A DNA stretch of 64,000 bases from Spirochaetaceae bacterium. GTDB taxonomy: Bacteria; Spirochaetota; Spirochaetia; DSM-27196; PWMO01. The DNA is taken from positions 34,496-98,495 of the forward strand of contig JBKHCS010000001.1 in the NCBI GenBank assembly GCA_046541715.1, read 5' to 3'. The translations under genes were made by a program, and so were the position numbers. Positions 1 through 64,000 of the stretch are shown piece after piece (the first letter of the stretch is position 1; the number at the start of each line of letters is the position of its first letter). Under the pieces are notes generated by a model, which was given only the letters and a program-made list of their open reading frames with translations, was not told the DNA's origin and did not search any database.

Positions 1-726
1 GTTTCGGCCTCGGCAGTGGTAGAAAGTCAGGGGATCAACGACGTGTGGCGCGAGAACGTCGCACGGCAGCTCGGTATCGACGCCGAAGCAGTGTCGTTCA
101 TGCCCCTCGACACGGATCTCGTCCCCGACAGCGGCCCCTCCACGCTCTCTCGGAATCTGACCGTCATAACCCGCCTCTTGGATAACTGCGCGAAGGCGAT
201 TAACCGGCGTCGCTTCCACCACGGCCTCCCCCTGGAGGCAAGTAGAAGCTTTCGGACCGCCGAGTCCGCGACTGCACGGGACGCCGACCCACGGCACGAC
301 AGCGTCGCCGCCACGGTAGTGGAGGTCGAGCTCGATACGGCCACCTTGCGCTTCTCTATCCGTGGCGTCTGGATGGCGGTCCGGGCGGGCAAAGTCCTCC
401 GGCCCGACTACGCCAAGAGACAAACCGAGGTGGCCGTTCTCGACGCCCTGCGGTGGACAAGCGGCTCGATCACCCGTCAGAAGCGGGGCGAAGAATCCCC
501 GGCACCCTTCGGAGGCTTCCGGCACGCCCGGTCCGTTGCCGTGGAGGATATTTTCGTCGAGTTTCTCCCGGAGGACGACGAGACCAGACCCCGGGGTATC
601 GGAGAGCTTCCGTATCTGACGATCCCCGGGGCCGTGGCGGCGGCGGTAACGCAGGCTTCCAATCACTACGTCGACGCCATTCCCATTACGCCGGAGCTTC
701 TTCACGGCTACGAGGAATCGGAATGA
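1..726 (+). CDS. Xanthine dehydrogenase/aldehyde oxidoreductase-family molybdopterin-binding large subunit, C-terminal part (5' end outside window)
   Basis: Frame 1 is open from base 1 to TGA 724-726. The C-terminal GIGELPYLTIPGAVAAAV-type motif resembles the conserved C-terminus of CoxL/XdhA-family large subunits. An ATGA overlap leads into the 2Fe-2S and FAD subunit genes. Confidence 0.6.
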   Translation, partial: VSASAVVESQGINDVWRENVARQLGIDAEAVSFMPLDTDLVPDSGPSTLSRNLTVITRLLDNCAKAINRRRFHHGLPLEASRSFRTAESATARDADPRHDSVAATVVEVELDTATLRFSIRGVWMAVRAGKVLRPDYAKRQTEVAVLDALRWTSGSITRQKRGEESPAPFGGFRHARSVAVEDIFVEFLPEDDETRPRGIGELPYLTIPGAVAAAVTQASNHYVDAIPITPELLHGYEESE

Positions 727-1211
727 ACGTTTCGTTTACCTTAGACGGCAAGAAGCTCACCGTCTCGGTACCCGCCGAGATGCCCCTATCCCAACTCCTC
801 CGGGAGCATTCGGTAAGCTTTCGGCGCTTTGCCCCGTGCGGCTTCGGGGAATGCGGACTCTGCGTCGTCCTCTTCGATGACAAACCGACACTCTCCTGTC
901 TTTTGCCGATGTACCGGGTTGCCGGGGGTACCGTCGTAACGCCCCAGGGTCTTCTTGATTCGCCGAAGGTACGCCCTGCGGAGCTCGGTCTGGCCCGGGC
1001 GGGAATCGAGCCATGCGACGCCTGCGCCCCGGCTCTCCTGGTAACGATGGTGGCCCTCCTGTCGATTACGCCGACACCTTCGGACAAGGAACTCGAACGC
1101 TACGCCGCCTCCGTGAAGTGCGATTGTCTTCCCACCCATCGGCTCGCTCGGGGAATGCGTTTCGCCCTGGAGTTCGACCGGAAAAGGAGTCATGGTGCCC
1201 GGAGACCGTAA
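723..1211 (+). CDS. (2Fe-2S)-binding small subunit of XDH/CoxS family
   Basis: ATG 723 overlaps the upstream stop (ATGA). It has a C-x4-C-x2-C-x11-C pattern (CGFGECGLCVVLFDDKPTLSC) and a second Cys cluster (CDAC...CDC). Confidence 0.7.
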   Translation: MNVSFTLDGKKLTVSVPAEMPLSQLLREHSVSFRRFAPCGFGECGLCVVLFDDKPTLSCLLPMYRVAGGTVVTPQGLLDSPKVRPAELGLARAGIEPCDACAPALLVTMVALLSITPTPSDKELERYAASVKCDCLPTHRLARGMRFALEFDRKRSHGARRP

Positions 1212-2067
1212 TCTGACAGTATACCGTCCCAGAGGTCTCTCTACGGTGCTCCAGATGCTTCGCCGGGACCCGAGCACGCCGGTTGTTGCCGGGGCGACGT
1301 ATTTGACCCGGGAACGCCTTATCGGCGCGATCCCGGGAAACAAGCTCATCTCGATCCACGCGGTGGAAGAAATCACCAAGATAACCCGGAGCGAGCGGTT
1401 TATTGATTTCGGCGCCGCGGTTACCGTCCGGGAAATCCTGAGTCTCGGCGCTAAGGTGGTCGACTCCCCGCTTGTCGCGGCCTTGCAGAGCATCGGGTCG
1501 CCACCGGTGCAGTCCCTCGCGACGATCGGCGGCAATCTCTGCGCTCCGGACCGTACGTTGACCCTGGCTCCGGTACTCCAACTACTCGAGGCGCAGGTCG
1601 AGATCCGCCGGCAGGGCAATAGCCGGTGGATCCCGGTGGCCCGTCTTCGGGAAAAAGAGGGATCCCTTGCCCTCGAGGAGGGTGAGATCGTGACCCGGGT
1701 CCGGGTCCCCCTCGGAAACTGGGACCGGACCCTCTTCTGGCAGTCCGGGTCTCCGGGGAACAACGATTTGGACTACCACGCCGTCACCGCCGTCGCGCGG
1801 ACCGAAAAGCGCGTCGTGGAGGAAATCAGGTTCGTACTGGCCTTCGGACGATCCTCGGTGATCCGGGATCGGGAGCTCGAGGCGGAGTATGTCGGCCGAC
1901 GCCTCCCCCTCACATCGAAGGAACAGACCGGACTGCGCCGGGGCATCGAAGAGCTCCTCTACTCCGGTGTCGAGACCCCGTTGCCCCTTCAACGCTTCCG
2001 GGCAATTAGGCTCATTCAACGCTTTATGGGGTACCTCGGAGCCGCGGATCCAACTGAGAAATCTTGA
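1192..2067 (+). CDS. FAD-binding subunit of molybdopterin dehydrogenase (CoxM/XdhB-like)
   Basis: 291 aa. N-terminal pattern (YRPRGLSTVLQML...VVAGATYL) and later ATIGGNL motif are typical of the FAD_binding_5 family. It is third in an L-S-M gene order. Confidence 0.65.
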   Translation: MVPGDRNLTVYRPRGLSTVLQMLRRDPSTPVVAGATYLTRERLIGAIPGNKLISIHAVEEITKITRSERFIDFGAAVTVREILSLGAKVVDSPLVAALQSIGSPPVQSLATIGGNLCAPDRTLTLAPVLQLLEAQVEIRRQGNSRWIPVARLREKEGSLALEEGEIVTRVRVPLGNWDRTLFWQSGSPGNNDLDYHAVTAVARTEKRVVEEIRFVLAFGRSSVIRDRELEAEYVGRRLPLTSKEQTGLRRGIEELLYSGVETPLPLQRFRAIRLIQRFMGYLGAADPTEKS

Positions 2068-2110
2068 ACCAGACGGCCCGGCAAGATATAGTGAGGCCGG
2101 GAGGGCTCCG

Positions 2111-5100
2111 GTGGACTTCGTCCATCTTCATACACATTCCGACTACAGCCTGCTGCGATCCGCGGCAAAGGTAACGTCTCTCGTCTCCCGGGCCAAAGAG
2201 CTCGGCATGACCCATCTTGCCCTGACCGACGAGGGCAATATGTTCGGGGCGCTCGAGTTCTACAAGGCGTGTAGGAATGCCGGCATCGTACCGATCGTCG
2301 GGTGTGACTTCTTCCTGGCCCCCGGCTCCCGCCACGAAAAGACGAGCCAAGAGAGCGGCAACCGGTACGCCAGGATCGTCCTCTTGGCTCGAAACGCCGA
2401 AGGATACCGCAACCTCCTTATCCTTTCGTCGGCGGGATACACCGAAGGCTTCTACTACCGACCCCGGATAGACCGGGAGCTTCTCGAGGCCCACGCCGGT
2501 GGTCTAATCGCCTTGAGCGGCGGCATCTCCGGGGAAATTCCCCTGCTAATCAGACGAAACCGGCTCGGGGAGGCCGAGGAGCTCGCCCGACACTACCAAG
2601 AGCTCTACGGCCCCGGAGGCTTCTACCTGGAGCTCCAGGACCACGGTCTCGTGGAGGAGCGGACCGTCAACGAGGGGCTCCGCGCCATTCACGAGGCCAC
2701 CGGGATTCCCTTGGTCGCGGCAAACGAGCTGTTCTACGTCCACCGGGAGGACGCCCCGGCGCAGGACGTGTTGATGTGTATCGGCTCCAACCGCAAACGG
2801 GACGACACCGACCGGTTCCGATTCTCCACCGACGAGTTCTACCTGAAGACCGGCGAGGAGATGGCGGCTCTCTTTCCCGACCTACCCGAGGCACTATCCA
2901 ACACCCGGGTGATCGCCGAGAGCTGCACTCTCGAGATAGACCTTCCGGGACCCCGGTTTCCCGACTATCAGATACCCGAGGAGTTCGACTCCCCCGACAG
3001 CTATCTCCGGCATCTCGCCCGGGAAGGCCTCGGGAAACGCTATCCCGATGTTACCCCGGAGCTCGAAGAGCGGCTTATCTTCGAGCTCGACACCATCATC
3101 TCGATGGGGTTTACCGGTTACTTCCTGATCGTCTGGGACTTTATCGCATTTGCCCGGTCGAAGGGTATTCCGGTCGGCCCGGGGCGGGGCTCCGGCGCCG
3201 GCTCCTTGGTCGCCTACTCCCTCCAGATTACCGATATCGATCCCCTCAAGTACGGCCTGCTCTTTGAGCGCTTCCTGAACCCGGACCGGGTGTCGATGCC
3301 CGACTTCGACATCGACTTTTGCTTCGAGCGCCGGGGAGAGGTTATCGATTACGTTACGCGGAAGTACGGCGACGACCGGGTGGGGCAGATCATCACCTTT
3401 GGAACCCTGAAGGCGAAGGCCGTTATCCGGGATGTGGCCCGTGTTCTCGACATCCCATACGCCGAAGCGGACACCATCGCCAAGCTCGTACCTCTCGGGA
3501 CGAAGACCCTCGAAGACGCTGTTGCCGCCGAGCCGGAGCTTCGGGAAATCTACGACAAGGGCGGTGTCTACGCAGAGCTCATCGACATCAGCAAAAAGCT
3601 CGAGGGTCTCCATCGTCACGCCTCTACCCACGCTGCGGGTATCGTCATCGGACAGAACCCCCTGGTCGAATACGTCCCCCTCTACCGGGACCCGAAGACC
3701 GGCTCTATATCGACCCAGTACACCATGGACCAGCTCGAAGACTGCGGGCTGGTCAAGATGGACTTCCTCGGGCTCAAGACGCTGACCCTTATCGAGAATA
3801 CCGAGAAGCTTATTCGCCGACGCGACGACGAGTTCCGGATCGAGTCGGTCTCCGAGGAAGACAAGGCGACCTTCGAGCTTCTCGGTCAAGGCAAGAGCGC
3901 CGCGATCTTTCAGTTCGAGAGCCAGGGGATGCAGGGCATTCTTACCCGGGCGAAACCCGCCCGGATCGAGGACCTTATCGCGCTCAATGCGCTCTACCGC
4001 CCCGGGCCGATGGAGAACATCGATCAATTCGTCGACTCAAAGCAGGGCCGGAGCGCGATCCGGTACCCCCTTCCGGCCCTCGAAAAGGTGCTTAAGGAAA
4101 CCTACGGCGTCATCGTCTACCAAGAGCAGGTCATGGAGATTGTCCGGATAGTCGCCGGCTTTTCGCTAGGACAAGCGGACATACTGCGCCGGGCGATGGG
4201 CAAAAAGAAACTCGACGCCATGGCCAAGATGAAGCAGGACTTTCACGAGGGCGCCCGGAACAACGGCTATACGGCAAAGCAGGCGGAAGAGATCTTCGAG
4301 TTGCTTCTGCCCTTCGCAGGGTATGGATTCAACAAGTCTCACGCCGCAGCATACTCGATCCTCGCCTACAAGACCGCCTACCTCAAGGCAAACTTTCCCG
4401 TCGAGTTTATGGCGGCCAACCTTACCAACGAAATAAACGACCCGAAGAAGTTCGCCGCCTACATGGAAGAGGCGCGGTCGATGGGGATCCGGATCTTACC
4501 GCCGGACATAAACCTAAGCGACCGCACCTTCAGCGTCGCCGACAACGCTATCGTCTACGGCCTTATCGGCATCCGGAACGTCGGCTCCGCCGCAGTCGAC
4601 GAGATCTTGCGGGTCCGGCAAGAGCTCGGCGAGTACGCTTCTTTCCAGCACTTTCTCGAGTCGATCGATCTGCGGGTCGTGAACCGCAAGGTCGTCGAAG
4701 TGCTGATCCACTCCGGTCTCTTCGACCGTTTCGGCCAAAACCGGGCGACCCTGGCGCACAACCTGGATTCCTTTATGGAAATCGCCCTCCGCCGCCGGGA
4801 GAACAAACGTGTCGGCCAGGCTTCCCTCTTCGGCCGGCAGGAAGAGGACGCCATGGTCTCGATCGTTATCGAGGAAGTTCCGGACCTTCCGGCTATAGAG
4901 CGATTGCAGCTCGAGCGGGAGAATCTCGGGTTCTACTTTTCGGGCCACCCCTTGGATGACTACCGGAAGGCCTGGGAGAGCTCGGCGACCCTGAACTTGG
5001 AGCACCTCGAGAGTGCGATACCCGACAAGAGCTACACCCTCTTGGGGCTCCTCAAGTCGGTCCGGGTCATTCAGACTCGAAAAGGCGGCAATATGGCTTT

Positions 5101-5521
5101 CGGCGTTCTCGAAGACTTTAGAGGCTCGGTCGAGCTCGTCTTCTTCGACGAAGCCTACCAGACCCACCGGGACGCCTTGGTGGAAGGCGCGATTGTCGGC
5201 ATTATCGGAAACCTCGAAGAGCGTCGGGGTCGGCGTCAGATTATCGTTCAGGAGGTTCGGCCCCCGGGCCGGCTCGACGAACGGGAGGCCCGGGAAGTCC
5301 ATATCCGGCTCCGGGGATCCCTTACCGAGGGAGAGAACCTCTACCAGCTTCGAGCCCTCCTCTTTGACCGGCAGGGCCCCTGTCCGGTATACCTACATGT
5401 CGGCTCCAACGGGGGAGAGTCAATTATCGAAGCCTCGTCTCAGATAAGGATCTCGTCTCGGAAAGAGACCCTCGACGAAATCCGACGACAAGCCGTCGTC
5501 GCCGACGTCTGGCGGAGCTGA
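2111..5521 (+). CDS. dnaE: DNA polymerase III alpha subunit
   Basis: PHP motif FVHLHTHSDYS sits at the N-terminus and the pol III alpha core runs the full length. Start set at GTG 2111, preceded by GGGAGGG. The ORF-track start at 1889 would overlap the previous gene by 179 nt. Confidence 0.93.
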   Translation: MDFVHLHTHSDYSLLRSAAKVTSLVSRAKELGMTHLALTDEGNMFGALEFYKACRNAGIVPIVGCDFFLAPGSRHEKTSQESGNRYARIVLLARNAEGYRNLLILSSAGYTEGFYYRPRIDRELLEAHAGGLIALSGGISGEIPLLIRRNRLGEAEELARHYQELYGPGGFYLELQDHGLVEERTVNEGLRAIHEATGIPLVAANELFYVHREDAPAQDVLMCIGSNRKRDDTDRFRFSTDEFYLKTGEEMAALFPDLPEALSNTRVIAESCTLEIDLPGPRFPDYQIPEEFDSPDSYLRHLAREGLGKRYPDVTPELEERLIFELDTIISMGFTGYFLIVWDFIAFARSKGIPVGPGRGSGAGSLVAYSLQITDIDPLKYGLLFERFLNPDRVSMPDFDIDFCFERRGEVIDYVTRKYGDDRVGQIITFGTLKAKAVIRDVARVLDIPYAEADTIAKLVPLGTKTLEDAVAAEPELREIYDKGGVYAELIDISKKLEGLHRHASTHAAGIVIGQNPLVEYVPLYRDPKTGSISTQYTMDQLEDCGLVKMDFLGLKTLTLIENTEKLIRRRDDEFRIESVSEEDKATFELLGQGKSAAIFQFESQGMQGILTRAKPARIEDLIALNALYRPGPMENIDQFVDSKQGRSAIRYPLPALEKVLKETYGVIVYQEQVMEIVRIVAGFSLGQADILRRAMGKKKLDAMAKMKQDFHEGARNNGYTAKQAEEIFELLLPFAGYGFNKSHAAAYSILAYKTAYLKANFPVEFMAANLTNEINDPKKFAAYMEEARSMGIRILPPDINLSDRTFSVADNAIVYGLIGIRNVGSAAVDEILRVRQELGEYASFQHFLESIDLRVVNRKVVEVLIHSGLFDRFGQNRATLAHNLDSFMEIALRRRENKRVGQASLFGRQEEDAMVSIVIEEVPDLPAIERLQLERENLGFYFSGHPLDDYRKAWESSATLNLEHLESAIPDKSYTLLGLLKSVRVIQTRKGGNMAFGVLEDFRGSVELVFFDEAYQTHRDALVEGAIVGIIGNLEERRGRRQIIVQEVRPPGRLDEREAREVHIRLRGSLTEGENLYQLRALLFDRQGPCPVYLHVGSNGGESIIEASSQIRISSRKETLDEIRRQAVVADVWRS

Positions 5522-5538
5522 CCAACGGAGGAACATGG

Positions 5539-6129
5539 ATGCTACAACCGGTAATGCGCTTTCTCGGCGCGGCGATATCTATCTATATGGTGATTATTTT
5601 GGTCCGCATCGTGATGACCTGGTTTCCCGGGGCGGTCTACGGACGGACCTTCGAGATTCTACAGAGGATAACCGACCCTTATCTGAACCTCTTTCGGGGA
5701 GCCCGGTTCCTTCGAATAGGTTACGTCGACTTCAGCCCTTTGGCGGCTATCATACTCCTGTCGGTCCTGAACAATGTCGTAACGACCATCGGCTACACCG
5801 GGAAGGTCTCCCTTGGGTTCGTTCTGGCGACGGTGGTCTCGGCGATTGCGTCGGCAATCTCTTTCTTTCTGACGCTCTTCTTGATACTCACGGCGATTCG
5901 ACTTCTGGGTACCTTTATTCAGAGTGACTCCTTCGGCCAATTCTGGATGACCCTCGACCGCCTTCTCGAGCCGATGAGCTATCGCCTCTCGCGGTCGATC
6001 ATCCGAGACCGCGAGCTTTCCTACCGTATGGCTCTGACCACGATGGGAGTGAGCATTCTTATCGTTCTGTTCGTCGGCGGCCTTCTCTTGGATTTCCTCA
6101 TTCCCGCCCTCGCAGCCCTCCCGATCTAG
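5539..6129 (+). CDS. YggT-family integral membrane protein
   Basis: 196 aa and multi-TM. The N-terminal pattern (IYMVIILVRIVMTWFP...ITDPYLNLFR) is characteristic of YggT/Ycf19. GGAGG lies 7 nt upstream. Confidence 0.6.
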   Translation: MLQPVMRFLGAAISIYMVIILVRIVMTWFPGAVYGRTFEILQRITDPYLNLFRGARFLRIGYVDFSPLAAIILLSVLNNVVTTIGYTGKVSLGFVLATVVSAIASAISFFLTLFLILTAIRLLGTFIQSDSFGQFWMTLDRLLEPMSYRLSRSIIRDRELSYRMALTTMGVSILIVLFVGGLLLDFLIPALAALPI

Positions 6130-6142
6130 GGCTTGCCGTGCC

Positions 6143-8251
6143 GTGTATCTCTCGGAGCTAACCGAACCGGTATCGACCCTGCCGGGAATCGGGGGGCGGA
6201 CCGCCGAGATACTCGCGGGACTCGGCGTCCGGACCGTCGCCGATCTTCTGACCTATGTGCCCCGATCCTTTGAGGATCGCCTGACGCACCGGAGCTTTGC
6301 CGATGCCATCCCGCAAGGATGGGTCAACACCGTAGCGGAGGTTGTCGCACACGACTACGTCGGGCGGAAGGGCGTTCTCAAGATCTACGTCCGGGATTCC
6401 ACCGGCGTGGCGGCGCTGATGTGCTTTAACCGGAACTTTCTGAAGGCGAAGCTACCGCCGGGCGTCCGGATTCGCCTCGCGGGCCGTTTTTCCCGGCGCT
6501 TCGGCGATCTCCAGAGCAGCAGCTTCGACTTCGAGCCGGTGGATGTCGAAAGCGGACGGTTCGGGCGCTTCGTACCCATCTATCCCCTGACCGAAGGACT
6601 CGCCAATACGAGAATAGTCACGGCTACGGCGGCGGCATTGGAGAAGTATGCACCCCGGATCGACGACGAGGTGCCCCGGGAGCTCCTGGAATCTCGAAGC
6701 CTTCTGCCCAAGGCCGAAGCCCTCAGAAAGCTCCACGGGCCTCGGAGCCTCGAGGAGGCAGAAGACGGCCGTAGACGATTAGCCTACGACGAGCTTTTGC
6801 TCCTCCAGCTTAGCCTCGCACGGCATCGCCTGAACCGCGGGCACGACGGGGCCAAGAAGAGCCGGCGTCTTCCCCGGTCTCTCACGGGGCGGCTCCTCTC
6901 GGAGCTTCCCTTTCGCCTGACGCCGGACCAGACGACGGCCCTCGAAGAGATTATCGGCGATCTGCAGGCGCCGCTTCCAATGTCCCGGCTTCTCCAAGGG
7001 GACGTGGGTTCCGGAAAGACGATCGTTGCCCTACTCTCGACCCTGCCCTACATCGAAATCGGCTATCAAAGCGTGCTCATGGCCCCGACGGAGCTCCTCG
7101 CCCGGCAGCACGCCGAGAAGGCCGCCGAGCTCTTCGGCCCCCTCGGAGTCGAAGTGGCCTTCCTGAGTAGCAGTGTCGAGTCGGCCGGCCGCCGGGAACT
7201 CTTAAAGGCCATCGCCGCCGGCCGAGCGCAGCTGGTCGTCGGAACCCACGCGCTCTTTTCCGAGGGGGTCGAGTACAAGGAGCTGCGGTACGTCATCGTC
7301 GACGAGCAGCAACGGTTCGGCGTAATGCAGCGCCGTGCCCTCTTGTCGAAGGCCGCCGAGCCGGACCTCTTGATGATGACCGCGACCCCGATACCCCGGA
7401 CCCTCGCGATGACGGTCTTCGGCGACATGAACGTCTCGGCAATACGGTCTATGCCTCCCGGGCGCCGTCCGGTCGAGACGCACCTAACGCGCCTCGGCAA
7501 CGAGTCGAAGGTTTACGAACGGGTCCGACGGGAGCTCGAGACCGGACGGCAGGCGTATTTCGTCTATCCACTTATCGAGCAGACGCAGCAGTCGGAATTG
7601 CGGAATGCAGAAGAGATGGCCGCCTACCTGTCGAAAAATGTCTATCCGAAGCACACCGTCGGCCTGATCCACTCCCGCCTCGACGAGGCGGAGAAGGAGC
7701 GCACGATGGAGGCGTTCTACCGGGGAGAGCTTGCCGTTCTGGTGGCGACCAGCGTCGTCGAGGTCGGCGTAGATGTTCCGAACGCGACGTGTATGGTCGT
7801 CGAGCACGCCGAGCGGTTCGGCCTTTCGGCGCTCCACCAGCTCCGGGGCCGGGTCGGCCGGGGTACCGAGCAGTCCTACGCCTTTCTGATCTACGCCGAA
7901 CCGCTGACCCCGGAGGCGAAGGAGCGGTTGAAGGTGATGCACCGGGAGAGCGACGGTTACGTTATTGCCGAGGAGGACCTGCGGATCCGGGGTCCCGGAG
8001 ACGTCGCCGGCCTTCGGCAGTCGGGGTTTCTCAGGTTCCGCGTCGCCGACGTCGCGACGGACCTCGAGTTGATGAACCAATCCCGGCAGGACGCCTTCGC
8101 CCTCTTGGAGGCGGACCCGGGACTTATCGAGCTCCCCCACCAGGGATTGAGAAAGGTTCTCCTCTCCGCCGAGGGCGACTCCCCGGGAGAGTCCACCGGA
8201 GGTGCGACTCCGGGGACCGGGAAGAGACCCCCTTTGGGGAGCACACCGTGA
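6143..8251 (+). CDS. recG: ATP-dependent DNA helicase RecG
   Basis: 702 aa with helicase motifs GDVGSGKT, DEQQRFGV and QLRGRVGRG. GTG start. Confidence 0.9.
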   Translation: MYLSELTEPVSTLPGIGGRTAEILAGLGVRTVADLLTYVPRSFEDRLTHRSFADAIPQGWVNTVAEVVAHDYVGRKGVLKIYVRDSTGVAALMCFNRNFLKAKLPPGVRIRLAGRFSRRFGDLQSSSFDFEPVDVESGRFGRFVPIYPLTEGLANTRIVTATAAALEKYAPRIDDEVPRELLESRSLLPKAEALRKLHGPRSLEEAEDGRRRLAYDELLLLQLSLARHRLNRGHDGAKKSRRLPRSLTGRLLSELPFRLTPDQTTALEEIIGDLQAPLPMSRLLQGDVGSGKTIVALLSTLPYIEIGYQSVLMAPTELLARQHAEKAAELFGPLGVEVAFLSSSVESAGRRELLKAIAAGRAQLVVGTHALFSEGVEYKELRYVIVDEQQRFGVMQRRALLSKAAEPDLLMMTATPIPRTLAMTVFGDMNVSAIRSMPPGRRPVETHLTRLGNESKVYERVRRELETGRQAYFVYPLIEQTQQSELRNAEEMAAYLSKNVYPKHTVGLIHSRLDEAEKERTMEAFYRGELAVLVATSVVEVGVDVPNATCMVVEHAERFGLSALHQLRGRVGRGTEQSYAFLIYAEPLTPEAKERLKVMHRESDGYVIAEEDLRIRGPGDVAGLRQSGFLRFRVADVATDLELMNQSRQDAFALLEADPGLIELPHQGLRKVLLSAEGDSPGESTGGATPGTGKRPPLGSTP

Positions 8252-8781
8252 GGATAACCGGAGGCCGTTACGCGGGTATAACCTTTTCCGTGCCGCCGGG
8301 GGAGATTCGCCCGGCGATGGACCGGATGAGGGAGTCCCTCTTCGGTTCCCTCGGCGACCTAACCGGCGCCGTGGTCTTAGACCTCTTCTCCGGCTCCGGC
8401 TCCATGTCCCTCGAGGCGGCCTCTCGAGGGGCCGCCTCGGTAACGGCCGTCGAGCGCGACCGGAAGAAGATTCCGATTCTCAAAAGTAATCTCTCGCTGG
8501 TGGAGACTCCCTGGACCGTTATCCCGTGGCCCGCAGAGCGTTTTCTGCTCCGGGGGCAAGGTCGTTTCGACATCGCCTTCTTGGATCCTCCCTTCCGTTA
8601 CCCTCATAAGGCGGATCTCCTGCGGCGCCTCGACAAATCCGGTCTCTTGGTCCCCGGCTCCCTGGTCGTTCTCCACTGTCCCCGGGAGGATCGCCTCGAG
8701 GGCCTCCCGGAGGCGCTTCCGGAGACGGGATTTGCCCGTTACGGCCGATCGGTGGTCTATCGCTTCACGAAGAAGGGGTGA
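8248..8781 (+). CDS. rsmD: 16S rRNA (guanine966-N2)-methyltransferase RsmD
   Basis: GTG 8248 overlaps the recG stop (GTGA). Motifs are RPAMDRMRESLF, LDLFSGSGSMSLEAASRGA and LDPPF. The longer ORF-track version overlaps recG. Confidence 0.8.
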   Translation: MRITGGRYAGITFSVPPGEIRPAMDRMRESLFGSLGDLTGAVVLDLFSGSGSMSLEAASRGAASVTAVERDRKKIPILKSNLSLVETPWTVIPWPAERFLLRGQGRFDIAFLDPPFRYPHKADLLRRLDKSGLLVPGSLVVLHCPREDRLEGLPEALPETGFARYGRSVVYRFTKKG

Positions 8782-8814
8782 GTCTGCTACAGTCACGGGG
8801 TTTAAGGAATTCTC

Positions 8815-9915
8815 ATGAAGAATGATATTCGCACGCGGCTCCAGATTCCCCAGGGCACCGAAGCCTTCTATGTCGACGAGGCGCGTCGGCACCATCTTCT
8901 CCGGAACCGCCTCGCCGAGCGCTTTCGGCTCTGGGGCTACCTTCCGGTTCAGACCCCGGTTATGGACTTCTACGACGTCTACCGGGATCTTCTCGGGGAA
9001 CGGGACGCCCGGGCAATCTACCGTCTGGTCGACCGGGAGGGCGATCTTCTGATGCTCCGCTCCGATGTCACCCTCTTTCTTGCGAAACAGATGGGGTTGA
9101 TCCTCCGGCCCGAGGACCTCCCCATTCGCGTCTGGTATTCGGATACGATCTTGCGACACCAGGACCCCGACGACATCAGCAGGAACGAGTTTCACCAGAG
9201 TGGGGTCGAGCTTATCGGGCTTACCGGTCAGGAAGCGGAGCTCGAAGTCATGGCGCTGCTCTCGGAGATTCTTCGGAACGAGAGCCCGTCGACCTTCTTT
9301 CTCCACGTCGGGAGTCGAAGACTGATAAACCTACTCTGTCCCGCCGGGGACCCGCGGCACACCCTTATCCGGGCGTTGGCCTTCCGGGATGTGCCGAAGA
9401 TTGTCGAGAGCCTCCGGCAAGGGGGGCACGATGCCTCCGCGGCGGACAGACTCGCCCGGCTGCTCCTCTTTATCGGATCGCCGGAGGAAGCCCGGGGCCT
9501 CCGGAAGCAGTTGACGTTGATGGACTCCCGGCACGATGCCGCTTTCGCCGAGGTGGAGGCCGTCGCCGCGGCGGTGTCGTCCCTCGCCGCGGTCGGTCAC
9601 CCCCAGGGGCGCGTCGATTTCTCCGAGGTTGCTTCGCAGCCGTACTATTCGGGTATCGTCTTCCAGGTCTACCTGGAGGGACTCGATGCACCGGTGGCCT
9701 CCGGAGGCCGGTACGACGGTCTCCTCGGATTCTTTGGTTCTGATGCCCCGAGCGTCGGGTTCTCCATCATGCTTCGAAAGCTCGAGGCGCGGTTAGCCGC
9801 GGATGCGTCTCCGACCCCTCCGGAGGCGGCCGTGAAGGCTTCCGGGGACGACTTCTCCGCCCGGTATCGGGACGCGGAAAGAAAGCGCAGCGCCGGCGAG
9901 GTAACCGTTCTATGA
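8815..9915 (+). CDS. hisZ: ATP phosphoribosyltransferase regulatory subunit HisZ
   Basis: 366 aa, HisRS-like fold without an anticodon domain. ATGA coupling to the short-form hisG downstream. Confidence 0.8.
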   Translation: MKNDIRTRLQIPQGTEAFYVDEARRHHLLRNRLAERFRLWGYLPVQTPVMDFYDVYRDLLGERDARAIYRLVDREGDLLMLRSDVTLFLAKQMGLILRPEDLPIRVWYSDTILRHQDPDDISRNEFHQSGVELIGLTGQEAELEVMALLSEILRNESPSTFFLHVGSRRLINLLCPAGDPRHTLIRALAFRDVPKIVESLRQGGHDASAADRLARLLLFIGSPEEARGLRKQLTLMDSRHDAAFAEVEAVAAAVSSLAAVGHPQGRVDFSEVASQPYYSGIVFQVYLEGLDAPVASGGRYDGLLGFFGSDAPSVGFSIMLRKLEARLAADASPTPPEAAVKASGDDFSARYRDAERKRSAGEVTVL

Positions 9916-10589
9916 GCAGCGCAGAGACAACCACGCCGGACACATCACCCTTGAGCATAGCGCTGCCTAAAGGCCGCCTTCTCGATTCGATTACCGAGGC
10001 GTTTCGGAACGTTTCTATCGACGTGTCCTTCGACAACCGAAAGCTCGTTAGCGAGGATACTTCCCAGGGGCTCGAGTTCTTCCTCGTTAAGAACTCGGAC
10101 CTCCCGGTCTACGTGAACTTCGGAATCGCGGGACTTGGGATCTGCGGCGAGGACGTTCTCTACGAATCCTCCTTTCCCCTCGTCCGACTAGCGACCTTTC
10201 CTTTCGGGAGTACCCGGATGTGCCTCGCACACCGGGCGGATCACGACCCGTCTGCGGACGTCGGGACCTTGAGCGTCGCGACTAAGTTTATCCGCTTTGC
10301 CCGGGACTACTTCCACCGGCTCGGAATCCCGGTTCAGGTAATCCGTCTGAACGGCTCGGTGGAGCTCGCGCCGGTCCTCGGCCTCTGCCCCTACATCGTC
10401 GACTTGGTCGAAACCGGGTCGACCCTCAAAGCGAATAACCTCGTCGTCGCGAAGGAATTGGCGGTCATGCAAGTTCACCTCGTCGCGAACCCTGCGTACT
10501 ACAAATTTCATTACAAACGGGTCAACGACTTTGTCCGCCGGCTCTTGGATAACCACATTGCGGAACCAATTGCCACATCTTGGTCTTGA
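9912..10589 (+). CDS. hisG: ATP phosphoribosyltransferase, short form
   Basis: 225 aa with LSIALPKGRL near the N-terminus and ETGSTL. The start overlaps the hisZ stop. Confidence 0.9.
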   Translation: MSSAETTTPDTSPLSIALPKGRLLDSITEAFRNVSIDVSFDNRKLVSEDTSQGLEFFLVKNSDLPVYVNFGIAGLGICGEDVLYESSFPLVRLATFPFGSTRMCLAHRADHDPSADVGTLSVATKFIRFARDYFHRLGIPVQVIRLNGSVELAPVLGLCPYIVDLVETGSTLKANNLVVAKELAVMQVHLVANPAYYKFHYKRVNDFVRRLLDNHIAEPIATSWS

Positions 10590-10608
10590 CTCTAAGGGCG
10601 TAGACAAA

Positions 10609-10637
10609 TTGAATTTGCCGATAGAGTTGGATATACT
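10609..10637 (+). promoter_or_regulatory. Sigma-70-type promoter (TTGAAT-N17-TATACT)
   Basis: TTGAAT at 10609-10614, a 17-nt spacer, TATACT at 10632-10637. It lies 19 nt upstream of ATG 10656. Confidence 0.5.
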
Positions 10638-10655
10638 CGCACATAAGGCACTCTG

Positions 10656-10982
10656 ATGCCGCAGATACGCTTCAAGCATCCTCCGGACCCGGGGTTTCAG
10701 AAGGTCTCCCAGGCGCCGGTTACGCCGCAACAGCGAGTGGCGCTCGTCCGAAGGGGAAACCAGTTATTCAACGAGGGCAAGATCGACGAGGCCAAACGGA
10801 TCTTCTTAACCGTCGGATACGGCGACGGTTTGATCCGGCTTGGGGATTGGTACGAGAAGAAAAGGCGCCCCTTGGAGGCATTTAGAATGTATTGGCTGGC
10901 CTCGGAACCGGGCAAGACCCAGGCCATGATCGAGAAGATGGCCGCGGTCGTCAGAATATGGCTGAAGGAGTCCGAAGAGTAG
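10656..10982 (+). CDS. Small hypothetical protein with one TPR/Sel1-like helical repeat
   Basis: 108-aa ORF directly behind a good promoter. No family recognised. Confidence 0.45.
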   Translation: MPQIRFKHPPDPGFQKVSQAPVTPQQRVALVRRGNQLFNEGKIDEAKRIFLTVGYGDGLIRLGDWYEKKRRPLEAFRMYWLASEPGKTQAMIEKMAAVVRIWLKESEE

Positions 10983-12088
10983 TGGCGGAAAAAGACGAGT
11001 CGACGCGACTTCCTAAGGACCTCGCGGAGCTCTCGCAACAGGGATATCAATTCCTTCGAGAGAATCTCCTTTCCGAGGCGGAAGCACGCTTCACCGAGAT
11101 ACTCGAGAAGGATCCGGAGAATAATTACGCCCTCGTTGGCCTCGGTGACGCCGCGCGCAAACGCCGACAGTTCGAGAAGGCGATCGGTTACTACGAGCGC
11201 TGCCTCGAGATCCACCCGGACAACAATTACGCCCTCTTCGGACTCGCGGACTGCTACCGCTCTCTTAAGCACTTCAACAAGGCACTTCGGATCTGGGAGC
11301 GCTACTTACAACACGACGACGAAAACGTGACAGTTCTTACGCGGGTAGCCGATGCCCACCGGAAAGTGCGCAATTTCGATCGTTCTAAGGAACTCTACGA
11401 ACGAGTGCTGGAAAAGGAGCCTGACAACGCCTACGCGCTGATTGGCCTCGGCCACCTCCACTATGACTTCCGCGATTTCGAAGGGGCCCTTCACTACTGG
11501 GAACGAATGTACCAGATCAGCGGTCCCAAGGTAGATATTCGGGTCCTTACCTCCCTTGGAAACTGCCATCGAAAGCAGAAGACCTTCGAGGAAGGAATGC
11601 GCTATTTCGAAGAGGCTCTTAAAAAGGAACCCAACAACTTCTACGCCCTTTTCGGAATGGCCGATTGCTGCCGTGGTCTCGGAAAGCCGCAAGAGTCCCT
11701 GGCGTACTGGAACCGGATTCTCGAGAAAGATCCGGATAACAAGGTTATCCTGACCCGAGCCGGGGACGCCTACCGCTCCCTCGGAGAGACCGAAACCGCC
11801 CGCTCTTACTACGAGCGGGCCCTCGATATCGAGTTCGACAGCTACGCGGTCCTGGGCCTCGCAGTAATAAACCGCCTTACGGGCAGGCTCGATGACGCGA
11901 TTGTTTCGTTGGAAGGACTGGTCAAGAACGACTCGAAGAACCCCCGCTTCTATTACGAGCTCGCCGAGGCTTATCTCGAAAAGGGAGGTCGGCAGCAGGC
12001 GCTGGACACCTTGGAGCGGGCCGTAGCCGAAGGGGCGGCGAACCGCCAGGTAAGTGATCTCCTCGACCGCCTGAAAGGGGCACGATAG
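10958..12088 (+). CDS. Tetratricopeptide-repeat protein
   Basis: About 9 tandem TPRs with a recurring P(D/E)NNYAL.GL.D pattern. Start is ambiguous: ATG 10958, or GTG 10982 overlapping the upstream stop. Confidence 0.8.
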   Translation: MAEGVRRVVAEKDESTRLPKDLAELSQQGYQFLRENLLSEAEARFTEILEKDPENNYALVGLGDAARKRRQFEKAIGYYERCLEIHPDNNYALFGLADCYRSLKHFNKALRIWERYLQHDDENVTVLTRVADAHRKVRNFDRSKELYERVLEKEPDNAYALIGLGHLHYDFRDFEGALHYWERMYQISGPKVDIRVLTSLGNCHRKQKTFEEGMRYFEEALKKEPNNFYALFGMADCCRGLGKPQESLAYWNRILEKDPDNKVILTRAGDAYRSLGETETARSYYERALDIEFDSYAVLGLAVINRLTGRLDDAIVSLEGLVKNDSKNPRFYYELAEAYLEKGGRQQALDTLERAVAEGAANRQVSDLLDRLKGAR

Positions 12089-12107
12089 AGGCCGGCAGCG
12101 GTCGGCA

Positions 12108-12139
12108 GCCGCTACCCCGGACGGCCGCTACCCCGGACG
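12108..12139. repeat. Perfect 16-bp tandem duplication (GCCGCTACCCCGGACG x2)
   Basis: Read directly at 12108-12123 and 12124-12139, in the spacer between the convergent TPR gene and alaS. Confidence 0.9.
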
Positions 12140-12156
12140 GCCGCCGCCAAGGACGA

Positions 12157-13941
12157 CTATTCCAGAACTGCCTTAATCCGCCGAACCCCCTGGGAAGAGG
12201 ACTGCTCCTTCAGAATCTTGAATCGCCCGAGGTCCTTGGTATTCTCGACGTGGGGACCCCCGCAGACTTCCATCGAGTAGTCGCCGATCTTGTAGACCTT
12301 GACGACTTCTCCGTATTTCTCGCCGAAGAGCGCCATCGCCCCCCTCTCCTTGGCCTCTTCGATAGGCATGGTCTCGACCTCCACGGGCAGATTGCGGTCG
12401 ATCTGCTCGTTGACGATCTCTTGGACCCTCTGGATCTCCTCAGGGGACATCTTCTGGCTGTGCGAAAAGTCGAACCGAAGACGCTCCGGGGTAATGTTGC
12501 TTCCCTTCTGTCCGACATGCTCGCCCAAGACGTCCCGGAGGGCCTGATGCAAGAGATGGGTCGCCGTATGGAGTCGGGTCGTCATCTCGGAATGATCTGC
12601 GAGCCCACCACGAAACGTGGCGCTGGTGTCCGACTTACTCTTCTCCTGATGCTCCGCGTAGGCGGCCTCGAAGCCCTCCCGGTCTACGGATAGTCCGTGC
12701 TCCTTTCCGAGCTCCTCGGTTATCTCAACCGGAAAACCGAAGGTATCGTAGAGATGGAAGGCGATCTCGCCGGGGATCGCGTTGGTCCCCTTCGACCGAA
12801 TTTCCGGCAAGAGCTTCTCGAACTCCCGCTCCCCCTTCTGGAGGGTGGAGAAGAACTTCTCCTCTTCGGCGACCAACTCGGTTTCGATCCGGTCCTGGTT
12901 CGCCTTGAGCTCCGGGTAGGCGTCTTGGTACATCTCGACGACGAGGCGGGCCGGTTGCCGAAGAAACTCGGCGCCCAGGCCAAGCTTCCGTCCGTGACGC
13001 ACCGCCCGGCGGATGAGGCGGCGGAGGATATACCCCTGCCCCACGTTCGAGGGGACCACCCCCCGCTCGTCGCCGAGGATAAACGAGGCGGCTTTGACAT
13101 GGTCGCAGATAATCCGGAAGGACGTGTCCCCATCGGGATCCGCTCCGTAGCGCGCGCCGGAAATCTCTTCCGTCTTCTCGATAAGAGGAGTAAAGAGCTC
13201 CGTCTCGTAGACGGACTTCTTGCCCTGGAGAATGGCAATTGTCCGCTCGATTCCCATCCCGGTGTCTACACACTTCCGGGAAAGCTCGGCGAAGGAGCCG
13301 TCGGACTGTTTGTTGTACTGCATAAACACGTCGTTCCAGACTTCCATGAACTTTCCGTCGGAAACGCCGGGGCGACTCTTATCGGTGCCGGGAATACCGG
13401 TGTCGACGAACATTTCGCTGTCCGGACCGCAGGGGCCCGTCGCCCCGGCGGGACCCCACCAGTTGTCCTTCCGCCCCAAGAAGTAGATACGCTCGTCGGG
13501 AATTCCGAGAGACCGCCAGACTCTCGCCGACTCTTCGTCCCGGGGAACGTTCTCGTCCCCGGCAAAAACGGTAACGGAGATGGCCTCAGGAGAGAGGCCA
13601 AGCCACTCGCCCCCGGTCAAGAACTCGTAGCTCATCCGGATCGCTTCTTCTTTGAAATAGTCGCCGAGAGACCAGTTTCCGAGCATCTCGAAAAAAGTCA
13701 GATGGCTGAAGTCACCTACATCATCTATGTCTCCGGTGCGTATGCATTTCTGATGATTGACCAGACGGGTCCCCGCCGGATGCTCCTCTCCGAGAATGTA
13801 GGGAACCAGGGGATGCATACCGGCAGTGGTAAAGAGCACCGTCGGATCGTTCTCCGGAATCAGAGACTTCCCGGAAATTACCGCGTGACCATGTTTGGAG
13901 AAGAACTCCAGATATTTGGATCGAAGCTCGTTCGCTTTCAT
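12157..13941 (-). CDS. alaS: Alanine--tRNA ligase, compact 594-aa form
   Basis: N-terminal class II core (FTTAGM, HQKCIRT). Editing-site motifs HTATHLL and CGGPHV are at the C-terminus. The ORF ends right after the editing domain. Confidence 0.95.
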   Translation of the reverse strand: MKANELRSKYLEFFSKHGHAVISGKSLIPENDPTVLFTTAGMHPLVPYILGEEHPAGTRLVNHQKCIRTGDIDDVGDFSHLTFFEMLGNWSLGDYFKEEAIRMSYEFLTGGEWLGLSPEAISVTVFAGDENVPRDEESARVWRSLGIPDERIYFLGRKDNWWGPAGATGPCGPDSEMFVDTGIPGTDKSRPGVSDGKFMEVWNDVFMQYNKQSDGSFAELSRKCVDTGMGIERTIAILQGKKSVYETELFTPLIEKTEEISGARYGADPDGDTSFRIICDHVKAASFILGDERGVVPSNVGQGYILRRLIRRAVRHGRKLGLGAEFLRQPARLVVEMYQDAYPELKANQDRIETELVAEEEKFFSTLQKGEREFEKLLPEIRSKGTNAIPGEIAFHLYDTFGFPVEITEELGKEHGLSVDREGFEAAYAEHQEKSKSDTSATFRGGLADHSEMTTRLHTATHLLHQALRDVLGEHVGQKGSNITPERLRFDFSHSQKMSPEEIQRVQEIVNEQIDRNLPVEVETMPIEEAKERGAMALFGEKYGEVVKVYKIGDYSMEVCGGPHVENTKDLGRFKILKEQSSSQGVRRIKAVLE

Positions 13942-13973
13942 CGAGATACCTCTTGTCGTTTAATGCAAACCTC

Positions 13974-14456
13974 TCAAAGATCCTCGAGGTCGGACTCCCG
14001 GTCCTCCCGCATGAACTCCGGAAAAGCGTAGACGATGAGTCCCGTCTTCTTTACCCGGTGCTCCGCGTACCCCTTAGAAACCATCTCCTCGAGACGCTCT
14101 TTCGCCAGATCCGGCGACACCTTGGCCTCGAGGGCTATCTCCGACGGCGTAACGTACCCGCCGTTATCCCGGGCCGCCTTGAGAATCCGGTATTCCAGAC
14201 TCTCCGCCGGTGCCTTCGGTGCCCCAGGGGCGGTAAACACGCCGGAATAGTCCTGGAGCAGCCGTTCCCGGATGGAGGCGTCCCGCACTTGGTTCGGAAG
14301 GGTAAAGAGGTCGTAGAGGGTTCCAAGGCCGAAGAGTCCCCCGGTCAGCAGAAAGAGGATCCCCGTCCCCACCTTGCCGATGTAGAAACGTTGGAGACCC
14401 GCGACTCCGAAGAAAGAGGGAATCAGGAACAAGTACGCCAATCGGACCGAGTACAA
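13974..14456 (-). CDS. TM2-domain membrane protein with C-terminal winged-helix-like domain
   Basis: TM2 signature [30 protein letters not shown]. Start proposed at TTG 14456, 8 nt after AGGAGG. The ORF-track start at 14714 would overlap the divergent ABC-F gene. Confidence 0.6.
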
Positions 14457-14608
14457 CCAAAAAACCTCCTCTGGTTTGCAGGGGCTAAGGTACTCCGGCA
14501 GGGCGTCCCGGGACAAGAGGGCCGCCTCGCCGGGCCCGGCCACGCAGCCACGCCCAAGCCCTTGCACACTCCCCTCCCGGGCGCGTACATTGTGACGAAC
14601 TAATCCTG

Positions 14609-16654
14609 ATGATAGCCACGACCAACGTTTCACTCGCATATGGAGCCCAAACGGTTCTCGACGGCGTATCTCTGACCCTCGCCCCGAAAAGCCGTGCCGG
14701 ACTCGTCGGGGCAAACGGCAGCGGAAAGACCACTCTCCTCCGCATCCTCGCCGGCCGCGAGTCTTCGGAAGCCGGGGAGGTAAGCCTCCCGAAGGACAGG
14801 GTCGTTTCCTATTTACCCCAACGATTCGAGCTGTCGCCGGATACCACCGTCTACGAGGCGGCTGAGGGAGGCTTTAGCCGGGAGTTTCGTCTCCTCGAAC
14901 GGCGGGAAGACGTCGCCGGTAGGCTGAAAGAGTCCGGCGAGACCCCGGTGGAGACAGATTACCGCGCCCTCTTGGCCGAACTGGCGCACATCGACCACGA
15001 GCTCGAAGAAAGCGGTTTCTACCTGCGGGAGCCGGAGATCGCCAAGGTGCTCAAGGGCCTGGGCTTCGACAACGACGATCATCACCGTCCCCTCAAGGAG
15101 TTCAGCGGAGGATGGCAGATGCGGGCCGCCCTCGCCCGGACCCTTCTGAGCCATCCCGACTTTTTGCTCCTCGACGAGCCGACCAACTACCTCGATACGG
15201 AAGCCCGCCTTTGGCTCTCCGGATTTCTCAAGTCCTTTTCGGGGGGAGTCTTGATCGTCTCCCACGACAGGGCGTTTCTCGACGACACGGTGACCGAGAT
15301 CTTCGAGCTCTTTCTCGGGAAGGTCCGGCGGTATAAGGGCAGCTATTCCTCCTACGAAACTCAACGAAAAGCCGAGCTCGCCCAGCTCGTCGCGGCTTGG
15401 GAGAACCAGCAGCGAGATATCGCCAAGCAAGAGGACTTTATCCGGCGGTTTCGGGCAAAGGCGACCAAGGCCAAGCAGGTCCAGAGCCGGGTCAAGATGC
15501 TAGAGAAGCAGGAACGGATCGAGATTCCGGAGCACCTTCGCCCCATCAACCTCAAGCTGCCCCCGGCGACTCACAGTGGAAATGTCGTTGTCGAGGCAGA
15601 GGATCTCTCGAAATCCTACCGCCCGCAGGGTAGCATAGACGCCCCGGTCCTCGATTCGCTGAGCTTTACCGTCCGGAGAGGAACCAAGCTCGCCGTTCTC
15701 GGCCGCAACGGAGCCGGAAAGTCGACGCTTCTGCGGATACTCGCGGGAAAGGATGGACCGACATCCGGGGCCCTCTCCTTGGGGCAAGGCGTCCAAACCG
15801 CCTACTTCGGACAGGACACGCCGGACACCCTCCCCGGAGAGCTTACCGTTCTCGAATACACGAGCTCCCGGGCGTCCACCGAGGCACAACCGATGGTGCG
15901 GGACGTTCTCGGGGCATTTCTTTTTAGTGGTGATGCCGTAGATAAGCGTCTCGAGGTCCTCTCGGGCGGCGAGCGAAGCCGTCTCGCGATGGCCGCGCTT
16001 CTGCTGAGGCCCGCGAATCTCCTCGTCCTCGACGAGCCGACGAACCACCTCGACATGACCAGCCAAGAAGTCCTCGCCCGGGCGCTGCGTAACTACTCTG
16101 GAACCGTCGTATTTGTCTCCCACGACCGCTTCTTTATTCGAGAGGTCGCAAACGAAGTCTTGGCTCTCTGGCCCCGGGAGCAGCGCCCGTCGGCAACCCG
16201 GCCGGCTGGTGGCGCGGGAACCGACGCCGTGCCGTCCCAGGGTTGGCAGCTCTATCCGGGAAGCTACCGCGATTTCGAAAAAAGCGGCATCGGCCGGGTC
16301 TTCGAGGACGCCGACGTTTTGCCGGGACCGGGGCCAAACTCCCGGCCGGAGGCGACCGACGGATCGGCGGCCGCCTCCGGTGGTTCCTCGGCCGAAGACT
16401 TTGGCGCCCAGAAGGCCCGGAAGGCCGAACTGAGAAGACTCCGGAAGCGCGAAGAGGAGCTCTTGGCTCGTATCGAAGCCTTAGAAGAGGAGCACCGTCG
16501 CATTCAAGAGGCGATGGCTTCCCCGGAAGTGTACCTGGACCCCGGGGCAATCAAGGACCGTCAGGCCGCGCTGGTGGACAACGAGATCGCCCAACGGGAG
16601 TCGCATAAGGCCTGGGAGGAGCTTGAAAAGGCTCTCGAGCCTTTTTCCGAGTAG
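14609..16654 (+). CDS. ABC-F family ATPase (Uup/YheS-like; translation-associated)
   Basis: Two NBDs ([19 protein letters not shown] and [19 protein letters not shown]), no TM domains, C-terminal coiled coil. Confidence 0.9.
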
Positions 16655-16702
16655 CCACGGCGGCGGAACGCCGTCCTGGGAGCTGCCCTCCCGGGGCCGT
16701 CC

Positions 16703-16731
16703 TTGACCCCTTCTTAGTCCAGGCCTATCCT
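16703..16731 (+). promoter_or_regulatory. Sigma-70-type promoter (TTGACC-N17-TATCCT) predicting a leaderless transcript
   Basis: The -10 hexamer ends 6 nt before ATG 16738 and there is no SD between them. Confidence 0.35.
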
Positions 16732-16737
16732 TCGACC

Positions 16738-17127
16738 ATGGAGCTGACCTTCGCCACCCCGGCCCTGCTTTTTCCCGCGGTGTCGCTACTTTTTATTTCC
16801 TACACCAACCGGTTTCTAGCGTACGCAGATCTGGTCCGCACCCTTCACCGGCGGTGGGAGGAGGACCCTACGAGCGTCCTTTCGGCGCAGATCGGCAACC
16901 TGCGACTTCGGATCGGGCTTATCCGGAACATGCAAATCGCCGGGGCGCTCTCCCTCCTGGCGGCAGTCATCTGTATGATCCTCTTGTACCTGCAGCTCCA
17001 TCCCGCCGCCGAAATAGCCTTCGGTGCCGCGCTCCTTGGACTGTCGCTGTCGTTGGTCTTCCTGGTATGGGAGCTAACCATTTCCGTCCGCGCTCTCAAT
17101 ATCCAGATGTCGGATATTGAGGGGTGA
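16738..17127 (+). CDS. DUF2721-family membrane protein
   Basis: 129 aa with 3 TM segments. The N-terminal pattern PALLFPAVSLLFISYTNRF is as remembered for DUF2721. Confidence 0.6.
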   Translation: MELTFATPALLFPAVSLLFISYTNRFLAYADLVRTLHRRWEEDPTSVLSAQIGNLRLRIGLIRNMQIAGALSLLAAVICMILLYLQLHPAAEIAFGAALLGLSLSLVFLVWELTISVRALNIQMSDIEG

Positions 17128-17172
17128 GGGGCCATGCGTGCTGAGAGAACTGCTGCAACGTGTCCGCGTCTA

Positions 17173-17201
17173 TTGACAATTCTCTTGGCCCCGGTCACAA
17201 T
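17173..17201 (+). promoter_or_regulatory. Sigma-70-type promoter for tRNA-Phe (TTGACA-N17-CACAAT)
   Basis: Consensus -35 at 17173-17178 and -10 at 17196-17201. The tRNA starts at 17220. Confidence 0.45.
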
Positions 17202-17219
17202 GGCGGATCAATTCAACAT

Positions 17220-17292
17220 GCCGCTGTAGCTCAGTCGGTAGAGCAGTGGACTGAAAATCCACGTGTCGACAGTTCGATTCTGTCCGGCGGCA
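17220..17292 (+). tRNA. tRNA-Phe (anticodon GAA)
   Basis: Manual cloverleaf: acceptor GCCGCTG/CGGCGGC, D-arm GCTC/GAGC, anticodon arm GTGGA-CTGAAAA-TCCAC, T-arm GACAG-TTCGATT-CTGTC, discriminator A. CCA is not encoded. Confidence 0.95.
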
Positions 17293-17293
17293 G

Positions 17294-17321
17294 AGCCCCA
17301 CGATTGTGGGGCTCTTCCTTT
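17294..17321 (+). terminator. Hairpin terminator after tRNA-Phe
   Basis: AGCCCCAC-GATT-GTGGGGCT followed by CTTCCTTT. Confidence 0.6.
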
Positions 17322-17477
17322 GGGAAGTATCAACAAGCCTGTTGATAAATCTTGCCTAATAGCTTGTAAAGCAGTTAGTTGCTCCGACGAACCATAGTTC
17401 CAAGCGCCCAAACGCCCCTAAATCTCTCTGCGGCAGACATTTCTCTCAACTACCATCAACAAGCTTCTCGATACCAC

Positions 17478-17504
17478 AAAAAAAGGCCGCCCCGGGGGGC
17501 GGCC
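17478..17504 (-). terminator. Rho-independent terminator of ppdK
   Basis: Minus strand reads GGCCGCCCCCCGGGGCGGCC followed by TTTTTTT, 23 nt after the ppdK stop. Confidence 0.8.
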
Positions 17505-17526
17505 TTCGCAGTAACTGCTTTAGCGC

Positions 17527-20187
17527 TTAGCTGTTCTTCACGACCGACTGTGCCGCCGCGAGCCGGGCGATGGGCACCCGGAAGGGGGAGCAGGAAACGT
17601 AGTTGAGTCCTGCGCGGTAGCAGAAGTCGATTGAGGATGCCTCTCCACCGTGCTCTCCGCAGATACCGACTTTCAGATTGGGATTGGTCTTGCGACCCTT
17701 TTGCGTTCCCATTTCGACGAGCTGACCGACGCCGGTCTGATCGAGGGCGGCGAAGGGGTCCTGTTCCAGGATACCGTCATCGATGTACTGCGGAAGGAAG
17801 CTTCCGATATCGTCCCGGGAGAACCCGAAGGTCATCTGGGTAAGGTCGTTGGTCCCGAAGGAGAAGAACTCCGCCTGGGTGGCGATCTCGTCGGCGGTCA
17901 GGGCCGCACGGGGTACCTCGATCATGGTGCCGATGAGGTATTCGAGCTTGCTCCCCGCCTTCTCGAGGACATCCTTGCAGACTTTTTCGGCGTTGGCCCG
18001 AAGAATCTCGAGCTCCTTGATGGTACCGACCAGGGGAATCATGATTTCAGGCTGCACCTCGGCGCCACCCTTGGCGACCTCGACGGCCGCTTCCATGATG
18101 GCCTGAACCTGCATGTCGTAGACTTCCGGGTAGGTTATTCCCAACCGGCACCCGCGGTGACCGAGCATCGGGTTGAACTCGTGGAGAGAATCGATCTTGG
18201 CCTTGAGGGCGTCGACGCTTACGCCGGTAGAATTCGCAAGCTCCTTGATTTCCGCCTCGGTGTGTGGGACGAACTCGTGCAACGGCGGATCCAAAAGCCG
18301 TACGGTTACCGGGAAGCCGGCCATCGCCTTGAAAATTCCGACGAAGTCGGACTTCTGCAGCGGCAAGAGTTTCTCGAGGGCTTTTTCCCGGGCAGCCTTG
18401 TCCTCGGCAACGATCATCTGACGGAAAATCCGGATCCGGTCCTCTTCGAAGAACATGTGCTCGGTGCGGCACAGACCGATACCTTCGGCGCCGAACTCCC
18501 GGGCTCGCTTCGCGTCCTCCGGGGTGTCCGCGTTGGTCCGGATGCCGAAGCCCTTCATATCCACGTTCGGCCGCTGGGCCTTGTTCCGGACGTTGTCGGT
18601 CCATTTTAGGAACTTCTCGAGCTGGTCGGAGATTTGGGGCTCGATCAGGGTCAGCTGACCTTCGTAGACTTCGCCGGTGGTTCCGTCGATGGTGATGAAG
18701 TCACCTTCCTTGAAGGACTTGCCCTTTACGTTCATCTGCTTGTTCGCGATCCCTATGTCCTTGGCTCCGGCGACACAGGGGGTACCCATGCCCCGGGCAA
18801 CGACGGCCGCGTGGCTCGTCATTCCACCGGTGGAGGTCAGGATACCTTCCGCAGCGTGCATACCGCCGATGTCCTCCGGGGAGGTTTCCTTTCGGACGAG
18901 AACGACCTTCTTGCCGCTCTTGACCCACTCCTCGGCGTCTTCGGCGGTAAAGACGATCTGGCCGCAGGCGGCACCGGGAGAAGCGTTAAGCCCCTTGGTC
19001 AGCGGTTCCTTGTCCTTGGTGGTGGAAGGGTCGATCATCGGGTGGAATACCTGGTCGAGCTGAGCCGGGGTTACCCGGTTGACCGCTTCGTCCTCGGTAA
19101 GAAGACCCTCTTGCACCATTTCGACGGCGATGCGAATCGCGGCGACGCCGGTTCGTTTTCCGTTACGGGTCTGAAGAATAAAGAGCTTACCCTGTTGGAT
19201 GGTAAACTCCATGTCCTGCATGTCCTTGTAGTGCGCCTCGAGCTTGTCCTTGACTTCGACCAGCTGGTCGTAACTCGTCTGGTCCTTCTTCGGGAGGCTC
19301 TTGATATCCATCGGCGTTCGGATACCCGCGACGACGTCCTCGCCCTGAGCGTTCATCAGGAACTCGCCGTAGAAGTACTTCTCCCCGGTCGAGGGATCCC
19401 GGGAAAAACAGACGCCGGTTCCCGAGTCTTCGCCGAAGTTACCGAAGACCATCGATTGAACGTTGACGGCGGTGCCCTTGAAACCCCGGAGGTCGTTGAG
19501 CTTCCGGTAGCGAACTGCCCGGGGATTGTTCCACGAACCGAATACGGCGTCGATGGCGGCCCAGAGCTGGTCGATGGGATTCTGGGGAAAGTCCTCCCCG
19601 GTATGAGACTTGAAGACCTCTTTGTACTTCTGGACGACCCCCTTCAGGTCGGCGGCATCGAGGTCGGTGTCGAGCTCGACACCCTTCTTCTCTTTGATCG
19701 CGTCGAGAGCGTGCTCGAAGTTTTCGTGCTTAACGCCCTTTACGACGTTCCCAAACATGTTGATAAAGCGACGGTACGAGTCCCAGGCAAACCGCTCATT
19801 GCCCGATTTTTTCGCAAGGCCCTCAACCGCTTTATCGTTGAGTCCGAGATTGAGGACCGTGTCCATCATGCCCGGCATAGAGGCGGCGGCGCCGGACCGG
19901 ACGGAGACCAGAAGCGGGTCGTCGGCGTCGCCGAGCTTCTTACCCATCATCTTCTCGAGCCTATCGAGGTGTTCCGACACTTCCTTGTTCAGGGAGTCCG
20001 GATAGTCTCCGTCGTGATTGTTGTAGTATTCGCATACCTCGGTCGAGATGGTGAACCCCGGCGGGACAGGGACGCCAACATTGGTCATTTCCGCAAGGTT
20101 GGCACCCTTGCCGCCGAGAAGATCCTTCATCTTGGAGGACCCTTCGGCCTTTCCTTCGCCGAAGAAGTAAACGTATTTCGTTGCCAT
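17527..20187 (-). CDS. ppdK: Pyruvate, phosphate dikinase
   Basis: 886 aa with the phospho-His motif GGMTSHAAVVARGMG, the PEP-utilising C-terminal TIM barrel and GICGEHGG. Confidence 0.95.
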   Translation of the reverse strand: MATKYVYFFGEGKAEGSSKMKDLLGGKGANLAEMTNVGVPVPPGFTISTEVCEYYNNHDGDYPDSLNKEVSEHLDRLEKMMGKKLGDADDPLLVSVRSGAAASMPGMMDTVLNLGLNDKAVEGLAKKSGNERFAWDSYRRFINMFGNVVKGVKHENFEHALDAIKEKKGVELDTDLDAADLKGVVQKYKEVFKSHTGEDFPQNPIDQLWAAIDAVFGSWNNPRAVRYRKLNDLRGFKGTAVNVQSMVFGNFGEDSGTGVCFSRDPSTGEKYFYGEFLMNAQGEDVVAGIRTPMDIKSLPKKDQTSYDQLVEVKDKLEAHYKDMQDMEFTIQQGKLFILQTRNGKRTGVAAIRIAVEMVQEGLLTEDEAVNRVTPAQLDQVFHPMIDPSTTKDKEPLTKGLNASPGAACGQIVFTAEDAEEWVKSGKKVVLVRKETSPEDIGGMHAAEGILTSTGGMTSHAAVVARGMGTPCVAGAKDIGIANKQMNVKGKSFKEGDFITIDGTTGEVYEGQLTLIEPQISDQLEKFLKWTDNVRNKAQRPNVDMKGFGIRTNADTPEDAKRAREFGAEGIGLCRTEHMFFEEDRIRIFRQMIVAEDKAAREKALEKLLPLQKSDFVGIFKAMAGFPVTVRLLDPPLHEFVPHTEAEIKELANSTGVSVDALKAKIDSLHEFNPMLGHRGCRLGITYPEVYDMQVQAIMEAAVEVAKGGAEVQPEIMIPLVGTIKELEILRANAEKVCKDVLEKAGSKLEYLIGTMIEVPRAALTADEIATQAEFFSFGTNDLTQMTFGFSRDDIGSFLPQYIDDGILEQDPFAALDQTGVGQLVEMGTQKGRKTNPNLKVGICGEHGGEASSIDFCYRAGLNYVSCSPFRVPIARLAAAQSVVKNS

Positions 20188-20232
20188 AATTCTAATTACC
20201 CCCGATGCATAGTGCTTTAGATTATTTGGTGC

Positions 20233-20261
20233 AGGCTAAAGAAAAAGGGCCCCGGTGTCAA
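20233..20261 (-). promoter_or_regulatory. Possible ppdK promoter (TTGACA-N17-TAGCCT)
   Basis: The -35 TTGACA lies inside the loop of the upstream terminator hairpin. The -10 is weak. Confidence 0.3.
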
Positions 20262-20278
20262 CCTGACCTCCGGGACCC
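20238..20278 (-). terminator. Terminator of the sigma-factor gene
   Basis: Minus strand has a GGGUCCCGG...CCGGGGCCC stem (one G-U pair, 14-nt loop) followed by TTTTTCTTT. Confidence 0.55.
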
Positions 20279-20300
20279 TTGTGTCCTCAGTATAATGCTC

Positions 20301-21185
20301 TTAAGAAATGTAGCTTTCGAGAAGCTGCGCCCTCTTCGGATGCTGCAACCGTTTGATCGCCTTCTTCTCGATCTGACGAATTCGTTCCTTCGTCAGGCTG
20401 TACTTGTCGCCGATCTCCTTCAGGGAGAGGGGGCTCCGGCCGTTCAAACCGAAGCGGTACTGGACGATCTCCGCCTCTTTCGGAGTCAGCGTTCCGAGAA
20501 CCTCGTTGATGTCTTCCTTCAAGGAGTGCTCGATAACCTGCTCTTCCGGGGCTTGGTAGCCTTCGTCTTCCACAAAGTCACCAAGGAGAGAGGAGTCTTT
20601 CTCGGCGTATACCGGCGTCTCGAGGGAGATGAGTTCCCGGGAAATATTGATCAGGTCCGCGACGTGATCCTCGTCCATGTTCAGCGTCTTGGCGATCTGC
20701 TTCATCTCTGCGGTTTCGCCGTTGGAACCCTGGATCTGCTTCCGTACTTTTTCGATCTGCACGAGCTCGTTGGCCCGGTTGAGGGGAAGCCGGATCATCC
20801 TCGACTTCTCGCAGATCGCCTTCAGAATCGCCTGACGAATCCACCAGACGGCGTACGAGATAAAGTGAAATCCTTTGTCAACGTCGAAACGCTCGATGGC
20901 GTTCATCAGTCCGATATTCCCCTCGCTGATGAGGTCGGAAAGCGGCAGACCTTGATTTTGGTACTTCTTCGCGACGTTGACCACGAAGCGCAAGTTTGCC
21001 TGCACCAGCTTGTCTTTGGCCCACTTTTCGTTCCGGGCGGCCGCTCGGGCGTACTTATCCTCTTCTTCCCGGGTCAAAAGGGGTATCTTGTTGATCTCTT
21101 TGAGATATATCGAAAGGACATTCTCGTCGTCCTTGTTTCTCGGGGTGTATCCTTGGGTCTTGGTGCTGTTCTTTACCGCTGCCAT
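20301..21185 (-). CDS. Sigma-70-family alternative sigma factor, RpoS-like (no region 1.1)
   Basis: 294 aa. Region 2 is LRFVVNVAKKYQNQGLPLSDLISEGNIGLMNAIERFD...YAVWWIRQAI. Region 4.2 is SLKEIGDKYSLTKERIRQIEKKAIKRL. GAGGAGG SD. Confidence 0.85.
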   Translation of the reverse strand: MAAVKNSTKTQGYTPRNKDDENVLSIYLKEINKIPLLTREEEDKYARAAARNEKWAKDKLVQANLRFVVNVAKKYQNQGLPLSDLISEGNIGLMNAIERFDVDKGFHFISYAVWWIRQAILKAICEKSRMIRLPLNRANELVQIEKVRKQIQGSNGETAEMKQIAKTLNMDEDHVADLINISRELISLETPVYAEKDSSLLGDFVEDEGYQAPEEQVIEHSLKEDINEVLGTLTPKEAEIVQYRFGLNGRSPLSLKEIGDKYSLTKERIRQIEKKAIKRLQHPKRAQLLESYIS

Positions 21186-21218
21186 TCTTTCCTCCTCTCT
21201 CTATACAATCCCTTAAAA

Positions 21219-21233
21219 GCAAGGAGCGTGCCA
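21219..21233 (-). promoter_or_regulatory. Sigma-54 (-24/-12) promoter: TGGCACG-N4-TTGC
   Basis: Minus strand reads TTGGCACGCTCCTTGCT. The GC of the -12 element is 33 nt upstream of ATG 21185. Confidence 0.65.
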
Positions 21234-21325
21234 ATAGAACGGTACATACCGCTTGACATAACTACCTTTCTAACAATAACTTACAGGGGGATCAGAGGTT
21301 TCTGTTTTGCCGGGTCTTCTCGAAG

Positions 21326-21435
21326 TGGGTCAAATAGTCTCAAGATCGCGTCTTCTGAGAATAGATGGGTCAAATTGACCCCTAACTTAGTTTTGCAGCT
21401 TCTCATGGTGAAATCTTGACCCGGCAACGGTCAAT
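21326..21435. repeat. Array of five GGTCAA/TTGACC half-sites, including a 15-bp palindrome
   Basis: TGGGTCAAAT at 21326-21335 and 21366-21375, exactly 40 bp apart. Palindrome GGGTCAA-A-TTGACCC at 21367-21381. Inverted repeat TTGACC-N7-GGTCAA at 21416-21434. Confidence 0.7.
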
Positions 21436-21444
21436 CCTTATATT
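21416..21444 (+). promoter_or_regulatory. Sigma-70-type promoter of groES (TTGACC-N17-TATATT)
   Basis: Read directly. The -10 ends 52 nt upstream of ATG 21497, and AGGAGG SD is at 21486-21491. Confidence 0.5.
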
Positions 21445-21496
21445 TTCGTCACAAATCTACAACCACTAGCGCTTCAATTCCTAGTAGGAGGAAAAC

Positions 21497-21763
21497 ATGA
21501 AGGTCAAACCGCTTGGCGACCGCGTTCTGCTCAAGACCGAGAAAGAAGAGGAAAAGACCAAAGGTGGTCTCTTTATCCCCGAAACTGCCCAAGAGAAGAC
21601 CCAGTCGGGCATCGTAGAGGCAGTCGGCGACGACGAAGAGGTTATCAAGGTCAAGAAGGGTGACCACGTGATGTACGACAAGTACGCCGGCACCAGCATC
21701 AAGATCGACGACGCGGACTACCTGATCGTCAAAATGGACGACATCATCGCCATCGTAGAGTAG
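21497..21763 (+). CDS. groES: Co-chaperonin GroES
   Basis: 88 aa, MKVKPLGDRVLLK...GGLFIPETAQEK...GD.V.Y.KYAG. No groEL follows. Confidence 0.95.
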   Translation: MKVKPLGDRVLLKTEKEEEKTKGGLFIPETAQEKTQSGIVEAVGDDEEVIKVKKGDHVMYDKYAGTSIKIDDADYLIVKMDDIIAIVE

Positions 21764-21794
21764 TCGGCCACAGACTCCGGTTCGCAACGCGTAA

Positions 21795-21830
21795 GGGGCT
21801 GTCCCACCAGGTGGGGCGGCCCCTTTTTTT
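21795..21830 (+). terminator. Rho-independent terminator of groES (hairpin shared with convergent dinG end)
   Basis: GGGGCTGTCCCAC-CAG-GTGGGGCGGCCCC followed by TTTTTTT. Confidence 0.8.
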
Positions 21831-24276
21831 ATTCGGAGGTCTCCTCCAAGAACCGTTCAACCCGTTCGAAGACCTCCCCGGCTCCGGCGATAATGCGCTG
21901 GGTCTCCGGGAGGGACGCGAGAAAGAGCGAACCGTATTGCTTCTTGACGATCCGGGCGTCGGCAATCAGAACCACCCCCCGATCCCTCCGGTGCCGCATC
22001 AGGCGGCCGAAGCCTTGTCGCAAACGGGTAATCGCCTCCGGTACGCTAAAGTCCATAAACGGGTTCCCCCCGGTTCGTTCGATTGCCGCCATCCGCGCCA
22101 GGGTTACCGGATGCGTAGGCACCCGGAACGGGAGCCGGGTTACGACCACGAGCTTGAGGGTCTCCCCCGGAGCGTCAACTCCGGCCCAGAAGCTGTCGGT
22201 GGCAAAGAGCACGCTCGCCATATCCGCGGAAAATCGCCCGAGAAGGCGGCTCCGCTCGTCCTCCCCTTGGTACAGACAGCTGATGCCCCTTTCCCGAAGC
22301 GTCGGAGCAACCGCCCCGTAGGTCTCCATGAGAAGCTGATACGAGGTAAAGAGAATGAGAGCTCCGCCTCCGGACCTCTCGACACTCTCGAGAACCAACT
22401 TCGCGAGAAACGTTTCGTACCCCTCTTCCGTCGGCAGGGGACCATCGGTCGGGATTCCGAGGAGCACCCGCTCCCGGAAGGCGAAGGGAGAGGGATAGGT
22501 CGACTCGACGAGCCGGTCGGCTTCGAGGTGGTGGCTTCCGAGGCGCCGACGATAGAACTCGAAGCTCCCCTGAATGGTCAAGGTGGCGCTCAGGAAAAGG
22601 ACCGACGGGTACTGGTCGTAGACCGCCTCTTTCATGAGGTTGCCGATCTCCAAGGGGCTCACGGTAAACCGGGTGTACGCGTCTCCTTTTTTACGGCTCG
22701 AGAGCTCGAGCCAGCAGACAGAATCCGGCCGGGCAGCGGGATCCTGAAGAATACCGCAGAGCTCGGAGACCCGCCCAAGGCGCCGGTAGACCCCCCGGGC
22801 TTCGAGGAACAGGGGATCCTCGGTGGCCTCCTCCGGGAGGTTTGAAAGGTCCTGCTGCAGCGCGTCCAAAAGCTCTCCGAGGGCCAGTCGGAGAGCCTCG
22901 AGGCCCTCCCGGAGAGACGCCGGCGGCAGGCTGTCCGAATCCGGGCGAAGCCAGAGACTCGAGTCCTCGCGTAAGGACGCCGTCGCGGTCGCGTCGATCG
23001 CCGCCGCAGCCTCCTCCACACCGGGGATGAGCCCCCGAAGCCGCGAGAAAGCGTGCCCCTCGCCGTAGCCCTCTGCAAGCCCCGACAGAATCCCCAGCTC
23101 CCGCCCCCGCTTCCGGCGCACCAGGCGCCGCAACTGCTTCGCGATCGACAGTCGGGAAAAGGATTCGGAGAAGAAGGAGGTCGCGCTCGTCTCGACCTCG
23201 TGGGCCTCGTCGAAGATAAGCCGTTTAAAGGGCGGAAGAACCGCCGTGGCATCGAAGCCAACCGCCTGGAGCCGCAAGCTCAAGTCGGAAAAGAGCAAAT
23301 GATGATTGACGATCAGGATGTGCGCCTTCGCGGCTCGTCGCCGGGCTTGGACAACGAAGCAGTGGGGCTTCTGGGAGCGGCACTTCGCGGCGGAACAGCT
23401 ATCGGGATCCGAATTGACCCTCTCCCAAAGGCTGTCGGCGGGATAAAAGGGGGCGTCGCTTCGGCTACCTGTTTCGGTCACCTCGGCCCACTCACGCAAC
23501 GCCTCGAGGTCCGCGCTCTCCTCGTTGAAGAGCGACTGCTCCTTCAGCTCCTCCTCCAAGCGCGCCCGGCAGAGATAGTTGCCCCTTCCCTTGACGAGTA
23601 CTGCCGAAACGTCGCTACCTAAAAGCCGTTGTGCGATCGGGATGTCTTTTTCGACGAGCTGCTGCTGGAGGTTGATCGTCGCAGTCGACACGACGATCCG
23701 CTCGTTGTTCTGTTTGGCCCAGGCGAGAGCCGGAATAAGGTAGGCGAGGGACTTTCCCACACCGGTCCCCGCCTCGGCAAAAAGTACCCGGTCCTCTCCA
23801 AAGGCCTCCGCGACGGCCTCCAGGAGCAGCTGCTGACTCTCCCGTACTTCGAAGCTCGGCATGGCTCCGGCGAGGGGACCGTCGTCGTCGATCAACCGGA
23901 CGAGCTCGAAGGTGTCGAGGGGCTCGATCGCCTCCAGGAGGAGCGGCTCGGTCACGACGTAGACGCGGTCGACCTCGTTGTCGACGATGTACATACCGAC
24001 ACCGATCCGGGAGAGCTGAGAGGCAACCTCGAGGTCCGCGCCGCTCGGAGAGAGCGTTCCGCTCGGATGGTTGTGGATGATAACATCCCCCCGCTCCACT
24101 TCGTGAGCCGGAGCAAGAACGGTAACCGGGTTTCCTCGAGCGCGAATCCGGACCTCGGACACCATTCCCGTGTCGTCGACGGAGCAGACGAAAAGGACTT
24201 CGTTTCCACCGGCGTCGGCAATGGCTTCTTTGATGGTCGCTTGCGGCTCCGGATAGAGCCGCTCGTCGGCTTGCAT
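21829..24276 (-). CDS. dinG: DinG/XPD-family Fe-S helicase with N-terminal RadC-like JAB/JAMM domain
   Basis: 815 aa from ATG 24276. The N-terminal ~120 aa carry HNHPSGTLSPSGAD, which is H-x-H-x7-S-x2-D. The rest has Walker A AGTGVGKS, DEAH (FDEAHEVE) and a 4-Cys cluster (C...C-x4-C-x6-C). The ORF-track N-terminus (to 25518) is antisense to asd. Confidence 0.85.
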   Translation of the reverse strand: MQADERLYPEPQATIKEAIADAGGNEVLFVCSVDDTGMVSEVRIRARGNPVTVLAPAHEVERGDVIIHNHPSGTLSPSGADLEVASQLSRIGVGMYIVDNEVDRVYVVTEPLLLEAIEPLDTFELVRLIDDDGPLAGAMPSFEVRESQQLLLEAVAEAFGEDRVLFAEAGTGVGKSLAYLIPALAWAKQNNERIVVSTATINLQQQLVEKDIPIAQRLLGSDVSAVLVKGRGNYLCRARLEEELKEQSLFNEESADLEALREWAEVTETGSRSDAPFYPADSLWERVNSDPDSCSAAKCRSQKPHCFVVQARRRAAKAHILIVNHHLLFSDLSLRLQAVGFDATAVLPPFKRLIFDEAHEVETSATSFFSESFSRLSIAKQLRRLVRRKRGRELGILSGLAEGYGEGHAFSRLRGLIPGVEEAAAAIDATATASLREDSSLWLRPDSDSLPPASLREGLEALRLALGELLDALQQDLSNLPEEATEDPLFLEARGVYRRLGRVSELCGILQDPAARPDSVCWLELSSRKKGDAYTRFTVSPLEIGNLMKEAVYDQYPSVLFLSATLTIQGSFEFYRRRLGSHHLEADRLVESTYPSPFAFRERVLLGIPTDGPLPTEEGYETFLAKLVLESVERSGGGALILFTSYQLLMETYGAVAPTLRERGISCLYQGEDERSRLLGRFSADMASVLFATDSFWAGVDAPGETLKLVVVTRLPFRVPTHPVTLARMAAIERTGGNPFMDFSVPEAITRLRQGFGRLMRHRRDRGVVLIADARIVKKQYGSLFLASLPETQRIIAGAGEVFERVERFLEETSE

Positions 24277-24338
24277 GGGTGGTGCAATGATAGCCGCCCG
24301 AGACCCCCCGGGCAATCCTGACTCCGGTGGTTCCGACC

Positions 24339-24368
24339 TTGACACCCCTCCGTTTTGCTCAGTAGAGT
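24339..24368 (+). promoter_or_regulatory. Possible asd-lysC promoter (TTGACA-N18-TAGAGT)
   Basis: Read directly in the 108-bp divergent spacer. It predicts a ~10-nt leader. Confidence 0.4.
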
Positions 24369-24384
24369 TCCGGAACCTTACGTC

Positions 24385-25428
24385 ATGAGTAACAACAAGA
24401 TACCCGTAGCCATCCTCGGTGCCACCGGGACCGTGGGCCAGAAGTTCGTTCTCCTCCTCTCGGATCATCCGCTCTTCGAGATTACCGAGGTCGTCGCATC
24501 CTCTCGTTCCGCCGGAAAGACGTACGCCGAGGCGACGGCCTGGAAACAGGATGCTGCGATTCCTGCGGCCGTCGCGTCGATGCCGGTAAAGGGCACCGAG
24601 GAAACCCTCGCCGGCGGTATTCTCTTCTCCGGCCTCGACAGCAGCGTCGCCGGGCCCGCGGAGGAGCAGTACGCCGAGGCCGGTCACTTGGTTATCAGCA
24701 ACGCAAAGAACCACCGGATGGACCCCGACGTTCCGCTGACGATTCCGGAGATCAACCCGGACCACTTCGCCCTGGTCGACAAGCAGCGCTACGCCGGGGG
24801 CATCATCACCAATTCCAACTGCTCGACCATGTTCCTCGCGATGGCCCTTGCGCCCCTGATGCCCTTCGGCATCGAGGCAGTCCAGGTAACCACGATGCAA
24901 GCGATAAGCGGCGCCGGCTACCCCGGTGTGCCGTCGATGGACATTCTCGGAAACGTCGTCCCCTATATCGGGGGAGAGGAAGAGAAGCTCGAGGAAGAGG
25001 CCGCGAAGATTCTCGGAACCCTCTCGGGGGACCGGATCGAGCCGGCGCCCTTTCTGGTGAGCGCCCAATGCAACCGCGTCCCCGTCTTCGACGGTCATAC
25101 CGAAACGGTGAGCATCAAGTTCAAGAAGCGGGTGACTCCCGACGAGGTCCGCAGGGCGATGGAGACCTTTTCCGGTATGCCTCAGGAAAAGGGGCTTCCG
25201 AGCGCTCCGCCTCGGCCGATTATCGTTATGGACGCGCCGGACAGGCCCCAGCCGGCCCGGGACGTCTGGATCAGCAAGGGGATGGCGACAATCGTAGGAC
25301 GCATCCGAAAGTGTCCCGTTTTCGACGTCAAGTTCGTGGTCCTGGGTCACAACACCGTCCGGGGAGCCGCCGGGGCGGCTGTTCTGAACGCCGAGGCCTA
25401 CGTGGCTCTCGGCTACTACTCCCCATGA
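24385..25428 (+). CDS. asd: Aspartate-semialdehyde dehydrogenase
   Basis: AILGATGTVGQ Rossmann motif and active-site SNCSTM. Start set at ATG 24385 (MSNNKIPVAILG). Confidence 0.9.
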   Translation: MSNNKIPVAILGATGTVGQKFVLLLSDHPLFEITEVVASSRSAGKTYAEATAWKQDAAIPAAVASMPVKGTEETLAGGILFSGLDSSVAGPAEEQYAEAGHLVISNAKNHRMDPDVPLTIPEINPDHFALVDKQRYAGGIITNSNCSTMFLAMALAPLMPFGIEAVQVTTMQAISGAGYPGVPSMDILGNVVPYIGGEEEKLEEEAAKILGTLSGDRIEPAPFLVSAQCNRVPVFDGHTETVSIKFKKRVTPDEVRRAMETFSGMPQEKGLPSAPPRPIIVMDAPDRPQPARDVWISKGMATIVGRIRKCPVFDVKFVVLGHNTVRGAAGAAVLNAEAYVALGYYSP

Positions 25429-26762
25429 CCGTCTTAAAGTTCGGCGGCTCGTCGGTCGCCGACGCCGGATGGATTCGCCGGGTCGTCGATATCGTGACGC
25501 CCCGGATCGCCGAGGCACCGATCGTCGTCGCCTCGGCGATGGGCAAAACCACCGACAGATTGGTGGAAATCGCCTCAGAGGGCGCCCGGGGCCGCCTCCG
25601 GGAGGCGGAAGCGATCCTCGAAGGCGTCGCGGAGCATCACCGGAACGCCACCCGGGAGCTTTTCGGCGGGAGCCTTCTTGAAGAGGTCCTCGGTACCGTC
25701 GACGCCCTCCTCTCGGAGCTCAATTCCGTCATCCATGGTCTGGTCTTGGTAAGGGAGTGCACCCCTCGTAGCTTCGACGCGATTCTCTCCTTCGGAGAGC
25801 GTCTCTCGACGGTTATCCTTTCGGCAGCCTTCCGGAGCGGCGGCGTCGACGCGATTCTGCTCGACAGCCGACGCCTGATAGTGACGGACGACGAATTCTC
25901 CTCCGCTATGCCCGACTTTGAGGCAACCAACCGGACCATCCGGGAGCAGGTTCATCCCGCCCCGGGAGCCGTTCTGGTGCTCCAAGGCTTTATCGCCTCG
26001 ACCAAAGAGGGGGTAACCACCACCCTCGGCCGCGGAGGATCCGACTTTACGGCGACCATTGTCGGAGCGGCCCTCGGGGCCGACGCCGTCGAGATATGGA
26101 CCGACGTCAACGGCATCATGACCAGCGATCCCCGGGTCGTTCCCAGTGCCCAGACCCTCACCGAGATTAGCTACGCCGAGGCGGCGGAGTTGGCCTTCTT
26201 CGGAGCGAAGGTCGTCCACCCCTTTACGATCGAGCCGGCCATCGAGTTGGGCATCCCGGTCTGGGTCCGGAACACCGGGAACCCCGAGCACCCCGGGACG
26301 CGGATCTCGGAGAGCTCCGTCGAGAAGGGAGTCCGGGCCCTAGCGGCCAAGAAGGACGTAACCCTCGTAAGTGTCCAGTCCTACCGGATGCTGAACGCTC
26401 ACGGGTTTCTGGCAAGCATCTTTACCATCTTTGCCGAGGCGCGTATTTCGGTGGACTTGGTGGCAACCTCGGAAGTCTCGGTTTCGATGACCCTCGACCG
26501 AACCGAGGGGCTCGGTTCGGTGGTGAAGCGACTCGAAGACCTCGGCACCGTCGAAGTGGAAACCCGGCGAGGAATCGTCTGCCTCGTCGGAAAGGGACTC
26601 TGGCGGGATTCGGCGGTCGTTGCCCGGGTCTTCAATACCCTCGAGGATGTACCCTTGAGGATGATCTCCCTCGGCTCCTCGGACACGAACCTCTCCCTCG
26701 TCGTCGCCGAAGATGACGCCGACAGGGCGGTTCGGAAACTCCACGCGGCCTTCTTCGATTAA
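25425..26762 (+). CDS. lysC: Aspartate kinase (monofunctional, two ACT domains)
   Basis: MTVLKFGGSSV start with an ATGA overlap onto the asd stop. The ORF-track N-terminal extension lies inside asd. Confidence 0.9.
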   Translation: MTVLKFGGSSVADAGWIRRVVDIVTPRIAEAPIVVASAMGKTTDRLVEIASEGARGRLREAEAILEGVAEHHRNATRELFGGSLLEEVLGTVDALLSELNSVIHGLVLVRECTPRSFDAILSFGERLSTVILSAAFRSGGVDAILLDSRRLIVTDDEFSSAMPDFEATNRTIREQVHPAPGAVLVLQGFIASTKEGVTTTLGRGGSDFTATIVGAALGADAVEIWTDVNGIMTSDPRVVPSAQTLTEISYAEAAELAFFGAKVVHPFTIEPAIELGIPVWVRNTGNPEHPGTRISESSVEKGVRALAAKKDVTLVSVQSYRMLNAHGFLASIFTIFAEARISVDLVATSEVSVSMTLDRTEGLGSVVKRLEDLGTVEVETRRGIVCLVGKGLWRDSAVVARVFNTLEDVPLRMISLGSSDTNLSLVVAEDDADRAVRKLHAAFFD

Positions 26763-26783
26763 GAGCCTCTTCTAGGGTGCCGG

Positions 26784-27185
26784 ATGGATTTTTTCAATCG
26801 GATAGCACGGCTTATCGACGCCGCCCTGAACGACGACACCGTTTCTCCGGGTTCCGCCTCGGGAGCCGTTTCCGGGGATAGAGACTACCACGAAGCGTGG
26901 AAGGAGCTCGACGACTACCTAAAGGGAGCCGAGGCCCACTACCGGGGAGAGGAGCGTCCCGCCCCCGAAGCGGGCCTCCCCCCGGAGATCCTCCAAGCCT
27001 ACCGTGATCTCGAGGTATCTCCCTACGCCTCCTTGGGGGAGGTCCGGGAGGCGTACCGCCGATTGCAGATTCGGTATCATCCCGACCGGTTCGGTGCGAG
27101 TCCGGAGAAGCAGAAGCTCGCCACCGAGATCGCCACGCGGCTCAACGAATCCTACGCCCGAATCCGGAACTACCTCGGAGATTAA
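26784..27185 (+). CDS. J-domain (DnaJ-like) protein
   Basis: 133 aa with a C-terminal J-domain containing the HPD motif (YRRLQIRYHPDRF). Confidence 0.7.
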   Translation: MDFFNRIARLIDAALNDDTVSPGSASGAVSGDRDYHEAWKELDDYLKGAEAHYRGEERPAPEAGLPPEILQAYRDLEVSPYASLGEVREAYRRLQIRYHPDRFGASPEKQKLATEIATRLNESYARIRNYLGD

Positions 27186-28573
27186 CCGTCGGTCGACGCC
27201 TTCGGTGGCACCGCTTCCGAGAGATGGTAGTCTGCGATTTTGCGATGGAGAGTCTTACGCCCGATCCCGAGGGCTTCGGCGGTCTTGCTCTTGTTGCCGT
27301 TGTTGTAGTTCAAGGTAGAGCGGATGATCTCTTGCTCCGCTTCGGCGAGGGTGGAGCCCACCGGGACCCGGATGTAGTCCTGCTCGTTCTCGGTGTTGAT
27401 CGTCGGCGGGAGGTCGTCGACGGTGATTATGTTTCCTTTCGACAGCACGACCGCGCTCTCGATGCAGTTCCGAAGCTCCCGGACGTTTCCGGGCCAGGAA
27501 TACTTGTAGAGAGCCGCCCGGGCCTTAGGATCGATTCCCTCGACCGGCTTTTCATTCTCCTGGGCGAACTCCCGGATAAACGAAGAGACCAAAAGCGGAA
27601 TGTCTTCCTTCCGCTCCCGGAGAGGTGGAATGTGGATATTGACGACGTTGAGGCGGTAAAAGAGATCCTCCCGGAAGGTACCCTTCTCGATCTCGACCTT
27701 CAGCTCCTTATTGGTCGCCGAGATGATGCGAACATCGACCTCGAGGGTCTCCTCGCCCCCTACCCGCTCGAACCTCTTCTCCTGGAGCACCCGGAGAATC
27801 TTTATCTGTACGCTCTGGTTGATCTCCCCGATCTCGTCGAGAAAGATGGAGCCCATATGAGCCAACTCGAAGCGGCCCCGCTTGCGACCCACGGCCCCGG
27901 TAAAGGCGCCCTTTTCGTGGCCGAAAAGCTCGCTCTCGAGAAGCGATTCCGAGAGGGCCGCACAGTGAACCTTGATAAAGGGCTTTTCCCTCCGGTTGGA
28001 CAGATTATGGAGGGCGTCGGCAATCAGCTCCTTCCCGACTCCGCTCTCCCCCGTAATGAGCACCGAAGCCTTCGTCGGCGCAACCTGCTTGACCAGATCG
28101 AGAATGCGCTGCATCTCTGAGGACTTGCCGATGATGTTGGCGAACTGCCGCTGAGACTTCAGCTCCTCCTGCATCGCCCGGTGCTGCAGCACCAACTCCC
28201 TCGTCGAGAGCGCCCTCTTGACCAGAAGCGAGAGGCGGTCGAGATTTACCGGTTTCGTAAGGAAGTCGAAGGCTCCGTCTCTCATCGACTGAACCGCCGT
28301 CTCGATCGTGCCGTGACCCGTCAGGATGATAACGGGAATCGTCGGCCAGGAATCCACGACCCGCCGGAGGAGCTCCTCTCCCGAGAGCCGGGGCATCCGT
28401 AGATCCGCGATAATAAGGTCGACCTCCTCCTGGTGAATAATCTCGAGAGCCTCCTGCCCATCCTCCGCCAAAAGGGTGTTGTGACCGTCCATTTCCAAGG
28501 CCTTGCCGAGGCCTTGACGGATGTTCTTCTCGTCGTCGACTATCAGTACGTTAAACTTCACGTTCCTCACCAC
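27182..28573 (-). CDS. Sigma-54-dependent response regulator (NtrC/Rrp2-like bacterial enhancer-binding protein)
   Basis: REC domain (VLIVDDE...IIADLRMP), AAA+ domain with GESGVGKE and the GAFTGA motif, and a C-terminal Fis-type HTH. Confidence 0.9.
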   Translation of the reverse strand: MVRNVKFNVLIVDDEKNIRQGLGKALEMDGHNTLLAEDGQEALEIIHQEEVDLIIADLRMPRLSGEELLRRVVDSWPTIPVIILTGHGTIETAVQSMRDGAFDFLTKPVNLDRLSLLVKRALSTRELVLQHRAMQEELKSQRQFANIIGKSSEMQRILDLVKQVAPTKASVLITGESGVGKELIADALHNLSNRREKPFIKVHCAALSESLLESELFGHEKGAFTGAVGRKRGRFELAHMGSIFLDEIGEINQSVQIKILRVLQEKRFERVGGEETLEVDVRIISATNKELKVEIEKGTFREDLFYRLNVVNIHIPPLRERKEDIPLLVSSFIREFAQENEKPVEGIDPKARAALYKYSWPGNVRELRNCIESAVVLSKGNIITVDDLPPTINTENEQDYIRVPVGSTLAEAEQEIIRSTLNYNNGNKSKTAEALGIGRKTLHRKIADYHLSEAVPPKASTDG

Positions 28574-29726
28574 TCCAGCTCAAGAGATGCTGTTCCCGTT
28601 GAGGAATCGGGAACAAAATGGAAACGGTCGTCCCCTCGCCGGGGTGTGATACGACCGAGATCTCTCCCTTGTGTTCCTTGACCACCTTGTACACAAGCGT
28701 TAGGCCGATCCCGGAACCGAAGTCCTTCGTCGTAAAGTAGGGCTCGAAAATCTTGCCGAGGTTCTCTTCCGGAATACCCTCTCCGGTATCGCTTATTCGT
28801 AAGAGGACCTCGTCGCCCCGGCGTTCGGTGGAAAAGGTCAGCCTACCGCCGTCGGGCATCGCGGCGAGGGAGTTCTTAACCAGGTTCATCAACGCTTGCT
28901 TTACGAACTTCTGATCGAGATCCAGGTCCGGGAGATCCTCGGCCAAATACGCCTCTGTCTCTACCCCATGCTCCTTGACCTCGTACCGGAGAAACTCCAT
29001 CAGGTCCCGGATAATCTGGTTGATGTCGCTCCGTTCCGGCTGCACGTCGACCGGTCGCACGGCAAAGAGAAAATCGACGACGATCCGGTTGAGACGGTCG
29101 ACCTCCTCGTTTACCACGTCGACGAAGCCAAGGACGCGCTCCCGGTCCATCTGTTCCTCGGCAAGCGCTTTCTGAATCAGTTGGATGTGGATGCCGATGG
29201 AACCGAGGGGATTCTTTATTTCGTGGGCGACTCCCGCGGCGAGGGTCGTAAGGGAGGCCAGGCTTTCGGCCCGTCGAAGGCGGGCTTCCCGGCTCCGCTT
29301 GTCGGTAATATCAACCGCATGAACGATGTTTCCCTGGATGTGCCCCTCCCGTACCAAGGGCTCGATACAGACCGACAGAATCTTCATCGAGCCGGATTCC
29401 CCGAGGACGAACTCTTTGTCGGCCACGGCATACTGCCTCTCGAGGGCGTCCTGCACGAACGCGGAGAGATCCGGGTCTCCGATAGCTTCCCACACGAGGC
29501 GCTCGTGGGGATCGTGATGCCCGTTGACGGTCAACAACCGCTCGGCTGCCTTGTTTGCCAGGGTTATCCGGTTGGCGTCGTCGGCGACGACCACCGCGTC
29601 GCTCATGGAGTCAAGAACGACGAGCATCCGCTCGTTCTCCGAAGCCAGGTCTGAGAGGAGCAGCCGCAGTTGCGAAGGATCGAGCTTATCGAATTTTTTT
29701 AGCGCACGCTCAAGAAACTTCCTCAT
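28551..29726 (-). CDS. Cytoplasmic PAS-domain sensor histidine kinase (NtrB/Hk2-like)
   Basis: No TM segments. PAS region, H-box VAHEIKNPLGS, and G-boxes DTGEGIP/GSGIGL. It overlaps the response-regulator start. Confidence 0.85.
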   Translation of the reverse strand: MRKFLERALKKFDKLDPSQLRLLLSDLASENERMLVVLDSMSDAVVVADDANRITLANKAAERLLTVNGHHDPHERLVWEAIGDPDLSAFVQDALERQYAVADKEFVLGESGSMKILSVCIEPLVREGHIQGNIVHAVDITDKRSREARLRRAESLASLTTLAAGVAHEIKNPLGSIGIHIQLIQKALAEEQMDRERVLGFVDVVNEEVDRLNRIVVDFLFAVRPVDVQPERSDINQIIRDLMEFLRYEVKEHGVETEAYLAEDLPDLDLDQKFVKQALMNLVKNSLAAMPDGGRLTFSTERRGDEVLLRISDTGEGIPEENLGKIFEPYFTTKDFGSGIGLTLVYKVVKEHKGEISVVSHPGEGTTVSILFPIPQREQHLLSWSGEEREV

Positions 29727-30867
29727 AGAGTTTGCTCAGCTGCCGGCGAAGCGGTGGGAAGAGCTGCTGCTTCGGAATATTAAGCACCGTGGCCCGGCGT
29801 CGGGTCGTTTCCAGAAGTTCGAGCATTGCGGAAAAGGTCTCGGCGTTATGTTGATCCGCTCCTTCGTGAAAGGCTGCCCTCAGCGAATTCGTCAGCCGCT
29901 CGAAGAGCAGCTCCAAGGGAATACCCTCTTTCTCCGTCTCCGCCGTGGTAAGAAGCTCGTTGATGCCCTCCAATCCCGGCGGGACACTCCGGTCCGACGT
30001 GGTTAGAAGGTACTCACGGACGCTATCCCGTTCAAGCTCCTCGATGTGGAAGACTCGGCGGAGTACTTCCTGCTCCTCCTCTTTCCGGCGGAGGGGGAAC
30101 CGGTAGATTCGAAGCCGCGAAAGAAGGGTCGGAAGGAGAGTTTTCGGTCTTCTGGTGGTCAGTATCAGCGTGAGCCCCGAAGGCGGCTCTTCGAGGAGCT
30201 TCAGGAGAGCGTTCGCCCCGGAGTCGGTCAGGTTTTCCGCACGCTCGATAATCGCGACCTTCCGGGCCCCGAGTCCCGTTAGGTGGCCCCAGGAAGTGAG
30301 GCTCCGAATCTGTTCGATAGATATCTGAGTAAGGGGGGCCTTCTTCTCTATTGCCGCGGCCGTCTCGATCAGCGACGAAAGCTGCTTCTCGAGCTTCGCC
30401 TCCGGGAGCAGCTCTCCTTCGGGGTCTAAGTCGAGAAGCTCTTCCTCCATCTTCGCTAAAAGCCCCTGGACCGCCTTCCGCTTCGGCGCCGCGTTGTCCC
30501 ATAGGGCGTCGTCAAACCGCCTGAGCAGCTTTCGCAAAGCCCTGACAAAGAGGAAGGCCGCTCCCCGGCGGCGGGTCCGTTTAAGGGCGTCGGCTGCGGC
30601 GACGATCTCCGGCGCGAACTCCTTTGGTCCCAAGAGCAGGGTATCGGGATGGATCAGGTGCCGGTGGAGCGTGCAGGATCGGCAGGTGCACCGCCAACGA
30701 GCCGTGCCTTCGAGGCACGTCAGCCCCCGGGCGGTCTCGAGGGCCACGGTTCCCTTGCCGCCGAGGGGGACGCCGGCAAAGAGGACGCTCGGCGGGAGGG
30801 TCGATTCTTCGAGGTCTTGTGTGAGGCGGCCGGTTACCCTCCGGTGACCGATGACGTTTTCGTACAT
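29710..30867 (-). CDS. holB: DNA polymerase III delta-prime-like AAA+ protein
   Basis: N-terminal clamp-loader pattern (VIGHRRV..., LFAGVPLGGKGT), a Cys-rich Zn module (CTCRSC) and SRL-type motif (TLLSRLR). Confidence 0.65.
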   Translation of the reverse strand: MYENVIGHRRVTGRLTQDLEESTLPPSVLFAGVPLGGKGTVALETARGLTCLEGTARWRCTCRSCTLHRHLIHPDTLLLGPKEFAPEIVAAADALKRTRRRGAAFLFVRALRKLLRRFDDALWDNAAPKRKAVQGLLAKMEEELLDLDPEGELLPEAKLEKQLSSLIETAAAIEKKAPLTQISIEQIRSLTSWGHLTGLGARKVAIIERAENLTDSGANALLKLLEEPPSGLTLILTTRRPKTLLPTLLSRLRIYRFPLRRKEEEQEVLRRVFHIEELERDSVREYLLTTSDRSVPPGLEGINELLTTAETEKEGIPLELLFERLTNSLRAAFHEGADQHNAETFSAMLELLETTRRRATVLNIPKQQLFPPLRRQLSKLYEEVS

Positions 30868-30870
30868 CGG

Positions 30871-31353
30871 CTACCTCCTTACCAGCATTTCGGCGACGTA
30901 GGGCAGAAACGGCAAGAGTGCCCGGGCAAAGAAGCTCCCCCGCAGAAGCCTTTCGGGGTCGGCGACAGGCTGTATCTGAATCAACAGGATAAGCAGAAAG
31001 ACGACGACGACACCTTCGACCACGCCAAGGAGGAGCCCCATGGCGTGGTCCAAACTCTGGAGGTGCACCCGCTCGATCATACGGTGGAGGGCGTTTTCGA
31101 AGAGCTTGATCAGGACGTAGAGCACCACGAAGATACCGAGAAAAGCGATGATCTGGTTCCACACCGAGACACCGAGCCATTCGTCGAGGTAGCCGGCGAC
31201 GGTTCCCGAGAAGAGGACCGCGACGACGACTCCGAGAGCCAACGAAGCTACCGAGAGCGCCTCTTTGACGAAGCCCCGAAGCCCCGCCCGAAGCGTTGCA
31301 AAGATTACGATAATGCCGAAAACGACGTCGATCGCGGTAAAATCGGTGCTCAC
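30871..31353 (-). CDS. cvpA: CvpA-family membrane protein
   Basis: 160 aa with 4 TM segments. N-terminal IDVVFGIIVIFATLRAGLRGF is typical of CvpA. Confidence 0.7.
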   Translation of the reverse strand: MSTDFTAIDVVFGIIVIFATLRAGLRGFVKEALSVASLALGVVVAVLFSGTVAGYLDEWLGVSVWNQIIAFLGIFVVLYVLIKLFENALHRMIERVHLQSLDHAMGLLLGVVEGVVVVFLLILLIQIQPVADPERLLRGSFFARALLPFLPYVAEMLVRR

Positions 31354-32442
31354 TTAGACAAGATACTCCATCAGCTCCCCTGCCGCCCGGTCCGCCGCTT
31401 CCGGCCGGGCAAGCTTGCCAATCCGTTGTTCCAGGTGCTGCCGCCGCTCCTCGTCACGGAGGAGAGCGGTAATCGCCGCCTCGAGAGACTCGGGAGTGAC
31501 CGACTCCGGGTCCAAGACGACCGCCGCCTGTGCTTCCGCCAGGACGGCGGCGTTCCGAAGCTGATCCCCCCTGGACCCCGCGGCGGAGAGGGGAATCAGT
31601 ATTGCCGGGCACCCGGTGGCCGCAAGCTCCGAGACGGTCCCGGCGCCCGCCCGGGCGACCACGACGGTCGCCGCCGCCAGAAGGTCCGGGTACTCGGCGC
31701 CGAAGAGCGGCCGTGAAAAGTAGCCCGGGCCGTCGGCCCGGAGGGGCGGCCGGCTTCCCCGTTGATGACAGATTGTCGCCTCTTGCGCAAGGCGGTCGAG
31801 GATAGGTTCGAAGAGATCGTTGAATTGCCGGGCCCCGAGGCTTCCGCCGAGAACGACGATAAGCGGGCGTCCCTCCGGCACCCCGAAGACCCGGCGGAAG
31901 TGCGGGCCGTCCCCCCGGAGCACCTCCGGACGCACGGGGTTCCCGGTGACGACGAGGCGTTCTTTCAGGACGCCGGAAAAGCATGCCCGGGTCGCCTCGT
32001 AGGATAGCAGGATCTTTCGGGCCACCCGGGCGTTCAGACGCGTAGCGAGCCCCGGATCGGTATCCGATTCGTGGGTCACGACGGGAATCCGCAGTACGGC
32101 GGCGGCGTACACCACCGGAACCGTGACGTATCCCCCCTTGGAAAACAGAACCTTCGGGCGGTCCTTGGCAAGGAGGAACAGAGCCGCGAAAAAGCCGGCG
32201 AGCACCTTGAGGGTGTCTACAAGATTGTTGACGGAAAAATAGCGTCGCAGCTTCCCCGCCGGAATACCCCGAAAGGGCACCCCTTCGTTCTCGAGTATCC
32301 GGCGCTCCATGCCCTTCGTCGACCCGTACCAGGCGACCGAGAGCTTTCCGGGTCCGATCTTCTCTTCGAGGACTCGCAAGACCGCCAACCCGGGGAAAAC
32401 ATGGCCGCCGGTTCCACCACCGCTAATGACTAGATCTTTCAA
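31354..32442 (-). CDS. murG: UDP-N-acetylglucosamine--lipid I GlcNAc transferase MurG
   Basis: GGGTGGHVFPGLAV N-terminal motif, 362 aa. Confidence 0.9.
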   Translation of the reverse strand: MKDLVISGGGTGGHVFPGLAVLRVLEEKIGPGKLSVAWYGSTKGMERRILENEGVPFRGIPAGKLRRYFSVNNLVDTLKVLAGFFAALFLLAKDRPKVLFSKGGYVTVPVVYAAAVLRIPVVTHESDTDPGLATRLNARVARKILLSYEATRACFSGVLKERLVVTGNPVRPEVLRGDGPHFRRVFGVPEGRPLIVVLGGSLGARQFNDLFEPILDRLAQEATICHQRGSRPPLRADGPGYFSRPLFGAEYPDLLAAATVVVARAGAGTVSELAATGCPAILIPLSAAGSRGDQLRNAAVLAEAQAAVVLDPESVTPESLEAAITALLRDEERRQHLEQRIGKLARPEAADRAAGELMEYLV

Positions 32443-32462
32443 TGTGTTATATTGACGGTATC

Positions 32463-33281
32463 ATGCGTTCGTTTCCCTATGCAATTCCGGCGCTACTTCT
32501 GCTCTTTCTCTGCCTCCCCCCGGCTTCTGCGGGGGCCGACGTCCCGGAGGAGTGGACCGGACGGTCCCTCCGGGACGTCTTCCCCGACCTGAGTCCCGTT
32601 CAGTACGCCCAACTCGAGGACGAAGGAGAGATTACCCACTTCTACCGGAAAGAGGCGGAGCTGACTCTGGCACCGGAGGCCTTCGGCTGGCGGGAAGCCC
32701 AAGAGCGTATCAGAGAATTTGGTCCGAAGATTGGGGTCGAGGCCCTATTCCTAATGCCCTACCCGGGCGCCCTCGAAACCGCCGCCGATCCGGAGCTGGA
32801 AATCTACAATACGCTCCGGTCGGTCGGCACCATGGAGGGCATCGAATACTACTCCGCGAGCCGCGAACGGATGCGCATCTTCTATATAGATTCCTACGCC
32901 GTCGAGGACCCGGACAGTAGGAGACCTCAGCGGGATCCGGTCGTATCCTCTATCCCTATCGAGGACAGCATCTACGTGTATCAAAGAGACTCGAGCTTCG
33001 GACGAAACGTCCATCGGGTGACGTACGGCTACACCGACGGCGCCTATGGAGTCCGGATGACCAACCTTACCCGGATGTTCTACGGAATACTCCCCCTAGT
33101 GGCCGAGGAAAACCTCGACGTCTACCTGACGATCATCCCCGTCGAAGAGGGAATCGTCTTCTACGGAAACAGCGCCGTCCGGGTAATAGGACTCTTCGGC
33201 ATGGAGCACCGTGCCCGAAACAGCTTCTACAACCGGATAAAGGCACTCTTCGACTGGTTCTCCCAGGAAGTGACTCGGTAG
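32463..33281 (+). CDS. Secreted hypothetical protein
   Basis: Signal-peptide-like N-terminus from the internal ATG (MRSFPYAIPALLLLFLCLPPASAGA). No family recognised. Confidence 0.5.
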   Translation: MRSFPYAIPALLLLFLCLPPASAGADVPEEWTGRSLRDVFPDLSPVQYAQLEDEGEITHFYRKEAELTLAPEAFGWREAQERIREFGPKIGVEALFLMPYPGALETAADPELEIYNTLRSVGTMEGIEYYSASRERMRIFYIDSYAVEDPDSRRPQRDPVVSSIPIEDSIYVYQRDSSFGRNVHRVTYGYTDGAYGVRMTNLTRMFYGILPLVAEENLDVYLTIIPVEEGIVFYGNSAVRVIGLFGMEHRARNSFYNRIKALFDWFSQEVTR

Positions 33282-33318
33282 CCGGCCCTCGCCGCAACGC
33301 GCAGACCTCGATAGTTCC

Positions 33319-33352
33319 AACGTTCATTAATAGATAACGTTCATTAATAGAT
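33319..33352. repeat. Perfect 17-bp tandem direct repeat (AACGTTCATTAATAGAT x2), candidate Pho operator
   Basis: Read directly at 33319-33335 and 33336-33352, 89 nt upstream of the pstS ATG in an AT-rich spacer. Confidence 0.9.
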
Positions 33353-33440
33353 TTCTAACGAAACCCTTACAGGCAGCTCACCCGTCCTCAATAGGTTTGG
33401 CCGCGTACAGTCCACAAAATAAAAATGGAGGAGGAATTCC

Positions 33441-34436
33441 ATGAAACAAACTGTACTAGCGATAGGGCTTGTTCTGGTTGTCGTGTCTCTCGGATTTGCA
33501 GGCGGTGACCAGGAGCAGGCGGCCGATACTGGAGATGATCTGCCTTGGTTGATCGAAACCGGCGGATTCCCCGACGTCAACCCCCTCGAGGTTGAAGGCG
33601 ACATCATTATCGCCGGTTCCTCGACCGTCTTTCCCCTCGCCGAGGCTATTGCCGAGCGGTTCCAGGACGAAGGCTACGGTGGAAACATCACGATCGACTC
33701 TATCGGGTCCGGTGGTGGATTCGAGCGGTTCTGCACCGCGGCGGAAAGTGATATCTCCAACGCCAGTTCCCCGATCCGGAACTATCCCGAAGAAATCGAG
33801 GCCTGCCGGGAGAACGGGCGGGAGCACATCGAGATCCGGATTGGCACCGATGCCCTTGCCGTGGTCGTGAACCCCGAAAACGACTGGATCTCCGAAGCCT
33901 CGATCGAAGAGCTTGCCGAAATCTTCACCGCTGAGAACTGGAGCGACGTGAATCCGAGTTGGCCCGATGAGCCGATCCTTCGCTTCATCCCCGGCACCGA
34001 CAGCGGCACCTTCGTCTTCTTCGTGGAAGAGGTCTTTGACGAAAACGAGGAGCCCATCCTCGCGGCCCCGAACACCCAGCTCTCCGAGGACGACAACATC
34101 CTGGTCCAGGGAATCGAGGGAAGCCCCAACGCCATCGGTTTCTTCGGCTACGCCTACTACGCCAACGAAGGCGACGCCCTCAAGATCCTCGATATCGAGG
34201 GTATCACGCCGAGCGCCGCTTCGGTTGACGCCGGCGAGTATCCTTTGGCCCGGCCGCTGTTCATGTACACCGCTGCGAGCGTTATCGCCGCGAAGCCCCA
34301 GGCTGCCGCCTTCCTCGCCTACGTTCTTAACTACGTAAACGATGTCATCGGCGACGTCGGCTACTTCCCCGCAAACGAGGAAGCCCTCAACGGTGCCAAG
34401 GATGCGTGGATGGACGCCATGGCAGACCAGATGTAA
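33441..34436 (+). CDS. pstS: Phosphate ABC transporter substrate-binding protein
   Basis: Signal peptide, then the AGSSTVFPL motif. It is followed by pstCAB. GGAGGAGG SD. Confidence 0.9.
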   Translation: MKQTVLAIGLVLVVVSLGFAGGDQEQAADTGDDLPWLIETGGFPDVNPLEVEGDIIIAGSSTVFPLAEAIAERFQDEGYGGNITIDSIGSGGGFERFCTAAESDISNASSPIRNYPEEIEACRENGREHIEIRIGTDALAVVVNPENDWISEASIEELAEIFTAENWSDVNPSWPDEPILRFIPGTDSGTFVFFVEEVFDENEEPILAAPNTQLSEDDNILVQGIEGSPNAIGFFGYAYYANEGDALKILDIEGITPSAASVDAGEYPLARPLFMYTAASVIAAKPQAAAFLAYVLNYVNDVIGDVGYFPANEEALNGAKDAWMDAMADQM

Positions 34437-34466
34437 CACAAATCTAACATTCGCTTGTTAGATTCC

Positions 34467-34498
34467 GAAGAGGAGGGGCTCTCCCTCCTCTTCTTTTT
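34467..34498 (+). terminator. Strong intra-operon rho-independent terminator between pstS and pstC
   Basis: GAAGAGGAGGG-GCTCT-CCCTCCTCTTC (11-bp perfect stem) followed by TTTTT. A second 9-bp hairpin precedes it at 34441-34464. Confidence 0.8.
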
Positions 34499-34518
34499 GT
34501 ACCTATGGGGAAAGAGAC

Positions 34519-35460
34519 ATGAGTGATAAAGTTCTAACACCGCCGTCTGGGGACCCCGTGGTCGACTTTTCCCATCGGCGACGCCCGGGAGAATCGGTCA
34601 TCGAGACGATTCTGGTGGTATGCGCGACCTTGTCGATTCTTACGACCGCGGGGATCGTGATTATTCTGGCCGGGGAGTCGTGGCTCTTTTTCGGGAACCC
34701 GGACGTTACTCTTATTGAATTCTTTACGTCTACCGTGTGGCAACCGGTCATCGGACGTTTCGGCGTGCTACCCCTGGTAAACTCCACCTTGATGACGAGC
34801 ACGATCGCGATGCTGTTTGCCGCACCCACCGGCCTCTTCGTCGCGATCTACTTAAGCGAGTACGCGAGCGAATCGGTCCGGGGATTCCTAAAGCCGATTC
34901 TCGAGGTCCTCGCCGGAATCCCAACGGTTGTCTACGGCTATTTCGCCGTCACCTTTATGACTCCGCTGCTGCAGTCGGTTTTCGGCAACGATATCGTGGA
35001 TTTCTACAACACCGCGAGCGCCGGGCTGACCATGGGAATCCTTATTCTTCCGCTGGTCACCTCGATGATCGAAGACGCTCTCAGCGCGGTGCCTTCGAGC
35101 CTCCGGGAGGCTGCTTACGGCCTCGGCTCCACCAAGATGGAGACCTCGATGCAGGTCGTCGTGCCGGCTGCTTTCTCCGGCATAGCCGCAGCGATCATCA
35201 TCGGGCTCTCACGGGCCGTCGGCGAAACGATGATCGTCGCCCTTGCCGCCGGTGCCGGCCCCCGGTTTACATTCAACCCCTTCGAAGCAGCTGAGACCCT
35301 GACCGGCTACATCGTCCGCATTAGCGGCGGCGACATCAGCTACAACACCGTCGACTATAACAGCATCTTTGCCCTGGGTTTGCTGCTCTTCCTTGTGACC
35401 CTGATCCTTAACGTTATCAGCCGCCGTATTGTCCGGCGGTTTCAGGAGGTGTACGAATGA
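34519..35460 (+). CDS. pstC: Phosphate ABC transporter permease PstC
   Basis: 313 aa, multi-TM, EAA-type loop (REAAYGLG). Confidence 0.9.
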   Translation: MSDKVLTPPSGDPVVDFSHRRRPGESVIETILVVCATLSILTTAGIVIILAGESWLFFGNPDVTLIEFFTSTVWQPVIGRFGVLPLVNSTLMTSTIAMLFAAPTGLFVAIYLSEYASESVRGFLKPILEVLAGIPTVVYGYFAVTFMTPLLQSVFGNDIVDFYNTASAGLTMGILILPLVTSMIEDALSAVPSSLREAAYGLGSTKMETSMQVVVPAAFSGIAAAIIIGLSRAVGETMIVALAAGAGPRFTFNPFEAAETLTGYIVRISGGDISYNTVDYNSIFALGLLLFLVTLILNVISRRIVRRFQEVYE

Positions 35461-36764
35461 GCGGTCTTCAATCCGCGGCGCAGACGGAAACCGATCGGGG
35501 CGCCTCGATCGTCATTCCCAAGAGCTCCCGGATCGAGCCGATGGAGAGTAACCTCCGTCGGCGGAGGAACTCCGGCATTACCTGGCAGGTCGTATTCTAT
35601 ATCGCTACGACGATTTCCGTGCTCCTGCTCATCGTCCTGCTCCTGAACATCATGAACGGCGCTTTCGGCTTTGTGATTGTTCAAGACGAAATTCCGCCGA
35701 AGGATCTCGCCGTCGACGGCGTGATGCCCCAGGAGTTGTCTGAACAGCAGCTCATCTCGATCCTCGAAAACAACCTTTCAACCGGACTCATCCGTCGTTT
35801 CAACTTCGAGATGCCGTTGGAGGAGCGCTCTCAAAGCGAGCTTTATCAGTTGGTTCTGGAAAGGGTCATCAATCAGGAGGTCGTAGAGGCCTTTAGCCTG
35901 GCGGAGTCGCTCCTCCGGCAGGACGAGATCCGCCGGGAGCTCGCCGAGGTGGAGGACGGACGGCTGTTGTTCCGCTCCTGGCTGAATTGGCGCTTCATAT
36001 CCACTCCTCAGGCCAGTAATCCCGCCCGGGCGGGTATCCGGACGGCAATCTTCGGCTCCATCTGGATGATTGTCCTTACAGTGGCTATTGCCTTCCCGAT
36101 CGGTGTCGCCGCGGCGGTCTACCTAGAGGAGTACGCCAAGGACAACCGACTAAATCGGCTGATACAGGTGAACATCTACAACTTGAGCGGAGTTCCATCG
36201 ATTATCTACGGTCTCTTGGGCCTGACGGTGTTCGTCCGGTACATGGAGCCCTTTACCAGCGGCGTGATGTTCGGGTTCCGGGACGCCGCCACGGCGAATG
36301 GACGGACCATCATCTCCGCCGGTGCGACCTTGGCGCTCTTGATCCTGCCGATCATCATCATCAACAGCCAGGAAGCGATCAAGGCCGTGCCCAACTCCCT
36401 GCGAGAATCGAGCTACGGTCTCGGGGCGACCAAGTGGCAGACTATTTGGCACCACGTAATCCCCACATCCTTCGACCGGATTCTGACGGGGACCATTCTT
36501 GCGATCTCCCGGGCCGTCGGAGAGACCGCGCCCCTTGTCGTCGTCGGGGCTTCGACCTTTATCACCTTCGACCCGACTAGCATTTTTAGCAAGTTTACGA
36601 CGCTGCCGATCCAGATTTATCAGTGGTCGGCGCGACCACAGTCGCAGTTTCGAAATGCAGCCGCAGCCGCGATCATCGTTTTGTTGATCCTTCTTCTGAC
36701 GATGAACGCAACGGCAATTGTTTTGAGAAACCGCATTAGCAAAAAGAGGAGGCTCGGGCTATGA
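35457..36764 (+). CDS. pstA: Phosphate ABC transporter permease PstA (long form)
   Basis: 435 aa with a [13 protein letters not shown] loop. Start overlaps the pstC stop. Confidence 0.9.
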
Positions 36765-37549
36765 GCGATACGGCGACGGCGACCGCAACGACGGCCATCG
36801 ATATAAGACACCTTAATATGTACTACGGCGACTTTCGCGCCATTAAAGACGTCTCCATTAGCTTTCTCAAGAACGAAGTTACGGCCCTGATCGGGCCTTC
36901 CGGGTGCGGCAAGAGCACCGTCCTGCGCACCCTCAACCGGATGAACGACCTGATTCCCGGCACCCGGACCGAAGGCGAGGTGCGGTTCCACGGAAAGAAC
37001 ATTTTCGACAAGGACGTCGACCCGGTCGAGATTCGCCGGCGAGTCGGCATGGTTTTTCAGAAACCGAACCCCTTTCCAAAGAGCATCTACGACAACATCG
37101 TCTGGGGAGCGAAGATCAACGGAATCCACGGCAACTACGACGAGCTCGTTGAGAACACGTTGAGAAGATGCGCCCTCTGGAACGAGGTAAAGGATAAGCT
37201 CAAGCAGAACGCCTTGAGACTATCCGGGGGGCAGCAGCAGCGCCTCTGCATCGCCAGAACGATCGCGGTAGAACCGGAAATCGTGCTGATGGACGAGCCT
37301 GCCTCGGCTCTGGACCCCATCGCCACCGCGAAGATCGAGGACCTGATCAACGAGCTCAAGCAGAATTTTACCATCGTTATCGTGACACACAACATGCAGC
37401 AAGCGGGGCGCGTCTCCGACAAGACGGCCTTCTTTATGGTCGACGAGGAGCGATCGGGTTACCTTGTCGAGTTCGGAAATACGAAGGAGCTCTTCTTTAA
37501 CCCGCAAAAGGCGGAAACGGAGGCTTACATTTCCGGACGTTTCGGTTAG
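36761..37549 (+). CDS. pstB: Phosphate ABC transporter ATP-binding protein
   Basis: [22 protein letters not shown]. Start overlaps the pstA stop. Confidence 0.95.
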
Positions 37550-37559
37550 GATTCTTAAG

Positions 37560-38219
37560 ATGGACGGACGAACACACTTATTACAGGGGCTCGACGAGCT
37601 CCATCAGTTGATTTTGCGAATGGGGACCCAGGTTGAAGAGGCCATGCGAAAGGCCATCTCCGCCGTGTCCCAGCCGAGCGTCGAACTCGCCTCTGAAGTG
37701 GTCGAGGGGGATCAGGGCATCGACGGTCTTCAAGCGTCTATAGAGAACCTATGCGCTCGGATTATCGCGACCGAGCAACCCGTTGCCGGTGACCTGCGGG
37801 ACATTCTGACGAGCATGAAGTTCGCCGCAGATCTCGAACGCATCGGGGACCATGCGCGCCACGTTGCCGCTGCCATCGAGAGCATATCCGATCCTACCTT
37901 TGTCGCGGTTCTCCCGAACCTCCGGGATATGGCCACGGCCGGCACGGCGATGCTACACGATACCTTGACCGCCTTTATCGAGCAGGATGCCGACGGCGCG
38001 GAAGCCGTGGCTAGGCGGGACGACGAAATCGACAAGCTGCATCACGTTGTCTACGAGCAGTTGGTGTCGATTATGCAAGAGAAACCCGAGAGCATTCCAC
38101 ACGCCATGCACATTATGTTCATTAACCGCTTCATGGAGCGATTAGGGGACCACGTGACGAACATGTGCGAATGGGTTGTCTTTCTAAAACGCGGAAAGCA
38201 CGTGGAGCTGAATCCTTAG
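37560..38219 (+). CDS. phoU: Phosphate signalling complex protein PhoU
   Basis: Start at ATG 37560 (MDGRTHLLQGLDEL). Duplicated E(R/x)xGDH motifs (DLERIGDHARH, ERLGDHVTN). Confidence 0.9.
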   Translation: MDGRTHLLQGLDELHQLILRMGTQVEEAMRKAISAVSQPSVELASEVVEGDQGIDGLQASIENLCARIIATEQPVAGDLRDILTSMKFAADLERIGDHARHVAAAIESISDPTFVAVLPNLRDMATAGTAMLHDTLTAFIEQDADGAEAVARRDDEIDKLHHVVYEQLVSIMQEKPESIPHAMHIMFINRFMERLGDHVTNMCEWVVFLKRGKHVELNP

Positions 38220-38240
38220 CGAAGGACGAGGTACGGTCGG

Positions 38241-38935
<695 letters not shown>

Positions 38936-38936
<1 letters not shown>

Positions 38937-40636
38937 TGGCCGGACATCGCTTTCAAAGCCGATATCTCCTGCTTTTCGTAATCAGCGTCGTCTTGATCTG
39001 TTCGGCCGTCGCGGTCCTCGGATTCACCCGACTCCGCAGGGGCATAGAGGAGCTGTCCCGGGCGGACGCTCGGAACACCCTTACTCTGGTCGAGGAAGTC
39101 GTCGAATCCACCGGCGGAAATCCCGCGCCCGGAACCACCTGGCCGACGGACGGGGGATCGGTTCGGGTACTCTCTCTCCCGGAGGTCCGAAGCGAGTTCG
39201 GCTTTGTCGGTAACTTGGCTTTTCCCATGGAGTTCTCTACCGTCGGCCGGACGGAAGCCGGACGGCAACTGGTCGTCGCCCGATCGCTCGGGGATACCCC
39301 TCTCGTGCTCGTCGCCGAAGTCTCTCTGGCGTCCGACGACCGACTTCTCGGGGATATCACGGGTGCATTCACCTTCGCGGCGATTTTAGTGGCTCTCTCG
39401 GCAACGGCCTTATCCATCGCGGCGGATCGTTCCATAGGCGCAGCGGTCGACCGGTTGGAGACCGCGGTCCGGCACTTTGCCGCCGGGGACCTCGACCATC
39501 GAGCGCGGGTACCGGAATCCCCCGCACTGTCCTCCCTTGCCGGCGCCCTCAACGACATGGCCGGTCGGTTCCAAACGACTCTTGCGCAGGTTACCCGCCG
39601 GCGGAACGAGTTGGAGGGGATCCTCTCGAGCATGGTCGAAGGCGTTATCGTTCTGGACACGGCAAAGCGCATATCCGCTATCAACGCCTCCGCAGCCCGC
39701 CTCTTCGGCGTCGACGCCGGGGAAGCACAGGGGCAACCCCTTATCGCTTTCTTGCGAAACTCCGAGGTAGAAGAGTTCGCCGACGATACTCTCGCGAGCA
39801 TGGAGCCGGGAGAGCGGACCATTACCGTTTTCGATGTTCAGCCGGTTCACATCCAGCTCCATGGAACGGTGCTCCGGGGGGACAACGGGAGGGTCATCGG
39901 CGCCTTGATCGTGACGAGCGACGTCACCCGCATCCGTCGTCTCGAAACGGTCCGGCGGGAGTTTGTCGCAAACGTCTCCCACGAGTTGCGGACTCCGATC
40001 ACCTCGATTCTCGGTTTCGTCGAGACGCTCCGGGAAGGGGCGATGAAGGACCAGGATCGCGCGCGCCGGTTTCTAGAGATTATTCAATCCCACGCGAACC
40101 GGCTTAATCTAATCATTGAAGACTTGCTCAGCCTCTCCCGGCTGGAGTCCTACGACGCGACGATCCCGGTGCAGAAGTGTGAGATTCACGAGATTATCAA
40201 CAACACCAAGGTGAGCGTCGCACCCGCTGCGGCGCAAAAGAGCATTTCGATCGAAGACAGCTACTCCGGGCCCACCGAAGTAACGGCGAACGCAACACTC
40301 TTAGAGCAGGCGATAAAGAACCTGGTGGACAACGCCGTCAAGTACGGCCCGGAGAACACCGCCGTCCGGCTTTCGGTTCGAAACCGGGATGGCTTTCTTA
40401 CCGTAGAAGTCTCCGACAGCGGCGTCGGTATTCCGGCGGCGGACCTTCCACGGATCTTCGAGCGGTTCTACCGGGTCGACCGGGCGCGAAGCAGGGACCT
40501 CGGCGGCACGGGTCTCGGACTCGCCATCGTCAAACACATCGCGATTGCCCACCGGGGGTCGGTGACCGTAGAAAGCACCCCGGGAAAGGGAAGCACCTTT
40601 GTGTTCTCGATTCCTCAGGATTCGGAGCCTTCGTAG
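38936..40636 (+). CDS. phoR: Phosphate regulon sensor histidine kinase
   Basis: GTG start overlaps the phoB stop. It has a TM segment, HAMP, PAS, H-box SHELRTPITS and an HATPase domain. Confidence 0.85.
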
Positions 40637-41664
40637 ATTTCGGTGCGGTCTCTGCCCCGTTTCTTGGCAAGGTACATAGCCTGGTCGGCCTGACCTATCC
40701 ACTCGTCCCGGCTCTGCCCCCGGTACTCGGCAATTCCCATGGATATGGTAAACCGCACTTCCGGGTCCTTTTCGCATTGGATGCTGGTTTCGTGGACGGC
40801 CTCCCGGAGGCGGTCGGCAAACTGCTGTGCGTGGTATAGGTCCGTCGCCGGAAGCACCGCGAAGAACTCCTCCCCGCCGTATCGGCCGACGTGGTCGTAC
40901 TTTCGTACCGAGCTCCGCAGGAGGGCTCCGAGCCGCTCGATAACCTTGTCGCCGCAACCGTGGCCGAGGGTGTCGTTGATTCGCTTGAAGTAATCAATGT
41001 CGAGCATGATCCCGCAGAGGGGTGAGGAAGATCGCTGCGCCCTGTCGATTTCAACTTCGATCATGCCGAAGAGGCTCAGGCGATTGAGGAGCCCCGAGAG
41101 AACATCGAAACGGGCGATCCGCTCGAGGTCCGAGTTCGCCTCCTCGAGGGCCCGATAATCGTCCTCGATCTTGTCGAACTTACGCCTCAGCCGGACGTTC
41201 TGGTCCAAGACCCTCGACGAGAGCTCCTCCTCCTGCCGAACGGCTCTCCGGTAGAATTCCCGCTCGTCGTAGAGGAAAGACTGTTGCTTGAGGCGGAGCA
41301 CGGCCGCCAACAGCTTGAGCTCGACCTCTCGCTCGTCTACAGGGAGGAGGAGAAAGTCGTCGGCCCCTTCCTCCAAGGCCCGCCGGATAGAACGAGTGTC
41401 CTCTCGGTGTCCCAAGGCGATGACTTCCAGGGGGCGTTCAAAGTAGAGGTTTCGAAATTCCCGGCAGAGGTGCATCCCCTGGTTCTCCTCGGTAACGTGG
41501 ACCAGGGCGATGTGGAAGCCGGATAGCCGATCCTTTGTCAGGCTCCGCGCATCGGACCCATCGAGAACCACGGCGCAGCCTTTCTGCTCTAGGAGCGACT
41601 TTAGCTCGGCTCCCTGGGGATGCGCCGAGTAAAACAGAAATATGCGATAGTCCGTATCCGCCAT
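40615..41664 (-). CDS. Diguanylate cyclase with N-terminal degenerate receiver domain
   Basis: GGEEF active site with an RxxD I-site 5 residues upstream (RKYDHVGRYGGEEF). The receiver-like domain lacks the acidic pocket, the phospho-Asp (LVHV) and the conserved Lys. Confidence 0.85.
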   Translation of the reverse strand: MADTDYRIFLFYSAHPQGAELKSLLEQKGCAVVLDGSDARSLTKDRLSGFHIALVHVTEENQGMHLCREFRNLYFERPLEVIALGHREDTRSIRRALEEGADDFLLLPVDEREVELKLLAAVLRLKQQSFLYDEREFYRRAVRQEEELSSRVLDQNVRLRRKFDKIEDDYRALEEANSDLERIARFDVLSGLLNRLSLFGMIEVEIDRAQRSSSPLCGIMLDIDYFKRINDTLGHGCGDKVIERLGALLRSSVRKYDHVGRYGGEEFFAVLPATDLYHAQQFADRLREAVHETSIQCEKDPEVRFTISMGIAEYRGQSRDEWIGQADQAMYLAKKRGRDRTEIYEGSES

Positions 41665-41680
41665 CCTTTCCTACCGGAAC

Positions 41681-43225
41681 CTACCAGAGCCGGGATGCCG
41701 CGATCTGGGTTCCCCCGATAATCGCTCCCAGAAGGGCCCCAAACAGGTTTATCCACTTGAGATGTTTCGCGATTACCATCAACAGCAGCCGCTCGACGTC
41801 CGCTACATCGAGAGCATTTATGCGGTTAACGACAAGACCGTAGACATCCATAGCGGCTACAATCGACGGAAGGTGTCTTTCCGTCATCTTCAATAGACCA
41901 TCGGCAATTCGGCCGTCGATCTTTTCCTTTGTCCCCGGCTCGAGTGTCACGAGGTCTCTGAGCGTAACGCCATGGAGACCATCGAGAAGGGTCTCGACTA
42001 CCCTAGGCACGTTCCCGGGGCCCCCTTCGATGGCACCGAGAACGCGGATCCGGAGCTCCCGCCGGGTAGCTTCTTCGTCTCCTCGAGTCAAGAGACGACC
42101 GATATCGAGCAAGGTCTTATCCTCGAGGGCAACCAGGCGCCCGAGGGTCGAAGAGACCACCGCGTCCTCGGCGGTAGGAGATTCCAAGAGATCCACCAAG
42201 CGGTCTACGAGCCAGTCGAGAGCCTTCCGGGGGTTGACTCCGGCGCTATCCGCGGCGCTGTCTAGGGGTATCTCCTTTAGACGAGCGACAAAGGTCCGAA
42301 TGCCCGCCAGAACCATCGCACGGTTTTCGCTTCGCCGTCCCGCGTCCTCGAGGGAGGCAATCGCGTCCGAGACGATATCCGGCATGGTTTCGTCGAGTCG
42401 CCGGTCGTACTGTGCCGCGGTTACCAAGAAGCGTTGAAAAATCGTAAGGCGCTCGACAATGTCTCGCACCAGGCCCCGACCCCTGGTTTCCATCTCCCGG
42501 CGAACCGCCGGCTCTTTGAGCCACCGGACCAGCGCCTCGAGGGCGGGATCGTAGAGATGATTCGCAAGCTCGAGTATCATCTCGTCGCTCTTTTCCGGAA
42601 GAAGGACCGCGAGGGTTGCCCCCTCCTCTGACTCCCGGTCCGCCCAATGGTTCGCCGCTTCCTTGAGCGATTCTCTCAATGGGCCTTCGAGGAGTCTCCG
42701 GTACCCATCTCGAATCGCCTTTCCCCTCGCTTCCCCCTCGGGCAGAAACCTTCTGAGCCTGACCGTCCCCAGGGTCTCGATAACGGCATCCACGAAGGCG
42801 ACTACGATACGATGGGGACCGGCGCCCGCGGCGGTGCCGGGACTTCGAAAGCTGCCGCCGCCGCTAAAGATGTCTCGTACCGTCCCCTTTAGGATGTGGG
42901 CGTCGATCGGGCGGTCCAAAAGGCTCTCGGTGGCCCCGCCGACCGCCTCCGCCGCCCGGGCTTGGAACCCTTCCCCCTGAAGATGCCCCCGGACGGTTTC
43001 TTCGGTGATGAGTTGCGTCGACACCATCTTCCCGATACTCTCCGCGAGGGCAACCCGCTGCCGCGGTATAATCCCGGGGGTAAAGGGAATACGCATTCCG
43101 AGAACTCGCTTCTCCGTCAGAGGACGAAACAGCATTCGTATGGCGATGTAGTTGGTCACGTATCCGATAATCGCGCCGAGAAGCGGAGGGATAAGGTACG
43201 GAAGATACGGCTCGATGGAGGTCAT
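41681..43225 (-). CDS. DUF445-family membrane protein
   Basis: Start at ATG 43225 (ATGA overlap with the upstream gene). N-terminal GAIIGYVTNYIAIRMLFRP and C-terminal INLFGALLGAIIGG are DUF445-like. Confidence 0.65.
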   Translation of the reverse strand: MTSIEPYLPYLIPPLLGAIIGYVTNYIAIRMLFRPLTEKRVLGMRIPFTPGIIPRQRVALAESIGKMVSTQLITEETVRGHLQGEGFQARAAEAVGGATESLLDRPIDAHILKGTVRDIFSGGGSFRSPGTAAGAGPHRIVVAFVDAVIETLGTVRLRRFLPEGEARGKAIRDGYRRLLEGPLRESLKEAANHWADRESEEGATLAVLLPEKSDEMILELANHLYDPALEALVRWLKEPAVRREMETRGRGLVRDIVERLTIFQRFLVTAAQYDRRLDETMPDIVSDAIASLEDAGRRSENRAMVLAGIRTFVARLKEIPLDSAADSAGVNPRKALDWLVDRLVDLLESPTAEDAVVSSTLGRLVALEDKTLLDIGRLLTRGDEEATRRELRIRVLGAIEGGPGNVPRVVETLLDGLHGVTLRDLVTLEPGTKEKIDGRIADGLLKMTERHLPSIVAAMDVYGLVVNRINALDVADVERLLLMVIAKHLKWINLFGALLGAIIGGTQIAASRLW

Positions 43226-43608
43226 GGGTCGGTTAGACCTCGCGATGCGTTGACCGCTTGTTCCCGGGAGGTCGTCAAGATAAGCTCGGCTCCGTAGATC
43301 CAGCCTTCGACTCCGGCGGACCGCACCTGGTACCAGTGGTGCTCCTCGCCGTCCCGGGCGACCGTGTAGTTCGTCTTCCCCACGACTTCTACGATCGCCC
43401 CCCGCCGCAGATGCCCTTCGATGGCGGCATCGAAGCCCGGAGAAGCGACCACCGGAGTATAGGGAGAAACGGCGACGGCCCACCCGGCGCGAAGAGCCAG
43501 CACCGGGGTAGTCGGTAACTCAACGTCATCGATCGTCTCCGGCCTGTCGCATCCTGCCGGCAAAATGAGAAACGCGAGGGCCATCGCGGCGATAGCAAAG
43601 CGCGTCAC
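43222..43608 (-). CDS. Lipoprotein with SH3b-like domain
   Basis: Lipobox LPAGC after a signal peptide. WYQVR...GWIYG is SH3b-like. The GTG start overlaps the uvrB stop. Confidence 0.55.
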
Positions 43609-45599
43609 GGCGTCGCCGCAGCCTTTAGCTCGTCTATCTCGTCCCGGAGGACCGCGGCCTCTTCGAACTCGAGGTTTTTCGCGTGTTCGAGCATCTGCCG
43701 TTCGAGCTCCCGGATCAGCTGTTTGCGCTCTTTCGGGATCAGGATGTTGAACCCGGCCTTCAAGATCTCGACGGTCTGTCGCTCGTTGTTTCGCTTCTCC
43801 TCTTTTTCCCGCACGATGATTTCGTGAATCGCCTTCCGTATGGTTTGGGGAGTTATGCCGTGGGCCTCGTTGTACTGTTCCTGGATCCGGCGGCGGCGGT
43901 TGGTCTCGTCGATCGCCTCACGCATCGCGTCGCTTTCTCGGTCGGCGTACATGATGACCCTACCGTTTACATTCCGGGCGGCCCGGCCGATCGTCTGAAT
44001 AAGCGAGGTCGCGGAGCGCAGAAACCCGATCTTGTCGGCGTCGAGGATCGCGATAAGCGAAACCTCAGGAAGATCGAGCCCCTCCCGGAGCAGGTTGATT
44101 CCGACGAGCACGTCGTAGGCGCCGGAACGGAGTTCGGTCAGCAGTTCCACGCGCTCGATAGTCTCGATCTCGGAGTGAAGGTAGCGCACCCGGAGCCCCA
44201 TCTGCCTCAGATAGTCCGTAAGGTCCTCCGCCATCTTCTTGGTAAGCGTCGTCACCAAGACCCGCTCGTCCGCCGCTATGCGCTCCTTTATCGCCCCGTA
44301 GAGGTGGTCAATCTGTCCCTCCGTCGGTCGAACTTCGATTTGTGGGTCCAGGAGTCCCGTCGGTCGGATAATCTGCTCGACGAGTTGTCCCGACTTCTCC
44401 ACCTCGAGGTCGCTCGGTGTCGCCGAGACGTATATCACCTTGTCGAGAAGCGCTTCGAACTCGTCGAAGACCAGAGGCCGGTTGTCCAGGGCCGAGGGCA
44501 GGCGGAACCCGTAGTTGACCAGGGAGAGTTTTCGGGATCGGTCGCCGGCGTACATCCCCCGAACCTGAGGGAGGGTAACGTGAGACTCGTCGACGAAGGC
44601 AAGAAAGCGATCGGGGAAATAGTCTAGGAGTACCGCCGGTCGTTCCCCCTCATCCCGCCCGCTCAGATGCCGGGAGTAGTTCTCGATGCCGCTGCAATAT
44701 CCCATCTCGTCGAGCATCTCCAGGTCGTAGAGGGTCCGGGTCTTGAGTCGCTGGGCTTCGACGATCTTGTTCTGATTTGTGAGCTCGTCGAGGCGATCGT
44801 CGAGCTCCCGCCGAATACGGTCGATGGCAAGCCGGACCTGCTCCTCCGGTGTCACGAAATGCTTCGCAGGGTAGATGATGGCAACCTCGAGCTCCTCGAG
44901 AACTTCCCCGGTCAACGGATTGAATCGGAGGATGCGCTCTATTTCGTCCCAGGCAAACTCGACCCGGATTGCCTCTTCCAAGTAGGCGGGGAAGATCTCG
45001 AGGACATCCCCCTTGATGCGGAAGCGGCCCCGTTGGAGAACCGCGTCGTTGCGCTCGTACTGAAGCGAGATGAGCTTAAGACGCACTTTGGAGATATCGA
45101 CGGTGGTACCCTTGTCGAGACGGAGCCGCATACCCCGGTAGTCTCGAGGACTCCCAAGGCCGTAGATGCAGGAGACCGTCGCGACGACGATGACGTCGCT
45201 CCGTTCGAGAAGGCTCGTCGTGGCCGAAAGGCGCATCCGGTCTATTTCGTCGTTAATCGACGAATCCTTCTCGATGTAGAGATCCCTCGAAGCGACGTAG
45301 GCTTCCGGCTGATAATAGTCGTAATAGGAAACGAAGTACTCCACCGCGTTGTCCGGAAAGAAATCCTTGAACTCCCGGTAGAGCTGCGCGGCCAGCGTCT
45401 TGTTATGCGAAAGGACGAGGGTCGGCTCCTGGACGGCCTCTATCACCTTGGCCATCGTGTAGGTCTTGCCCGATCCGGTAACGCCTTTTAGGGTCTGCTG
45501 GGCCAATCCCCTCTCGATTCCGGCAACGAGCCTTTCGATGGCCTGCGCCTGGTCCCCCGCGGGGCTGTAATCCGAAATTGTGCGAAACTTTTCCGGCAT
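43605..45599 (-). CDS. uvrB: Excinuclease ABC subunit B
   Basis: Start at ATG 45599 ([17 protein letters not shown]). GVTGSGKT motif and a C-terminal UVR motif ([10 protein letters not shown]). The ORF-track start would overlap htrA. Confidence 0.95.
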
Positions 45600-45603
45600 A
45601 CGC

Positions 45604-46848
45604 TTAGTCCCACTGAAATCGTTCCGGGCGTTCGGAGAGTACGACGGTCGTCGACCGCTCCCGGCGTCCGCGGAGATAGACAACCCCTACCTCCTCTCCC
45701 GGGGCGTTGTCCTCCAAGGCCTCGTAAAGGTTCGCGATGGTGGCCACCGCGTGTCCGTCGACTTCGACGATGATGTCTCCTCCGAGGTAGATGATGGTAT
45801 TCCCGTAGCGAACCGCATTATCGGGATCACCCCCCCGAAGGCCTGCCCTTTCCGCGTTGCCGCCGGGTATTATCTCGGATATCAGCACACCTTGACCGAC
45901 CGGAAGATCCGCGTAACGGACGAGTTGTGGGAAGAGCTGCCGGGGCACGATGTCGATCCATCCGCGCCGGACGGCGCCGAACTGAATAAGGTCCGGGACG
46001 ACCCTCCTTGCCGTGTCGACGGGAACCGCGAAGCCTATGCCGATGGACCCTCCCGAAGGAGAGTAGATCATCGTGTTGATACCGATCATGGTTCCCGACG
46101 AATCGAGGAGCGGTCCGCCGGAGTTGCCCGGATTGATCGAGGCGTCGGTTTGGATCATGTCTCGGATTACCAGGTTGTTCGACGTCCGGACGGGACGTCC
46201 GAGACCGCTGACAATCCCGACCGTCAAGGTCCGGTCCAGTGCAAAGGGGTTTCCGATAGCGAGGACCTTTTGACCGATGCGAAGGTCCGCAGACGTCCCC
46301 ATCGGAATCGTCACAAGGTCCACCCCGGACGGTGGCTCGAACCGCACGACGGCCAGATCGTTCTCGGCGTCGGTGCCGATTACCTCGCCCTCGATCCGCA
46401 GACCGTCCGCCAGGGTCACGAAGACCTTGAAGGCATCGGAGACGACGTGGTTGTTGGTAAGAACGTATCCCCGGGCATCAATGATCGAACCGGAGCCCGA
46501 GCCTCCTTCCCGGGGCACCGGCTCGAGAAACCAGTTGTAGGTCACCGTTTCGGTGGTAATGTTTACGACGCCGGCGTTTCTCTGCTCGTAGACGCGAATA
46601 TTCTCCAGCTCGTCCGCCGAGTAGCCCGCGCCGTCCTGCACCGGCCGGAGCGACAGGTCCTCCGGGACGGTGTTCGTCTGGTATTCAAAAGGGGAACCCT
46701 CGTCTCTTCGGTCGACGCCGGCCGTCTCCGAGACGGACCCCGGGGAATCTCCGAAGGGAATAATCCCGAATCCGAGACCGAGAAGGATGAGGACAGCCAG
46801 TACGGCTGGGAAAACAGTGTATGGAATTCGGGGGGGTCGACGACGCAT
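45604..46848 (-). CDS. htrA: HtrA/DegP-family serine protease with PDZ domain
   Basis: N-terminal TM anchor, catalytic TNNHV...D...GNSGGPLL, and a C-terminal PDZ domain. Confidence 0.9.
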
Positions 46849-46862
46849 GCTGTCTCTGCCGG

Positions 46863-46891
46863 AGTATACCGAACTTCCGGGAAAAATCCAA
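46863..46891 (-). promoter_or_regulatory. Sigma-70-type promoter of htrA (TTGGAT-N17-TATACT)
   Basis: Read on the minus strand. The -10 ends 14 nt before ATG 46848, so the leader is very short and has no SD. Confidence 0.4.
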
Positions 46892-46929
46892 CGTCGCCCT
46901 CCTTCCGGCGGATATTTCTACGGGCGGCG

Positions 46930-48462
46930 TTACCAAATCAGCGCAGGATGATCCTCCGGCCCCTCGAGAAAGCTGCGATGCGCCAGAGCTTCCAGAACGT
47001 CCTCCGGTGCGATAGCACGGCGCCCGCCGATATCCGCTATGGTTCGAGCTACCTGGATAGTCTGCGTCTCTCCTCTCCGGGAGAGGCCAAAGTGCTCGAC
47101 GCCCCGGGCCAACACCCGTCGGCATCCTTCGGAAAGCTCTCGGGAGGTATCGAGACCTTCGAGATTGCGTCGCCTCCGGATCTCTCCGCCCCGTGCTACG
47201 GTCTGCCGTGCTTCCGAGATGCCCTTCGGGTTCTCGATGGATTCTCCCGGTTCGAGAGCCTGAAACGGCAGTCGAAGGGGAATGCGGTCGAGGAGCGGCC
47301 CTCCGAGGCGTCTCCAGTACCGGGAGACTTCGTCATAGGAGCAGCTGCACCGACTTCCCGGCTTTCCAAGGTTCCCGCAGGGACACCCGTTGCACGCCAG
47401 AATGAGGTGGAAGTCCGCCGGGTACCAAAAGGTCCGACCGGCCCGGGACAGATAGACCCTCCGACGCTCCATGGGCTCCCGAAGCCCCTGGAGGACGTTC
47501 TTCTTGAACTCGAGAGCCTCGTCCAAGAAGAGCGTTCCCAAGTGAGCAAGAGAAATTTCTCCCGGCAGGATCTTCGCGCCTCCACCGACGATTCCCTCGG
47601 GAGAGGCCGTGGGGTGGGGAGCCCGAAAGGGGGGCCACCGGATCAGGTGCTGATCCGGCGACAGAACACCGGCTTGAGAGTGAATCCGGGTTACTTCAAG
47701 AGCTTGCGACCGGTCGAGGGGGGGCAGAAGTGACGGGAGGCTCCGGGCCAGAACGGTCTTTCCGGTACCCGGTGGCCCCGATAGAAGAAGGTGGTGCCTT
47801 CCGGTAGCAGCAATAACGAGCATACGCAAGCCTCGGGGGTTCTCCGAGAGCTTCTCGAAGGGAAGAGCCGGTTCCGGTTGCTCGTCCCAAAAGCGATGGA
47901 TTCCGGAGTCGGGTGCACCGGTTCTCCCGGCGGTCCGGATTCCGCTTCCCGATAACGCGTCGACTACCTCCCGGAGGTGCCGACCGTGGATAAGGCCTTC
48001 GTCGAACACCGACGAGGCTTCGATGCGGTTGGCCTCCGGGACGACGACGATCCGAACACCCCGCGCCTTCGCCGCAGACACCGCGGCAATGACCCCCGAA
48101 ACCCGTCTGAGGCTCCCGTCGAGTCCTAACTCGCCTACCGCCAGAAGACGTCCCGGAGACCTCCCCGGCAGTTGGCCGGAAGCCGAAAGAATGGCGATAG
48201 CGATCGCCAAATCGAACCCGGCGCCGACCTTCGGCAGGTCCGCGGGTGAAAGGTTGACGAGAATCCGGTCCTGGGGGTATTCGTAGCCGCTGTTCTTCAG
48301 GGCGACCCGGACCCGCTCCCGGGCCTCTCTGACCGGGGGGCCTGCCATTCCGACTATTTCGGTGCCGGGTATTCCCCGCCGGATGTCGACCTCTACAGAA
48401 ACGGTGATACCGTCGAACCCGAGGGGTACGTAGCCGAGTACAGTCATGGCGCCTCTCTTCAA
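46930..48462 (-). CDS. comM: YifB/ComM-family Mg-chelatase-like AAA+ protein
   Basis: 510 aa with an N-terminal Lon-protease-like domain, GPPGTGKT and a C-terminal ChlI domain. Confidence 0.9.
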   Translation of the reverse strand: MKRGAMTVLGYVPLGFDGITVSVEVDIRRGIPGTEIVGMAGPPVREARERVRVALKNSGYEYPQDRILVNLSPADLPKVGAGFDLAIAIAILSASGQLPGRSPGRLLAVGELGLDGSLRRVSGVIAAVSAAKARGVRIVVVPEANRIEASSVFDEGLIHGRHLREVVDALSGSGIRTAGRTGAPDSGIHRFWDEQPEPALPFEKLSENPRGLRMLVIAATGRHHLLLSGPPGTGKTVLARSLPSLLPPLDRSQALEVTRIHSQAGVLSPDQHLIRWPPFRAPHPTASPEGIVGGGAKILPGEISLAHLGTLFLDEALEFKKNVLQGLREPMERRRVYLSRAGRTFWYPADFHLILACNGCPCGNLGKPGSRCSCSYDEVSRYWRRLGGPLLDRIPLRLPFQALEPGESIENPKGISEARQTVARGGEIRRRRNLEGLDTSRELSEGCRRVLARGVEHFGLSRRGETQTIQVARTIADIGGRRAIAPEDVLEALAHRSFLEGPEDHPALIW

Positions 48463-48508
48463 AAGAAAGGACCGACCCAGAGTTTCCCGTGCTTCAAAGA
48501 GACAAAAA

Positions 48509-48982
48509 CTATCTCGAGAGCTTGGCTATCTCTTTCTGGACAAGGTCATGGCAACGCTCGTTCTCTTCGTGGCCGGCGTGTCCCGCCACCCAGGCCCACC
48601 GGATGGAGACCCCTTCCGTCTCGCTATCGAGGGCAATCCAGAGATCCTGGTTCTTGACCGGCTGCCTATTCGCCGTCCTCCAGCCGTTCTTCTTCCAGGT
48701 GTGTATCCAGGCGGTGATTCCCTGCTGTACGTACCGAGAGTCCGTGGAGATATCGGCTGTCTCGACGCCGGCCTCCTTCGCCGCCCGAATTCCTTCGATA
48801 ACGGCGGTAAGCTCCATCCGGTTGTTGGTCGTCGGAGAACTCCCGCCGGAGGCAACGATCTCTCTGCCGGGGACGCGAACGATGCACGCCCAGCCACCGG
48901 GACCCGGATTACCCCAACAACCGCCGTCGGTGTAGACCTTCGCGGCGTTGTCGGTATTGTTGACAGGTTTGTTCGCAGCCAC
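48509..48982 (-). CDS. rnhA: Ribonuclease HI
   Basis: YTDGGC, NNRMEL, TDS.Y and WVAGHAGHEENE motifs. Confidence 0.9.
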   Translation of the reverse strand: MAANKPVNNTDNAAKVYTDGGCWGNPGPGGWACIVRVPGREIVASGGSSPTTNNRMELTAVIEGIRAAKEAGVETADISTDSRYVQQGITAWIHTWKKNGWRTANRQPVKNQDLWIALDSETEGVSIRWAWVAGHAGHEENERCHDLVQKEIAKLSR

Positions 48983-49027
48983 GTATAGTGCGAACGATAT
49001 AAAAAACTATCGAAAAAAGGAAGTCCC

Positions 49028-49585
49028 ATGGCGTTCCTCGAAGACTACGCCGACTTACTGCGCGCGCCCCTCTTTAGGACCGAAGAATCGGGAAACCATC
49101 CCGTTCGTATCGCCTCGATCTCGGATTTTCCCTCCTACGGCTACCTGCCGACCCCCTCCCGGAGAGTCCTCCTGGGAGAACGTTACCACGAAGCGCGTCG
49201 CTACCGACTCCAACCCCACGACGTGCTGGTTACGATCGTCGGTACGGTCGGTAGAGTGGCGGTGGTCGCGGATCACCTTTCGGAAGACTGGGTTCCCGCG
49301 ACGAACATCGTCATTCTCCGCCCTCGGGAGCCGACGGTTGGCATTGCCGCGGCTCTGTACCTGTTTTTCCGGTCCGATTCCGGCCGGCGTGCCTTCGACG
49401 GGCTCGTTCACGGAAAATCGATCCGTCTGGTATCGAAAAAAGCCCTGGCAAAGATACCGATCCCGACGTTGACGGTAAAGATTCTCAAGGAGTCGGGGGA
49501 GCTCTTTCGGGCGGAGATAGATCTCTACGAGCGCTACCTCCGGGCGCAGAAAGAGATGGTCTCTCGAATAGGGGATCTTTTCTAG
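49028..49585 (+). CDS. Half-size type I R-M specificity-subunit (HsdS)-like protein, single target-recognition domain
   Basis: The pattern L.PHDVLVTIVGTVGRVAVV...NIVILRP...YLFFRS......G.....I....L..IPIP followed by a coiled-coil tail resembles one HsdS TRD plus its conserved helix. No hsdM or hsdR is in the window. Confidence 0.5.
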   Translation: MAFLEDYADLLRAPLFRTEESGNHPVRIASISDFPSYGYLPTPSRRVLLGERYHEARRYRLQPHDVLVTIVGTVGRVAVVADHLSEDWVPATNIVILRPREPTVGIAAALYLFFRSDSGRRAFDGLVHGKSIRLVSKKALAKIPIPTLTVKILKESGELFRAEIDLYERYLRAQKEMVSRIGDLF

Positions 49586-50175
49586 GAGGCGACGACGGTA
49601 AAGTCGTTCTTTAGATAACCGTCTATTATTTCGACCCGGGGGAAGAAGTCGGAGAAGATCGAGCCTACGGTCTCCGGAGAGTAGTAGTAGTACGGTTCTT
49701 CCTTATCCGGAGATGACTCGCTCAAGAAATTGGCGACGCACAAGCGTTCCGTGATTGCCCCGAAGCGTTCGGCCGCCCGGGTAACGAGGCCAAGATTGTC
49801 CGGCGTTCGCAGGTTAAAAATCCCCGAAGCGTAGACGACGTCGAACCGCTCGGACCAGCTCTCGTCGGAGAGAAGGTCGATGCACTCAAAGCGCGCGCCG
49901 GGAAAGCGTCTTCGCGCCCGGTCGACCATTTGGGGCAGAATATCCACTCCCGTGTAGACCACCGGCTCCTGATTCTCCCTCAGAAAGCCGAAGAGGTCCC
50001 CGAGGCCGGCTCCGACGTCGAGGAGGGAATAGCGCTCCTTCGGCGTTACCTGCAGGAGCACTGAGAACCGTGCCGCCTGAGCCTCGGCGCTTTCCCAGCC
50101 AAGTGCTTCGTGCGTTTCGCGGTTGCGATCTAGACGCCCGAGGTAGTACGCGGAGATTCTGTCGTTGTCACTCAT
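49582..50175 (-). CDS. Class I SAM-dependent methyltransferase (small-molecule/RNA type)
   Basis: SAM motif I LLDVGAGLGD and post-I VDIL. No (D/N)PP(Y/F) DNA-methylase motif. Confidence 0.75.
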   Translation of the reverse strand: MSDNDRISAYYLGRLDRNRETHEALGWESAEAQAARFSVLLQVTPKERYSLLDVGAGLGDLFGFLRENQEPVVYTGVDILPQMVDRARRRFPGARFECIDLLSDESWSERFDVVYASGIFNLRTPDNLGLVTRAAERFGAITERLCVANFLSESSPDKEEPYYYYSPETVGSIFSDFFPRVEIIDGYLKNDFTVVAS

Positions 50176-50180
50176 GGGCG

Positions 50181-53171
50181 TTACGCCAAAGAGGTGTGCT
50201 TAACCTGGAGTCCGACGACATCGAAGAAGGACTCGAGGCTTTCGATTCCCTCCCGGGCGCTCAAAAAGAGGAACGCCTCCTCGCCCCGGAATCGAATCGG
50301 ACAGATGACAACCCGGCCGATGTAGGAGAATAGCGAATCCGAGCAGACCCCGTGGAAGTCGGCGTAGTGGTGGAGCGGATGTCGGAAGAGAATCGCTTTC
50401 TGTTTCCCGAGTATCTCCCGGTAGAGGAAGGAATCGACGGGAACTCGGAGTTCCGCAGCACAGGCATCGTCTATTCCAAGGGTATAGGCGGCGACGCAGG
50501 TGGTCTCCTTCTTGAGAAAGATCGACGCCGCCCTTGCTTTTACGATTCGTGTAAAGGTGACCAAGCTCTTGAAGACACCGCTTTCGTTTTGCTTATAACC
50601 GGCTAAGAAGCGGTCGTAGTCGAGTCCCTGCTCCGTCAGGAGCATCCGGCTCTGATAGGTCCCCTCCTCCCTCACCTTGTCGTCCGGCGAATCCTGATCG
50701 GCCCCCGCGTCGGATATCGGAAAGAGGTCGAGCCCCACTCGGGAAGAAAGAAGCTCGTCGATTCCGGACCCGCTTTCCTCTTCGTCACCCCTGCCGGTTA
50801 CCGAGTCGACGAGGCGTTTCATTTCTCCCGGTTTCGCTTCTTCATGCTGCAGATAGGCCGACGAATCGATCTGATAGAAGCCGTTCTCGTCACGAATCAC
50901 GTTCCCCCCTGTTTCGTGAGACAACACAAGCTCCTTTAGAGACATCACGTCGACGTGGGGAGAGGTCTCGAGATCGAGAGATTGAAGGTCGATGGTGCCT
51001 CGCGGAGGCGACACCGGAACGGCGTTTCCACGGGAAGACGGCGAGGTCTCTTCAACCTCCTCCGCCTCAAGAAGAGCCGTTTCCGCCTCTTCCATCTCTT
51101 CAATGTCCTCCGAGAAGTCGTGATCCGCAACCGAAAGCTCCTCTATTCCCTCGTCCGTCAACGTGGATTCGTCTTCTCCGGAAGGAGGGGAGAACCCGAA
51201 AAGAGTGGAACCGAACAGAAAACCACCGCCCGAGGTAGTCGGCATTAACTCTCCCTCGCCGGCACCCTCCTCCTCTTCGGTGAGCTCCTCAAACTCGTCC
51301 TCTTCCGGTGCCGGTTTGTCCATCTCTTCCAGAAAACCGACCGTCTCCTCAGGTTCCATCTCTAGCGCTTCGTCGACGGGCTCGAGAAACGCTCCCTCGT
51401 CCTCCTCGGCCTCTTCGAATTCTTCGATACCGCTCTCTGAAGGGAGCGCCCCAGCTTCCTCTAGGCCCTCTACCCGTTCGAGCACTCCCTTGTGGTCTCC
51501 TACCGAAGCGAAGCTCTCTTCGGCGTCCTCGGTCCCGCCGGATTCCCATTCCTCTTCTATTCCGGCAAACTCGGCTTCGAAGGCGTCTATTTCCAGAAGA
51601 GCGTCGATCGCTTCGACGGGCTCAAGGGGCTCCTCGGCCTCCGGCGCTTCGACGACCTCTTCGACTTCCGCTATCTCCTCAAGCTCCTCAACCGCCTCGA
51701 CTTCGGATACTTCCTCGGCCTCGAGCAGCTCTTCGGCTTCAGGGACTTCCTCGATCTCCTCAACCTCTTCAATTTCAGAGACTTCTTCAGAGACTTCTTC
51801 CAGGGGTTCGGCCTCCGGGACGGGCTCGGGGCTGGTCGGGCCCGGGGTTCGGGAGCCCGTAGTGTGGGTTGTTGCCTCAGTGGCCGGCCGCCCGGCCTGG
51901 GGGAGGGACTGAAGATTGTTTACCACCTGCTGGACGATGCTCTCCAAACGGGCGATATCGGTGGGTGCGGTCTCGATTCGAGCCCGGCTGCCGATAACTC
52001 CAATGATCTCGTCCCAACTCCTGGAGATTAGCTCGTCCACCTCCGGCTCTCGCTCTTTCGGAAGTCGACCGATTCCTCTCTTTATTTCGGCGGTAAGCTC
52101 TTCCCGGCGGTTCGCGATCTCCTGCTGCCACGCTTCCCAGCTGACCTTTTCTCCGGCCTCGAAATAATGCCGCAGGAGGTTTATCTGGAAACGCTTGATC
52201 CGCTCCGATACAACCAAAACCGGGTCTTGCCGGACGTTTAGGAGCAGGAATACCAGCAAGAAACTCGAAAGGATCACCGATGCCAGGAGAATGACCCGCA
52301 TGCCTGTCGTCATCTGGAACGCCGATTCCGGTGCTAACCACAAGTACCAAATACCTTCCGCCCCGGCGGTGGCAAAGACAACGTGGCGTATTGCCTCCTC
52401 AAGGAGTACGGTGGGAAAGGTAAACTCGGAAGAGGTAATCTCCGCCCAACCTTCGCCGATAGCGTTTCGAAGGGTTTCCGCCTGCCCCTGGGGCCCATTG
52501 AGAACCAGGGCGTCATTCCTGACTACAACTGCCCTGTCCGAAGGGAGCAGAACCCCCTCTCGCGTAAGGCGGTTTTCTATACCTTGGGTTCCGAAAAAGA
52601 AGAGTGCCGTCCCTTGGGGCGTGTCGAACTCGTCGACGAACGCTAAGCGATAGACGACGAGGTTCTGCTCGGGGATAAGCTCGACCTCGGGAAGTGCCGG
52701 AGGCTCCGGAGGGACCAACCCGACAACGCCCTCCGGAAGCTCCGCTACCGGAAGGTACTCTCGACGAAAGGCATTCTGCTCTCGTATGTCCTCTTCTTCC
52801 GAGCTGTAGATAAGCTGCTCCCCACCATCGACAAAGATACGCATCGACGAAAAGGCGGCCGATTCAGCCTCGAGAAGGCCAACCAGGTTCTGCCTTGCCA
52901 GAATATCTTCCCTGCTCTGGTTGGTACGGACGAGGCGGCGAATAGCCGAGCTCTCGAGAACGGCGGCGACATTCTGGATGGTAGCTTGGTGATATCGCTC
53001 GACAACGCTTTCGGCGGTGGACAGCCGGCTTTCGAACCGTTGCCGGACCCGAGGATCGAAAAAGGTGGTCTCTATGTAGTCGAACAGCCCGGAAAACGCA
53101 AGGACGGAAAAAGCTCCAAACACCAGTACTGAGATAAGCAGACTGAGAGCAATTTTCTGAGATGTCTTCAT
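50181..53171 (-). CDS. Large membrane protein: TM, ~260-aa extracytoplasmic domain, TM, coiled region, ~260-aa poly-acidic region, GAF-like C-terminal domain
   Basis: 996-aa ORF with two hydrophobic segments (aa ~8-27 and ~290-312). An E/V/A-rich low-complexity block is encoded around 51040-51830. No family recognised with confidence. Confidence 0.6.
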   Translation of the reverse strand: MKTSQKIALSLLISVLVFGAFSVLAFSGLFDYIETTFFDPRVRQRFESRLSTAESVVERYHQATIQNVAAVLESSAIRRLVRTNQSREDILARQNLVGLLEAESAAFSSMRIFVDGGEQLIYSSEEEDIREQNAFRREYLPVAELPEGVVGLVPPEPPALPEVELIPEQNLVVYRLAFVDEFDTPQGTALFFFGTQGIENRLTREGVLLPSDRAVVVRNDALVLNGPQGQAETLRNAIGEGWAEITSSEFTFPTVLLEEAIRHVVFATAGAEGIWYLWLAPESAFQMTTGMRVILLASVILSSFLLVFLLLNVRQDPVLVVSERIKRFQINLLRHYFEAGEKVSWEAWQQEIANRREELTAEIKRGIGRLPKEREPEVDELISRSWDEIIGVIGSRARIETAPTDIARLESIVQQVVNNLQSLPQAGRPATEATTHTTGSRTPGPTSPEPVPEAEPLEEVSEEVSEIEEVEEIEEVPEAEELLEAEEVSEVEAVEELEEIAEVEEVVEAPEAEEPLEPVEAIDALLEIDAFEAEFAGIEEEWESGGTEDAEESFASVGDHKGVLERVEGLEEAGALPSESGIEEFEEAEEDEGAFLEPVDEALEMEPEETVGFLEEMDKPAPEEDEFEELTEEEEGAGEGELMPTTSGGGFLFGSTLFGFSPPSGEDESTLTDEGIEELSVADHDFSEDIEEMEEAETALLEAEEVEETSPSSRGNAVPVSPPRGTIDLQSLDLETSPHVDVMSLKELVLSHETGGNVIRDENGFYQIDSSAYLQHEEAKPGEMKRLVDSVTGRGDEEESGSGIDELLSSRVGLDLFPISDAGADQDSPDDKVREEGTYQSRMLLTEQGLDYDRFLAGYKQNESGVFKSLVTFTRIVKARAASIFLKKETTCVAAYTLGIDDACAAELRVPVDSFLYREILGKQKAILFRHPLHHYADFHGVCSDSLFSYIGRVVICPIRFRGEEAFLFLSAREGIESLESFFDVVGLQVKHTSLA

Positions 53172-53228
53172 GCGAAGCGAAATCCCCTACACATAGAGTC
53201 CCGGTACTAGTATCGGCATAAACCGACC

Positions 53229-53248
53229 GGGACTCCAAGGGGAGTCCC
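53229..53248 (-). terminator. Hairpin after rplQ (possible partial terminator)
   Basis: Minus strand reads GGGACTCC-CCTT-GGAGTCCC, starting at the rplQ stop codon. Only a weak T-tract follows (GGTCGGTTTAT). Confidence 0.4.
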
Positions 53249-53904
53249 TACTCGCTTTTCTCCTCTTCCGGATTATCGGCGGCCTGCTCCTCCGGGACTA
53301 CCGCCGGTTCCACCGGTGCGTCCTCCGACGCTTTTTCGGTGCCGGCCTTGCCTTTGGCGGGCTTCTTCGTCTCGGATTTCTTGCCGCCGCTCTTCCGGGT
53401 CTCGGCCTTTTCGGTTTCCGCCTCGGCTTCCTCTGCCGCGGCTTCCTCCGCGGCAGCAGCCTCTTCAGCGGCTAATCTCTCAGCCTCTTTCCTCTCGGCC
53501 TTCGCGCGCTTACGGCTTACCTTTGCCTGGGACTCCTGGTCCGCACCGGGGCGCTCGACGAATTCGAGAAGCACCATTTCGCTTGCGTCCGATTTTCTCG
53601 GACCGAGCTTGAGAATTCGGGTGTATCCTCCCGGACGGTTCACAAACCGAGGGCCGATTTCCGTGAACAGCTTTGCGAGCGCCTTCTCATCCTTGATATC
53701 CCGTGCAACCATCCGACGGTTGTGCACCGAGTCAACTTTGGCGCGGGTTACCATCTTTTCCACAATCCGACGGACCGCCAAGGCCTTTGCCTTGGTGGTC
53801 TTGATCCGCTCGTGGAGAATTACGGATGTGGCCATGTTGCGCCGGAGGGCCCGGCGGTGACTGGTCTTCCGACCGAGTCTGTTATAGCCAACCTTATGCT
53901 TCAT
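53248..53904 (-). CDS. rplQ: 50S ribosomal protein L17 with long charged C-terminal extension
   Basis: N-terminal MKHKVGYNRLGRKTSHRRAL... L17 core (~120 aa) plus a ~95-aa A/E/K-rich tail. Confidence 0.9.
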   Translation of the reverse strand: MKHKVGYNRLGRKTSHRRALRRNMATSVILHERIKTTKAKALAVRRIVEKMVTRAKVDSVHNRRMVARDIKDEKALAKLFTEIGPRFVNRPGGYTRILKLGPRKSDASEMVLLEFVERPGADQESQAKVSRKRAKAERKEAERLAAEEAAAAEEAAAEEAEAETEKAETRKSGGKKSETKKPAKGKAGTEKASEDAPVEPAVVPEEQAADNPEEEKSE

Positions 53905-54964
53905 CCTCGGCTTCCCCTTTCTCTTCTTCCGCTTCCTGGCGCACCCGCAGCGCGTTCTTCAGCTGACTGTAGTCCGTCATGCCGAGGCTGAGGTTCCATT
54001 CATGGAGTTTTTCCTTGATTTCCTGTAGCGACTTCTTCCCGAAGTTCCGGGTCTTGGCAATATCCTCCTCCGTGCGAGAAGTAAGGTCGCCAATGCTGCG
54101 AATATTCGCGTTCTTCAAACAGTTGCTCGACCGGACGGAAAGCTCGAGTTCCTCTACCGGGGTGTCGAGAAGCTTCTTAATCCGCTCCTCTTCCTCGTCT
54201 ATGTCGTCGTCCCCGAGAATATCGTCCTCGTCGAAATTGATAAAGACCGTAAAATGGTCCTTGGCGATCTTTGCCGCTTCCGCAAGGGCGTCCTCGGGCC
54301 GGATCGTACCATCGGTCCAGAGCTCGAATACCAATTTGTCGTAATCGGTTCGCTGGCCGACCCGGGTGTTCTCGACTGCGTACTTAACCCGTCGAATGGG
54401 GGAAAAGATCGCATCGATGGCGATGGTTCCGATTACTTCGACGTACTTTTCGTTGAGCTCCGCAGGGGTGTAGCCCCGCCCGAGATCGATCTGGATCTCG
54501 AGCTCCAGGTGACCATCCTCCATAAGAGTGAGAATGTGATGGTCCTTGTTGACGATTCGAACCGAGTCATCGGTCTGGAGGGCCTTCGCGGTGACATCTC
54601 CGGGACCCTTCAGCTCGACAAGGAGCGTCCTCTGCTCTACGTCGCCCTCCAAGGCTATCTGAATCTGCTTCAGATTGTTGATCACGTCCGGAGTGTCTTC
54701 GACAACCGCCGGGATCGATTCGTACTCGCTCGACAACACGTGGGCGTTCCCCTCGGCGTCGTAGCTGGTAATACGAAGGGCCGAGACGGCGTACCCCTGG
54801 ATCGACGAAAGCAGTATCCGCCGAAGGGTATTCCCGATGGTGTGTCCGTATCCCCGCTCGAACGGCTGGGCGACAAACTTTCCGTAATTCGGCGTTACTT
54901 CGCTATGTTCAAAGGTTATACCCTTTGGTTTCTTGAATCCCTTTAAGAGGTTCTTTCTTGCCAT
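53894..54964 (-). CDS. rpoA: DNA-directed RNA polymerase alpha subunit
   Basis: 356 aa with NTD (GNTLRRILLSS) and CTD (LELSVRSSNCLKNANI). Confidence 0.95.
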   Translation of the reverse strand: MARKNLLKGFKKPKGITFEHSEVTPNYGKFVAQPFERGYGHTIGNTLRRILLSSIQGYAVSALRITSYDAEGNAHVLSSEYESIPAVVEDTPDVINNLKQIQIALEGDVEQRTLLVELKGPGDVTAKALQTDDSVRIVNKDHHILTLMEDGHLELEIQIDLGRGYTPAELNEKYVEVIGTIAIDAIFSPIRRVKYAVENTRVGQRTDYDKLVFELWTDGTIRPEDALAEAAKIAKDHFTVFINFDEDDILGDDDIDEEEERIKKLLDTPVEELELSVRSSNCLKNANIRSIGDLTSRTEEDIAKTRNFGKKSLQEIKEKLHEWNLSLGMTDYSQLKNALRVRQEAEEEKGEAEDEA

Positions 54965-54978
54965 GCCCCCTCCTTAAA

Positions 54979-55359
54979 CTATACGCGGCGGCTCTTTCGG
55001 GGACGGCATCCATTGTGGGGAATCGGTGTGACGTCCTTGATTGTCTTGACCCGGAGTCCCAACGCTCCCAGTGAGCGGATAGCCGATTCACGGCCGACTC
55101 CGGGACCCTTAACGTAGACATGCACTTCCTTCAGGCCGACATCCATCGCCTTTTGGGCGGCGGTTTCTGCGGTAGTCTGAGCGGCGTAGGGGGTCGACTT
55201 CTTCGCGCCGCGAAAACCGAGTGACCCTGCGCTGGACCAGGAAATGCCGTTCCCGTTCAAATCCGTGATGGTAACGATGGTGTTGTTGAAGGTCGCCTGG
55301 ATATAGACGTTCCCCTCGAATACCGACTTCTTTTCTCTTTTCTTTCGAGTCTTAGCCAC
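54979..55359 (-). CDS. rpsK: 30S ribosomal protein S11
   Basis: Start set at GTG 55359 ([11 protein letters not shown]...), 7 nt after AGGAG. The ORF-track start overlaps rpsM. Confidence 0.9.
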
Positions 55360-55369
55360 TCTTGCGCTC

Positions 55370-55735
55370 CTACCGCTTCTTACCGGCGACGGTCTTTCGC
55401 TTACCCTTTCGACCGCGGGCGTTGGTTCGTGTCCGCTGCCCCCGCACCGGGAGTCCCCGACGATGCCGGAGCCCACGGTAGCAGCCGATATCCATCAGCC
55501 GCTTGATATTCAACGACACCTGGGTCCGAAGACGACCCTCGACGGTGTAGTCGTTTTCTATCACGTTACGCAGCTTGTTGATGTCTTCCGCACTCAGGTC
55601 GTTCATCCGGGCGTCCGGATCGAGTCCGGTCTTCCGGCAAATTTCCTGCGCCGACGAGCGCCCAATCCCGTAGATGTAGGTCAGGGCAATATCGACATGC
55701 TTGTTCGGAAGGTCAATACCTGCAATTCGTGCCAT
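55370..55735 (-). CDS. rpsM: 30S ribosomal protein S13
   Basis: [10 protein letters not shown]... 121 aa. Confidence 0.95.
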
Positions 55736-55744
55736 GGATGCCTC

Positions 55745-55858
55745 CTAACGCTGCCGCTGCTTGTGTTTCGGGTTGGTACAGATCACCCTGACCACACCAT
55801 TCCTGCGGATAATCTTACAGTTCGCACAAATCTTCTTTACGCTAACACGTACTTTCAT
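55745..55858 (-). CDS. rpmJ: 50S ribosomal protein L36
   Basis: Not in the ORF track (37 aa). Manual translation gives [37 protein letters not shown], stop TAG. Confidence 0.9.
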
Positions 55859-55871
55859 TTTCTACCTCTCA

Positions 55872-57194
55872 CTACAAGTACCGCGACTTGATGCGGCCAC
55901 GCTTGGTCAGACCCTCGTGATGATGCATCCGCAAATGTCCTTCGATCTGAGACATCAAGTCGAGATCGACCCCAACCATAATCAATAGGGAGGTACCACC
56001 CATCAGGAAGGCGACCTGCTCAGGGAAGTTGAACAGGCTCTGAACGATCGTCGGGATAATCGCAATAAACGCCAGAAAGAGCGATCCCGGGAGAATAATG
56101 CGATTCAGAATGCGGGTAAAGTATTCTTCCATCTTCTCACTCCGGATTCCCGGTATTGATCCACCGTTCTCCCGGATGTTCTTCGATATCTCGATGGGAT
56201 TCAGGGTTACCTGGGTGTAGAAGTAGGCGAAGAACACGATCAACAGGGTGTAGACGATCAGATACGGAGTCGCATCCGGCCGGAGCCAGACCGACAGGTT
56301 CCGCAGCCATCGCACGTCCGGACCGAGACTCTGGGCAATCTGCAAGGGAAAGGTCAGAACCGATGACGCAAAGATAACAGGGATAACCCCCGAGGGGTTG
56401 ATCTTGAAGGGAACGTAGGTGTTCTGGGCACCATACATCCGTCGCCCGACAACCCGCTTCGCGTAGTGGACCGGGATCTTGCGCTGCCCGCGCTGCTCGT
56501 AGATAACGAGGGCGACCACCGCGACGAACATCGCGAAAACGACGATGACGAAGACCGGATTAAGATCTCCCCGCTGGATGTCCTGTATCAGAATCCAGAT
56601 GGCGTTGGGCATCCGGGCGACGATTCCAGCAAAGATAATCAGGGAAATACCGTTCCCGATTCCCCGCTGGTTGATCTGCTCACCGAGCCACATCAAGAAG
56701 ACGGTTCCCGCAGTTACCGTCAACATCGAGATAACGGTGTACACACCCCGTGGCAGGGTAATGGCATCGGGAATGCTGTCGGCATAGACCGTCACTGCGA
56801 AGGACTGGATAAGACAGACGACGACGGTCCCGTACCGCGTATACCGCTGAATCCGCTTTCTTCCCCCGTCTTCTTCGGAGATCTTCTTGAGTTTCGGGAA
56901 GACCAACAGCAACAGCTGCATGATGATCGACATCGAAATGTAGGGCATGATGCCGAGCATCAGGACGCTGAACCGGCTGAAGGCCCCGCCTGCGAAGAAG
57001 TCGAGATAGTCCGTTACCGAGATCCCCCCGGTGGCTTCCTGTGTGAGGAAGTAGAGGCGCAGGGCGTTCACATTGATTCCCGGAATAGGAATCGTCGCCC
57101 CGAGCCGAAAGACCATCAGGATAAAGAGAGTGTAGAGGATGCGGTCTCTCAGGTCCCGAATGCGGAATATATCGGTTAAGGCGTTACTCGCCAT
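55872..57194 (-). CDS. secY: Preprotein translocase subunit SecY
   Basis: 440 aa, 10 TM segments, located between rplO and rpmJ. Confidence 0.95.
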   Translation of the reverse strand: MASNALTDIFRIRDLRDRILYTLFILMVFRLGATIPIPGINVNALRLYFLTQEATGGISVTDYLDFFAGGAFSRFSVLMLGIMPYISMSIIMQLLLLVFPKLKKISEEDGGRKRIQRYTRYGTVVVCLIQSFAVTVYADSIPDAITLPRGVYTVISMLTVTAGTVFLMWLGEQINQRGIGNGISLIIFAGIVARMPNAIWILIQDIQRGDLNPVFVIVVFAMFVAVVALVIYEQRGQRKIPVHYAKRVVGRRMYGAQNTYVPFKINPSGVIPVIFASSVLTFPLQIAQSLGPDVRWLRNLSVWLRPDATPYLIVYTLLIVFFAYFYTQVTLNPIEISKNIRENGGSIPGIRSEKMEEYFTRILNRIILPGSLFLAFIAIIPTIVQSLFNFPEQVAFLMGGTSLLIMVGVDLDLMSQIEGHLRMHHHEGLTKRGRIKSRYL

Positions 57195-57660
57195 CGGTAC
57201 CCTCTATCTTGTCGGAGGTCGCCGGTTCCTCGACGCTACCGCCGGCGGCTCGGATCTTCTCGGCGGCGCTCTTGGATACCAAGAGGCCTTCCACCTTGAT
57301 CTTCTTGGTAATTTCGCCGTCGGCAAGAATCTTTACCAGATCTTCGCTGTTCTTAATCAGGTTCTTCGCCCTGAGGGTGTCGATGGATACCACGTCACCG
57401 TCGGAAAAGCGCTTGTCGATCTCGCCCAGGCTTACCGGAACGGCGGTTTTCTTGAAGGGATAGTTGGAGAAGCCACGCCGGGCAACCCGGCGAAAGAGGG
57501 GCATCTGCCCACCTTCGAAGCCGAGGCGCACGCCTCCGCCGGAACGGGAATTCTGGCCCTTCTGCCCCCGACCGGAGGTTTTGCCGCGACCGCTTCCCGG
57601 TCCCCGACCGAGTACCTTCTTCTTTCTGTTCGCTCCGGGCGTTACGTGTAGCTCTGCCAT
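57184..57660 (-). CDS. rplO: 50S ribosomal protein L15
   Basis: G/R-rich N-terminus, 158 aa, operon position. Confidence 0.9.
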   Translation of the reverse strand: MAELHVTPGANRKKKVLGRGPGSGRGKTSGRGQKGQNSRSGGGVRLGFEGGQMPLFRRVARRGFSNYPFKKTAVPVSLGEIDKRFSDGDVVSIDTLRAKNLIKNSEDLVKILADGEITKKIKVEGLLVSKSAAEKIRAAGGSVEEPATSDKIEGTDGE

Positions 57661-57663
57661 GGC

Positions 57664-57846
57664 TTATACTTCCTCGTATCTCACTAGATGCGAAACCGCT
57701 CGGACCATCCCAAGGATTGCGTCGTTGCTCTCCTTTTCTACCGAGTGGTTAATCTTCCGGAGTCCCAGGGCTCGGATGGTTCGGACGTGCTGCGGCTTCT
57801 GACCGCTGATGCTCCGAATCTGGGTGATGCGAATCTTCCCTGCCAT
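57664..57846 (-). CDS. rpmD: 50S ribosomal protein L30
   Basis: 60 aa, IRITQIRS...TIRALGLRKINH. Confidence 0.9.
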   Translation of the reverse strand: MAGKIRITQIRSISGQKPQHVRTIRALGLRKINHSVEKESNDAILGMVRAVSHLVRYEEV

Positions 57847-57849
57847 CTC

Positions 57850-58347
57850 CTACCCCCACATCTCCGGAATCGCCTTACCCCGGTTCTTGGCTATCTCCCG
57901 GGCATCCATAAGCCCTTCGAGACCCGTAAACACGGCCTTTACGATGTTCAAGGCGTTCTGAGAACCCAAAGACTTACTCAAGACGTCGTGAATCCCGGCC
58001 ATCTCCATGACGGCTCGGACCGGACCGCCGGCGATAATCCCGGTTCCCGGCGCCGCAGGCTTCATGAGCACCCGGGCGCTCTTGAAAGCCCCGATTATCT
58101 CGTGCGGAAGGGTCGCCTTTTTGAGGGGCACCCGAATGGTGCTCTTCTTCGCCCGCTCGACACCTTTCCGGATTGCCTCGGCGACGTCGTTCGCCTTGCC
58201 GAACCCAAAGCCGACCGTACCCGCCTTGTCGCCAACGACAACGAGGGCACTGAAGGAAAACCGCCGGCCGCCTTTGACAACCTTGGCAACACGGTTGAGC
58301 TTAATAAGTTTCTCGCTAAATTCCTGATCGCGTGAATCGTCCACCAT
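57850..58347 (-). CDS. rpsE: 30S ribosomal protein S5
   Basis: [16 protein letters not shown] motif. Confidence 0.95.
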
Positions 58348-58353
58348 TGCCCC

Positions 58354-58713
58354 CTAGAAGGTTACTCCGGACTCTCGGACGCCGTCGGCAAAGGCCTTGA
58401 CGACTCCATGATAGAGGTACCCGTTCCGGTCGAAGACTGCCGTCTTTATGCCGTTGTTCTTAAGCTCTTCTCCGAAAATCTTTCCGAGCTTTCCGGCATC
58501 CTCCACCGTCAGCTTGAGACCCTTTCCGGCACCGTGCACCGTCGAAGACGACGTAAGGGTCGAGCCCGTTTCGTCGTTTACGGCCTGGGCATAGAGGTAG
58601 CGGTTGCTCTTAAAAACCGAAATACGCGGTCGCTCCGCACTACCGGTAATCCGGCCCCGGATTCGCGTCTTGCGGCGCTTTCGACGCCGGATCTTTTCCT
58701 CAACTCGTTTCAT
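58354..58713 (-). CDS. rplR: 50S ribosomal protein L18
   Basis: RPRISVFKSNRYLYAQ and DRNGYLYHGVVKAFADG. Confidence 0.95.
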   Translation of the reverse strand: MKRVEEKIRRRKRRKTRIRGRITGSAERPRISVFKSNRYLYAQAVNDETGSTLTSSSTVHGAGKGLKLTVEDAGKLGKIFGEELKNNGIKTAVFDRNGYLYHGVVKAFADGVRESGVTF

Positions 58714-58728
58714 TCTACCTATTCCCCG

Positions 58729-59268
58729 CTACTTGATGCCGGACTTTCCAACTTTGCGAACGATCTGCTCGTCCTCGTATTTGACGCCTTTGCCCTTGTA
58801 TGGCTCCGGCGGCCGTAACGACCGGATCTCAGAGGCCATCTGACCTACTCGCTGCTTGTCGATTCCGGAAATCCTGATCTTGTTCGGTCCCTCTACCGCG
58901 ACCTCGAGGTCACTCGGTATCGGATACTCTATGGGCATCGAGTATCCGAGGCTGAGCACCAGGCTCTGTCCCTGCTGCTCCGCCCGGTAGCCGACGCCGT
59001 TGATCACCAGGACCTTGGTAAACCCCGTGGTCACTCCGGTAACCATATTCTGCACGAGCCGTTGATAAAGACCGTGCATCGACTTCGCCGGCTTGGTTTC
59101 GTTCTTCCGGGTAACCGTACAGACACCGTCGTCGACGGAAATCGTCACCAAGGGCTTGTAGTCCTGTGTCAGCGTTCCCTTCGGCCCCTTTACGACGACT
59201 TGCGTCGGGTCGATGCTAATTTCGACACCGGAGGGCACGGGAATCGGCTGTTTTCCTACGCGCGACAT
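58729..59268 (-). CDS. rplF: 50S ribosomal protein L6
   Basis: MSRVGKQPIPVPSGV... Confidence 0.95.
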   Translation of the reverse strand: MSRVGKQPIPVPSGVEISIDPTQVVVKGPKGTLTQDYKPLVTISVDDGVCTVTRKNETKPAKSMHGLYQRLVQNMVTGVTTGFTKVLVINGVGYRAEQQGQSLVLSLGYSMPIEYPIPSDLEVAVEGPNKIRISGIDKQRVGQMASEIRSLRPPEPYKGKGVKYEDEQIVRKVGKSGIK

Positions 59269-59280
59269 ATTACTTGCTCC

Positions 59281-59679
59281 CTACCAGACGGTACAAATGA
59301 CCTCGCCGCCGACCTTCTTCTCCAGAGCCTTGCGGCCGGTGGTGACGCCGGTCGAGGTCGAAACAATAACGGTACCGAACCCGTTAAAAACCCGAGGCAT
59401 AAAGCGATAGCCTGAGTATACCCGGCGGCCGGGTTTGGAAACCCGCTTGAGGCCGTGGATGATGGGTCGGTTCTCGTCGTCGTACTTGAGAAAGATCCGG
59501 ATGACGGTGTTTCCGTTCTCCGAAACCTTCTTGAAGTTCTTCACGAAGCCTTCGTTCTTGAGAATCTTCACGATCTCCAGCTTCAGCTTCGACGGAGTTA
59601 CGTCTACCTTTTCAAACTTCGCAACGCTCGCATTGCGAATCTTCGTCAACATGTCAGCTACAGGGTCAGATACGCTCAT
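59281..59679 (-). CDS. rpsH: 30S ribosomal protein S8
   Basis: [13 protein letters not shown]... Confidence 0.95.
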
Positions 59680-59688
59680 ATTCCTCCC

Positions 59689-59874
59689 CTACCAACTCGA
59701 CTTCGTAACACCGGGAATCAATCCCTGGCTTGCCAGTTCCCGAAAACAGACACGGCACATCTGGAACTTTCTCATGTAGCCTCTCGGGCGCCCGCAGACT
59801 CGGCAGCGGTTGTAGCGCCGCGTGCTGAACTTAGGAGGCTTCTGGGATTTTACAATTAGCGACTTCTTGGCCAT
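59689..59874 (-). CDS. rpsN: 30S ribosomal protein S14, short zinc-binding (type Z) form
   Basis: 61 aa with CxxC...CxxC (CRVCGRPRG...CRVC). Confidence 0.95.
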
Positions 59875-59885
59875 TTACGCTCCTC

Positions 59886-60449
59886 CTACTTCCGAAACGG
59901 CATGCCGAGCTTTTCGAGAAGGCTCTTGCCTTCCTGATCCGTCTGTGCCGTCGTAACGATAACGATGTTAAGACCACTAATCCGTTCGATCTTGTCGTAG
60001 TCGATCTCCGGAAAGATGATTTGCTCGGTAATACCGAGGGAGTAATTACCATGCCCATCGAAGGCGTTTCCGCTTACGCCCCGGAAGTCCTTGACCCGGG
60101 GAAGGGCAATGTTTATGAGGCGATAGAGAAAATCGTACATCCGGGAACCCCGGAGGGTTACCTTGGCACCGACTTCCATACCTTCCCGAAGCTTGAAGTT
60201 CGAGATAGATTTCCGGGCTTTGGTCTTTACCGCCTTCTGCCCGGCAATAAGGGAGAGCTCGTCCACTGCGGCATCCAGGAACTTCTTGTTCACGATGGCG
60301 TCGCCGACGCCGGCGCTCAGAACAATCCGATCGATCCTGGGCACCTGCATTACCGTGGTGTAGCCAAACTCTTCCATCAGCGCCGGAAGGGCCTTCTCTC
60401 GATAGAGAGCCTTCATCGGCGGGACGTAGTTTTTGGTTGCTACCGCCAT
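59886..60449 (-). CDS. rplE: 50S ribosomal protein L5
   Basis: 187 aa, operon position, [16 protein letters not shown]. Confidence 0.95.
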
Positions 60450-60766
60450 TACAGTTCTTCTCCCGTTTTCTTGAGGTACCGGACTTTCCGGTTCCCATCA
60501 ATCCGTATCCCCACCCGACTCGGTCGACCGTTCTTGGTAACCGCCATAACGTTGGAAACGTGGAGGGGCGCTTCGACTTCGATAATACCCGCCCGGTCGT
60601 TCTGACGCCGTTTGCGAACCGCCTTCTTGACCAGGTTCACACCTTCGACGACCACCCGGTGGCTGCCGTGCTCGATCCGCAGAATCCGACCGGTCTTCCC
60701 CTTGTCCTTTCCCGCGATCACTATCACGTTGTCGTTCTTCTTGAGTTTGGTAGTTCCTTCTGCCAT
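60449..60766 (-). CDS. rplX: 50S ribosomal protein L24
   Basis: Start at the internal ATG 60766 ([24 protein letters not shown]). The ORF-track start overlaps rplN. Confidence 0.9.
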
Positions 60767-60776
60767 GCCTGCGCTC

Positions 60777-61145
60777 CTAAAGCACTTCCGGGGCAAGGGA
60801 TACAATTTTCATGTACTCCTCTTCCCTCAGTTCCCGTGCTACCGGGCCGAAAATCCGCTTACCCTTAGGGTTGCTCGTGGCGTCGATAATTACACAGGCG
60901 TTATCGTCGAACCGGATGTAGGTTCCGTCGGCCCGACGGTATTCCTTCTTGGTTCGAACGATAACCGCTCGCTCGACATTACCCTTCTTAACCGGCGCAT
61001 TCGGAAGCGCATCCTTTACGGCGACAACGATGGTGTCTCCGACCGATGCTACCCGACGTTTGCTTCCACCGAGGACCTTTATGCACTGCACCCGTTTGGC
61101 GCCGCTGTTGTCCGCGACATTAAGGTACGAGTTCATCTGAATCAT
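60777..61145 (-). CDS. rplN: 50S ribosomal protein L14
   Basis: [17 protein letters not shown]... Confidence 0.95.
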
Positions 61146-61156
61146 CTCACCCCTCC

Positions 61157-61426
61157 CTAGCGGGCCCGCTCGACGATTTCGAGGAGCGCCCAGTGCTTTT
61201 CTTTGCTAAGGGGCCTATGTTCTACGACTCGGACGGTATCGCCGATGTGGGCGTTATTCTCTTCGTCGTGGGCCTTCACTTTCTTGGTCAGCTTGATGTA
61301 CTTCTTATAAAGCCGGTGGACGTTACGCTTCTGAACGGCGACGACGATGGTCTTGTTCATCTTATCGCTCGTCACGACGCCTTGAAGAACCCGCCGGCTC
61401 TTCGTCGTTTCCGTGGTATCAGCCAT
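61157..61426 (-). CDS. rpsQ: 30S ribosomal protein S17
   Basis: [14 protein letters not shown]...AHDEEN...GD.V. Confidence 0.95.
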
Positions 61427-61430
61427 CCCG

Positions 61431-61634
61431 TTACTCCTGTGACTCCACGACTTCGGCGTGGTTATAGATCAAAGTGTTGAGCCGAGCTATCTTCCGGCGA
61501 ATCGTTCGCTTCTCCAGCGGGTTCTCCACGTGACCCATCACCATATCGAATCGGACGTTCTGGTAGCGCTTTTTGAGCTCTTCCCGCTTCGCCACCAGTT
61601 CCTCGAAGGTGAGATCGCGAAATGAATCTCTCAT
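61431..61634 (-). CDS. rpmC: 50S ribosomal protein L29
   Basis: 67 aa, operon position. Confidence 0.9.
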
Positions 61635-62056
61635 TACACAACTCCTCGAGTTACAAACTTGGTGTGGACCGGCAGCTTGTGAGCCGCCAGGCGAAGCGCC
61701 TCTTGAGCCAACTCGGGATTGACGCCGGCAAGCTCGAACATAATCGTCCCGGGCTGTACGGCGGCGACCCAGTGCTCCGGGCTCCCCTTGCCTTTACCCA
61801 TCCGCGTTTCCGCCGGCTTCTTGGTATAGGGGACGTCCGGGAAGATACGGATCCACACTTTTCCGCCACGCTTAATGTGACGGGTCATTGCGATACGAGC
61901 GGCCTCGATCTGGCGGTTGGTAATCCAGAAAGCGTCGAGGGACATCAAGCCGTATTCGCCGAAGGAAAGCGTGTTTCCCCGGGTTGCTATTCCCCCAAGG
62001 CTCCGGTTTACCCGGCGCTGCTGCTTCCTGTATTTTGTTCGCTTTGGACTAAGCAT
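61634..62056 (-). CDS. rplP: 50S ribosomal protein L16
   Basis: [14 protein letters not shown]... Confidence 0.95.
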
Positions 62057-62058
62057 TT

Positions 62059-62760
62059 CTAAGCCTCTCCCTCGCCTCTATCTCTGCGCTTCCGTACCAA
62101 AAGGCCGGCGTCCTCTTTCCGGTCCTTCCGGAGGATTTCTCCGCCGAAGACCCACACCTTGACGCCGATGGTGCCGAAGGTCGTGTTCGACTCGGCAAAG
62201 CCGTAGTCTATGTCCGCCCGGAGCGTGTGCAACGGAATTCTTCCGTCCTTGATCGACTCGCTTCGCGACATTTCAGAACCGCCAAGACGCCCGGCGATGC
62301 GAATCTTGATTCCCTGGACACCGGCCTTGGTCGCTCCTCCGACGGCCATCTTGAGGGTCCGGCGAAAAGAGGAACGAGACCGGAGCTGCCGGGCAACGTT
62401 CAAGGCGATTACCTGAGCGTTTGTCTCAGGGCGCTTAATCTCCTTGATCTTGATCTGGATCTTCTTCCCGGCTTCCTTCTGCAGAAGAGCCCCGATCTTT
62501 TCGATGGTCGAGCCCTTGGTGCCGATAATCACACCCGGCCGAGAGCTATGAATGACCAAAGTGATTCTCTGGGGATGACGGATAATCTCCACTTCGGCGA
62601 GCTCCGCGTTCCGGGTAAGGGGGCTCGAATCGAGGAGGCGTCGCAGCTTGAGATCCTCATGGAGCGTGCTTGCATATTCCCTGGGGTCGACGAACCATTT
62701 GGACTTCCAGGTCTTGTTTATGCCGAGCCGAAGCCCGATCGGATTTACTTTCTGTCCCAC
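62059..62760 (-). CDS. rpsC: 30S ribosomal protein S3
   Basis: [13 protein letters not shown]... Confidence 0.95.
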
Positions 62761-62761
62761 C

Positions 62762-63124
62762 TTACGCCCCCTTGTGGCCTATCTCGTCGACGACCGCGGT
62801 GATGTGACTCATCCTCTTTTGGAGAATGTCCGCCCGTCCCCGAGCGCGATACCAGATCCGCTTGTACCGGGGGCCTTCGTTCACCAGCAACTGCTTGATA
62901 TAGAGCATGTCTTCGTCGAGGTTTTTATTCAGGTACAGCGCGTTCGCCGCCGCCGACTCGATAACCTTCTTCAACATCCGGGCACCCCGATGCGGGAGAT
63001 GCTCCAGAATCGCAATAGCCTCGGTATACGGGCGGCGGCGAATCTGCGTTGCCACCCGCCGCACCTTCGTCGGCGCAATAAGCAAGAAGCGCCCGTGGGC
63101 CTTAAAGCCGGTTGTTTCTGCCAT
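62762..63124 (-). CDS. rplV: 50S ribosomal protein L22
   Basis: Start at the internal ATG 63124 ([22 protein letters not shown]). The ORF-track start overlaps rpsS. Confidence 0.9.
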
Positions 63125-63135
63125 TCTCTCTCTCC

Positions 63136-63417
63136 CTAACGCTTCGAAGCCTTCTTGTCGGAGCCGGCGTGCCCCCGGAAGGTCCGGGTCGGAGAAAACT
63201 CTCCAAGCTTGTGTCCGACGAGGTTTTCCGTAACGTAGACCGGGACCCACGTCTTACCGTTGTAAACCGAGACGGTTAGTCCGACCATCTCCGGGATAAT
63301 CGTCGAGGTGCGGGAATAGGTCTTGATAATCTTCTTCTGCCCCGAGCGGTTCATCTCCACAACCCGGCTGTAAAGACTCTTCTCGATAAATGGTCCCTTC
63401 TTGATTGATCTGGACAT
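63136..63417 (-). CDS. rpsS: 30S ribosomal protein S19
   Basis: [10 protein letters not shown]... Confidence 0.95.
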
Positions 63418-64000
63418 CTACTTCTTGCCCCGCTTCTTCACGATAAATCTGTCGGACTGCTTGTGTGCCTTCCGGGTCTTGTAACCCTTCGTCGGAACAC
63501 CCCAGGGGCTCACCGGATGGCGCCCCCCCGAGGTTCGCCCCTCACCACCGCCATGGGGGTGGTCGTGAGGGTTCATAACGACTCCCCGGACCTTCGGCCG
63601 TCGACCGAGCCACCGGGACCGCCCGGCTTTGCCGAGATTGACATTCATGTGATCTTCGTTGCCGACGCTCCCCACGGTGGCCGAGCAGCGCTTAAAAATC
63701 ATCCGCATCTCCCCGGAGGGAAGCCGAACGGTAACGTAGTCCTTCTCTTTCGCGACCAGAACGGCGCCGCCGCCGGCGGCACGGACCATCTGTCCGCCGC
63801 GCCCGAGCTGCAGCTCGATGTTATGAACCGTAGTACCCAAGGGAATCGACTCCAGGGGAAGGCTGTTGCCTACCTGAACGGGAGCCTGATCACCCGAGAG
63901 CACGGTAGCACCGGCAACCAAGCCCTTCGGAGCGATGATGTAGCGCTTCTCCCCGTCGGCGTAGACCACCAGCGCGATATTCGCGCTACGGTTCGGGTCG
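63418..64000 (-). CDS. rplB: 50S ribosomal protein L2, C-terminal part (5' end outside window)
   Basis: GGGEGR, HPHGGG and the KTRK tail. The reading frame stays open to the window edge. Confidence 0.95.

Follow-up and report, generated by a model that had tools for sequence, protein, structure and literature searches.

The 64,000-nucleotide stretch analysed here (the 64-kb window) carries on its minus strand a gene for a group-2-type sigma-70-family factor of 294 aa (20301..21185), assigned by Pfam, NCBIfam and PDB searches. Directly upstream of this gene lies a very probable sigma-54 (-24/-12) promoter. Two palindromes that may serve as its enhancer are located further upstream, and an NtrC-type activator and a histidine kinase are encoded in the same window. 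An intrinsic terminator follows the sigma-factor gene (20238..20278, minus strand), consisting of a GC-rich hairpin (20278-20247) and the stretch UUUUUCUUU (20246-20238). The RNA fold of this terminator has an energy of -32.2 kcal/mol (z = -4.7), and 0 of 200 shuffled sequences were equally stable. As the transcript is expected to end at this terminator, the sigma-factor gene appears to be monocistronic.

We assigned the promoter (21218..21234, minus strand) from its sequence, its uniqueness and its conservation among orthologues. The minus strand from 21234 to 21218 reads T-TGGCACG-CTCC-TTGC-T, as had originally been claimed (21233-21218 is TGGCACGCTCCTTGCT). The accompanying claim that all the invariant positions of the -24/-12 consensus are matched also holds, and the agreement extends to every specified position of the longer consensus YTGGCACG-N4-TTGCW (TTGGCACGCTCCTTGCT, 21234-21218, minus strand). 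The GG and GC doublets are exactly 10 nt apart, with the -24 GG at 21232-21231 and the -12 GC at 21220-21219. Exactly 33 nt separate the -12 C (21219) from the ATG (21185-21183), and the Shine-Dalgarno sequence GAGGAGG (21191..21197, minus strand) lies between them, 5 nt 5' of the ATG; both points had been predicted and were confirmed. The promoter is thus intergenic and in the correct orientation. A GGAGG-type Shine-Dalgarno sequence was also read in nearly all the orthologous loci, and the distance from the -12 C to the start codon was 17-38 nt, with a median of 24, in 78 of them. From the usual sigma-54 geometry, transcription is predicted to start at 21205..21209 (minus strand), ∼12 nt 3' of the -12 C, which would leave a 5' UTR of ∼22 nt.

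The sequence TGGCACG-N4-TTGCW occurs only once on the two strands of the window, where 0.018 exact matches are expected by chance in a mononucleotide model. When one mismatch was allowed, the mean over dinucleotide shuffles of the window was 0.22. Two other sigma-54-like strings, TGGCATCGGGAATGCT (at 56762) and TGGTACCAGTGGTGCT (at 43328), lack TTGC and lie within long open reading frames of the opposite strand, and we regard them as chance occurrences. No sigma-70-like promoter was found on the strand of the sigma-factor gene in the intergenic region, and the -24/-12 element is probably its sole promoter.

Next, we consider the sigma factor itself. In the Pfam search the Sigma70 regions 1.2, 2, 3 and 4 were present and region 1.1 was absent, which is the architecture of group 2, and the protein also lacks the non-conserved insert. 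Its scores were below the cut-offs of both families of named factors: 259.6 bits against 378.7 for the RpoS equivalog TIGR02394, and 304.6 against 555 bits (NF004208) and 268.7 against 354 bits (TIGR02393) for RpoD. Among the solved structures, SigA/RpoD were slightly closer than RpoS in the PDB search; the best NCBIfam match of the N-terminal 62 residues was the RpoS model. No second sigma-70 gene was found within the 64-kb window.

Proteobacterial RpoS (TIGR02394 / PRK05657) is likewise a short, primary-like sigma factor in which regions 1.2-4 are present and region 1.1 is missing. The protein differs from it in its score, in forming a spirochaete clade of its own and at the position of Lys173. 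In E. coli RpoS, K173 is a promoter-discriminating residue that reads the C at -13 (PMC6719511). When the protein was aligned using the motif and the numbering of that study (PMC6719511), Asn139 occupied the Lys173 position, with Arg137 two residues earlier. The prediction of an RpoS-like sigma factor without region 1.1 therefore stands for the architecture only, as the RpoS cut-off is missed and K173 is replaced. The protein belongs to a large, conserved family of Spirochaetota, a separate spirochaete-specific clade with the signatures YAVWWI and RLPxNRA. Public pipelines name this family 'RpoD/SigA' or 'primary sigma factor', labels that clash with the alternative-factor architecture and with the promoter of the gene.

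The original prediction would have been contradicted if the -24/-12 block were not conserved upstream of orthologous sigma genes. We aligned the upstream regions of 80 orthologous loci from GTDB species genomes, with sigma protein identities of 71-99%. The set included Spirochaetaceae MAGs, Marispirochaeta, Alkalispirochaeta, Salinispira, Sediminispirochaeta, a Treponema sp. and Breznakiellaceae. We observed the following. GG[C/T]A[C/T]-N5-TTGC was present in the same place in all the 80 loci. The strict form, TGG[CT]A[CT]-N5-TTGC, was directly 5' of the sigma gene in 74 of them, and the remaining 6 had A/CGGCAC-N5-TTGC. The strict motif occurred 75 times in 612 kb x 2 strands (1.2 Mb of strand), 74 times at the sigma gene and once elsewhere. 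Positions outside those used for selection also fitted the sigma-54 logo, with T at -1 in 74/80 loci, G or A after TGGCAY in 80/80 and A or T after TTGC in 77/80, while the four spacer positions and the flanks were unconstrained. The clade consensus is tTGGCAYG-N4-TTGCWt. As the same element is kept in every orthologous locus with a varying spacer and flanks, the match in the window is not a chance one, and nothing contrary to the prediction emerged among the points that could be checked computationally.

The element was also present in 10/10 more distant metagenome loci (sigma identity 47-75%), as well as in a Rectinema MAG and a Sphaerochaetaceae MAG. As a negative control, it was found in 0/68 short sigma genes outside the clade (36-49% identity). 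In a neighbor-joining tree the promoter-bearing sigma genes formed one clade, with no promoter-less gene inside it. The promoter-bearing taxa belong to two NCBI orders, Treponematales and Spirochaetales, the latter of which includes Borreliaceae.

Upstream of the promoter, we observed two palindromic sites. The proximal candidate enhancer site (UAS; 21326..21342; minus strand, TGAGACTATTTGACCCA) has its start 110 nt 5' of the -24 GG. It matches 11 of 14 positions, its left half being degenerate. The distal candidate UAS (21366..21382, GGGGTCAATTTGACCCA) lies exactly 40 bp further upstream and matches 13 of the 14 positions of TGGGTCA-N3-TGACCCA. The 17-mer of the candidate activator-binding palindrome is TGGGTCAAATTGACCCA.

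These sites are conserved in position as well. In 61 of 79 loci a 17-bp palindrome TGnGTCA-N3-TGACnCA, with at least 11 of 14 positions matched, has its start at -116..-103; 0.02 loci are expected from a background rate of 2e-5 per position. A second site was found at -157..-143 in 26/79 loci, and of 50 pairs of adjacent sites, 41 had a spacing of exactly 40 bp. The half-site TGACCCA was present in 43/79 upstream regions and in 1/79 controls. The distance from the palindrome to the promoter is constant within ∼12 bp in roughly 70 species, and is held next to groES as well as next to a TPR ORF on the upstream side. The palindrome pair is a new, previously unnoticed feature. Inverted, usually tandem and conserved in position, it has the classical layout of an enhancer for an NtrC-type activator, and we propose it as a candidate for that role on these sequence grounds. 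Taken with the conservation of the -24/-12 element, it makes us fairly confident that the sigma-54-dependent promoter is functional and has an upstream enhancer of its own, and that it serves a monocistronic group-2-type sigma gene. A third apparent palindrome, TTGACC-N7-GGTCAA (21416-21434), is better read as the sigma-70-like promoter of the divergent groES gene (TTGACC-17-TATATT).

The domain searches bore out the earlier claim that the window encodes a sigma-54 activator with a GAFTGA loop (27182-28573) and a PAS kinase (28551-29726). The former (27182..28573, minus strand) is an NtrC-type enhancer-binding protein with receiver (REC), sigma-54 AAA+ and HTH_8 domains. It scored 106 bits for Response_reg, 238.5 for Sigma54_activat, 105 for AAA_lid_14 and 49 for HTH_8 in Pfam, and both GAFTGA and a Walker A motif were found. 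It fell below every NCBIfam equivalog cut-off, with AtoC as the top match. The histidine kinase (28551..29726, minus strand), with PAS, HisKA and HATPase_c domains, most resembles AtoS in NCBIfam, again below the cut-off. Its PAS domain begins at residue 33, which leaves little room for a membrane domain, and we take the kinase to be cytoplasmic. As with Hpk2 of T. denticola, the PAS domain points to oxygen or redox as a possible inducing signal. The two genes overlap by 23 nt, and the kinase is presumably the cognate sensor of the activator. We did not find an RpoN box in six-frame translations of the 64-kb window, of the first 80 loci or of all the 170 loci (1.16 Mb); since this contig encodes a GAFTGA activator, we infer that the genome has rpoN.

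The kinase/activator pair is located 6-9 kb from the sigma gene, and this synteny is kept in the loci L081 and L083 and in the Sphaerochaetaceae MAG L169. The HTH motif of the activator, GNKSK..LGIGRKTL.RK, is conserved at 59-77% overall identity. Judging from the synteny, we consider the pair at 29726-27182 the most likely activator of the promoter, a view that we hold by a small margin over doubt. A less probable arrangement, which still deserves serious consideration, is that the promoter and its enhancer are real and are used by another enhancer-binding protein, whose gene lies elsewhere in the genome, while the 27182-29726 pair controls other genes. Free-living spirochaetes may encode several NtrC-type activators. 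None of the 80 loci has an activator within 4 kb, and the Rectinema sigma gene has both the promoter and the palindromes with no kinase/activator pair within 10 kb, so the linkage is not universal. Moreover, the conserved block runs mostly through housekeeping genes (murG, holB, aspartate kinase, helicase), and the synteny may reflect general conservation of gene order rather than a functional link. Against a different activator, the linkage of the pair with the sigma gene extends from Spirochaetaceae as far as the Sphaerochaetaceae MAG, in which the sigma factor is only ∼50% identical, and strong conservation is seen in the HTH of the activator as well as in the palindrome. In addition, Hk2-Rrp2 of Borrelia and Hpk2-Rrp2 of T. 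denticola share its domain layout (PMC12472547; PMC12070737).

With the linked pair as the activator, we propose the following mechanism. Activators bound to enhancers act on the closed complex of sigma-54 polymerase as a general principle (PMC3037356, PMC1976401). Here, sigma-54 RNA polymerase would form such a complex on the -24 GG and -12 GC (21232/21219). The NtrC-type activator, once its receiver domain is phosphorylated, would oligomerise on the palindromes at 21326-21342 and 21366-21382, whose centres lie 40 bp from each other, at ∼100 and ∼140 bp 5' of the -24 element. DNA looping would bring it to the polymerase, and the GAFTGA loop together with ATP hydrolysis would open the promoter. 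Transcription would begin near 21207 and produce an mRNA with a leader of ∼22 nt, hardly more than the ribosome-binding site, and with its 3' end at the hairpin terminator (20278-20238). The new sigma factor would then redirect the core polymerase to a regulon of its own, and in this way the signal of a single kinase would become a genome-wide switch.

A cascade of this type is known from Borrelia, where rpoS is transcribed under Rrp2 and RpoN (PMC1976401; PMC3037356) and its expression also requires BosR (PMC3037356). Rrp2 showed no binding within the 238 bp upstream of rpoS, and activation takes place without an enhancer (PMC1976401); an enhancer is therefore not strictly required at such promoters. 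Hk2-Rrp2 consists of an activator with REC, AAA+ and HTH domains encoded beside a cytoplasmic PAS-type kinase (PMC12472547). The Borrelia rpoS promoter, which we read from published primers, is TTGGCACAGTTTTTGCAT, and the promoter fragments in print carry 59 bp of downstream DNA (PMC1976401).

The locus in the window resembles this Rrp2-RpoN-RpoS cascade in several respects. In both, a -24/-12 promoter precedes, by a few tens of nt, the start codon of a short sigma-70-family factor without region 1.1, a REC-AAA+-HTH activator gene adjoins that of a PAS kinase, and the organisms belong to the class Spirochaetia. The clade consensus agrees with the Borrelia promoter in class and position. The Borrelia sequence nearly equals TTGGCACGCTCCTTGCTT here, and the promoter of locus L088 (TTGGCACAGTTTTTGCT) is one base off it. 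The two differ in that the window has a pair of conserved 17-bp palindromes ∼100 and ∼140 bp upstream, whereas Borrelia rpoS has no enhancer. BosR is a further requirement in Borrelia. The present spirochaete is rich in GC (59.6%) and apparently free-living.

It is conceivable that the cascade is real and not homologous to that of Borrelia, the sigma factor not being the orthologue of BB0771 and sigma-54 control having been gained independently; we consider this unlikely, though only a little more so than a different activator. Sigma-54 promoters also precede other sigma genes, as in rpoH P6 of E. coli and the RpoN->FliA cascades. We screened the 150 best 50%-identity representatives for cluster names and for an AT-rich amino-acid composition and recognised no Borrelia RpoS among them, and no Borrelia-specific RpoS model was among the NCBIfam matches reported for the sigma sub-regions. 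Nor did a query made of Rrp2 peptides translated from published primers, yield a candidate, and the Borrelia rpoS promoter string was absent from viral_contigs. An independent origin would also be consistent with the use of BosR in place of an enhancer in Borrelia (PMC1976401; PMC3037356), and the origin of BB0771 is debated (PMC6719511). On the other hand, both organisms are of the same class, and promoter-bearing families from two orders stand on either side of Borreliaceae. The form and position of the promoter are the same, down to the single-base difference at L088. The published residue numbers of Borrelia RpoS (I79, corresponding to E. coli I128, and R121/K122) fit the sigma protein without indels, with R137 at the K122 position.

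These points favour a shared origin, and an ancestral circuit of the class Spirochaetia would be the parsimonious reading of the sequence comparisons, given the conservation of the promoter across two orders, its absence outside the clade and the same form of the Borrelia promoter. The original prediction of an ancestral spirochaetal circuit is thus supported for the class, from the 80/80 loci and the two orders, and does not extend to the phylum, as Leptospira is without RpoS (PMC12655853). We incline, without strong conviction, to the view that the Borrelia Rrp2-RpoN-RpoS cascade is a stripped-down remnant of a class-ancestral module. The free-living relatives and the Treponema lineages would have kept the complete, enhancer-dependent version, while in the Borrelia line the loss of the enhancer would have been accompanied by the recruitment of BosR. 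The parts of the ancestral module may have been a group-2 sigma factor with its sigma-54 promoter and tandem 17-bp enhancer, together with an NtrC-type activator and a PAS kinase. If this is true, the same cascade is expected in pathogenic treponemes. In the literature covered by our search, we found no prior description of this promoter outside Borrelia.

The role of the palindromes can be judged from the NtrC system. The glnAp2-type NtrC enhancers of enteric bacteria are tandem 17-bp inverted repeats of the 7-3-7 form, which precede a sigma-54 promoter by roughly 100-140 bp. The sites described here share this form, number and location, and the candidate activator has the corresponding REC, AAA+ (GAFTGA) and Fis-type HTH domains; looping is presumed by the same analogy. 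They differ from glnAp2 in their half-site (TGnGTCA / TGACnCA, which is not that of NtrC), in the strict 40-bp spacing and in their target, which is a sigma-factor gene and not nitrogen assimilation. It could be argued that the palindromes are operators for a regulator other than an enhancer-binding protein, either a repressor or a co-activator like BosR of Borrelia, with sigma-54 activation proceeding from solution. Borrelia rpoS needs a second factor of this kind, and Rrp2 works there without an enhancer (PMC3037356; PMC1976401). We nevertheless regard this as improbable: the tandem 7-3-7 palindromes at fixed distances of ∼100 and ∼140 bp have the classical NtrC-type layout, and a distance held within ∼12 bp in roughly 70 species fits looping more readily than repression, since the site of a repressor normally overlaps with the promoter. 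The fixed spacings of 40 bp and roughly 100 bp would also imply a dependence on helical phase.

That the -24/-12 match is accidental or non-functional, or that the gene is a housekeeping sigma gene with an unrecognised sigma-70 promoter, as the public 'RpoD/SigA' and 'primary sigma factor' labels might suggest, is effectively refuted by the 80/80 conservation with a free spacer. The expectation of 0.018 exact matches, the lack of region 1.1, the shortfall of 304.6 bits against the RpoD cut-off of 555 and the lack of a sigma-70-like site on the strand of the gene also speak against it.

The promoter and the sigma gene are therefore a real, deeply conserved example of an already known type of cascade. 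The Lyme disease agent uses the sigma-54-to-RpoS cascade as its central virulence switch, and the Borrelia papers cited here treat it in that pathogen alone. This wiring is a fixed feature of about 95 lineages, mostly free-living spirochaetes, of two orders. As the promoter and the palindromes are common to these lineages, the cascade looks old and widely shared in spirochaetes, and the question shifts from how the cascade was invented in Borrelia to what Borrelia changed. A strictly positioned double enhancer in the ancestral form, absent in Borrelia, could explain why Rrp2 has retained a DNA-binding domain without a known site at rpoS. In T. denticola, Hpk2-Rrp2 pairs a PAS-domain kinase with a predicted sigma-54 enhancer-binding response regulator, of which it is stated that 'Rrp2 remains unstudied', its target promoters being unknown (PMC12070737). 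The pair in the window is like it in domain layout, a PAS kinase with a predicted sigma-54 activator in a spirochaete. A testable cascade is predicted in Treponema denticola and possibly in T. pallidum, and the defined 17-bp motif offers a handle on the rest of the activator's regulon.

Two other gene models overlap the region. A 308-aa version of the sigma factor (protein P0001, 99% identical) has 14 additional codons, and its start would reach the promoter; we preferred the ATG that follows the conserved Shine-Dalgarno sequence. A 404-aa open reading frame antisense to the sigma gene (20205-21419, plus strand) was taken as an artefact of high GC content. The search of Rfam gave no known RNA in the region, its sole match being a tRNA at 17220-17292.

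We examined the sigma gene (20301–21185, minus strand), for which a near-consensus sigma-54 promoter had been predicted, as in the Borrelia Rrp2-RpoN-RpoS cascade. It encodes a 294-aa protein with Pfam sigma-70 regions 1.2, 2, 3 and 4; region 1.1 was absent by Pfam, as the original prediction had held. On the same strand, the -24/-12 promoter T-TGGCACG-CTCC-TTGC-T was read at 21234–21218, with the -24 GG at 21232–21231, the -12 GC at 21220–21219, 33 nt between the -12 C and the ATG (21185), and a Shine-Dalgarno GAGGAGG (21197–21191, minus strand) 5 nt 5' of the ATG. The promoter string, this distance and the Shine-Dalgarno sequence had all been described accurately. When both strands of the window (G+C = 59.6%) were searched, exact TGGCACG-N4-TTGCW occurred once, against 0.018 exact matches expected from a composition model; one-mismatch matches had a mean of 0.22 in dinucleotide shuffles. 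Looser sigma-54 patterns gave two other window sites only, the weak strings TGGCATCGGGAATGCT (56762–56777, plus strand) and TGGTACCAGTGGTGCT (43328–43343, plus strand), both inside long ORFs of the opposite strand and judged to be chance matches. No sigma-70-like promoter was found on the sigma gene's strand of the intergenic region. A terminator, made up of a stable hairpin with a U-tract behind it (20278–20238, minus strand), closes the transcription unit.

Scanning GTDB, with each species represented by one genome, yielded 80 loci with 71–99% protein identity to the window's sigma, from many MAGs as well as Marispirochaeta, Alkalispirochaeta, Salinispira, Sediminispirochaeta, a Treponema sp. 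and Breznakiellaceae. We observed TGG[CT]A[CT]-N5-TTGC immediately upstream of the sigma gene in 74 of the 80; in the remaining six the -24 part was AGGCAC or CGGCAC, with spacing and TTGC unchanged. The original prediction had looked to orthologous upstream regions, and the -24/-12 block was found in all 80 GTDB species loci. The strict pattern occurred 75 times in 612 kb of loci (both strands), 74 of them at the sigma gene. We then aligned the 80 loci on the GG and compared positions outside the selection pattern with the sigma-54 logo. These positions, none of which had been used for selection, agree with the logo: the base before the GG is T in 74/80 loci, that after TGGCAY is G or A in 80/80, and that after TTGC is A or T in 77/80. 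No base was preferred at any of the four positions of the spacer or in either flank. Invariant GG/GC doublets at fixed spacing in free surroundings indicate selection on a putative sigma-54 binding site; recent shared ancestry does not appear to explain the pattern. The finding holds up, and is far stronger than a single-sequence match would suggest. As the -12 C lies only 17–38 nt (median 24; 78 loci) from the start codon, with a GGAGG-type ribosome-binding site in between, the predicted leader is very short.

Among 50%-identity representatives, the nearest clusters, at 50–63% identity, were still spirochaetal (Rectinema, Sphaerochaetaceae, Spirochaetaceae), and the promoter was present at the sigma gene in MAG contigs of Rectinema (TTGGCACGCTTTTTGCTT) and a Sphaerochaetaceae bacterium (TTGGCACGATTCTTGCA). 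A metagenome scan, using an alignment headed by a Sphaerochaetaceae sequence, gave another set of 80 loci. All 10 that were 47–75% identical to the window's sigma carried the promoter (one as the variant TGGCATAAAACCTGCA), and none was found at ∼68 other short sigma genes of 36–49% identity. In a neighbour-joining tree, 22/22 promoter-bearing proteins and 5/6 spirochaetal representatives fell in one clade that contained 0/68 promoter-less proteins. The promoter-bearing taxa belong to the orders Spirochaetales and Treponematales, and Borreliaceae is placed within Spirochaetales (NCBI taxonomy). A second short-sigma clade is represented by P0130, a protein from a 'Spirochaetaceae bacterium' (L165/L166:3001–3831) that is 51% identical to the window's sigma and is encoded on contigs of at least 1 Mb. 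This locus has no sigma-54 promoter and no palindrome of the kind described below, its gene neighbourhood differs and adjoins msrA, and the protein lies outside the promoter-bearing clade; it is either a paralogue or a protein of another lineage.

Farther upstream, the heptamer TGACCCA was present in 43/79 upstream regions and in 1/79 control segments. It makes up one half of the 17-bp palindrome TGnGTCA-N3-TGACnCA, which we scored at ≥11/14 specified positions, counting its start upstream of the -24 GG. A proximal palindrome starts at 103–116 nt in 61/79 loci and a second at 143–157 nt in 26/79; the background of 12 sites in 579 kb corresponds to 0.02 loci expected per 14-nt position window. 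Of 50 pairs of adjacent palindromes, 41 had a spacing of exactly 40 bp. In the Treponema sp. and Breznakiellaceae loci (L055, L058) there are two or three palindromes, again in 40-bp steps, starting at 180–260 nt instead of ∼110 and ∼150 nt, which suggests that the phase between putative sites is more constrained than their absolute distance from the promoter. Palindromes were also found in distant metagenome loci, Rectinema and the Sphaerochaetaceae MAG, two-site cases being 39–40 bp apart. In the window, the candidate sites are at 21326–21342 (proximal; 11/14, with a degenerate left half) and 21366–21382 (distal; 13/14). The palindrome-promoter distance is kept with either upstream neighbour, divergent groES (∼300 bp, in the window) or a same-strand TPR/SEC-C ORF, and the palindromes therefore belong to the sigma promoter. 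The conserved pair is a candidate strictly positioned double enhancer, added to a known circuit type.

A sigma-54 activator with an intact GAFTGA and a PAS kinase had also been reported, and domain searches recovered both: the candidate activator (REC, sigma-54 AAA+ with GAFTGA, HTH_8; 27182–28573, minus strand) and the kinase (PAS, HisKA, HATPase_c; 28551–29726, minus strand). Both genes share the strand of the sigma gene and are located 6 kb upstream of it, following murG, cvpA and holB. The pair holds the same position in two Spirochaetaceae contigs (sigma 77% and 84% identical), and the whole block murG-cvpA-holB (DNA polymerase III delta')-PAS kinase-activator (27182–32442, minus strand) is retained in the Sphaerochaetaceae MAG (L169:1–4157; sigma ∼50% identical). 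The four activators compared are 59–77% identical and share the HTH motif GNKSK..LGIGRKTL.RK. In Rectinema, no kinase-activator pair was found within 10 kb of the sigma gene. From synteny alone, the pair is a plausible partner of the sigma promoter; murG is presumably also near hk2-rrp2 in Borrelia.

The rpoS gene of B. burgdorferi has a -24/-12 promoter used by RpoN with the activator Rrp2 (PMC3037356), whose gene adjoins that of the cytoplasmic kinase Hk2 (PMC12472547). Its promoter, taken from published primers, is AAATTGGCACAGTTTTTGCATG (PMC1976401), which has the form of the clade consensus and is one base off that of a distant metagenome locus (L088). Rrp2 does not bind within 238 bp upstream of rpoS and activates without upstream DNA (PMC1976401), BosR being needed instead (PMC3037356); the free-living relatives would thus have the classical enhancer-dependent architecture, whereas the Borrelia version looks like a derived, enhancer-less one. 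The status of the Borrelia protein BB0771 as a true RpoS is disputed (PMC6719511); the residue numbers published for Borrelia can be matched to the window protein without indels, Arg137 occupying the position of Borrelia Lys122. As Leptospira has no RpoS (PMC12655853), any ancestral status is limited to the class Spirochaetia, not the phylum. The Rrp2 of T. denticola, a predicted sigma-54 activator, has been described as unstudied (PMC12070737). In the literature searched, the cascade was described for Borrelia only, and neither this promoter nor its candidate enhancer was reported from another spirochaete. The circuit is best classed as a new case, very broadly conserved, of a known type, in which sigma-54 is predicted to drive an alternative sigma-70-family factor.

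The sigma protein is 96–99% identical to translated genes of three uncultured Spirochaetaceae MAGs and is a member of a family of ∼290-aa proteins that is very large and tightly conserved, labelled, where labels are given, 'RpoD/SigA' or 'primary sigma factor' (Spirochaetaceae, Spirochaetales, Spirochaetia, Alkalispirochaeta). The window's protein is not a proteobacterial RpoS: it scores 259.6 bits against that family (cut-off 378.7) and has Asn at the position of E. coli RpoS Lys173. In the database, the model of P0001, a protein 99% identical to it, has 308 aa and so exceeds the 294-aa ORF by 14 codons; its upstream start would extend into the promoter. A 404-aa ORF (20205–21419, plus strand), antisense to the entire sigma gene and promoter region, is most likely spurious, of a kind common in GC-rich DNA.

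In many lineages, including Treponema sp., Breznakiellaceae, Marispirochaeta, Sediminispirochaeta and Rectinema, a conserved ORF of ∼165–250 aa with weak TPR and SEC-C-motif matches immediately precedes the sigma gene on its strand (for example L026:3075–3755, L055:3048–3710, L040:3101–3823 and L167:9118–9792), with the candidate enhancer at, or just past, its 3' end. This ORF may act as a partner of the sigma factor; it is absent from the window, having been lost in this lineage. Here the divergent neighbour is groES (Cpn10, 88 aa; 21497–21763, plus strand), solitary with no groEL behind it, as also in L081 and L083 (Spirochaetaceae contigs) and L169. A third inverted repeat (21416–21434) is better read as the -35 region of its sigma-70-like promoter on the other strand, TTGACC-17-TATATT (21416–21444, plus strand), a good match. 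Next after groES, and convergent with it, is a gene for a 1229-aa DinG-like helicase (21829–25518, minus strand). Next after the sigma gene is that for pyruvate phosphate dikinase (17527–20187, minus strand), and just past its 3' end lies a tRNA gene (17220–17292, plus strand), the only Rfam gathering-level match in the window.

Follow-up and report, generated by a model that had tools for sequence, protein, structure and literature searches.

A putative two-dyad enhancer at the sigma-54 promoter of a sigma-factor gene divergent from groES in a spirochaete

In a free-living Spirochaetaceae bacterium (assembly GCA_046541715.1, contig JBKHCS010000001.1) a sigma-factor gene and an orphan groES gene diverge from a spacer of 311 bp, and 110 bp of this spacer hold five copies of the hexamer GGTCAA/TTGACC. 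Which of the two genes these copies serve, and in what way, is the question that the locus raises. The window analysed here is a stretch of 64,000 nucleotides (64 kb), and all positions are given in its coordinates. The spacer is AT-rich, with a GC fraction of about 0.44 as against 0.52-0.65 in its flanks. The preliminary description of this DNA had seen in the hexamers a phased array of half-sites and had offered two interpretations, namely enhancer (UAS) sites for the sigma-54 promoter and an operator for groES. Its reading of the sequence holds in every element: the five copies are present and clustered far above chance, TGGGTCAAAT occurs twice (21326-21335 and 21366-21375) at an offset of 40 bp, positions 21367-21381 form a perfect 7+1+7 palindrome GGGTCAA-A-TTGACCC, and TTGACC-N7-GGTCAA is an inverted repeat at 21416-21434, whose left arm is indeed the -35 hexamer of the groES promoter found by a promoter scan. 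Its interpretation is partly supported, as the enhancer reading gained from the analysis and the groES-operator reading lost. The features of the locus are the following.

20301-21185, minus strand: group-2-like sigma-70-family factor, 294 aa, with regions 1.2, 2, 3 and 4 (Pfam/NCBIfam)
21218-21234, minus strand: sigma-54 (-24/-12) promoter TTGGCACGCTCCTTGCT; consensus TTGGCAYG-N4-TTGC; start inferred at about 21207
21259-21283, no strand: palindromic A/T element TAAnTnnTT-N7-AAnnAnTTA between the dyads and the promoter, centred at about -64
21326-21342, minus strand: putative proximal enhancer dyad, TGAGACT-ATT-TGACCCA on the sigma-gene strand, containing hexamer 21328
21366-21382, minus strand: putative distal enhancer dyad, GGGGTCA-ATT-TGACCCA on the sigma-gene strand, containing hexamers 21368 and 21375
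21416-21444, plus strand: groES promoter TTGACC-N17-TATATT (promoter scan, 10/12 consensus positions), with hexamer 21416 as its -35
21429-21434, plus strand: GGTCAA, right arm of the inverted repeat in the groES -35/-10 spacer, lineage-specific
21497-21763, plus strand: orphan groES, 88 aa (NCBIfam GroES), divergent from the sigma gene and with no groEL after it

Dyads and promoter on the sigma-factor side

The best solved relatives of the sigma factor are C-terminal parts of SigA/RpoD together with RpoS, and among the matches listed its homologues are 71-99% identical throughout Spirochaetales. Directly before its gene, TGGCACGCTCCTTGCT at 21218-21233 on the minus strand is a perfect sigma-54 promoter and the sole exact match to TGGCAY-N5-TTGCW in 64 kb, with -24 GG and -12 GC at canonical spacing (TGGCAC-N5-TTGC). 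In the window, 47 bp separate the beginning of this match from the start codon of the sigma gene; in most loci a match lies 36-50 bp before that codon. Phylogenetic footprinting was carried out on 80 related Spirochaetales loci, 72 of which were aligned; these come from Spirochaetaceae, Treponema, Breznakiellaceae, Salinispira, Alkalispirochaeta, Marispirochaeta and Sediminispirochaeta. Throughout these 72 loci the promoter keeps its GG, A and TTGC positions unchanged. No RpoN box was found in the 64-kb window, and the presence of sigma-54 is thus one that we infer from the promoter and the activator described below.

Footprinting of the spacer further revealed that two dyads are conserved in position together with the promoter, in DNA that is otherwise unalignable among these loci. 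The recurring unit is not the hexamer but a 17-bp dyad, TGGGTCA-N3-TGACCCA, and three of the five hexamers (21328, 21368 and 21375) fall within its two copies, for which the palindromic, family-wide consensus is TGKGTCA-WWW-TGACnCA. The distal dyad, which has its centre at 21374 and thus at about -167 relative to the start of the sigma gene inferred above, has one mismatch to TGGGTCANNNTGACCCA; with a leave-one-out matrix it is the best match in 8 kb (18.5 bits), and its homologous site was found in 69 of the 72 aligned loci. The proximal dyad (centre 21334, about -127) lies exactly 40 bp away. It has three mismatches to the consensus in the window, its left half being degenerate, and is the second-best match in 8 kb at 17.3 bits; for comparison, matches of 15 bits or more occur in the background at 1.4e-5 per position. 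In the four-member clade formed by the window and the loci L001-L003, the proximal dyad is unchanged and the DNA beside it is scrambled. The recomputed centres are close to the positions of about -120 and -165 that had been proposed for the enhancer sites.

When each locus was scanned over its full 4-8 kb with a leave-one-out matrix, the two highest-scoring matches fell upstream of the promoter at a separation of exactly 40 bp in 62 of the 72 loci. It should be noted that the dyad sequences are homologous, and this recovery by the matrix is therefore footprinting and not independent discovery. Measured from the -24 element, the dyads usually stand about 100 and 140 bp further upstream, with the proximal centre usually at -96 to -107 from the -24 GG. 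As a centre spacing of 40 bp is about four helical turns, both dyads would lie on the same face of the helix. Where a lineage has an extra gene between groES and the sigma gene, the dyads remain beside the latter and even overlap the stop codon of the extra gene; they belong to the sigma gene and not to groES. No further copy of the dyad or of the sigma-54 promoter, such as a regulon or autoregulation of the kinase-activator pair would have, was found elsewhere in the 64-kb window.

Between the dyads and the promoter lies the palindromic A/T element. Its columns carry 1.2-1.9 bits over the 72 loci, and it has a single match in the window, where 0.01 would be expected. Exact matches occur in 12 loci, one in each, and those with a recorded sigma position are all 60-150 bp upstream of the sigma gene. 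It may be bound by a dimer that bends the DNA or acts as a co-regulator.

The 40-bp spacing of the dyads and the universally conserved -24/-12 promoter lend strong support to the enhancer reading. We put at roughly 70% the probability that the two dyads and the sigma-54 promoter constitute an enhancer of the NtrC-family type that activates the sigma-factor gene. The array of five hexamers is a composite, consisting of the putative enhancer core, the promoter hexamer of groES and one unconserved hexamer. The idea of a single phased array of five equivalent half-sites was thus wrong in detail, since it merged these three things, and it is this composite make-up that leaves the enhancer well supported and the groES operator not.

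Two other structures in the spacer were set aside. A scan flagged the palindrome 21367-21381 as an intrinsic terminator; its stem is 6 bp, its tail ATCTATTCTC has no T run, and no gene ends there. A perfect 10-bp inverted repeat (21307-21316 and 21418-21427) is taken as incidental because it is unconserved even in L001.

The groES promoter and other readings of the repeats

The groES gene stands divergent to the sigma gene in almost all 80 loci, and in the window it is followed by a convergent DinG-like helicase gene. In Treponema pallidum, too, a 35-kDa sigma factor (TP1012) adjoins groES (TP1013) (PMC5015957). Of 77 related loci, 76 have a promoter of the form TTGAC[CG]-N17/18-TATATT, and the hexamer at 21416 is the -35 of this independent, strongly conserved sigma-70-type promoter. 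The groES 5' leader was considered as an RNA thermometer and rejected: about 50 bases before the ATG are invariant in the four closest genomes, and the fold (z = -0.38) is no better than that of shuffles. A search for known RNA families over 20000-23000 gave sub-threshold chance matches only, none of them in the spacer.

The operator reading holds that a non-HrcA heat-shock repressor binds TTGACC-N7-GGTCAA (21416-21434) and thereby blocks access to the -35/-10 region of groES. In favour of this, the repeat has no mismatch and lies across the promoter. The absence of CIRCE, which the preliminary description had pointed out, was borne out by a search of the 64 kb that gave 0 matches to TTAGCACTC-N9-GAGTGCTAA at up to 3 mismatches. 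Both arms are kept in the window and in L001-L003, where 3 of the 7 bases between the arms vary. Against this, the left arm is accounted for by the -35 box conserved in 76/77 loci. Among 84 loci scanned, the complete repeat was found, besides the window, only in L001-L003, whose sigma proteins are 96-99% identical to that of the window, and four close relatives give little statistical power. The 73 other scored loci are without the right arm; their promoter spacers share no sequence and usually contain no partner arm, the best match to GGTCAA there usually reaching 3-4 of 6 positions. Known heat-shock operators were also compared. As with HspR/HAIR, HrcA/CIRCE and CtsR, an inverted repeat lies here over a chaperone-gene promoter; in its 7-N7-7 geometry it is similar to the operator of HspR, and in its heptad GGTCAAA to the half-site of CtsR. 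By eye, the groES repeat shares 9 of 14 positions with the HspR consensus. However, no match to the HspR operator CTTGAGT-N7-ACTCAAG was found at groES within 3 mismatches, and the only match to the CtsR tandem repeat RGTCAAA-NAN-RGTCAAA (21328-21344, at 3 mismatches) is at chance frequency (3 found, 2.5 expected). The family-wide dyad consensus is inverted, unlike the direct repeat of CtsR, and the groES repeat, unlike the known heat-shock operators, is unconserved outside the closest relatives. No candidate repressor gene was identified. On this evidence the operator, which would have meant a new kind of heat-shock control element, is unsupported, and we regard it as improbable. Within the four-member clade the right arm CGGTCAAT is invariant and neighbouring spacer bases vary, so that the inverted repeat may have a function specific to this lineage.

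It could also be that the sites form one phased array with a spacing of 40-41 bp, occupied by the same activator oligomer, in which a weak third site on the groES -35 (TGGTGAA-ATCT-TGACCCG, centred near 21415) allows the sigma gene to be switched on and groES to be damped or modulated. The matrix does give a third match of 8.0 bits at 21415, 41 bp past the distal dyad, with similar matches in L002 and L003, and the TGACCCG of the groES -35 region fits the half-site at 6 of 7 positions. A genuine third dyad is found upstream of the pair in other loci, at a 40-bp step in L007 and L055 and at 50 bp in L060. On the other hand the score of the third site is low, and it needs a centre of 4 bp instead of 3 bp. 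Moreover, groES is about 1 kb from the dyads in most lineages and its TTGACC -35 is unchanged; since the -35 is kept where groES is so distant, promoter function alone explains hexamer 21416. We consequently give such an array little credence.

Still less probable is that the dyads bind a regulator of another kind than a sigma-54 activator, such as a classical repressor or activator of groES or of both divergent genes. With a groES start predicted at about 21451, they are placed in the window at about -77 and -117, which is workable for class I activators. Such a regulator is disfavoured by the geometry of the loci. The dyads keep a fixed position relative to the sigma-54 promoter but stand anywhere from about 80 to about 900 bp away from groES, and a tandem of 17-bp dyads in the 7-3-7 layout, placed about 100 and 140 bp before a -24/-12 promoter, is the canonical form of an enhancer.

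That the clustering is a chance or composition effect of an AT-rich spacer is effectively refuted already by simulations and by the 40-bp dyad spacing across loci: the hexamer is somewhat over-represented window-wide (43 on both strands of the 64 kb against 27.5 +/- 4.9 in shuffles), but five copies in 110 bp compare with about 0.07 (0.074) expected (Poisson probability 1.7e-8, or about 1e-5 once corrected for 582 windows), a first-order Markov simulation gave a maximum of 3 hexamers across 100 windows, 0 of 5000 spacer-composition simulations reached 5, and three of the five hexamers sit in sites conserved over 60 or more genomes.

The candidate activator and a possible mechanism

As the activator of such an enhancer, the preliminary description had already pointed to an NtrC-like protein encoded in the window. 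A kinase gene lies before its gene.

27182-28573, minus strand: candidate enhancer-binding protein with a receiver, a sigma-54 AAA+ domain (GAFTGA) and a C-terminal HTH_8 (Pfam/NCBIfam)
28551-29726, minus strand: PAS-HisKA-HATPase sensor kinase, AtoS/ZraS-like (NCBIfam), immediately upstream of the activator gene and overlapping its start at 28573

The domains of the first protein are Response_reg, Sigma54_activat, AAA_lid_14 and HTH_8, and among solved structures it is closest to NtrC4 and NtrC1 of Aquifex. Orthologues that are 69-82% identical stand near the sigma gene in L081, L082 and L084, that is, at 6-9 kb in three of the four other genomes examined, and the stretch LGIGRKTLHRK is identical in these three and the window; the kinase-activator pair is present in L081 and L082 as well. 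In L083 the dyads are present and no activator lies within 10 kb. That this protein acts at the dyads is plausible: no other protein encoded in the window carries GAFTGA, an HTH_8 domain is present, and orthologues lie near the sigma gene. In the window its gene is 6 kb from the sigma gene, with housekeeping genes between them in an order that is conserved as a whole; their linkage may accordingly be a by-product of conserved gene order at large and not a sign of function.

According to the mechanism that we propose, dimers of an NtrC-family response regulator, the likeliest candidate being the 27182-28573 protein with its kinase 28551-29726, would bind both dyads, and the phosphorylated activator would oligomerise there. 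A DNA loop, probably aided by a protein at 21259-21283, could then bring the activator to the sigma-54 holoenzyme, and ATP hydrolysis would open the promoter at 21218-21234. The outcome would be a cascade from sigma-54 to an alternative sigma factor, like the Rrp2-RpoN-RpoS cascade of Borrelia but dependent on an enhancer.

Relation to known sigma-54 systems

In mechanistic terms the site would be an ordinary sigma-54 enhancer. Like the NtrC enhancer of glnAp2 and sites of the NtrC, DctD and ZraR type, it has tandem 17-bp 7-3-7 dyads at 100-170 bp upstream of a -24 GG/-12 GC promoter, and the candidate activator likewise combines a receiver, an AAA+ domain (GAFTGA) and an HTH of the Fis type and has a sensor kinase as its partner. 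The NtrC site consensus is TGCACCA-N3-TGGTGCA, whereas the half-site here is TGACCCA and not TGGTGCA. The sites of glnAp2 are spaced about 32 bp centre-to-centre, in contrast to the strictly conserved 40 bp of this family. The target also differs, being a sigma-factor gene and not a metabolic operon. That enhancers stand 100-150 bp before sigma-54 promoters is well established (PMC3037356).

The A/T element adds a second likeness, in this case to the IHF-assisted sigma-54 promoters nifH, Pu and glnHp2, which also have a conserved A/T-rich element midway between enhancer and promoter. The IHF consensus is WATCAANNNNTTR, and each half of the element, AA-N4-TTA, resembles its core CAA-N4-TTR. Unlike at those promoters, the element here is a symmetric palindrome of 25 bp, which suggests a homodimer, either an HU/IHF-family protein such as Hbb of Borrelia or another dimeric regulator. 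No HU/IHF gene motif was found in the 64-kb window, and the likeness to IHF sites is offered here purely by analogy.

A precedent for the whole arrangement is that of Borrelia burgdorferi, in which a group-2-like sigma gene is expressed from a -24/-12 promoter by a response-regulator activator with a helix-turn-helix, whose kinase gene lies immediately upstream (PMC1976401; PMC3037356). The activator, Rrp2, is the sole one in Borrelia (PMC12655853). It is enhancer-independent, and BosR is required as a second factor (PMC3037356; PMC1976401); no binding of Rrp2 was detected within 238 bp upstream of rpoS (PMC1976401). In the literature searched, no account was found of a sigma gene under sigma-54 control in Treponema or in free-living spirochaetes.

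The Rrp2-RpoN-RpoS pathway is the master switch of Borrelia for transmission to mammals, and it is a puzzle that Rrp2 has a helix-turn-helix and yet no binding site was found, and that BosR is needed too. One tentative picture, which we consider possible and rather doubtful, is that a cascade from sigma-54 to a group-2 sigma factor, described so far only in Borrelia, is ancient in Spirochaetales. It would have been enhancer-dependent in its ancestral form, with a dedicated response-regulator activator, two dyads at a distance of exactly four helical turns and a palindrome where a bending or co-activator dimer would bind, and the enhancer-independent Rrp2 and the need for BosR would be derived. 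In the lineage of the window the enhancer would have moved against groES, so that the weak third site and the GGTCAA arm couple expression of the co-chaperonin to occupancy by the activator. If the cascades were homologous, free-living and host-associated Spirochaetales would retain an intact and sharply defined enhancer, with a 17-bp dyad consensus, a 40-bp phasing and an extra palindrome where BosR- or IHF-like factors would act. Homology would thus supply a dyad motif with which Borrelia and Treponema could be searched, a tractable setting in which to study the triggering of the cascade, and an evolutionary route from enhancer-dependent to enhancer-independent activation.

The comparison with Hk2-Rrp2-RpoN-RpoS has two sides. 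In both cases a sigma-54 promoter lies directly before a group-2-like sigma gene in a spirochaete, the kinase gene is immediately upstream of the response-regulator activator (here 28551-29726 overlaps the activator start at 28573), and, where Borrelia has Rrp2 as its sole activator, one activator and one sigma-54 promoter are present here in 64 kb. The difference from Borrelia lies in the two conserved dyads of the putative enhancer, and in the palindromic A/T element, that are present here. Judged by layout, the system resembles the Borrelia cascade but not its enhancer-independent variant, because a conserved two-dyad enhancer is present here and none within 238 bp in Borrelia.

Composition of the hexamer cluster

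The spacer between the sigma gene and groES is relatively AT-rich, with a GC fraction of about 0.44 as against 0.52-0.65 in the flanks. Re-reading of the sequence recovered the features of the preliminary description: TGGGTCAAAT at 21326 and 21366, 40 bp apart (repeat family D2), the perfect palindrome GGGTCAA-A-TTGACCC at 21367-21381, and the inverted repeat TTGACC-N7-GGTCAA at 21416-21434. Five of the 43 GGTCAA/TTGACC hexamers of the window lie inside 110 bp, where the Poisson expectation is 0.074 (P = 1.7e-8, about 1e-5 once corrected for the number of windows), and simulated windows never held more than three. The cluster is real and non-random. It is wrong, however, to regard it as one array of five equivalent half-sites, as was proposed at first, because three different things were conflated: dyads, the groES -35 box and an unconserved hexamer. 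Three of the five hexamers (21328, 21368 and 21375) are off-register pieces of the half-site TGACCCA/TGGGTCA of a 17-bp 7-3-7 dyad, ideally TGGGTCA-N3-TGACCCA. A 10-bp perfect inverted repeat, TTGCCGGGTC / GACCCGGCAA at 21307-21316 / 21418-21427, flanks both dyads, with the right copy overlapping the groES -35; lack of conservation in L001, one of the three loci closest to the window, makes it probably incidental.

Features of the locus
20301-21185, minus strand: sigma-70-family protein, 294 aa, regions 1.2, 2, 3 and 4
21326-21342, sigma-gene strand: proximal dyad TGAGACT-ATT-TGACCCA, three mismatches to the idealised dyad, all in the left half
21366-21382, sigma-gene strand: distal dyad GGGGTCA-ATT-TGACCCA, one mismatch; holds the palindrome
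21497-21763, plus strand: GroES, 88 aa, followed by a convergent DinG-like helicase gene
27182-28573, minus strand: activator with receiver, sigma-54 AAA+ (GAFTGA loop) and HTH_8 domain matches
28551-29726, minus strand: PAS/HisKA/HATPase kinase gene, overlapping the activator start

A conserved, probable enhancer upstream of the sigma gene

The 294-aa sigma protein most closely resembles RpoS and the C-terminal parts of RpoD/SigA, which makes it an alternative sigma factor of the group-2-like type. When genomes were scanned, one for each species, 80 loci were found to encode the same sigma factor (71-99% identity); they belong to Spirochaetaceae, Treponema, Breznakiellaceae, Salinispira, Alkalispirochaeta, Marispirochaeta and Sediminispirochaeta. 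Almost always groES and the sigma gene are divergently oriented in these loci, either adjacent (spacer 280-510 bp) or with one extra gene between them (spacer about 1 kb). The groES so paired is an orphan: in the window no groEL follows it, and the next gene is the convergent helicase. In Treponema pallidum the 35-kDa sigma factor TP1012 has a locus tag neighbouring that of groES, TP1013 (PMC5015957), which fits this conserved pairing.

Alignment A1, of 72 non-identical upstream regions, has a mean column identity of only 36%, yet contains four conserved islands: the sigma-54 promoter, a palindromic A/T element, and the proximal and distal dyads. The perfect sigma-54 promoter TGGCACGCTCCTTGCT at 21218-21233 on the minus strand has no other exact match in the 64 kb, and its island, TTGGCAYG-N4-TTGCW, shows no variation at the GG, A and TTGC positions in 72/72 loci. 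With the transcription start placed 12 nt downstream of the -12 GC, at about 21207, the dyads are centred at about -127 (proximal, consensus TGKGTCA-WWW-TGACnCA) and -167 (distal, TGGnnnA-TTn-TGAYnCA). Leave-one-out matrices were run along both strands of every 4-8 kb locus in full. In 62 of 72 loci the top two matches lay upstream of the sigma-54 promoter with a spacing of exactly 40 bp; the background rate of matches scoring 15 bits or more is 1.4e-5 per position. Measured from the -24 GG, the proximal centre is usually at -96 to -107. Four loci (L055, L058, L066 and L074) have the dyads farther from the promoter with the 40-bp spacing kept, and a few carry a third dyad farther upstream, by another 40 bp in L007 and L055 and by 50 bp in L060. 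In lineages with a 1-kb spacer the dyads remain with the sigma gene, the distal one overlapping the stop codon of the gene in between; thus they are sites of the sigma-54 promoter rather than of groES. No second sigma-54 promoter or further dyad was found elsewhere in the window. Phylogenetic footprinting, which the preliminary description had proposed as a check, therefore shows both dyads conserved across the aligned loci, with their spacing kept in 62 of 72, and its suggestion that these are upstream sites for the sigma-54 promoter is well supported across about 70 genomes, as an enhancer with putative activator binding.

The extra gene of many relatives encodes 226-270 aa with no Pfam hit (L083 9135-9815, L084 9017-9829, and the majority of loci whose spacer is about 1 kb long). 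Its translated product in L083 carries a C-terminal SEC-C-type metal-binding motif, CHCGSG...CCGR (CxCGSG...CCGR), and there the distal dyad extends over its final codons and the TGA stop. This gene is absent from the window's lineage.

The A/T element, TAAnTnnTT-N7-AAnnAnTTA (25 bp, 21259-21283), lies between the dyads and the sigma-54 promoter, centred at about -64; about 70 loci conserve it, and it occurs only once in the window. The IHF consensus core is CAA-N4-TTR, which each half of the element, AA-N4-TTA, resembles. Its symmetry suggests a homodimer as binder, and a bending protein or a BosR-like co-regulator may act there.

The groES promoter

It had also been suggested that TTGACC-N7-GGTCAA is a groES operator, and this is not supported. 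The left arm, hexamer 21416, is the -35 box of a groES promoter (TTGACC-N17-TATATT, 21416-21444, by promoter scan) conserved as TTGAC[CG]-N17/18-TATATT in 76 of 77 loci. The right arm, hexamer 21429, lies inside the -35/-10 spacer, and the inverted repeat occurs besides the window only in L001-L003, which have sigma proteins 96-99% identical to that of the window; in other lineages this spacer is unconstrained. Within the clade both arms are invariant and some bases between them vary, which, as weak evidence from four close sequences, leaves room for a possible lineage-specific role. The window has no CIRCE, as had been noted, and neither an HspR operator nor CtsR-type operators are present. 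The terminator-like call of the scan on the palindrome 21367-21381 is rejected, since a T run is missing and no gene ends there.

The groES leader, 21447-21496 (about 50 bases up to the ATG, nearly the whole predicted 5' leader), is 100% identical in these four sequences, unlike the remaining spacer, which diverges. Its predicted RNA fold is no better than shuffled sequence (z = -0.38), and the Rfam matches in 20000-23000 are all weak, below the gathering score of their family, and outside the spacer. The probable terminator of groES is a strong terminator-like hairpin at 21793-21825 (15 pairs, 10 G-C, then TTTTT), in the gap that separates groES from the convergent helicase gene.

The candidate activator and the Borrelia cascade

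The protein at 27182-28573 is the only GAFTGA activator in the window and, among solved structures, is closest to Aquifex NtrC4 and NtrC1. L081, L082 and L084 have orthologues (69-82% identical) at a distance of 6-9 kb from the sigma gene, and the stretch LGIGRKTLHRK is unchanged in all four proteins; L083 has no activator within 10 kb. The window protein is the best candidate for the activator that would bind the dyads. The linkage is only modest evidence because the whole neighbourhood keeps its gene order. Over about 13 kb (window 17527-30867) the window, L081, L082 and L084 share kinase, activator, small J-domain protein, aspartokinase, DinG-like helicase, groES, sigma gene and pyruvate phosphate dikinase; the relatives also have a family-4 glycosyltransferase and aspartate-semialdehyde dehydrogenase. 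Two overlapping ORFs of the window, 21829-25518 (1229 aa) and 25068-26762 (564 aa), exceed their homologues in length (about 800 and 445 aa); for both reasons they probably start further downstream.

The most likely mechanism is that of a canonical bacterial enhancer. Dimers of the NtrC-family activator would bind the two dyads on the same helix face, 40 bp being about four helical turns; phosphorylation would lead to oligomerisation, DNA looping and contact with the sigma-54 holoenzyme, possibly aided by a bending protein at the A/T element. The output would be transcription of an alternative sigma factor, a sigma cascade.

The locus belongs to a known kind, the sigma-54 enhancer, and is like NtrC-type enhancers in its 17-bp dyad, tandem sites and position 100-170 bp upstream. 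Our literature search found no description of a sigma-54-dependent sigma gene or its enhancer outside Borrelia. The proposed circuit matches the Borrelia Hk2-Rrp2-RpoN-RpoS cascade, in which rpoS has a -24/-12 promoter (PMC3037356, PMC1976401), Rrp2 is the sole activator (PMC12655853) and hk2 lies immediately upstream of rrp2 (PMC1976401). Activation of rpoS by Borrelia Rrp2 is enhancer-independent, no binding having been detected within 238 bp, and BosR is required (PMC3037356, PMC1976401). The source organism here is a member of the Spirochaetaceae known from a metagenome assembly only. For specialists the main interest is that the comparison suggests a Borrelia-type sigma cascade widespread in Spirochaetales in an enhancer-dependent form, the key difference being the conserved enhancer here as against the enhancer-independent action of Rrp2 on rpoS.
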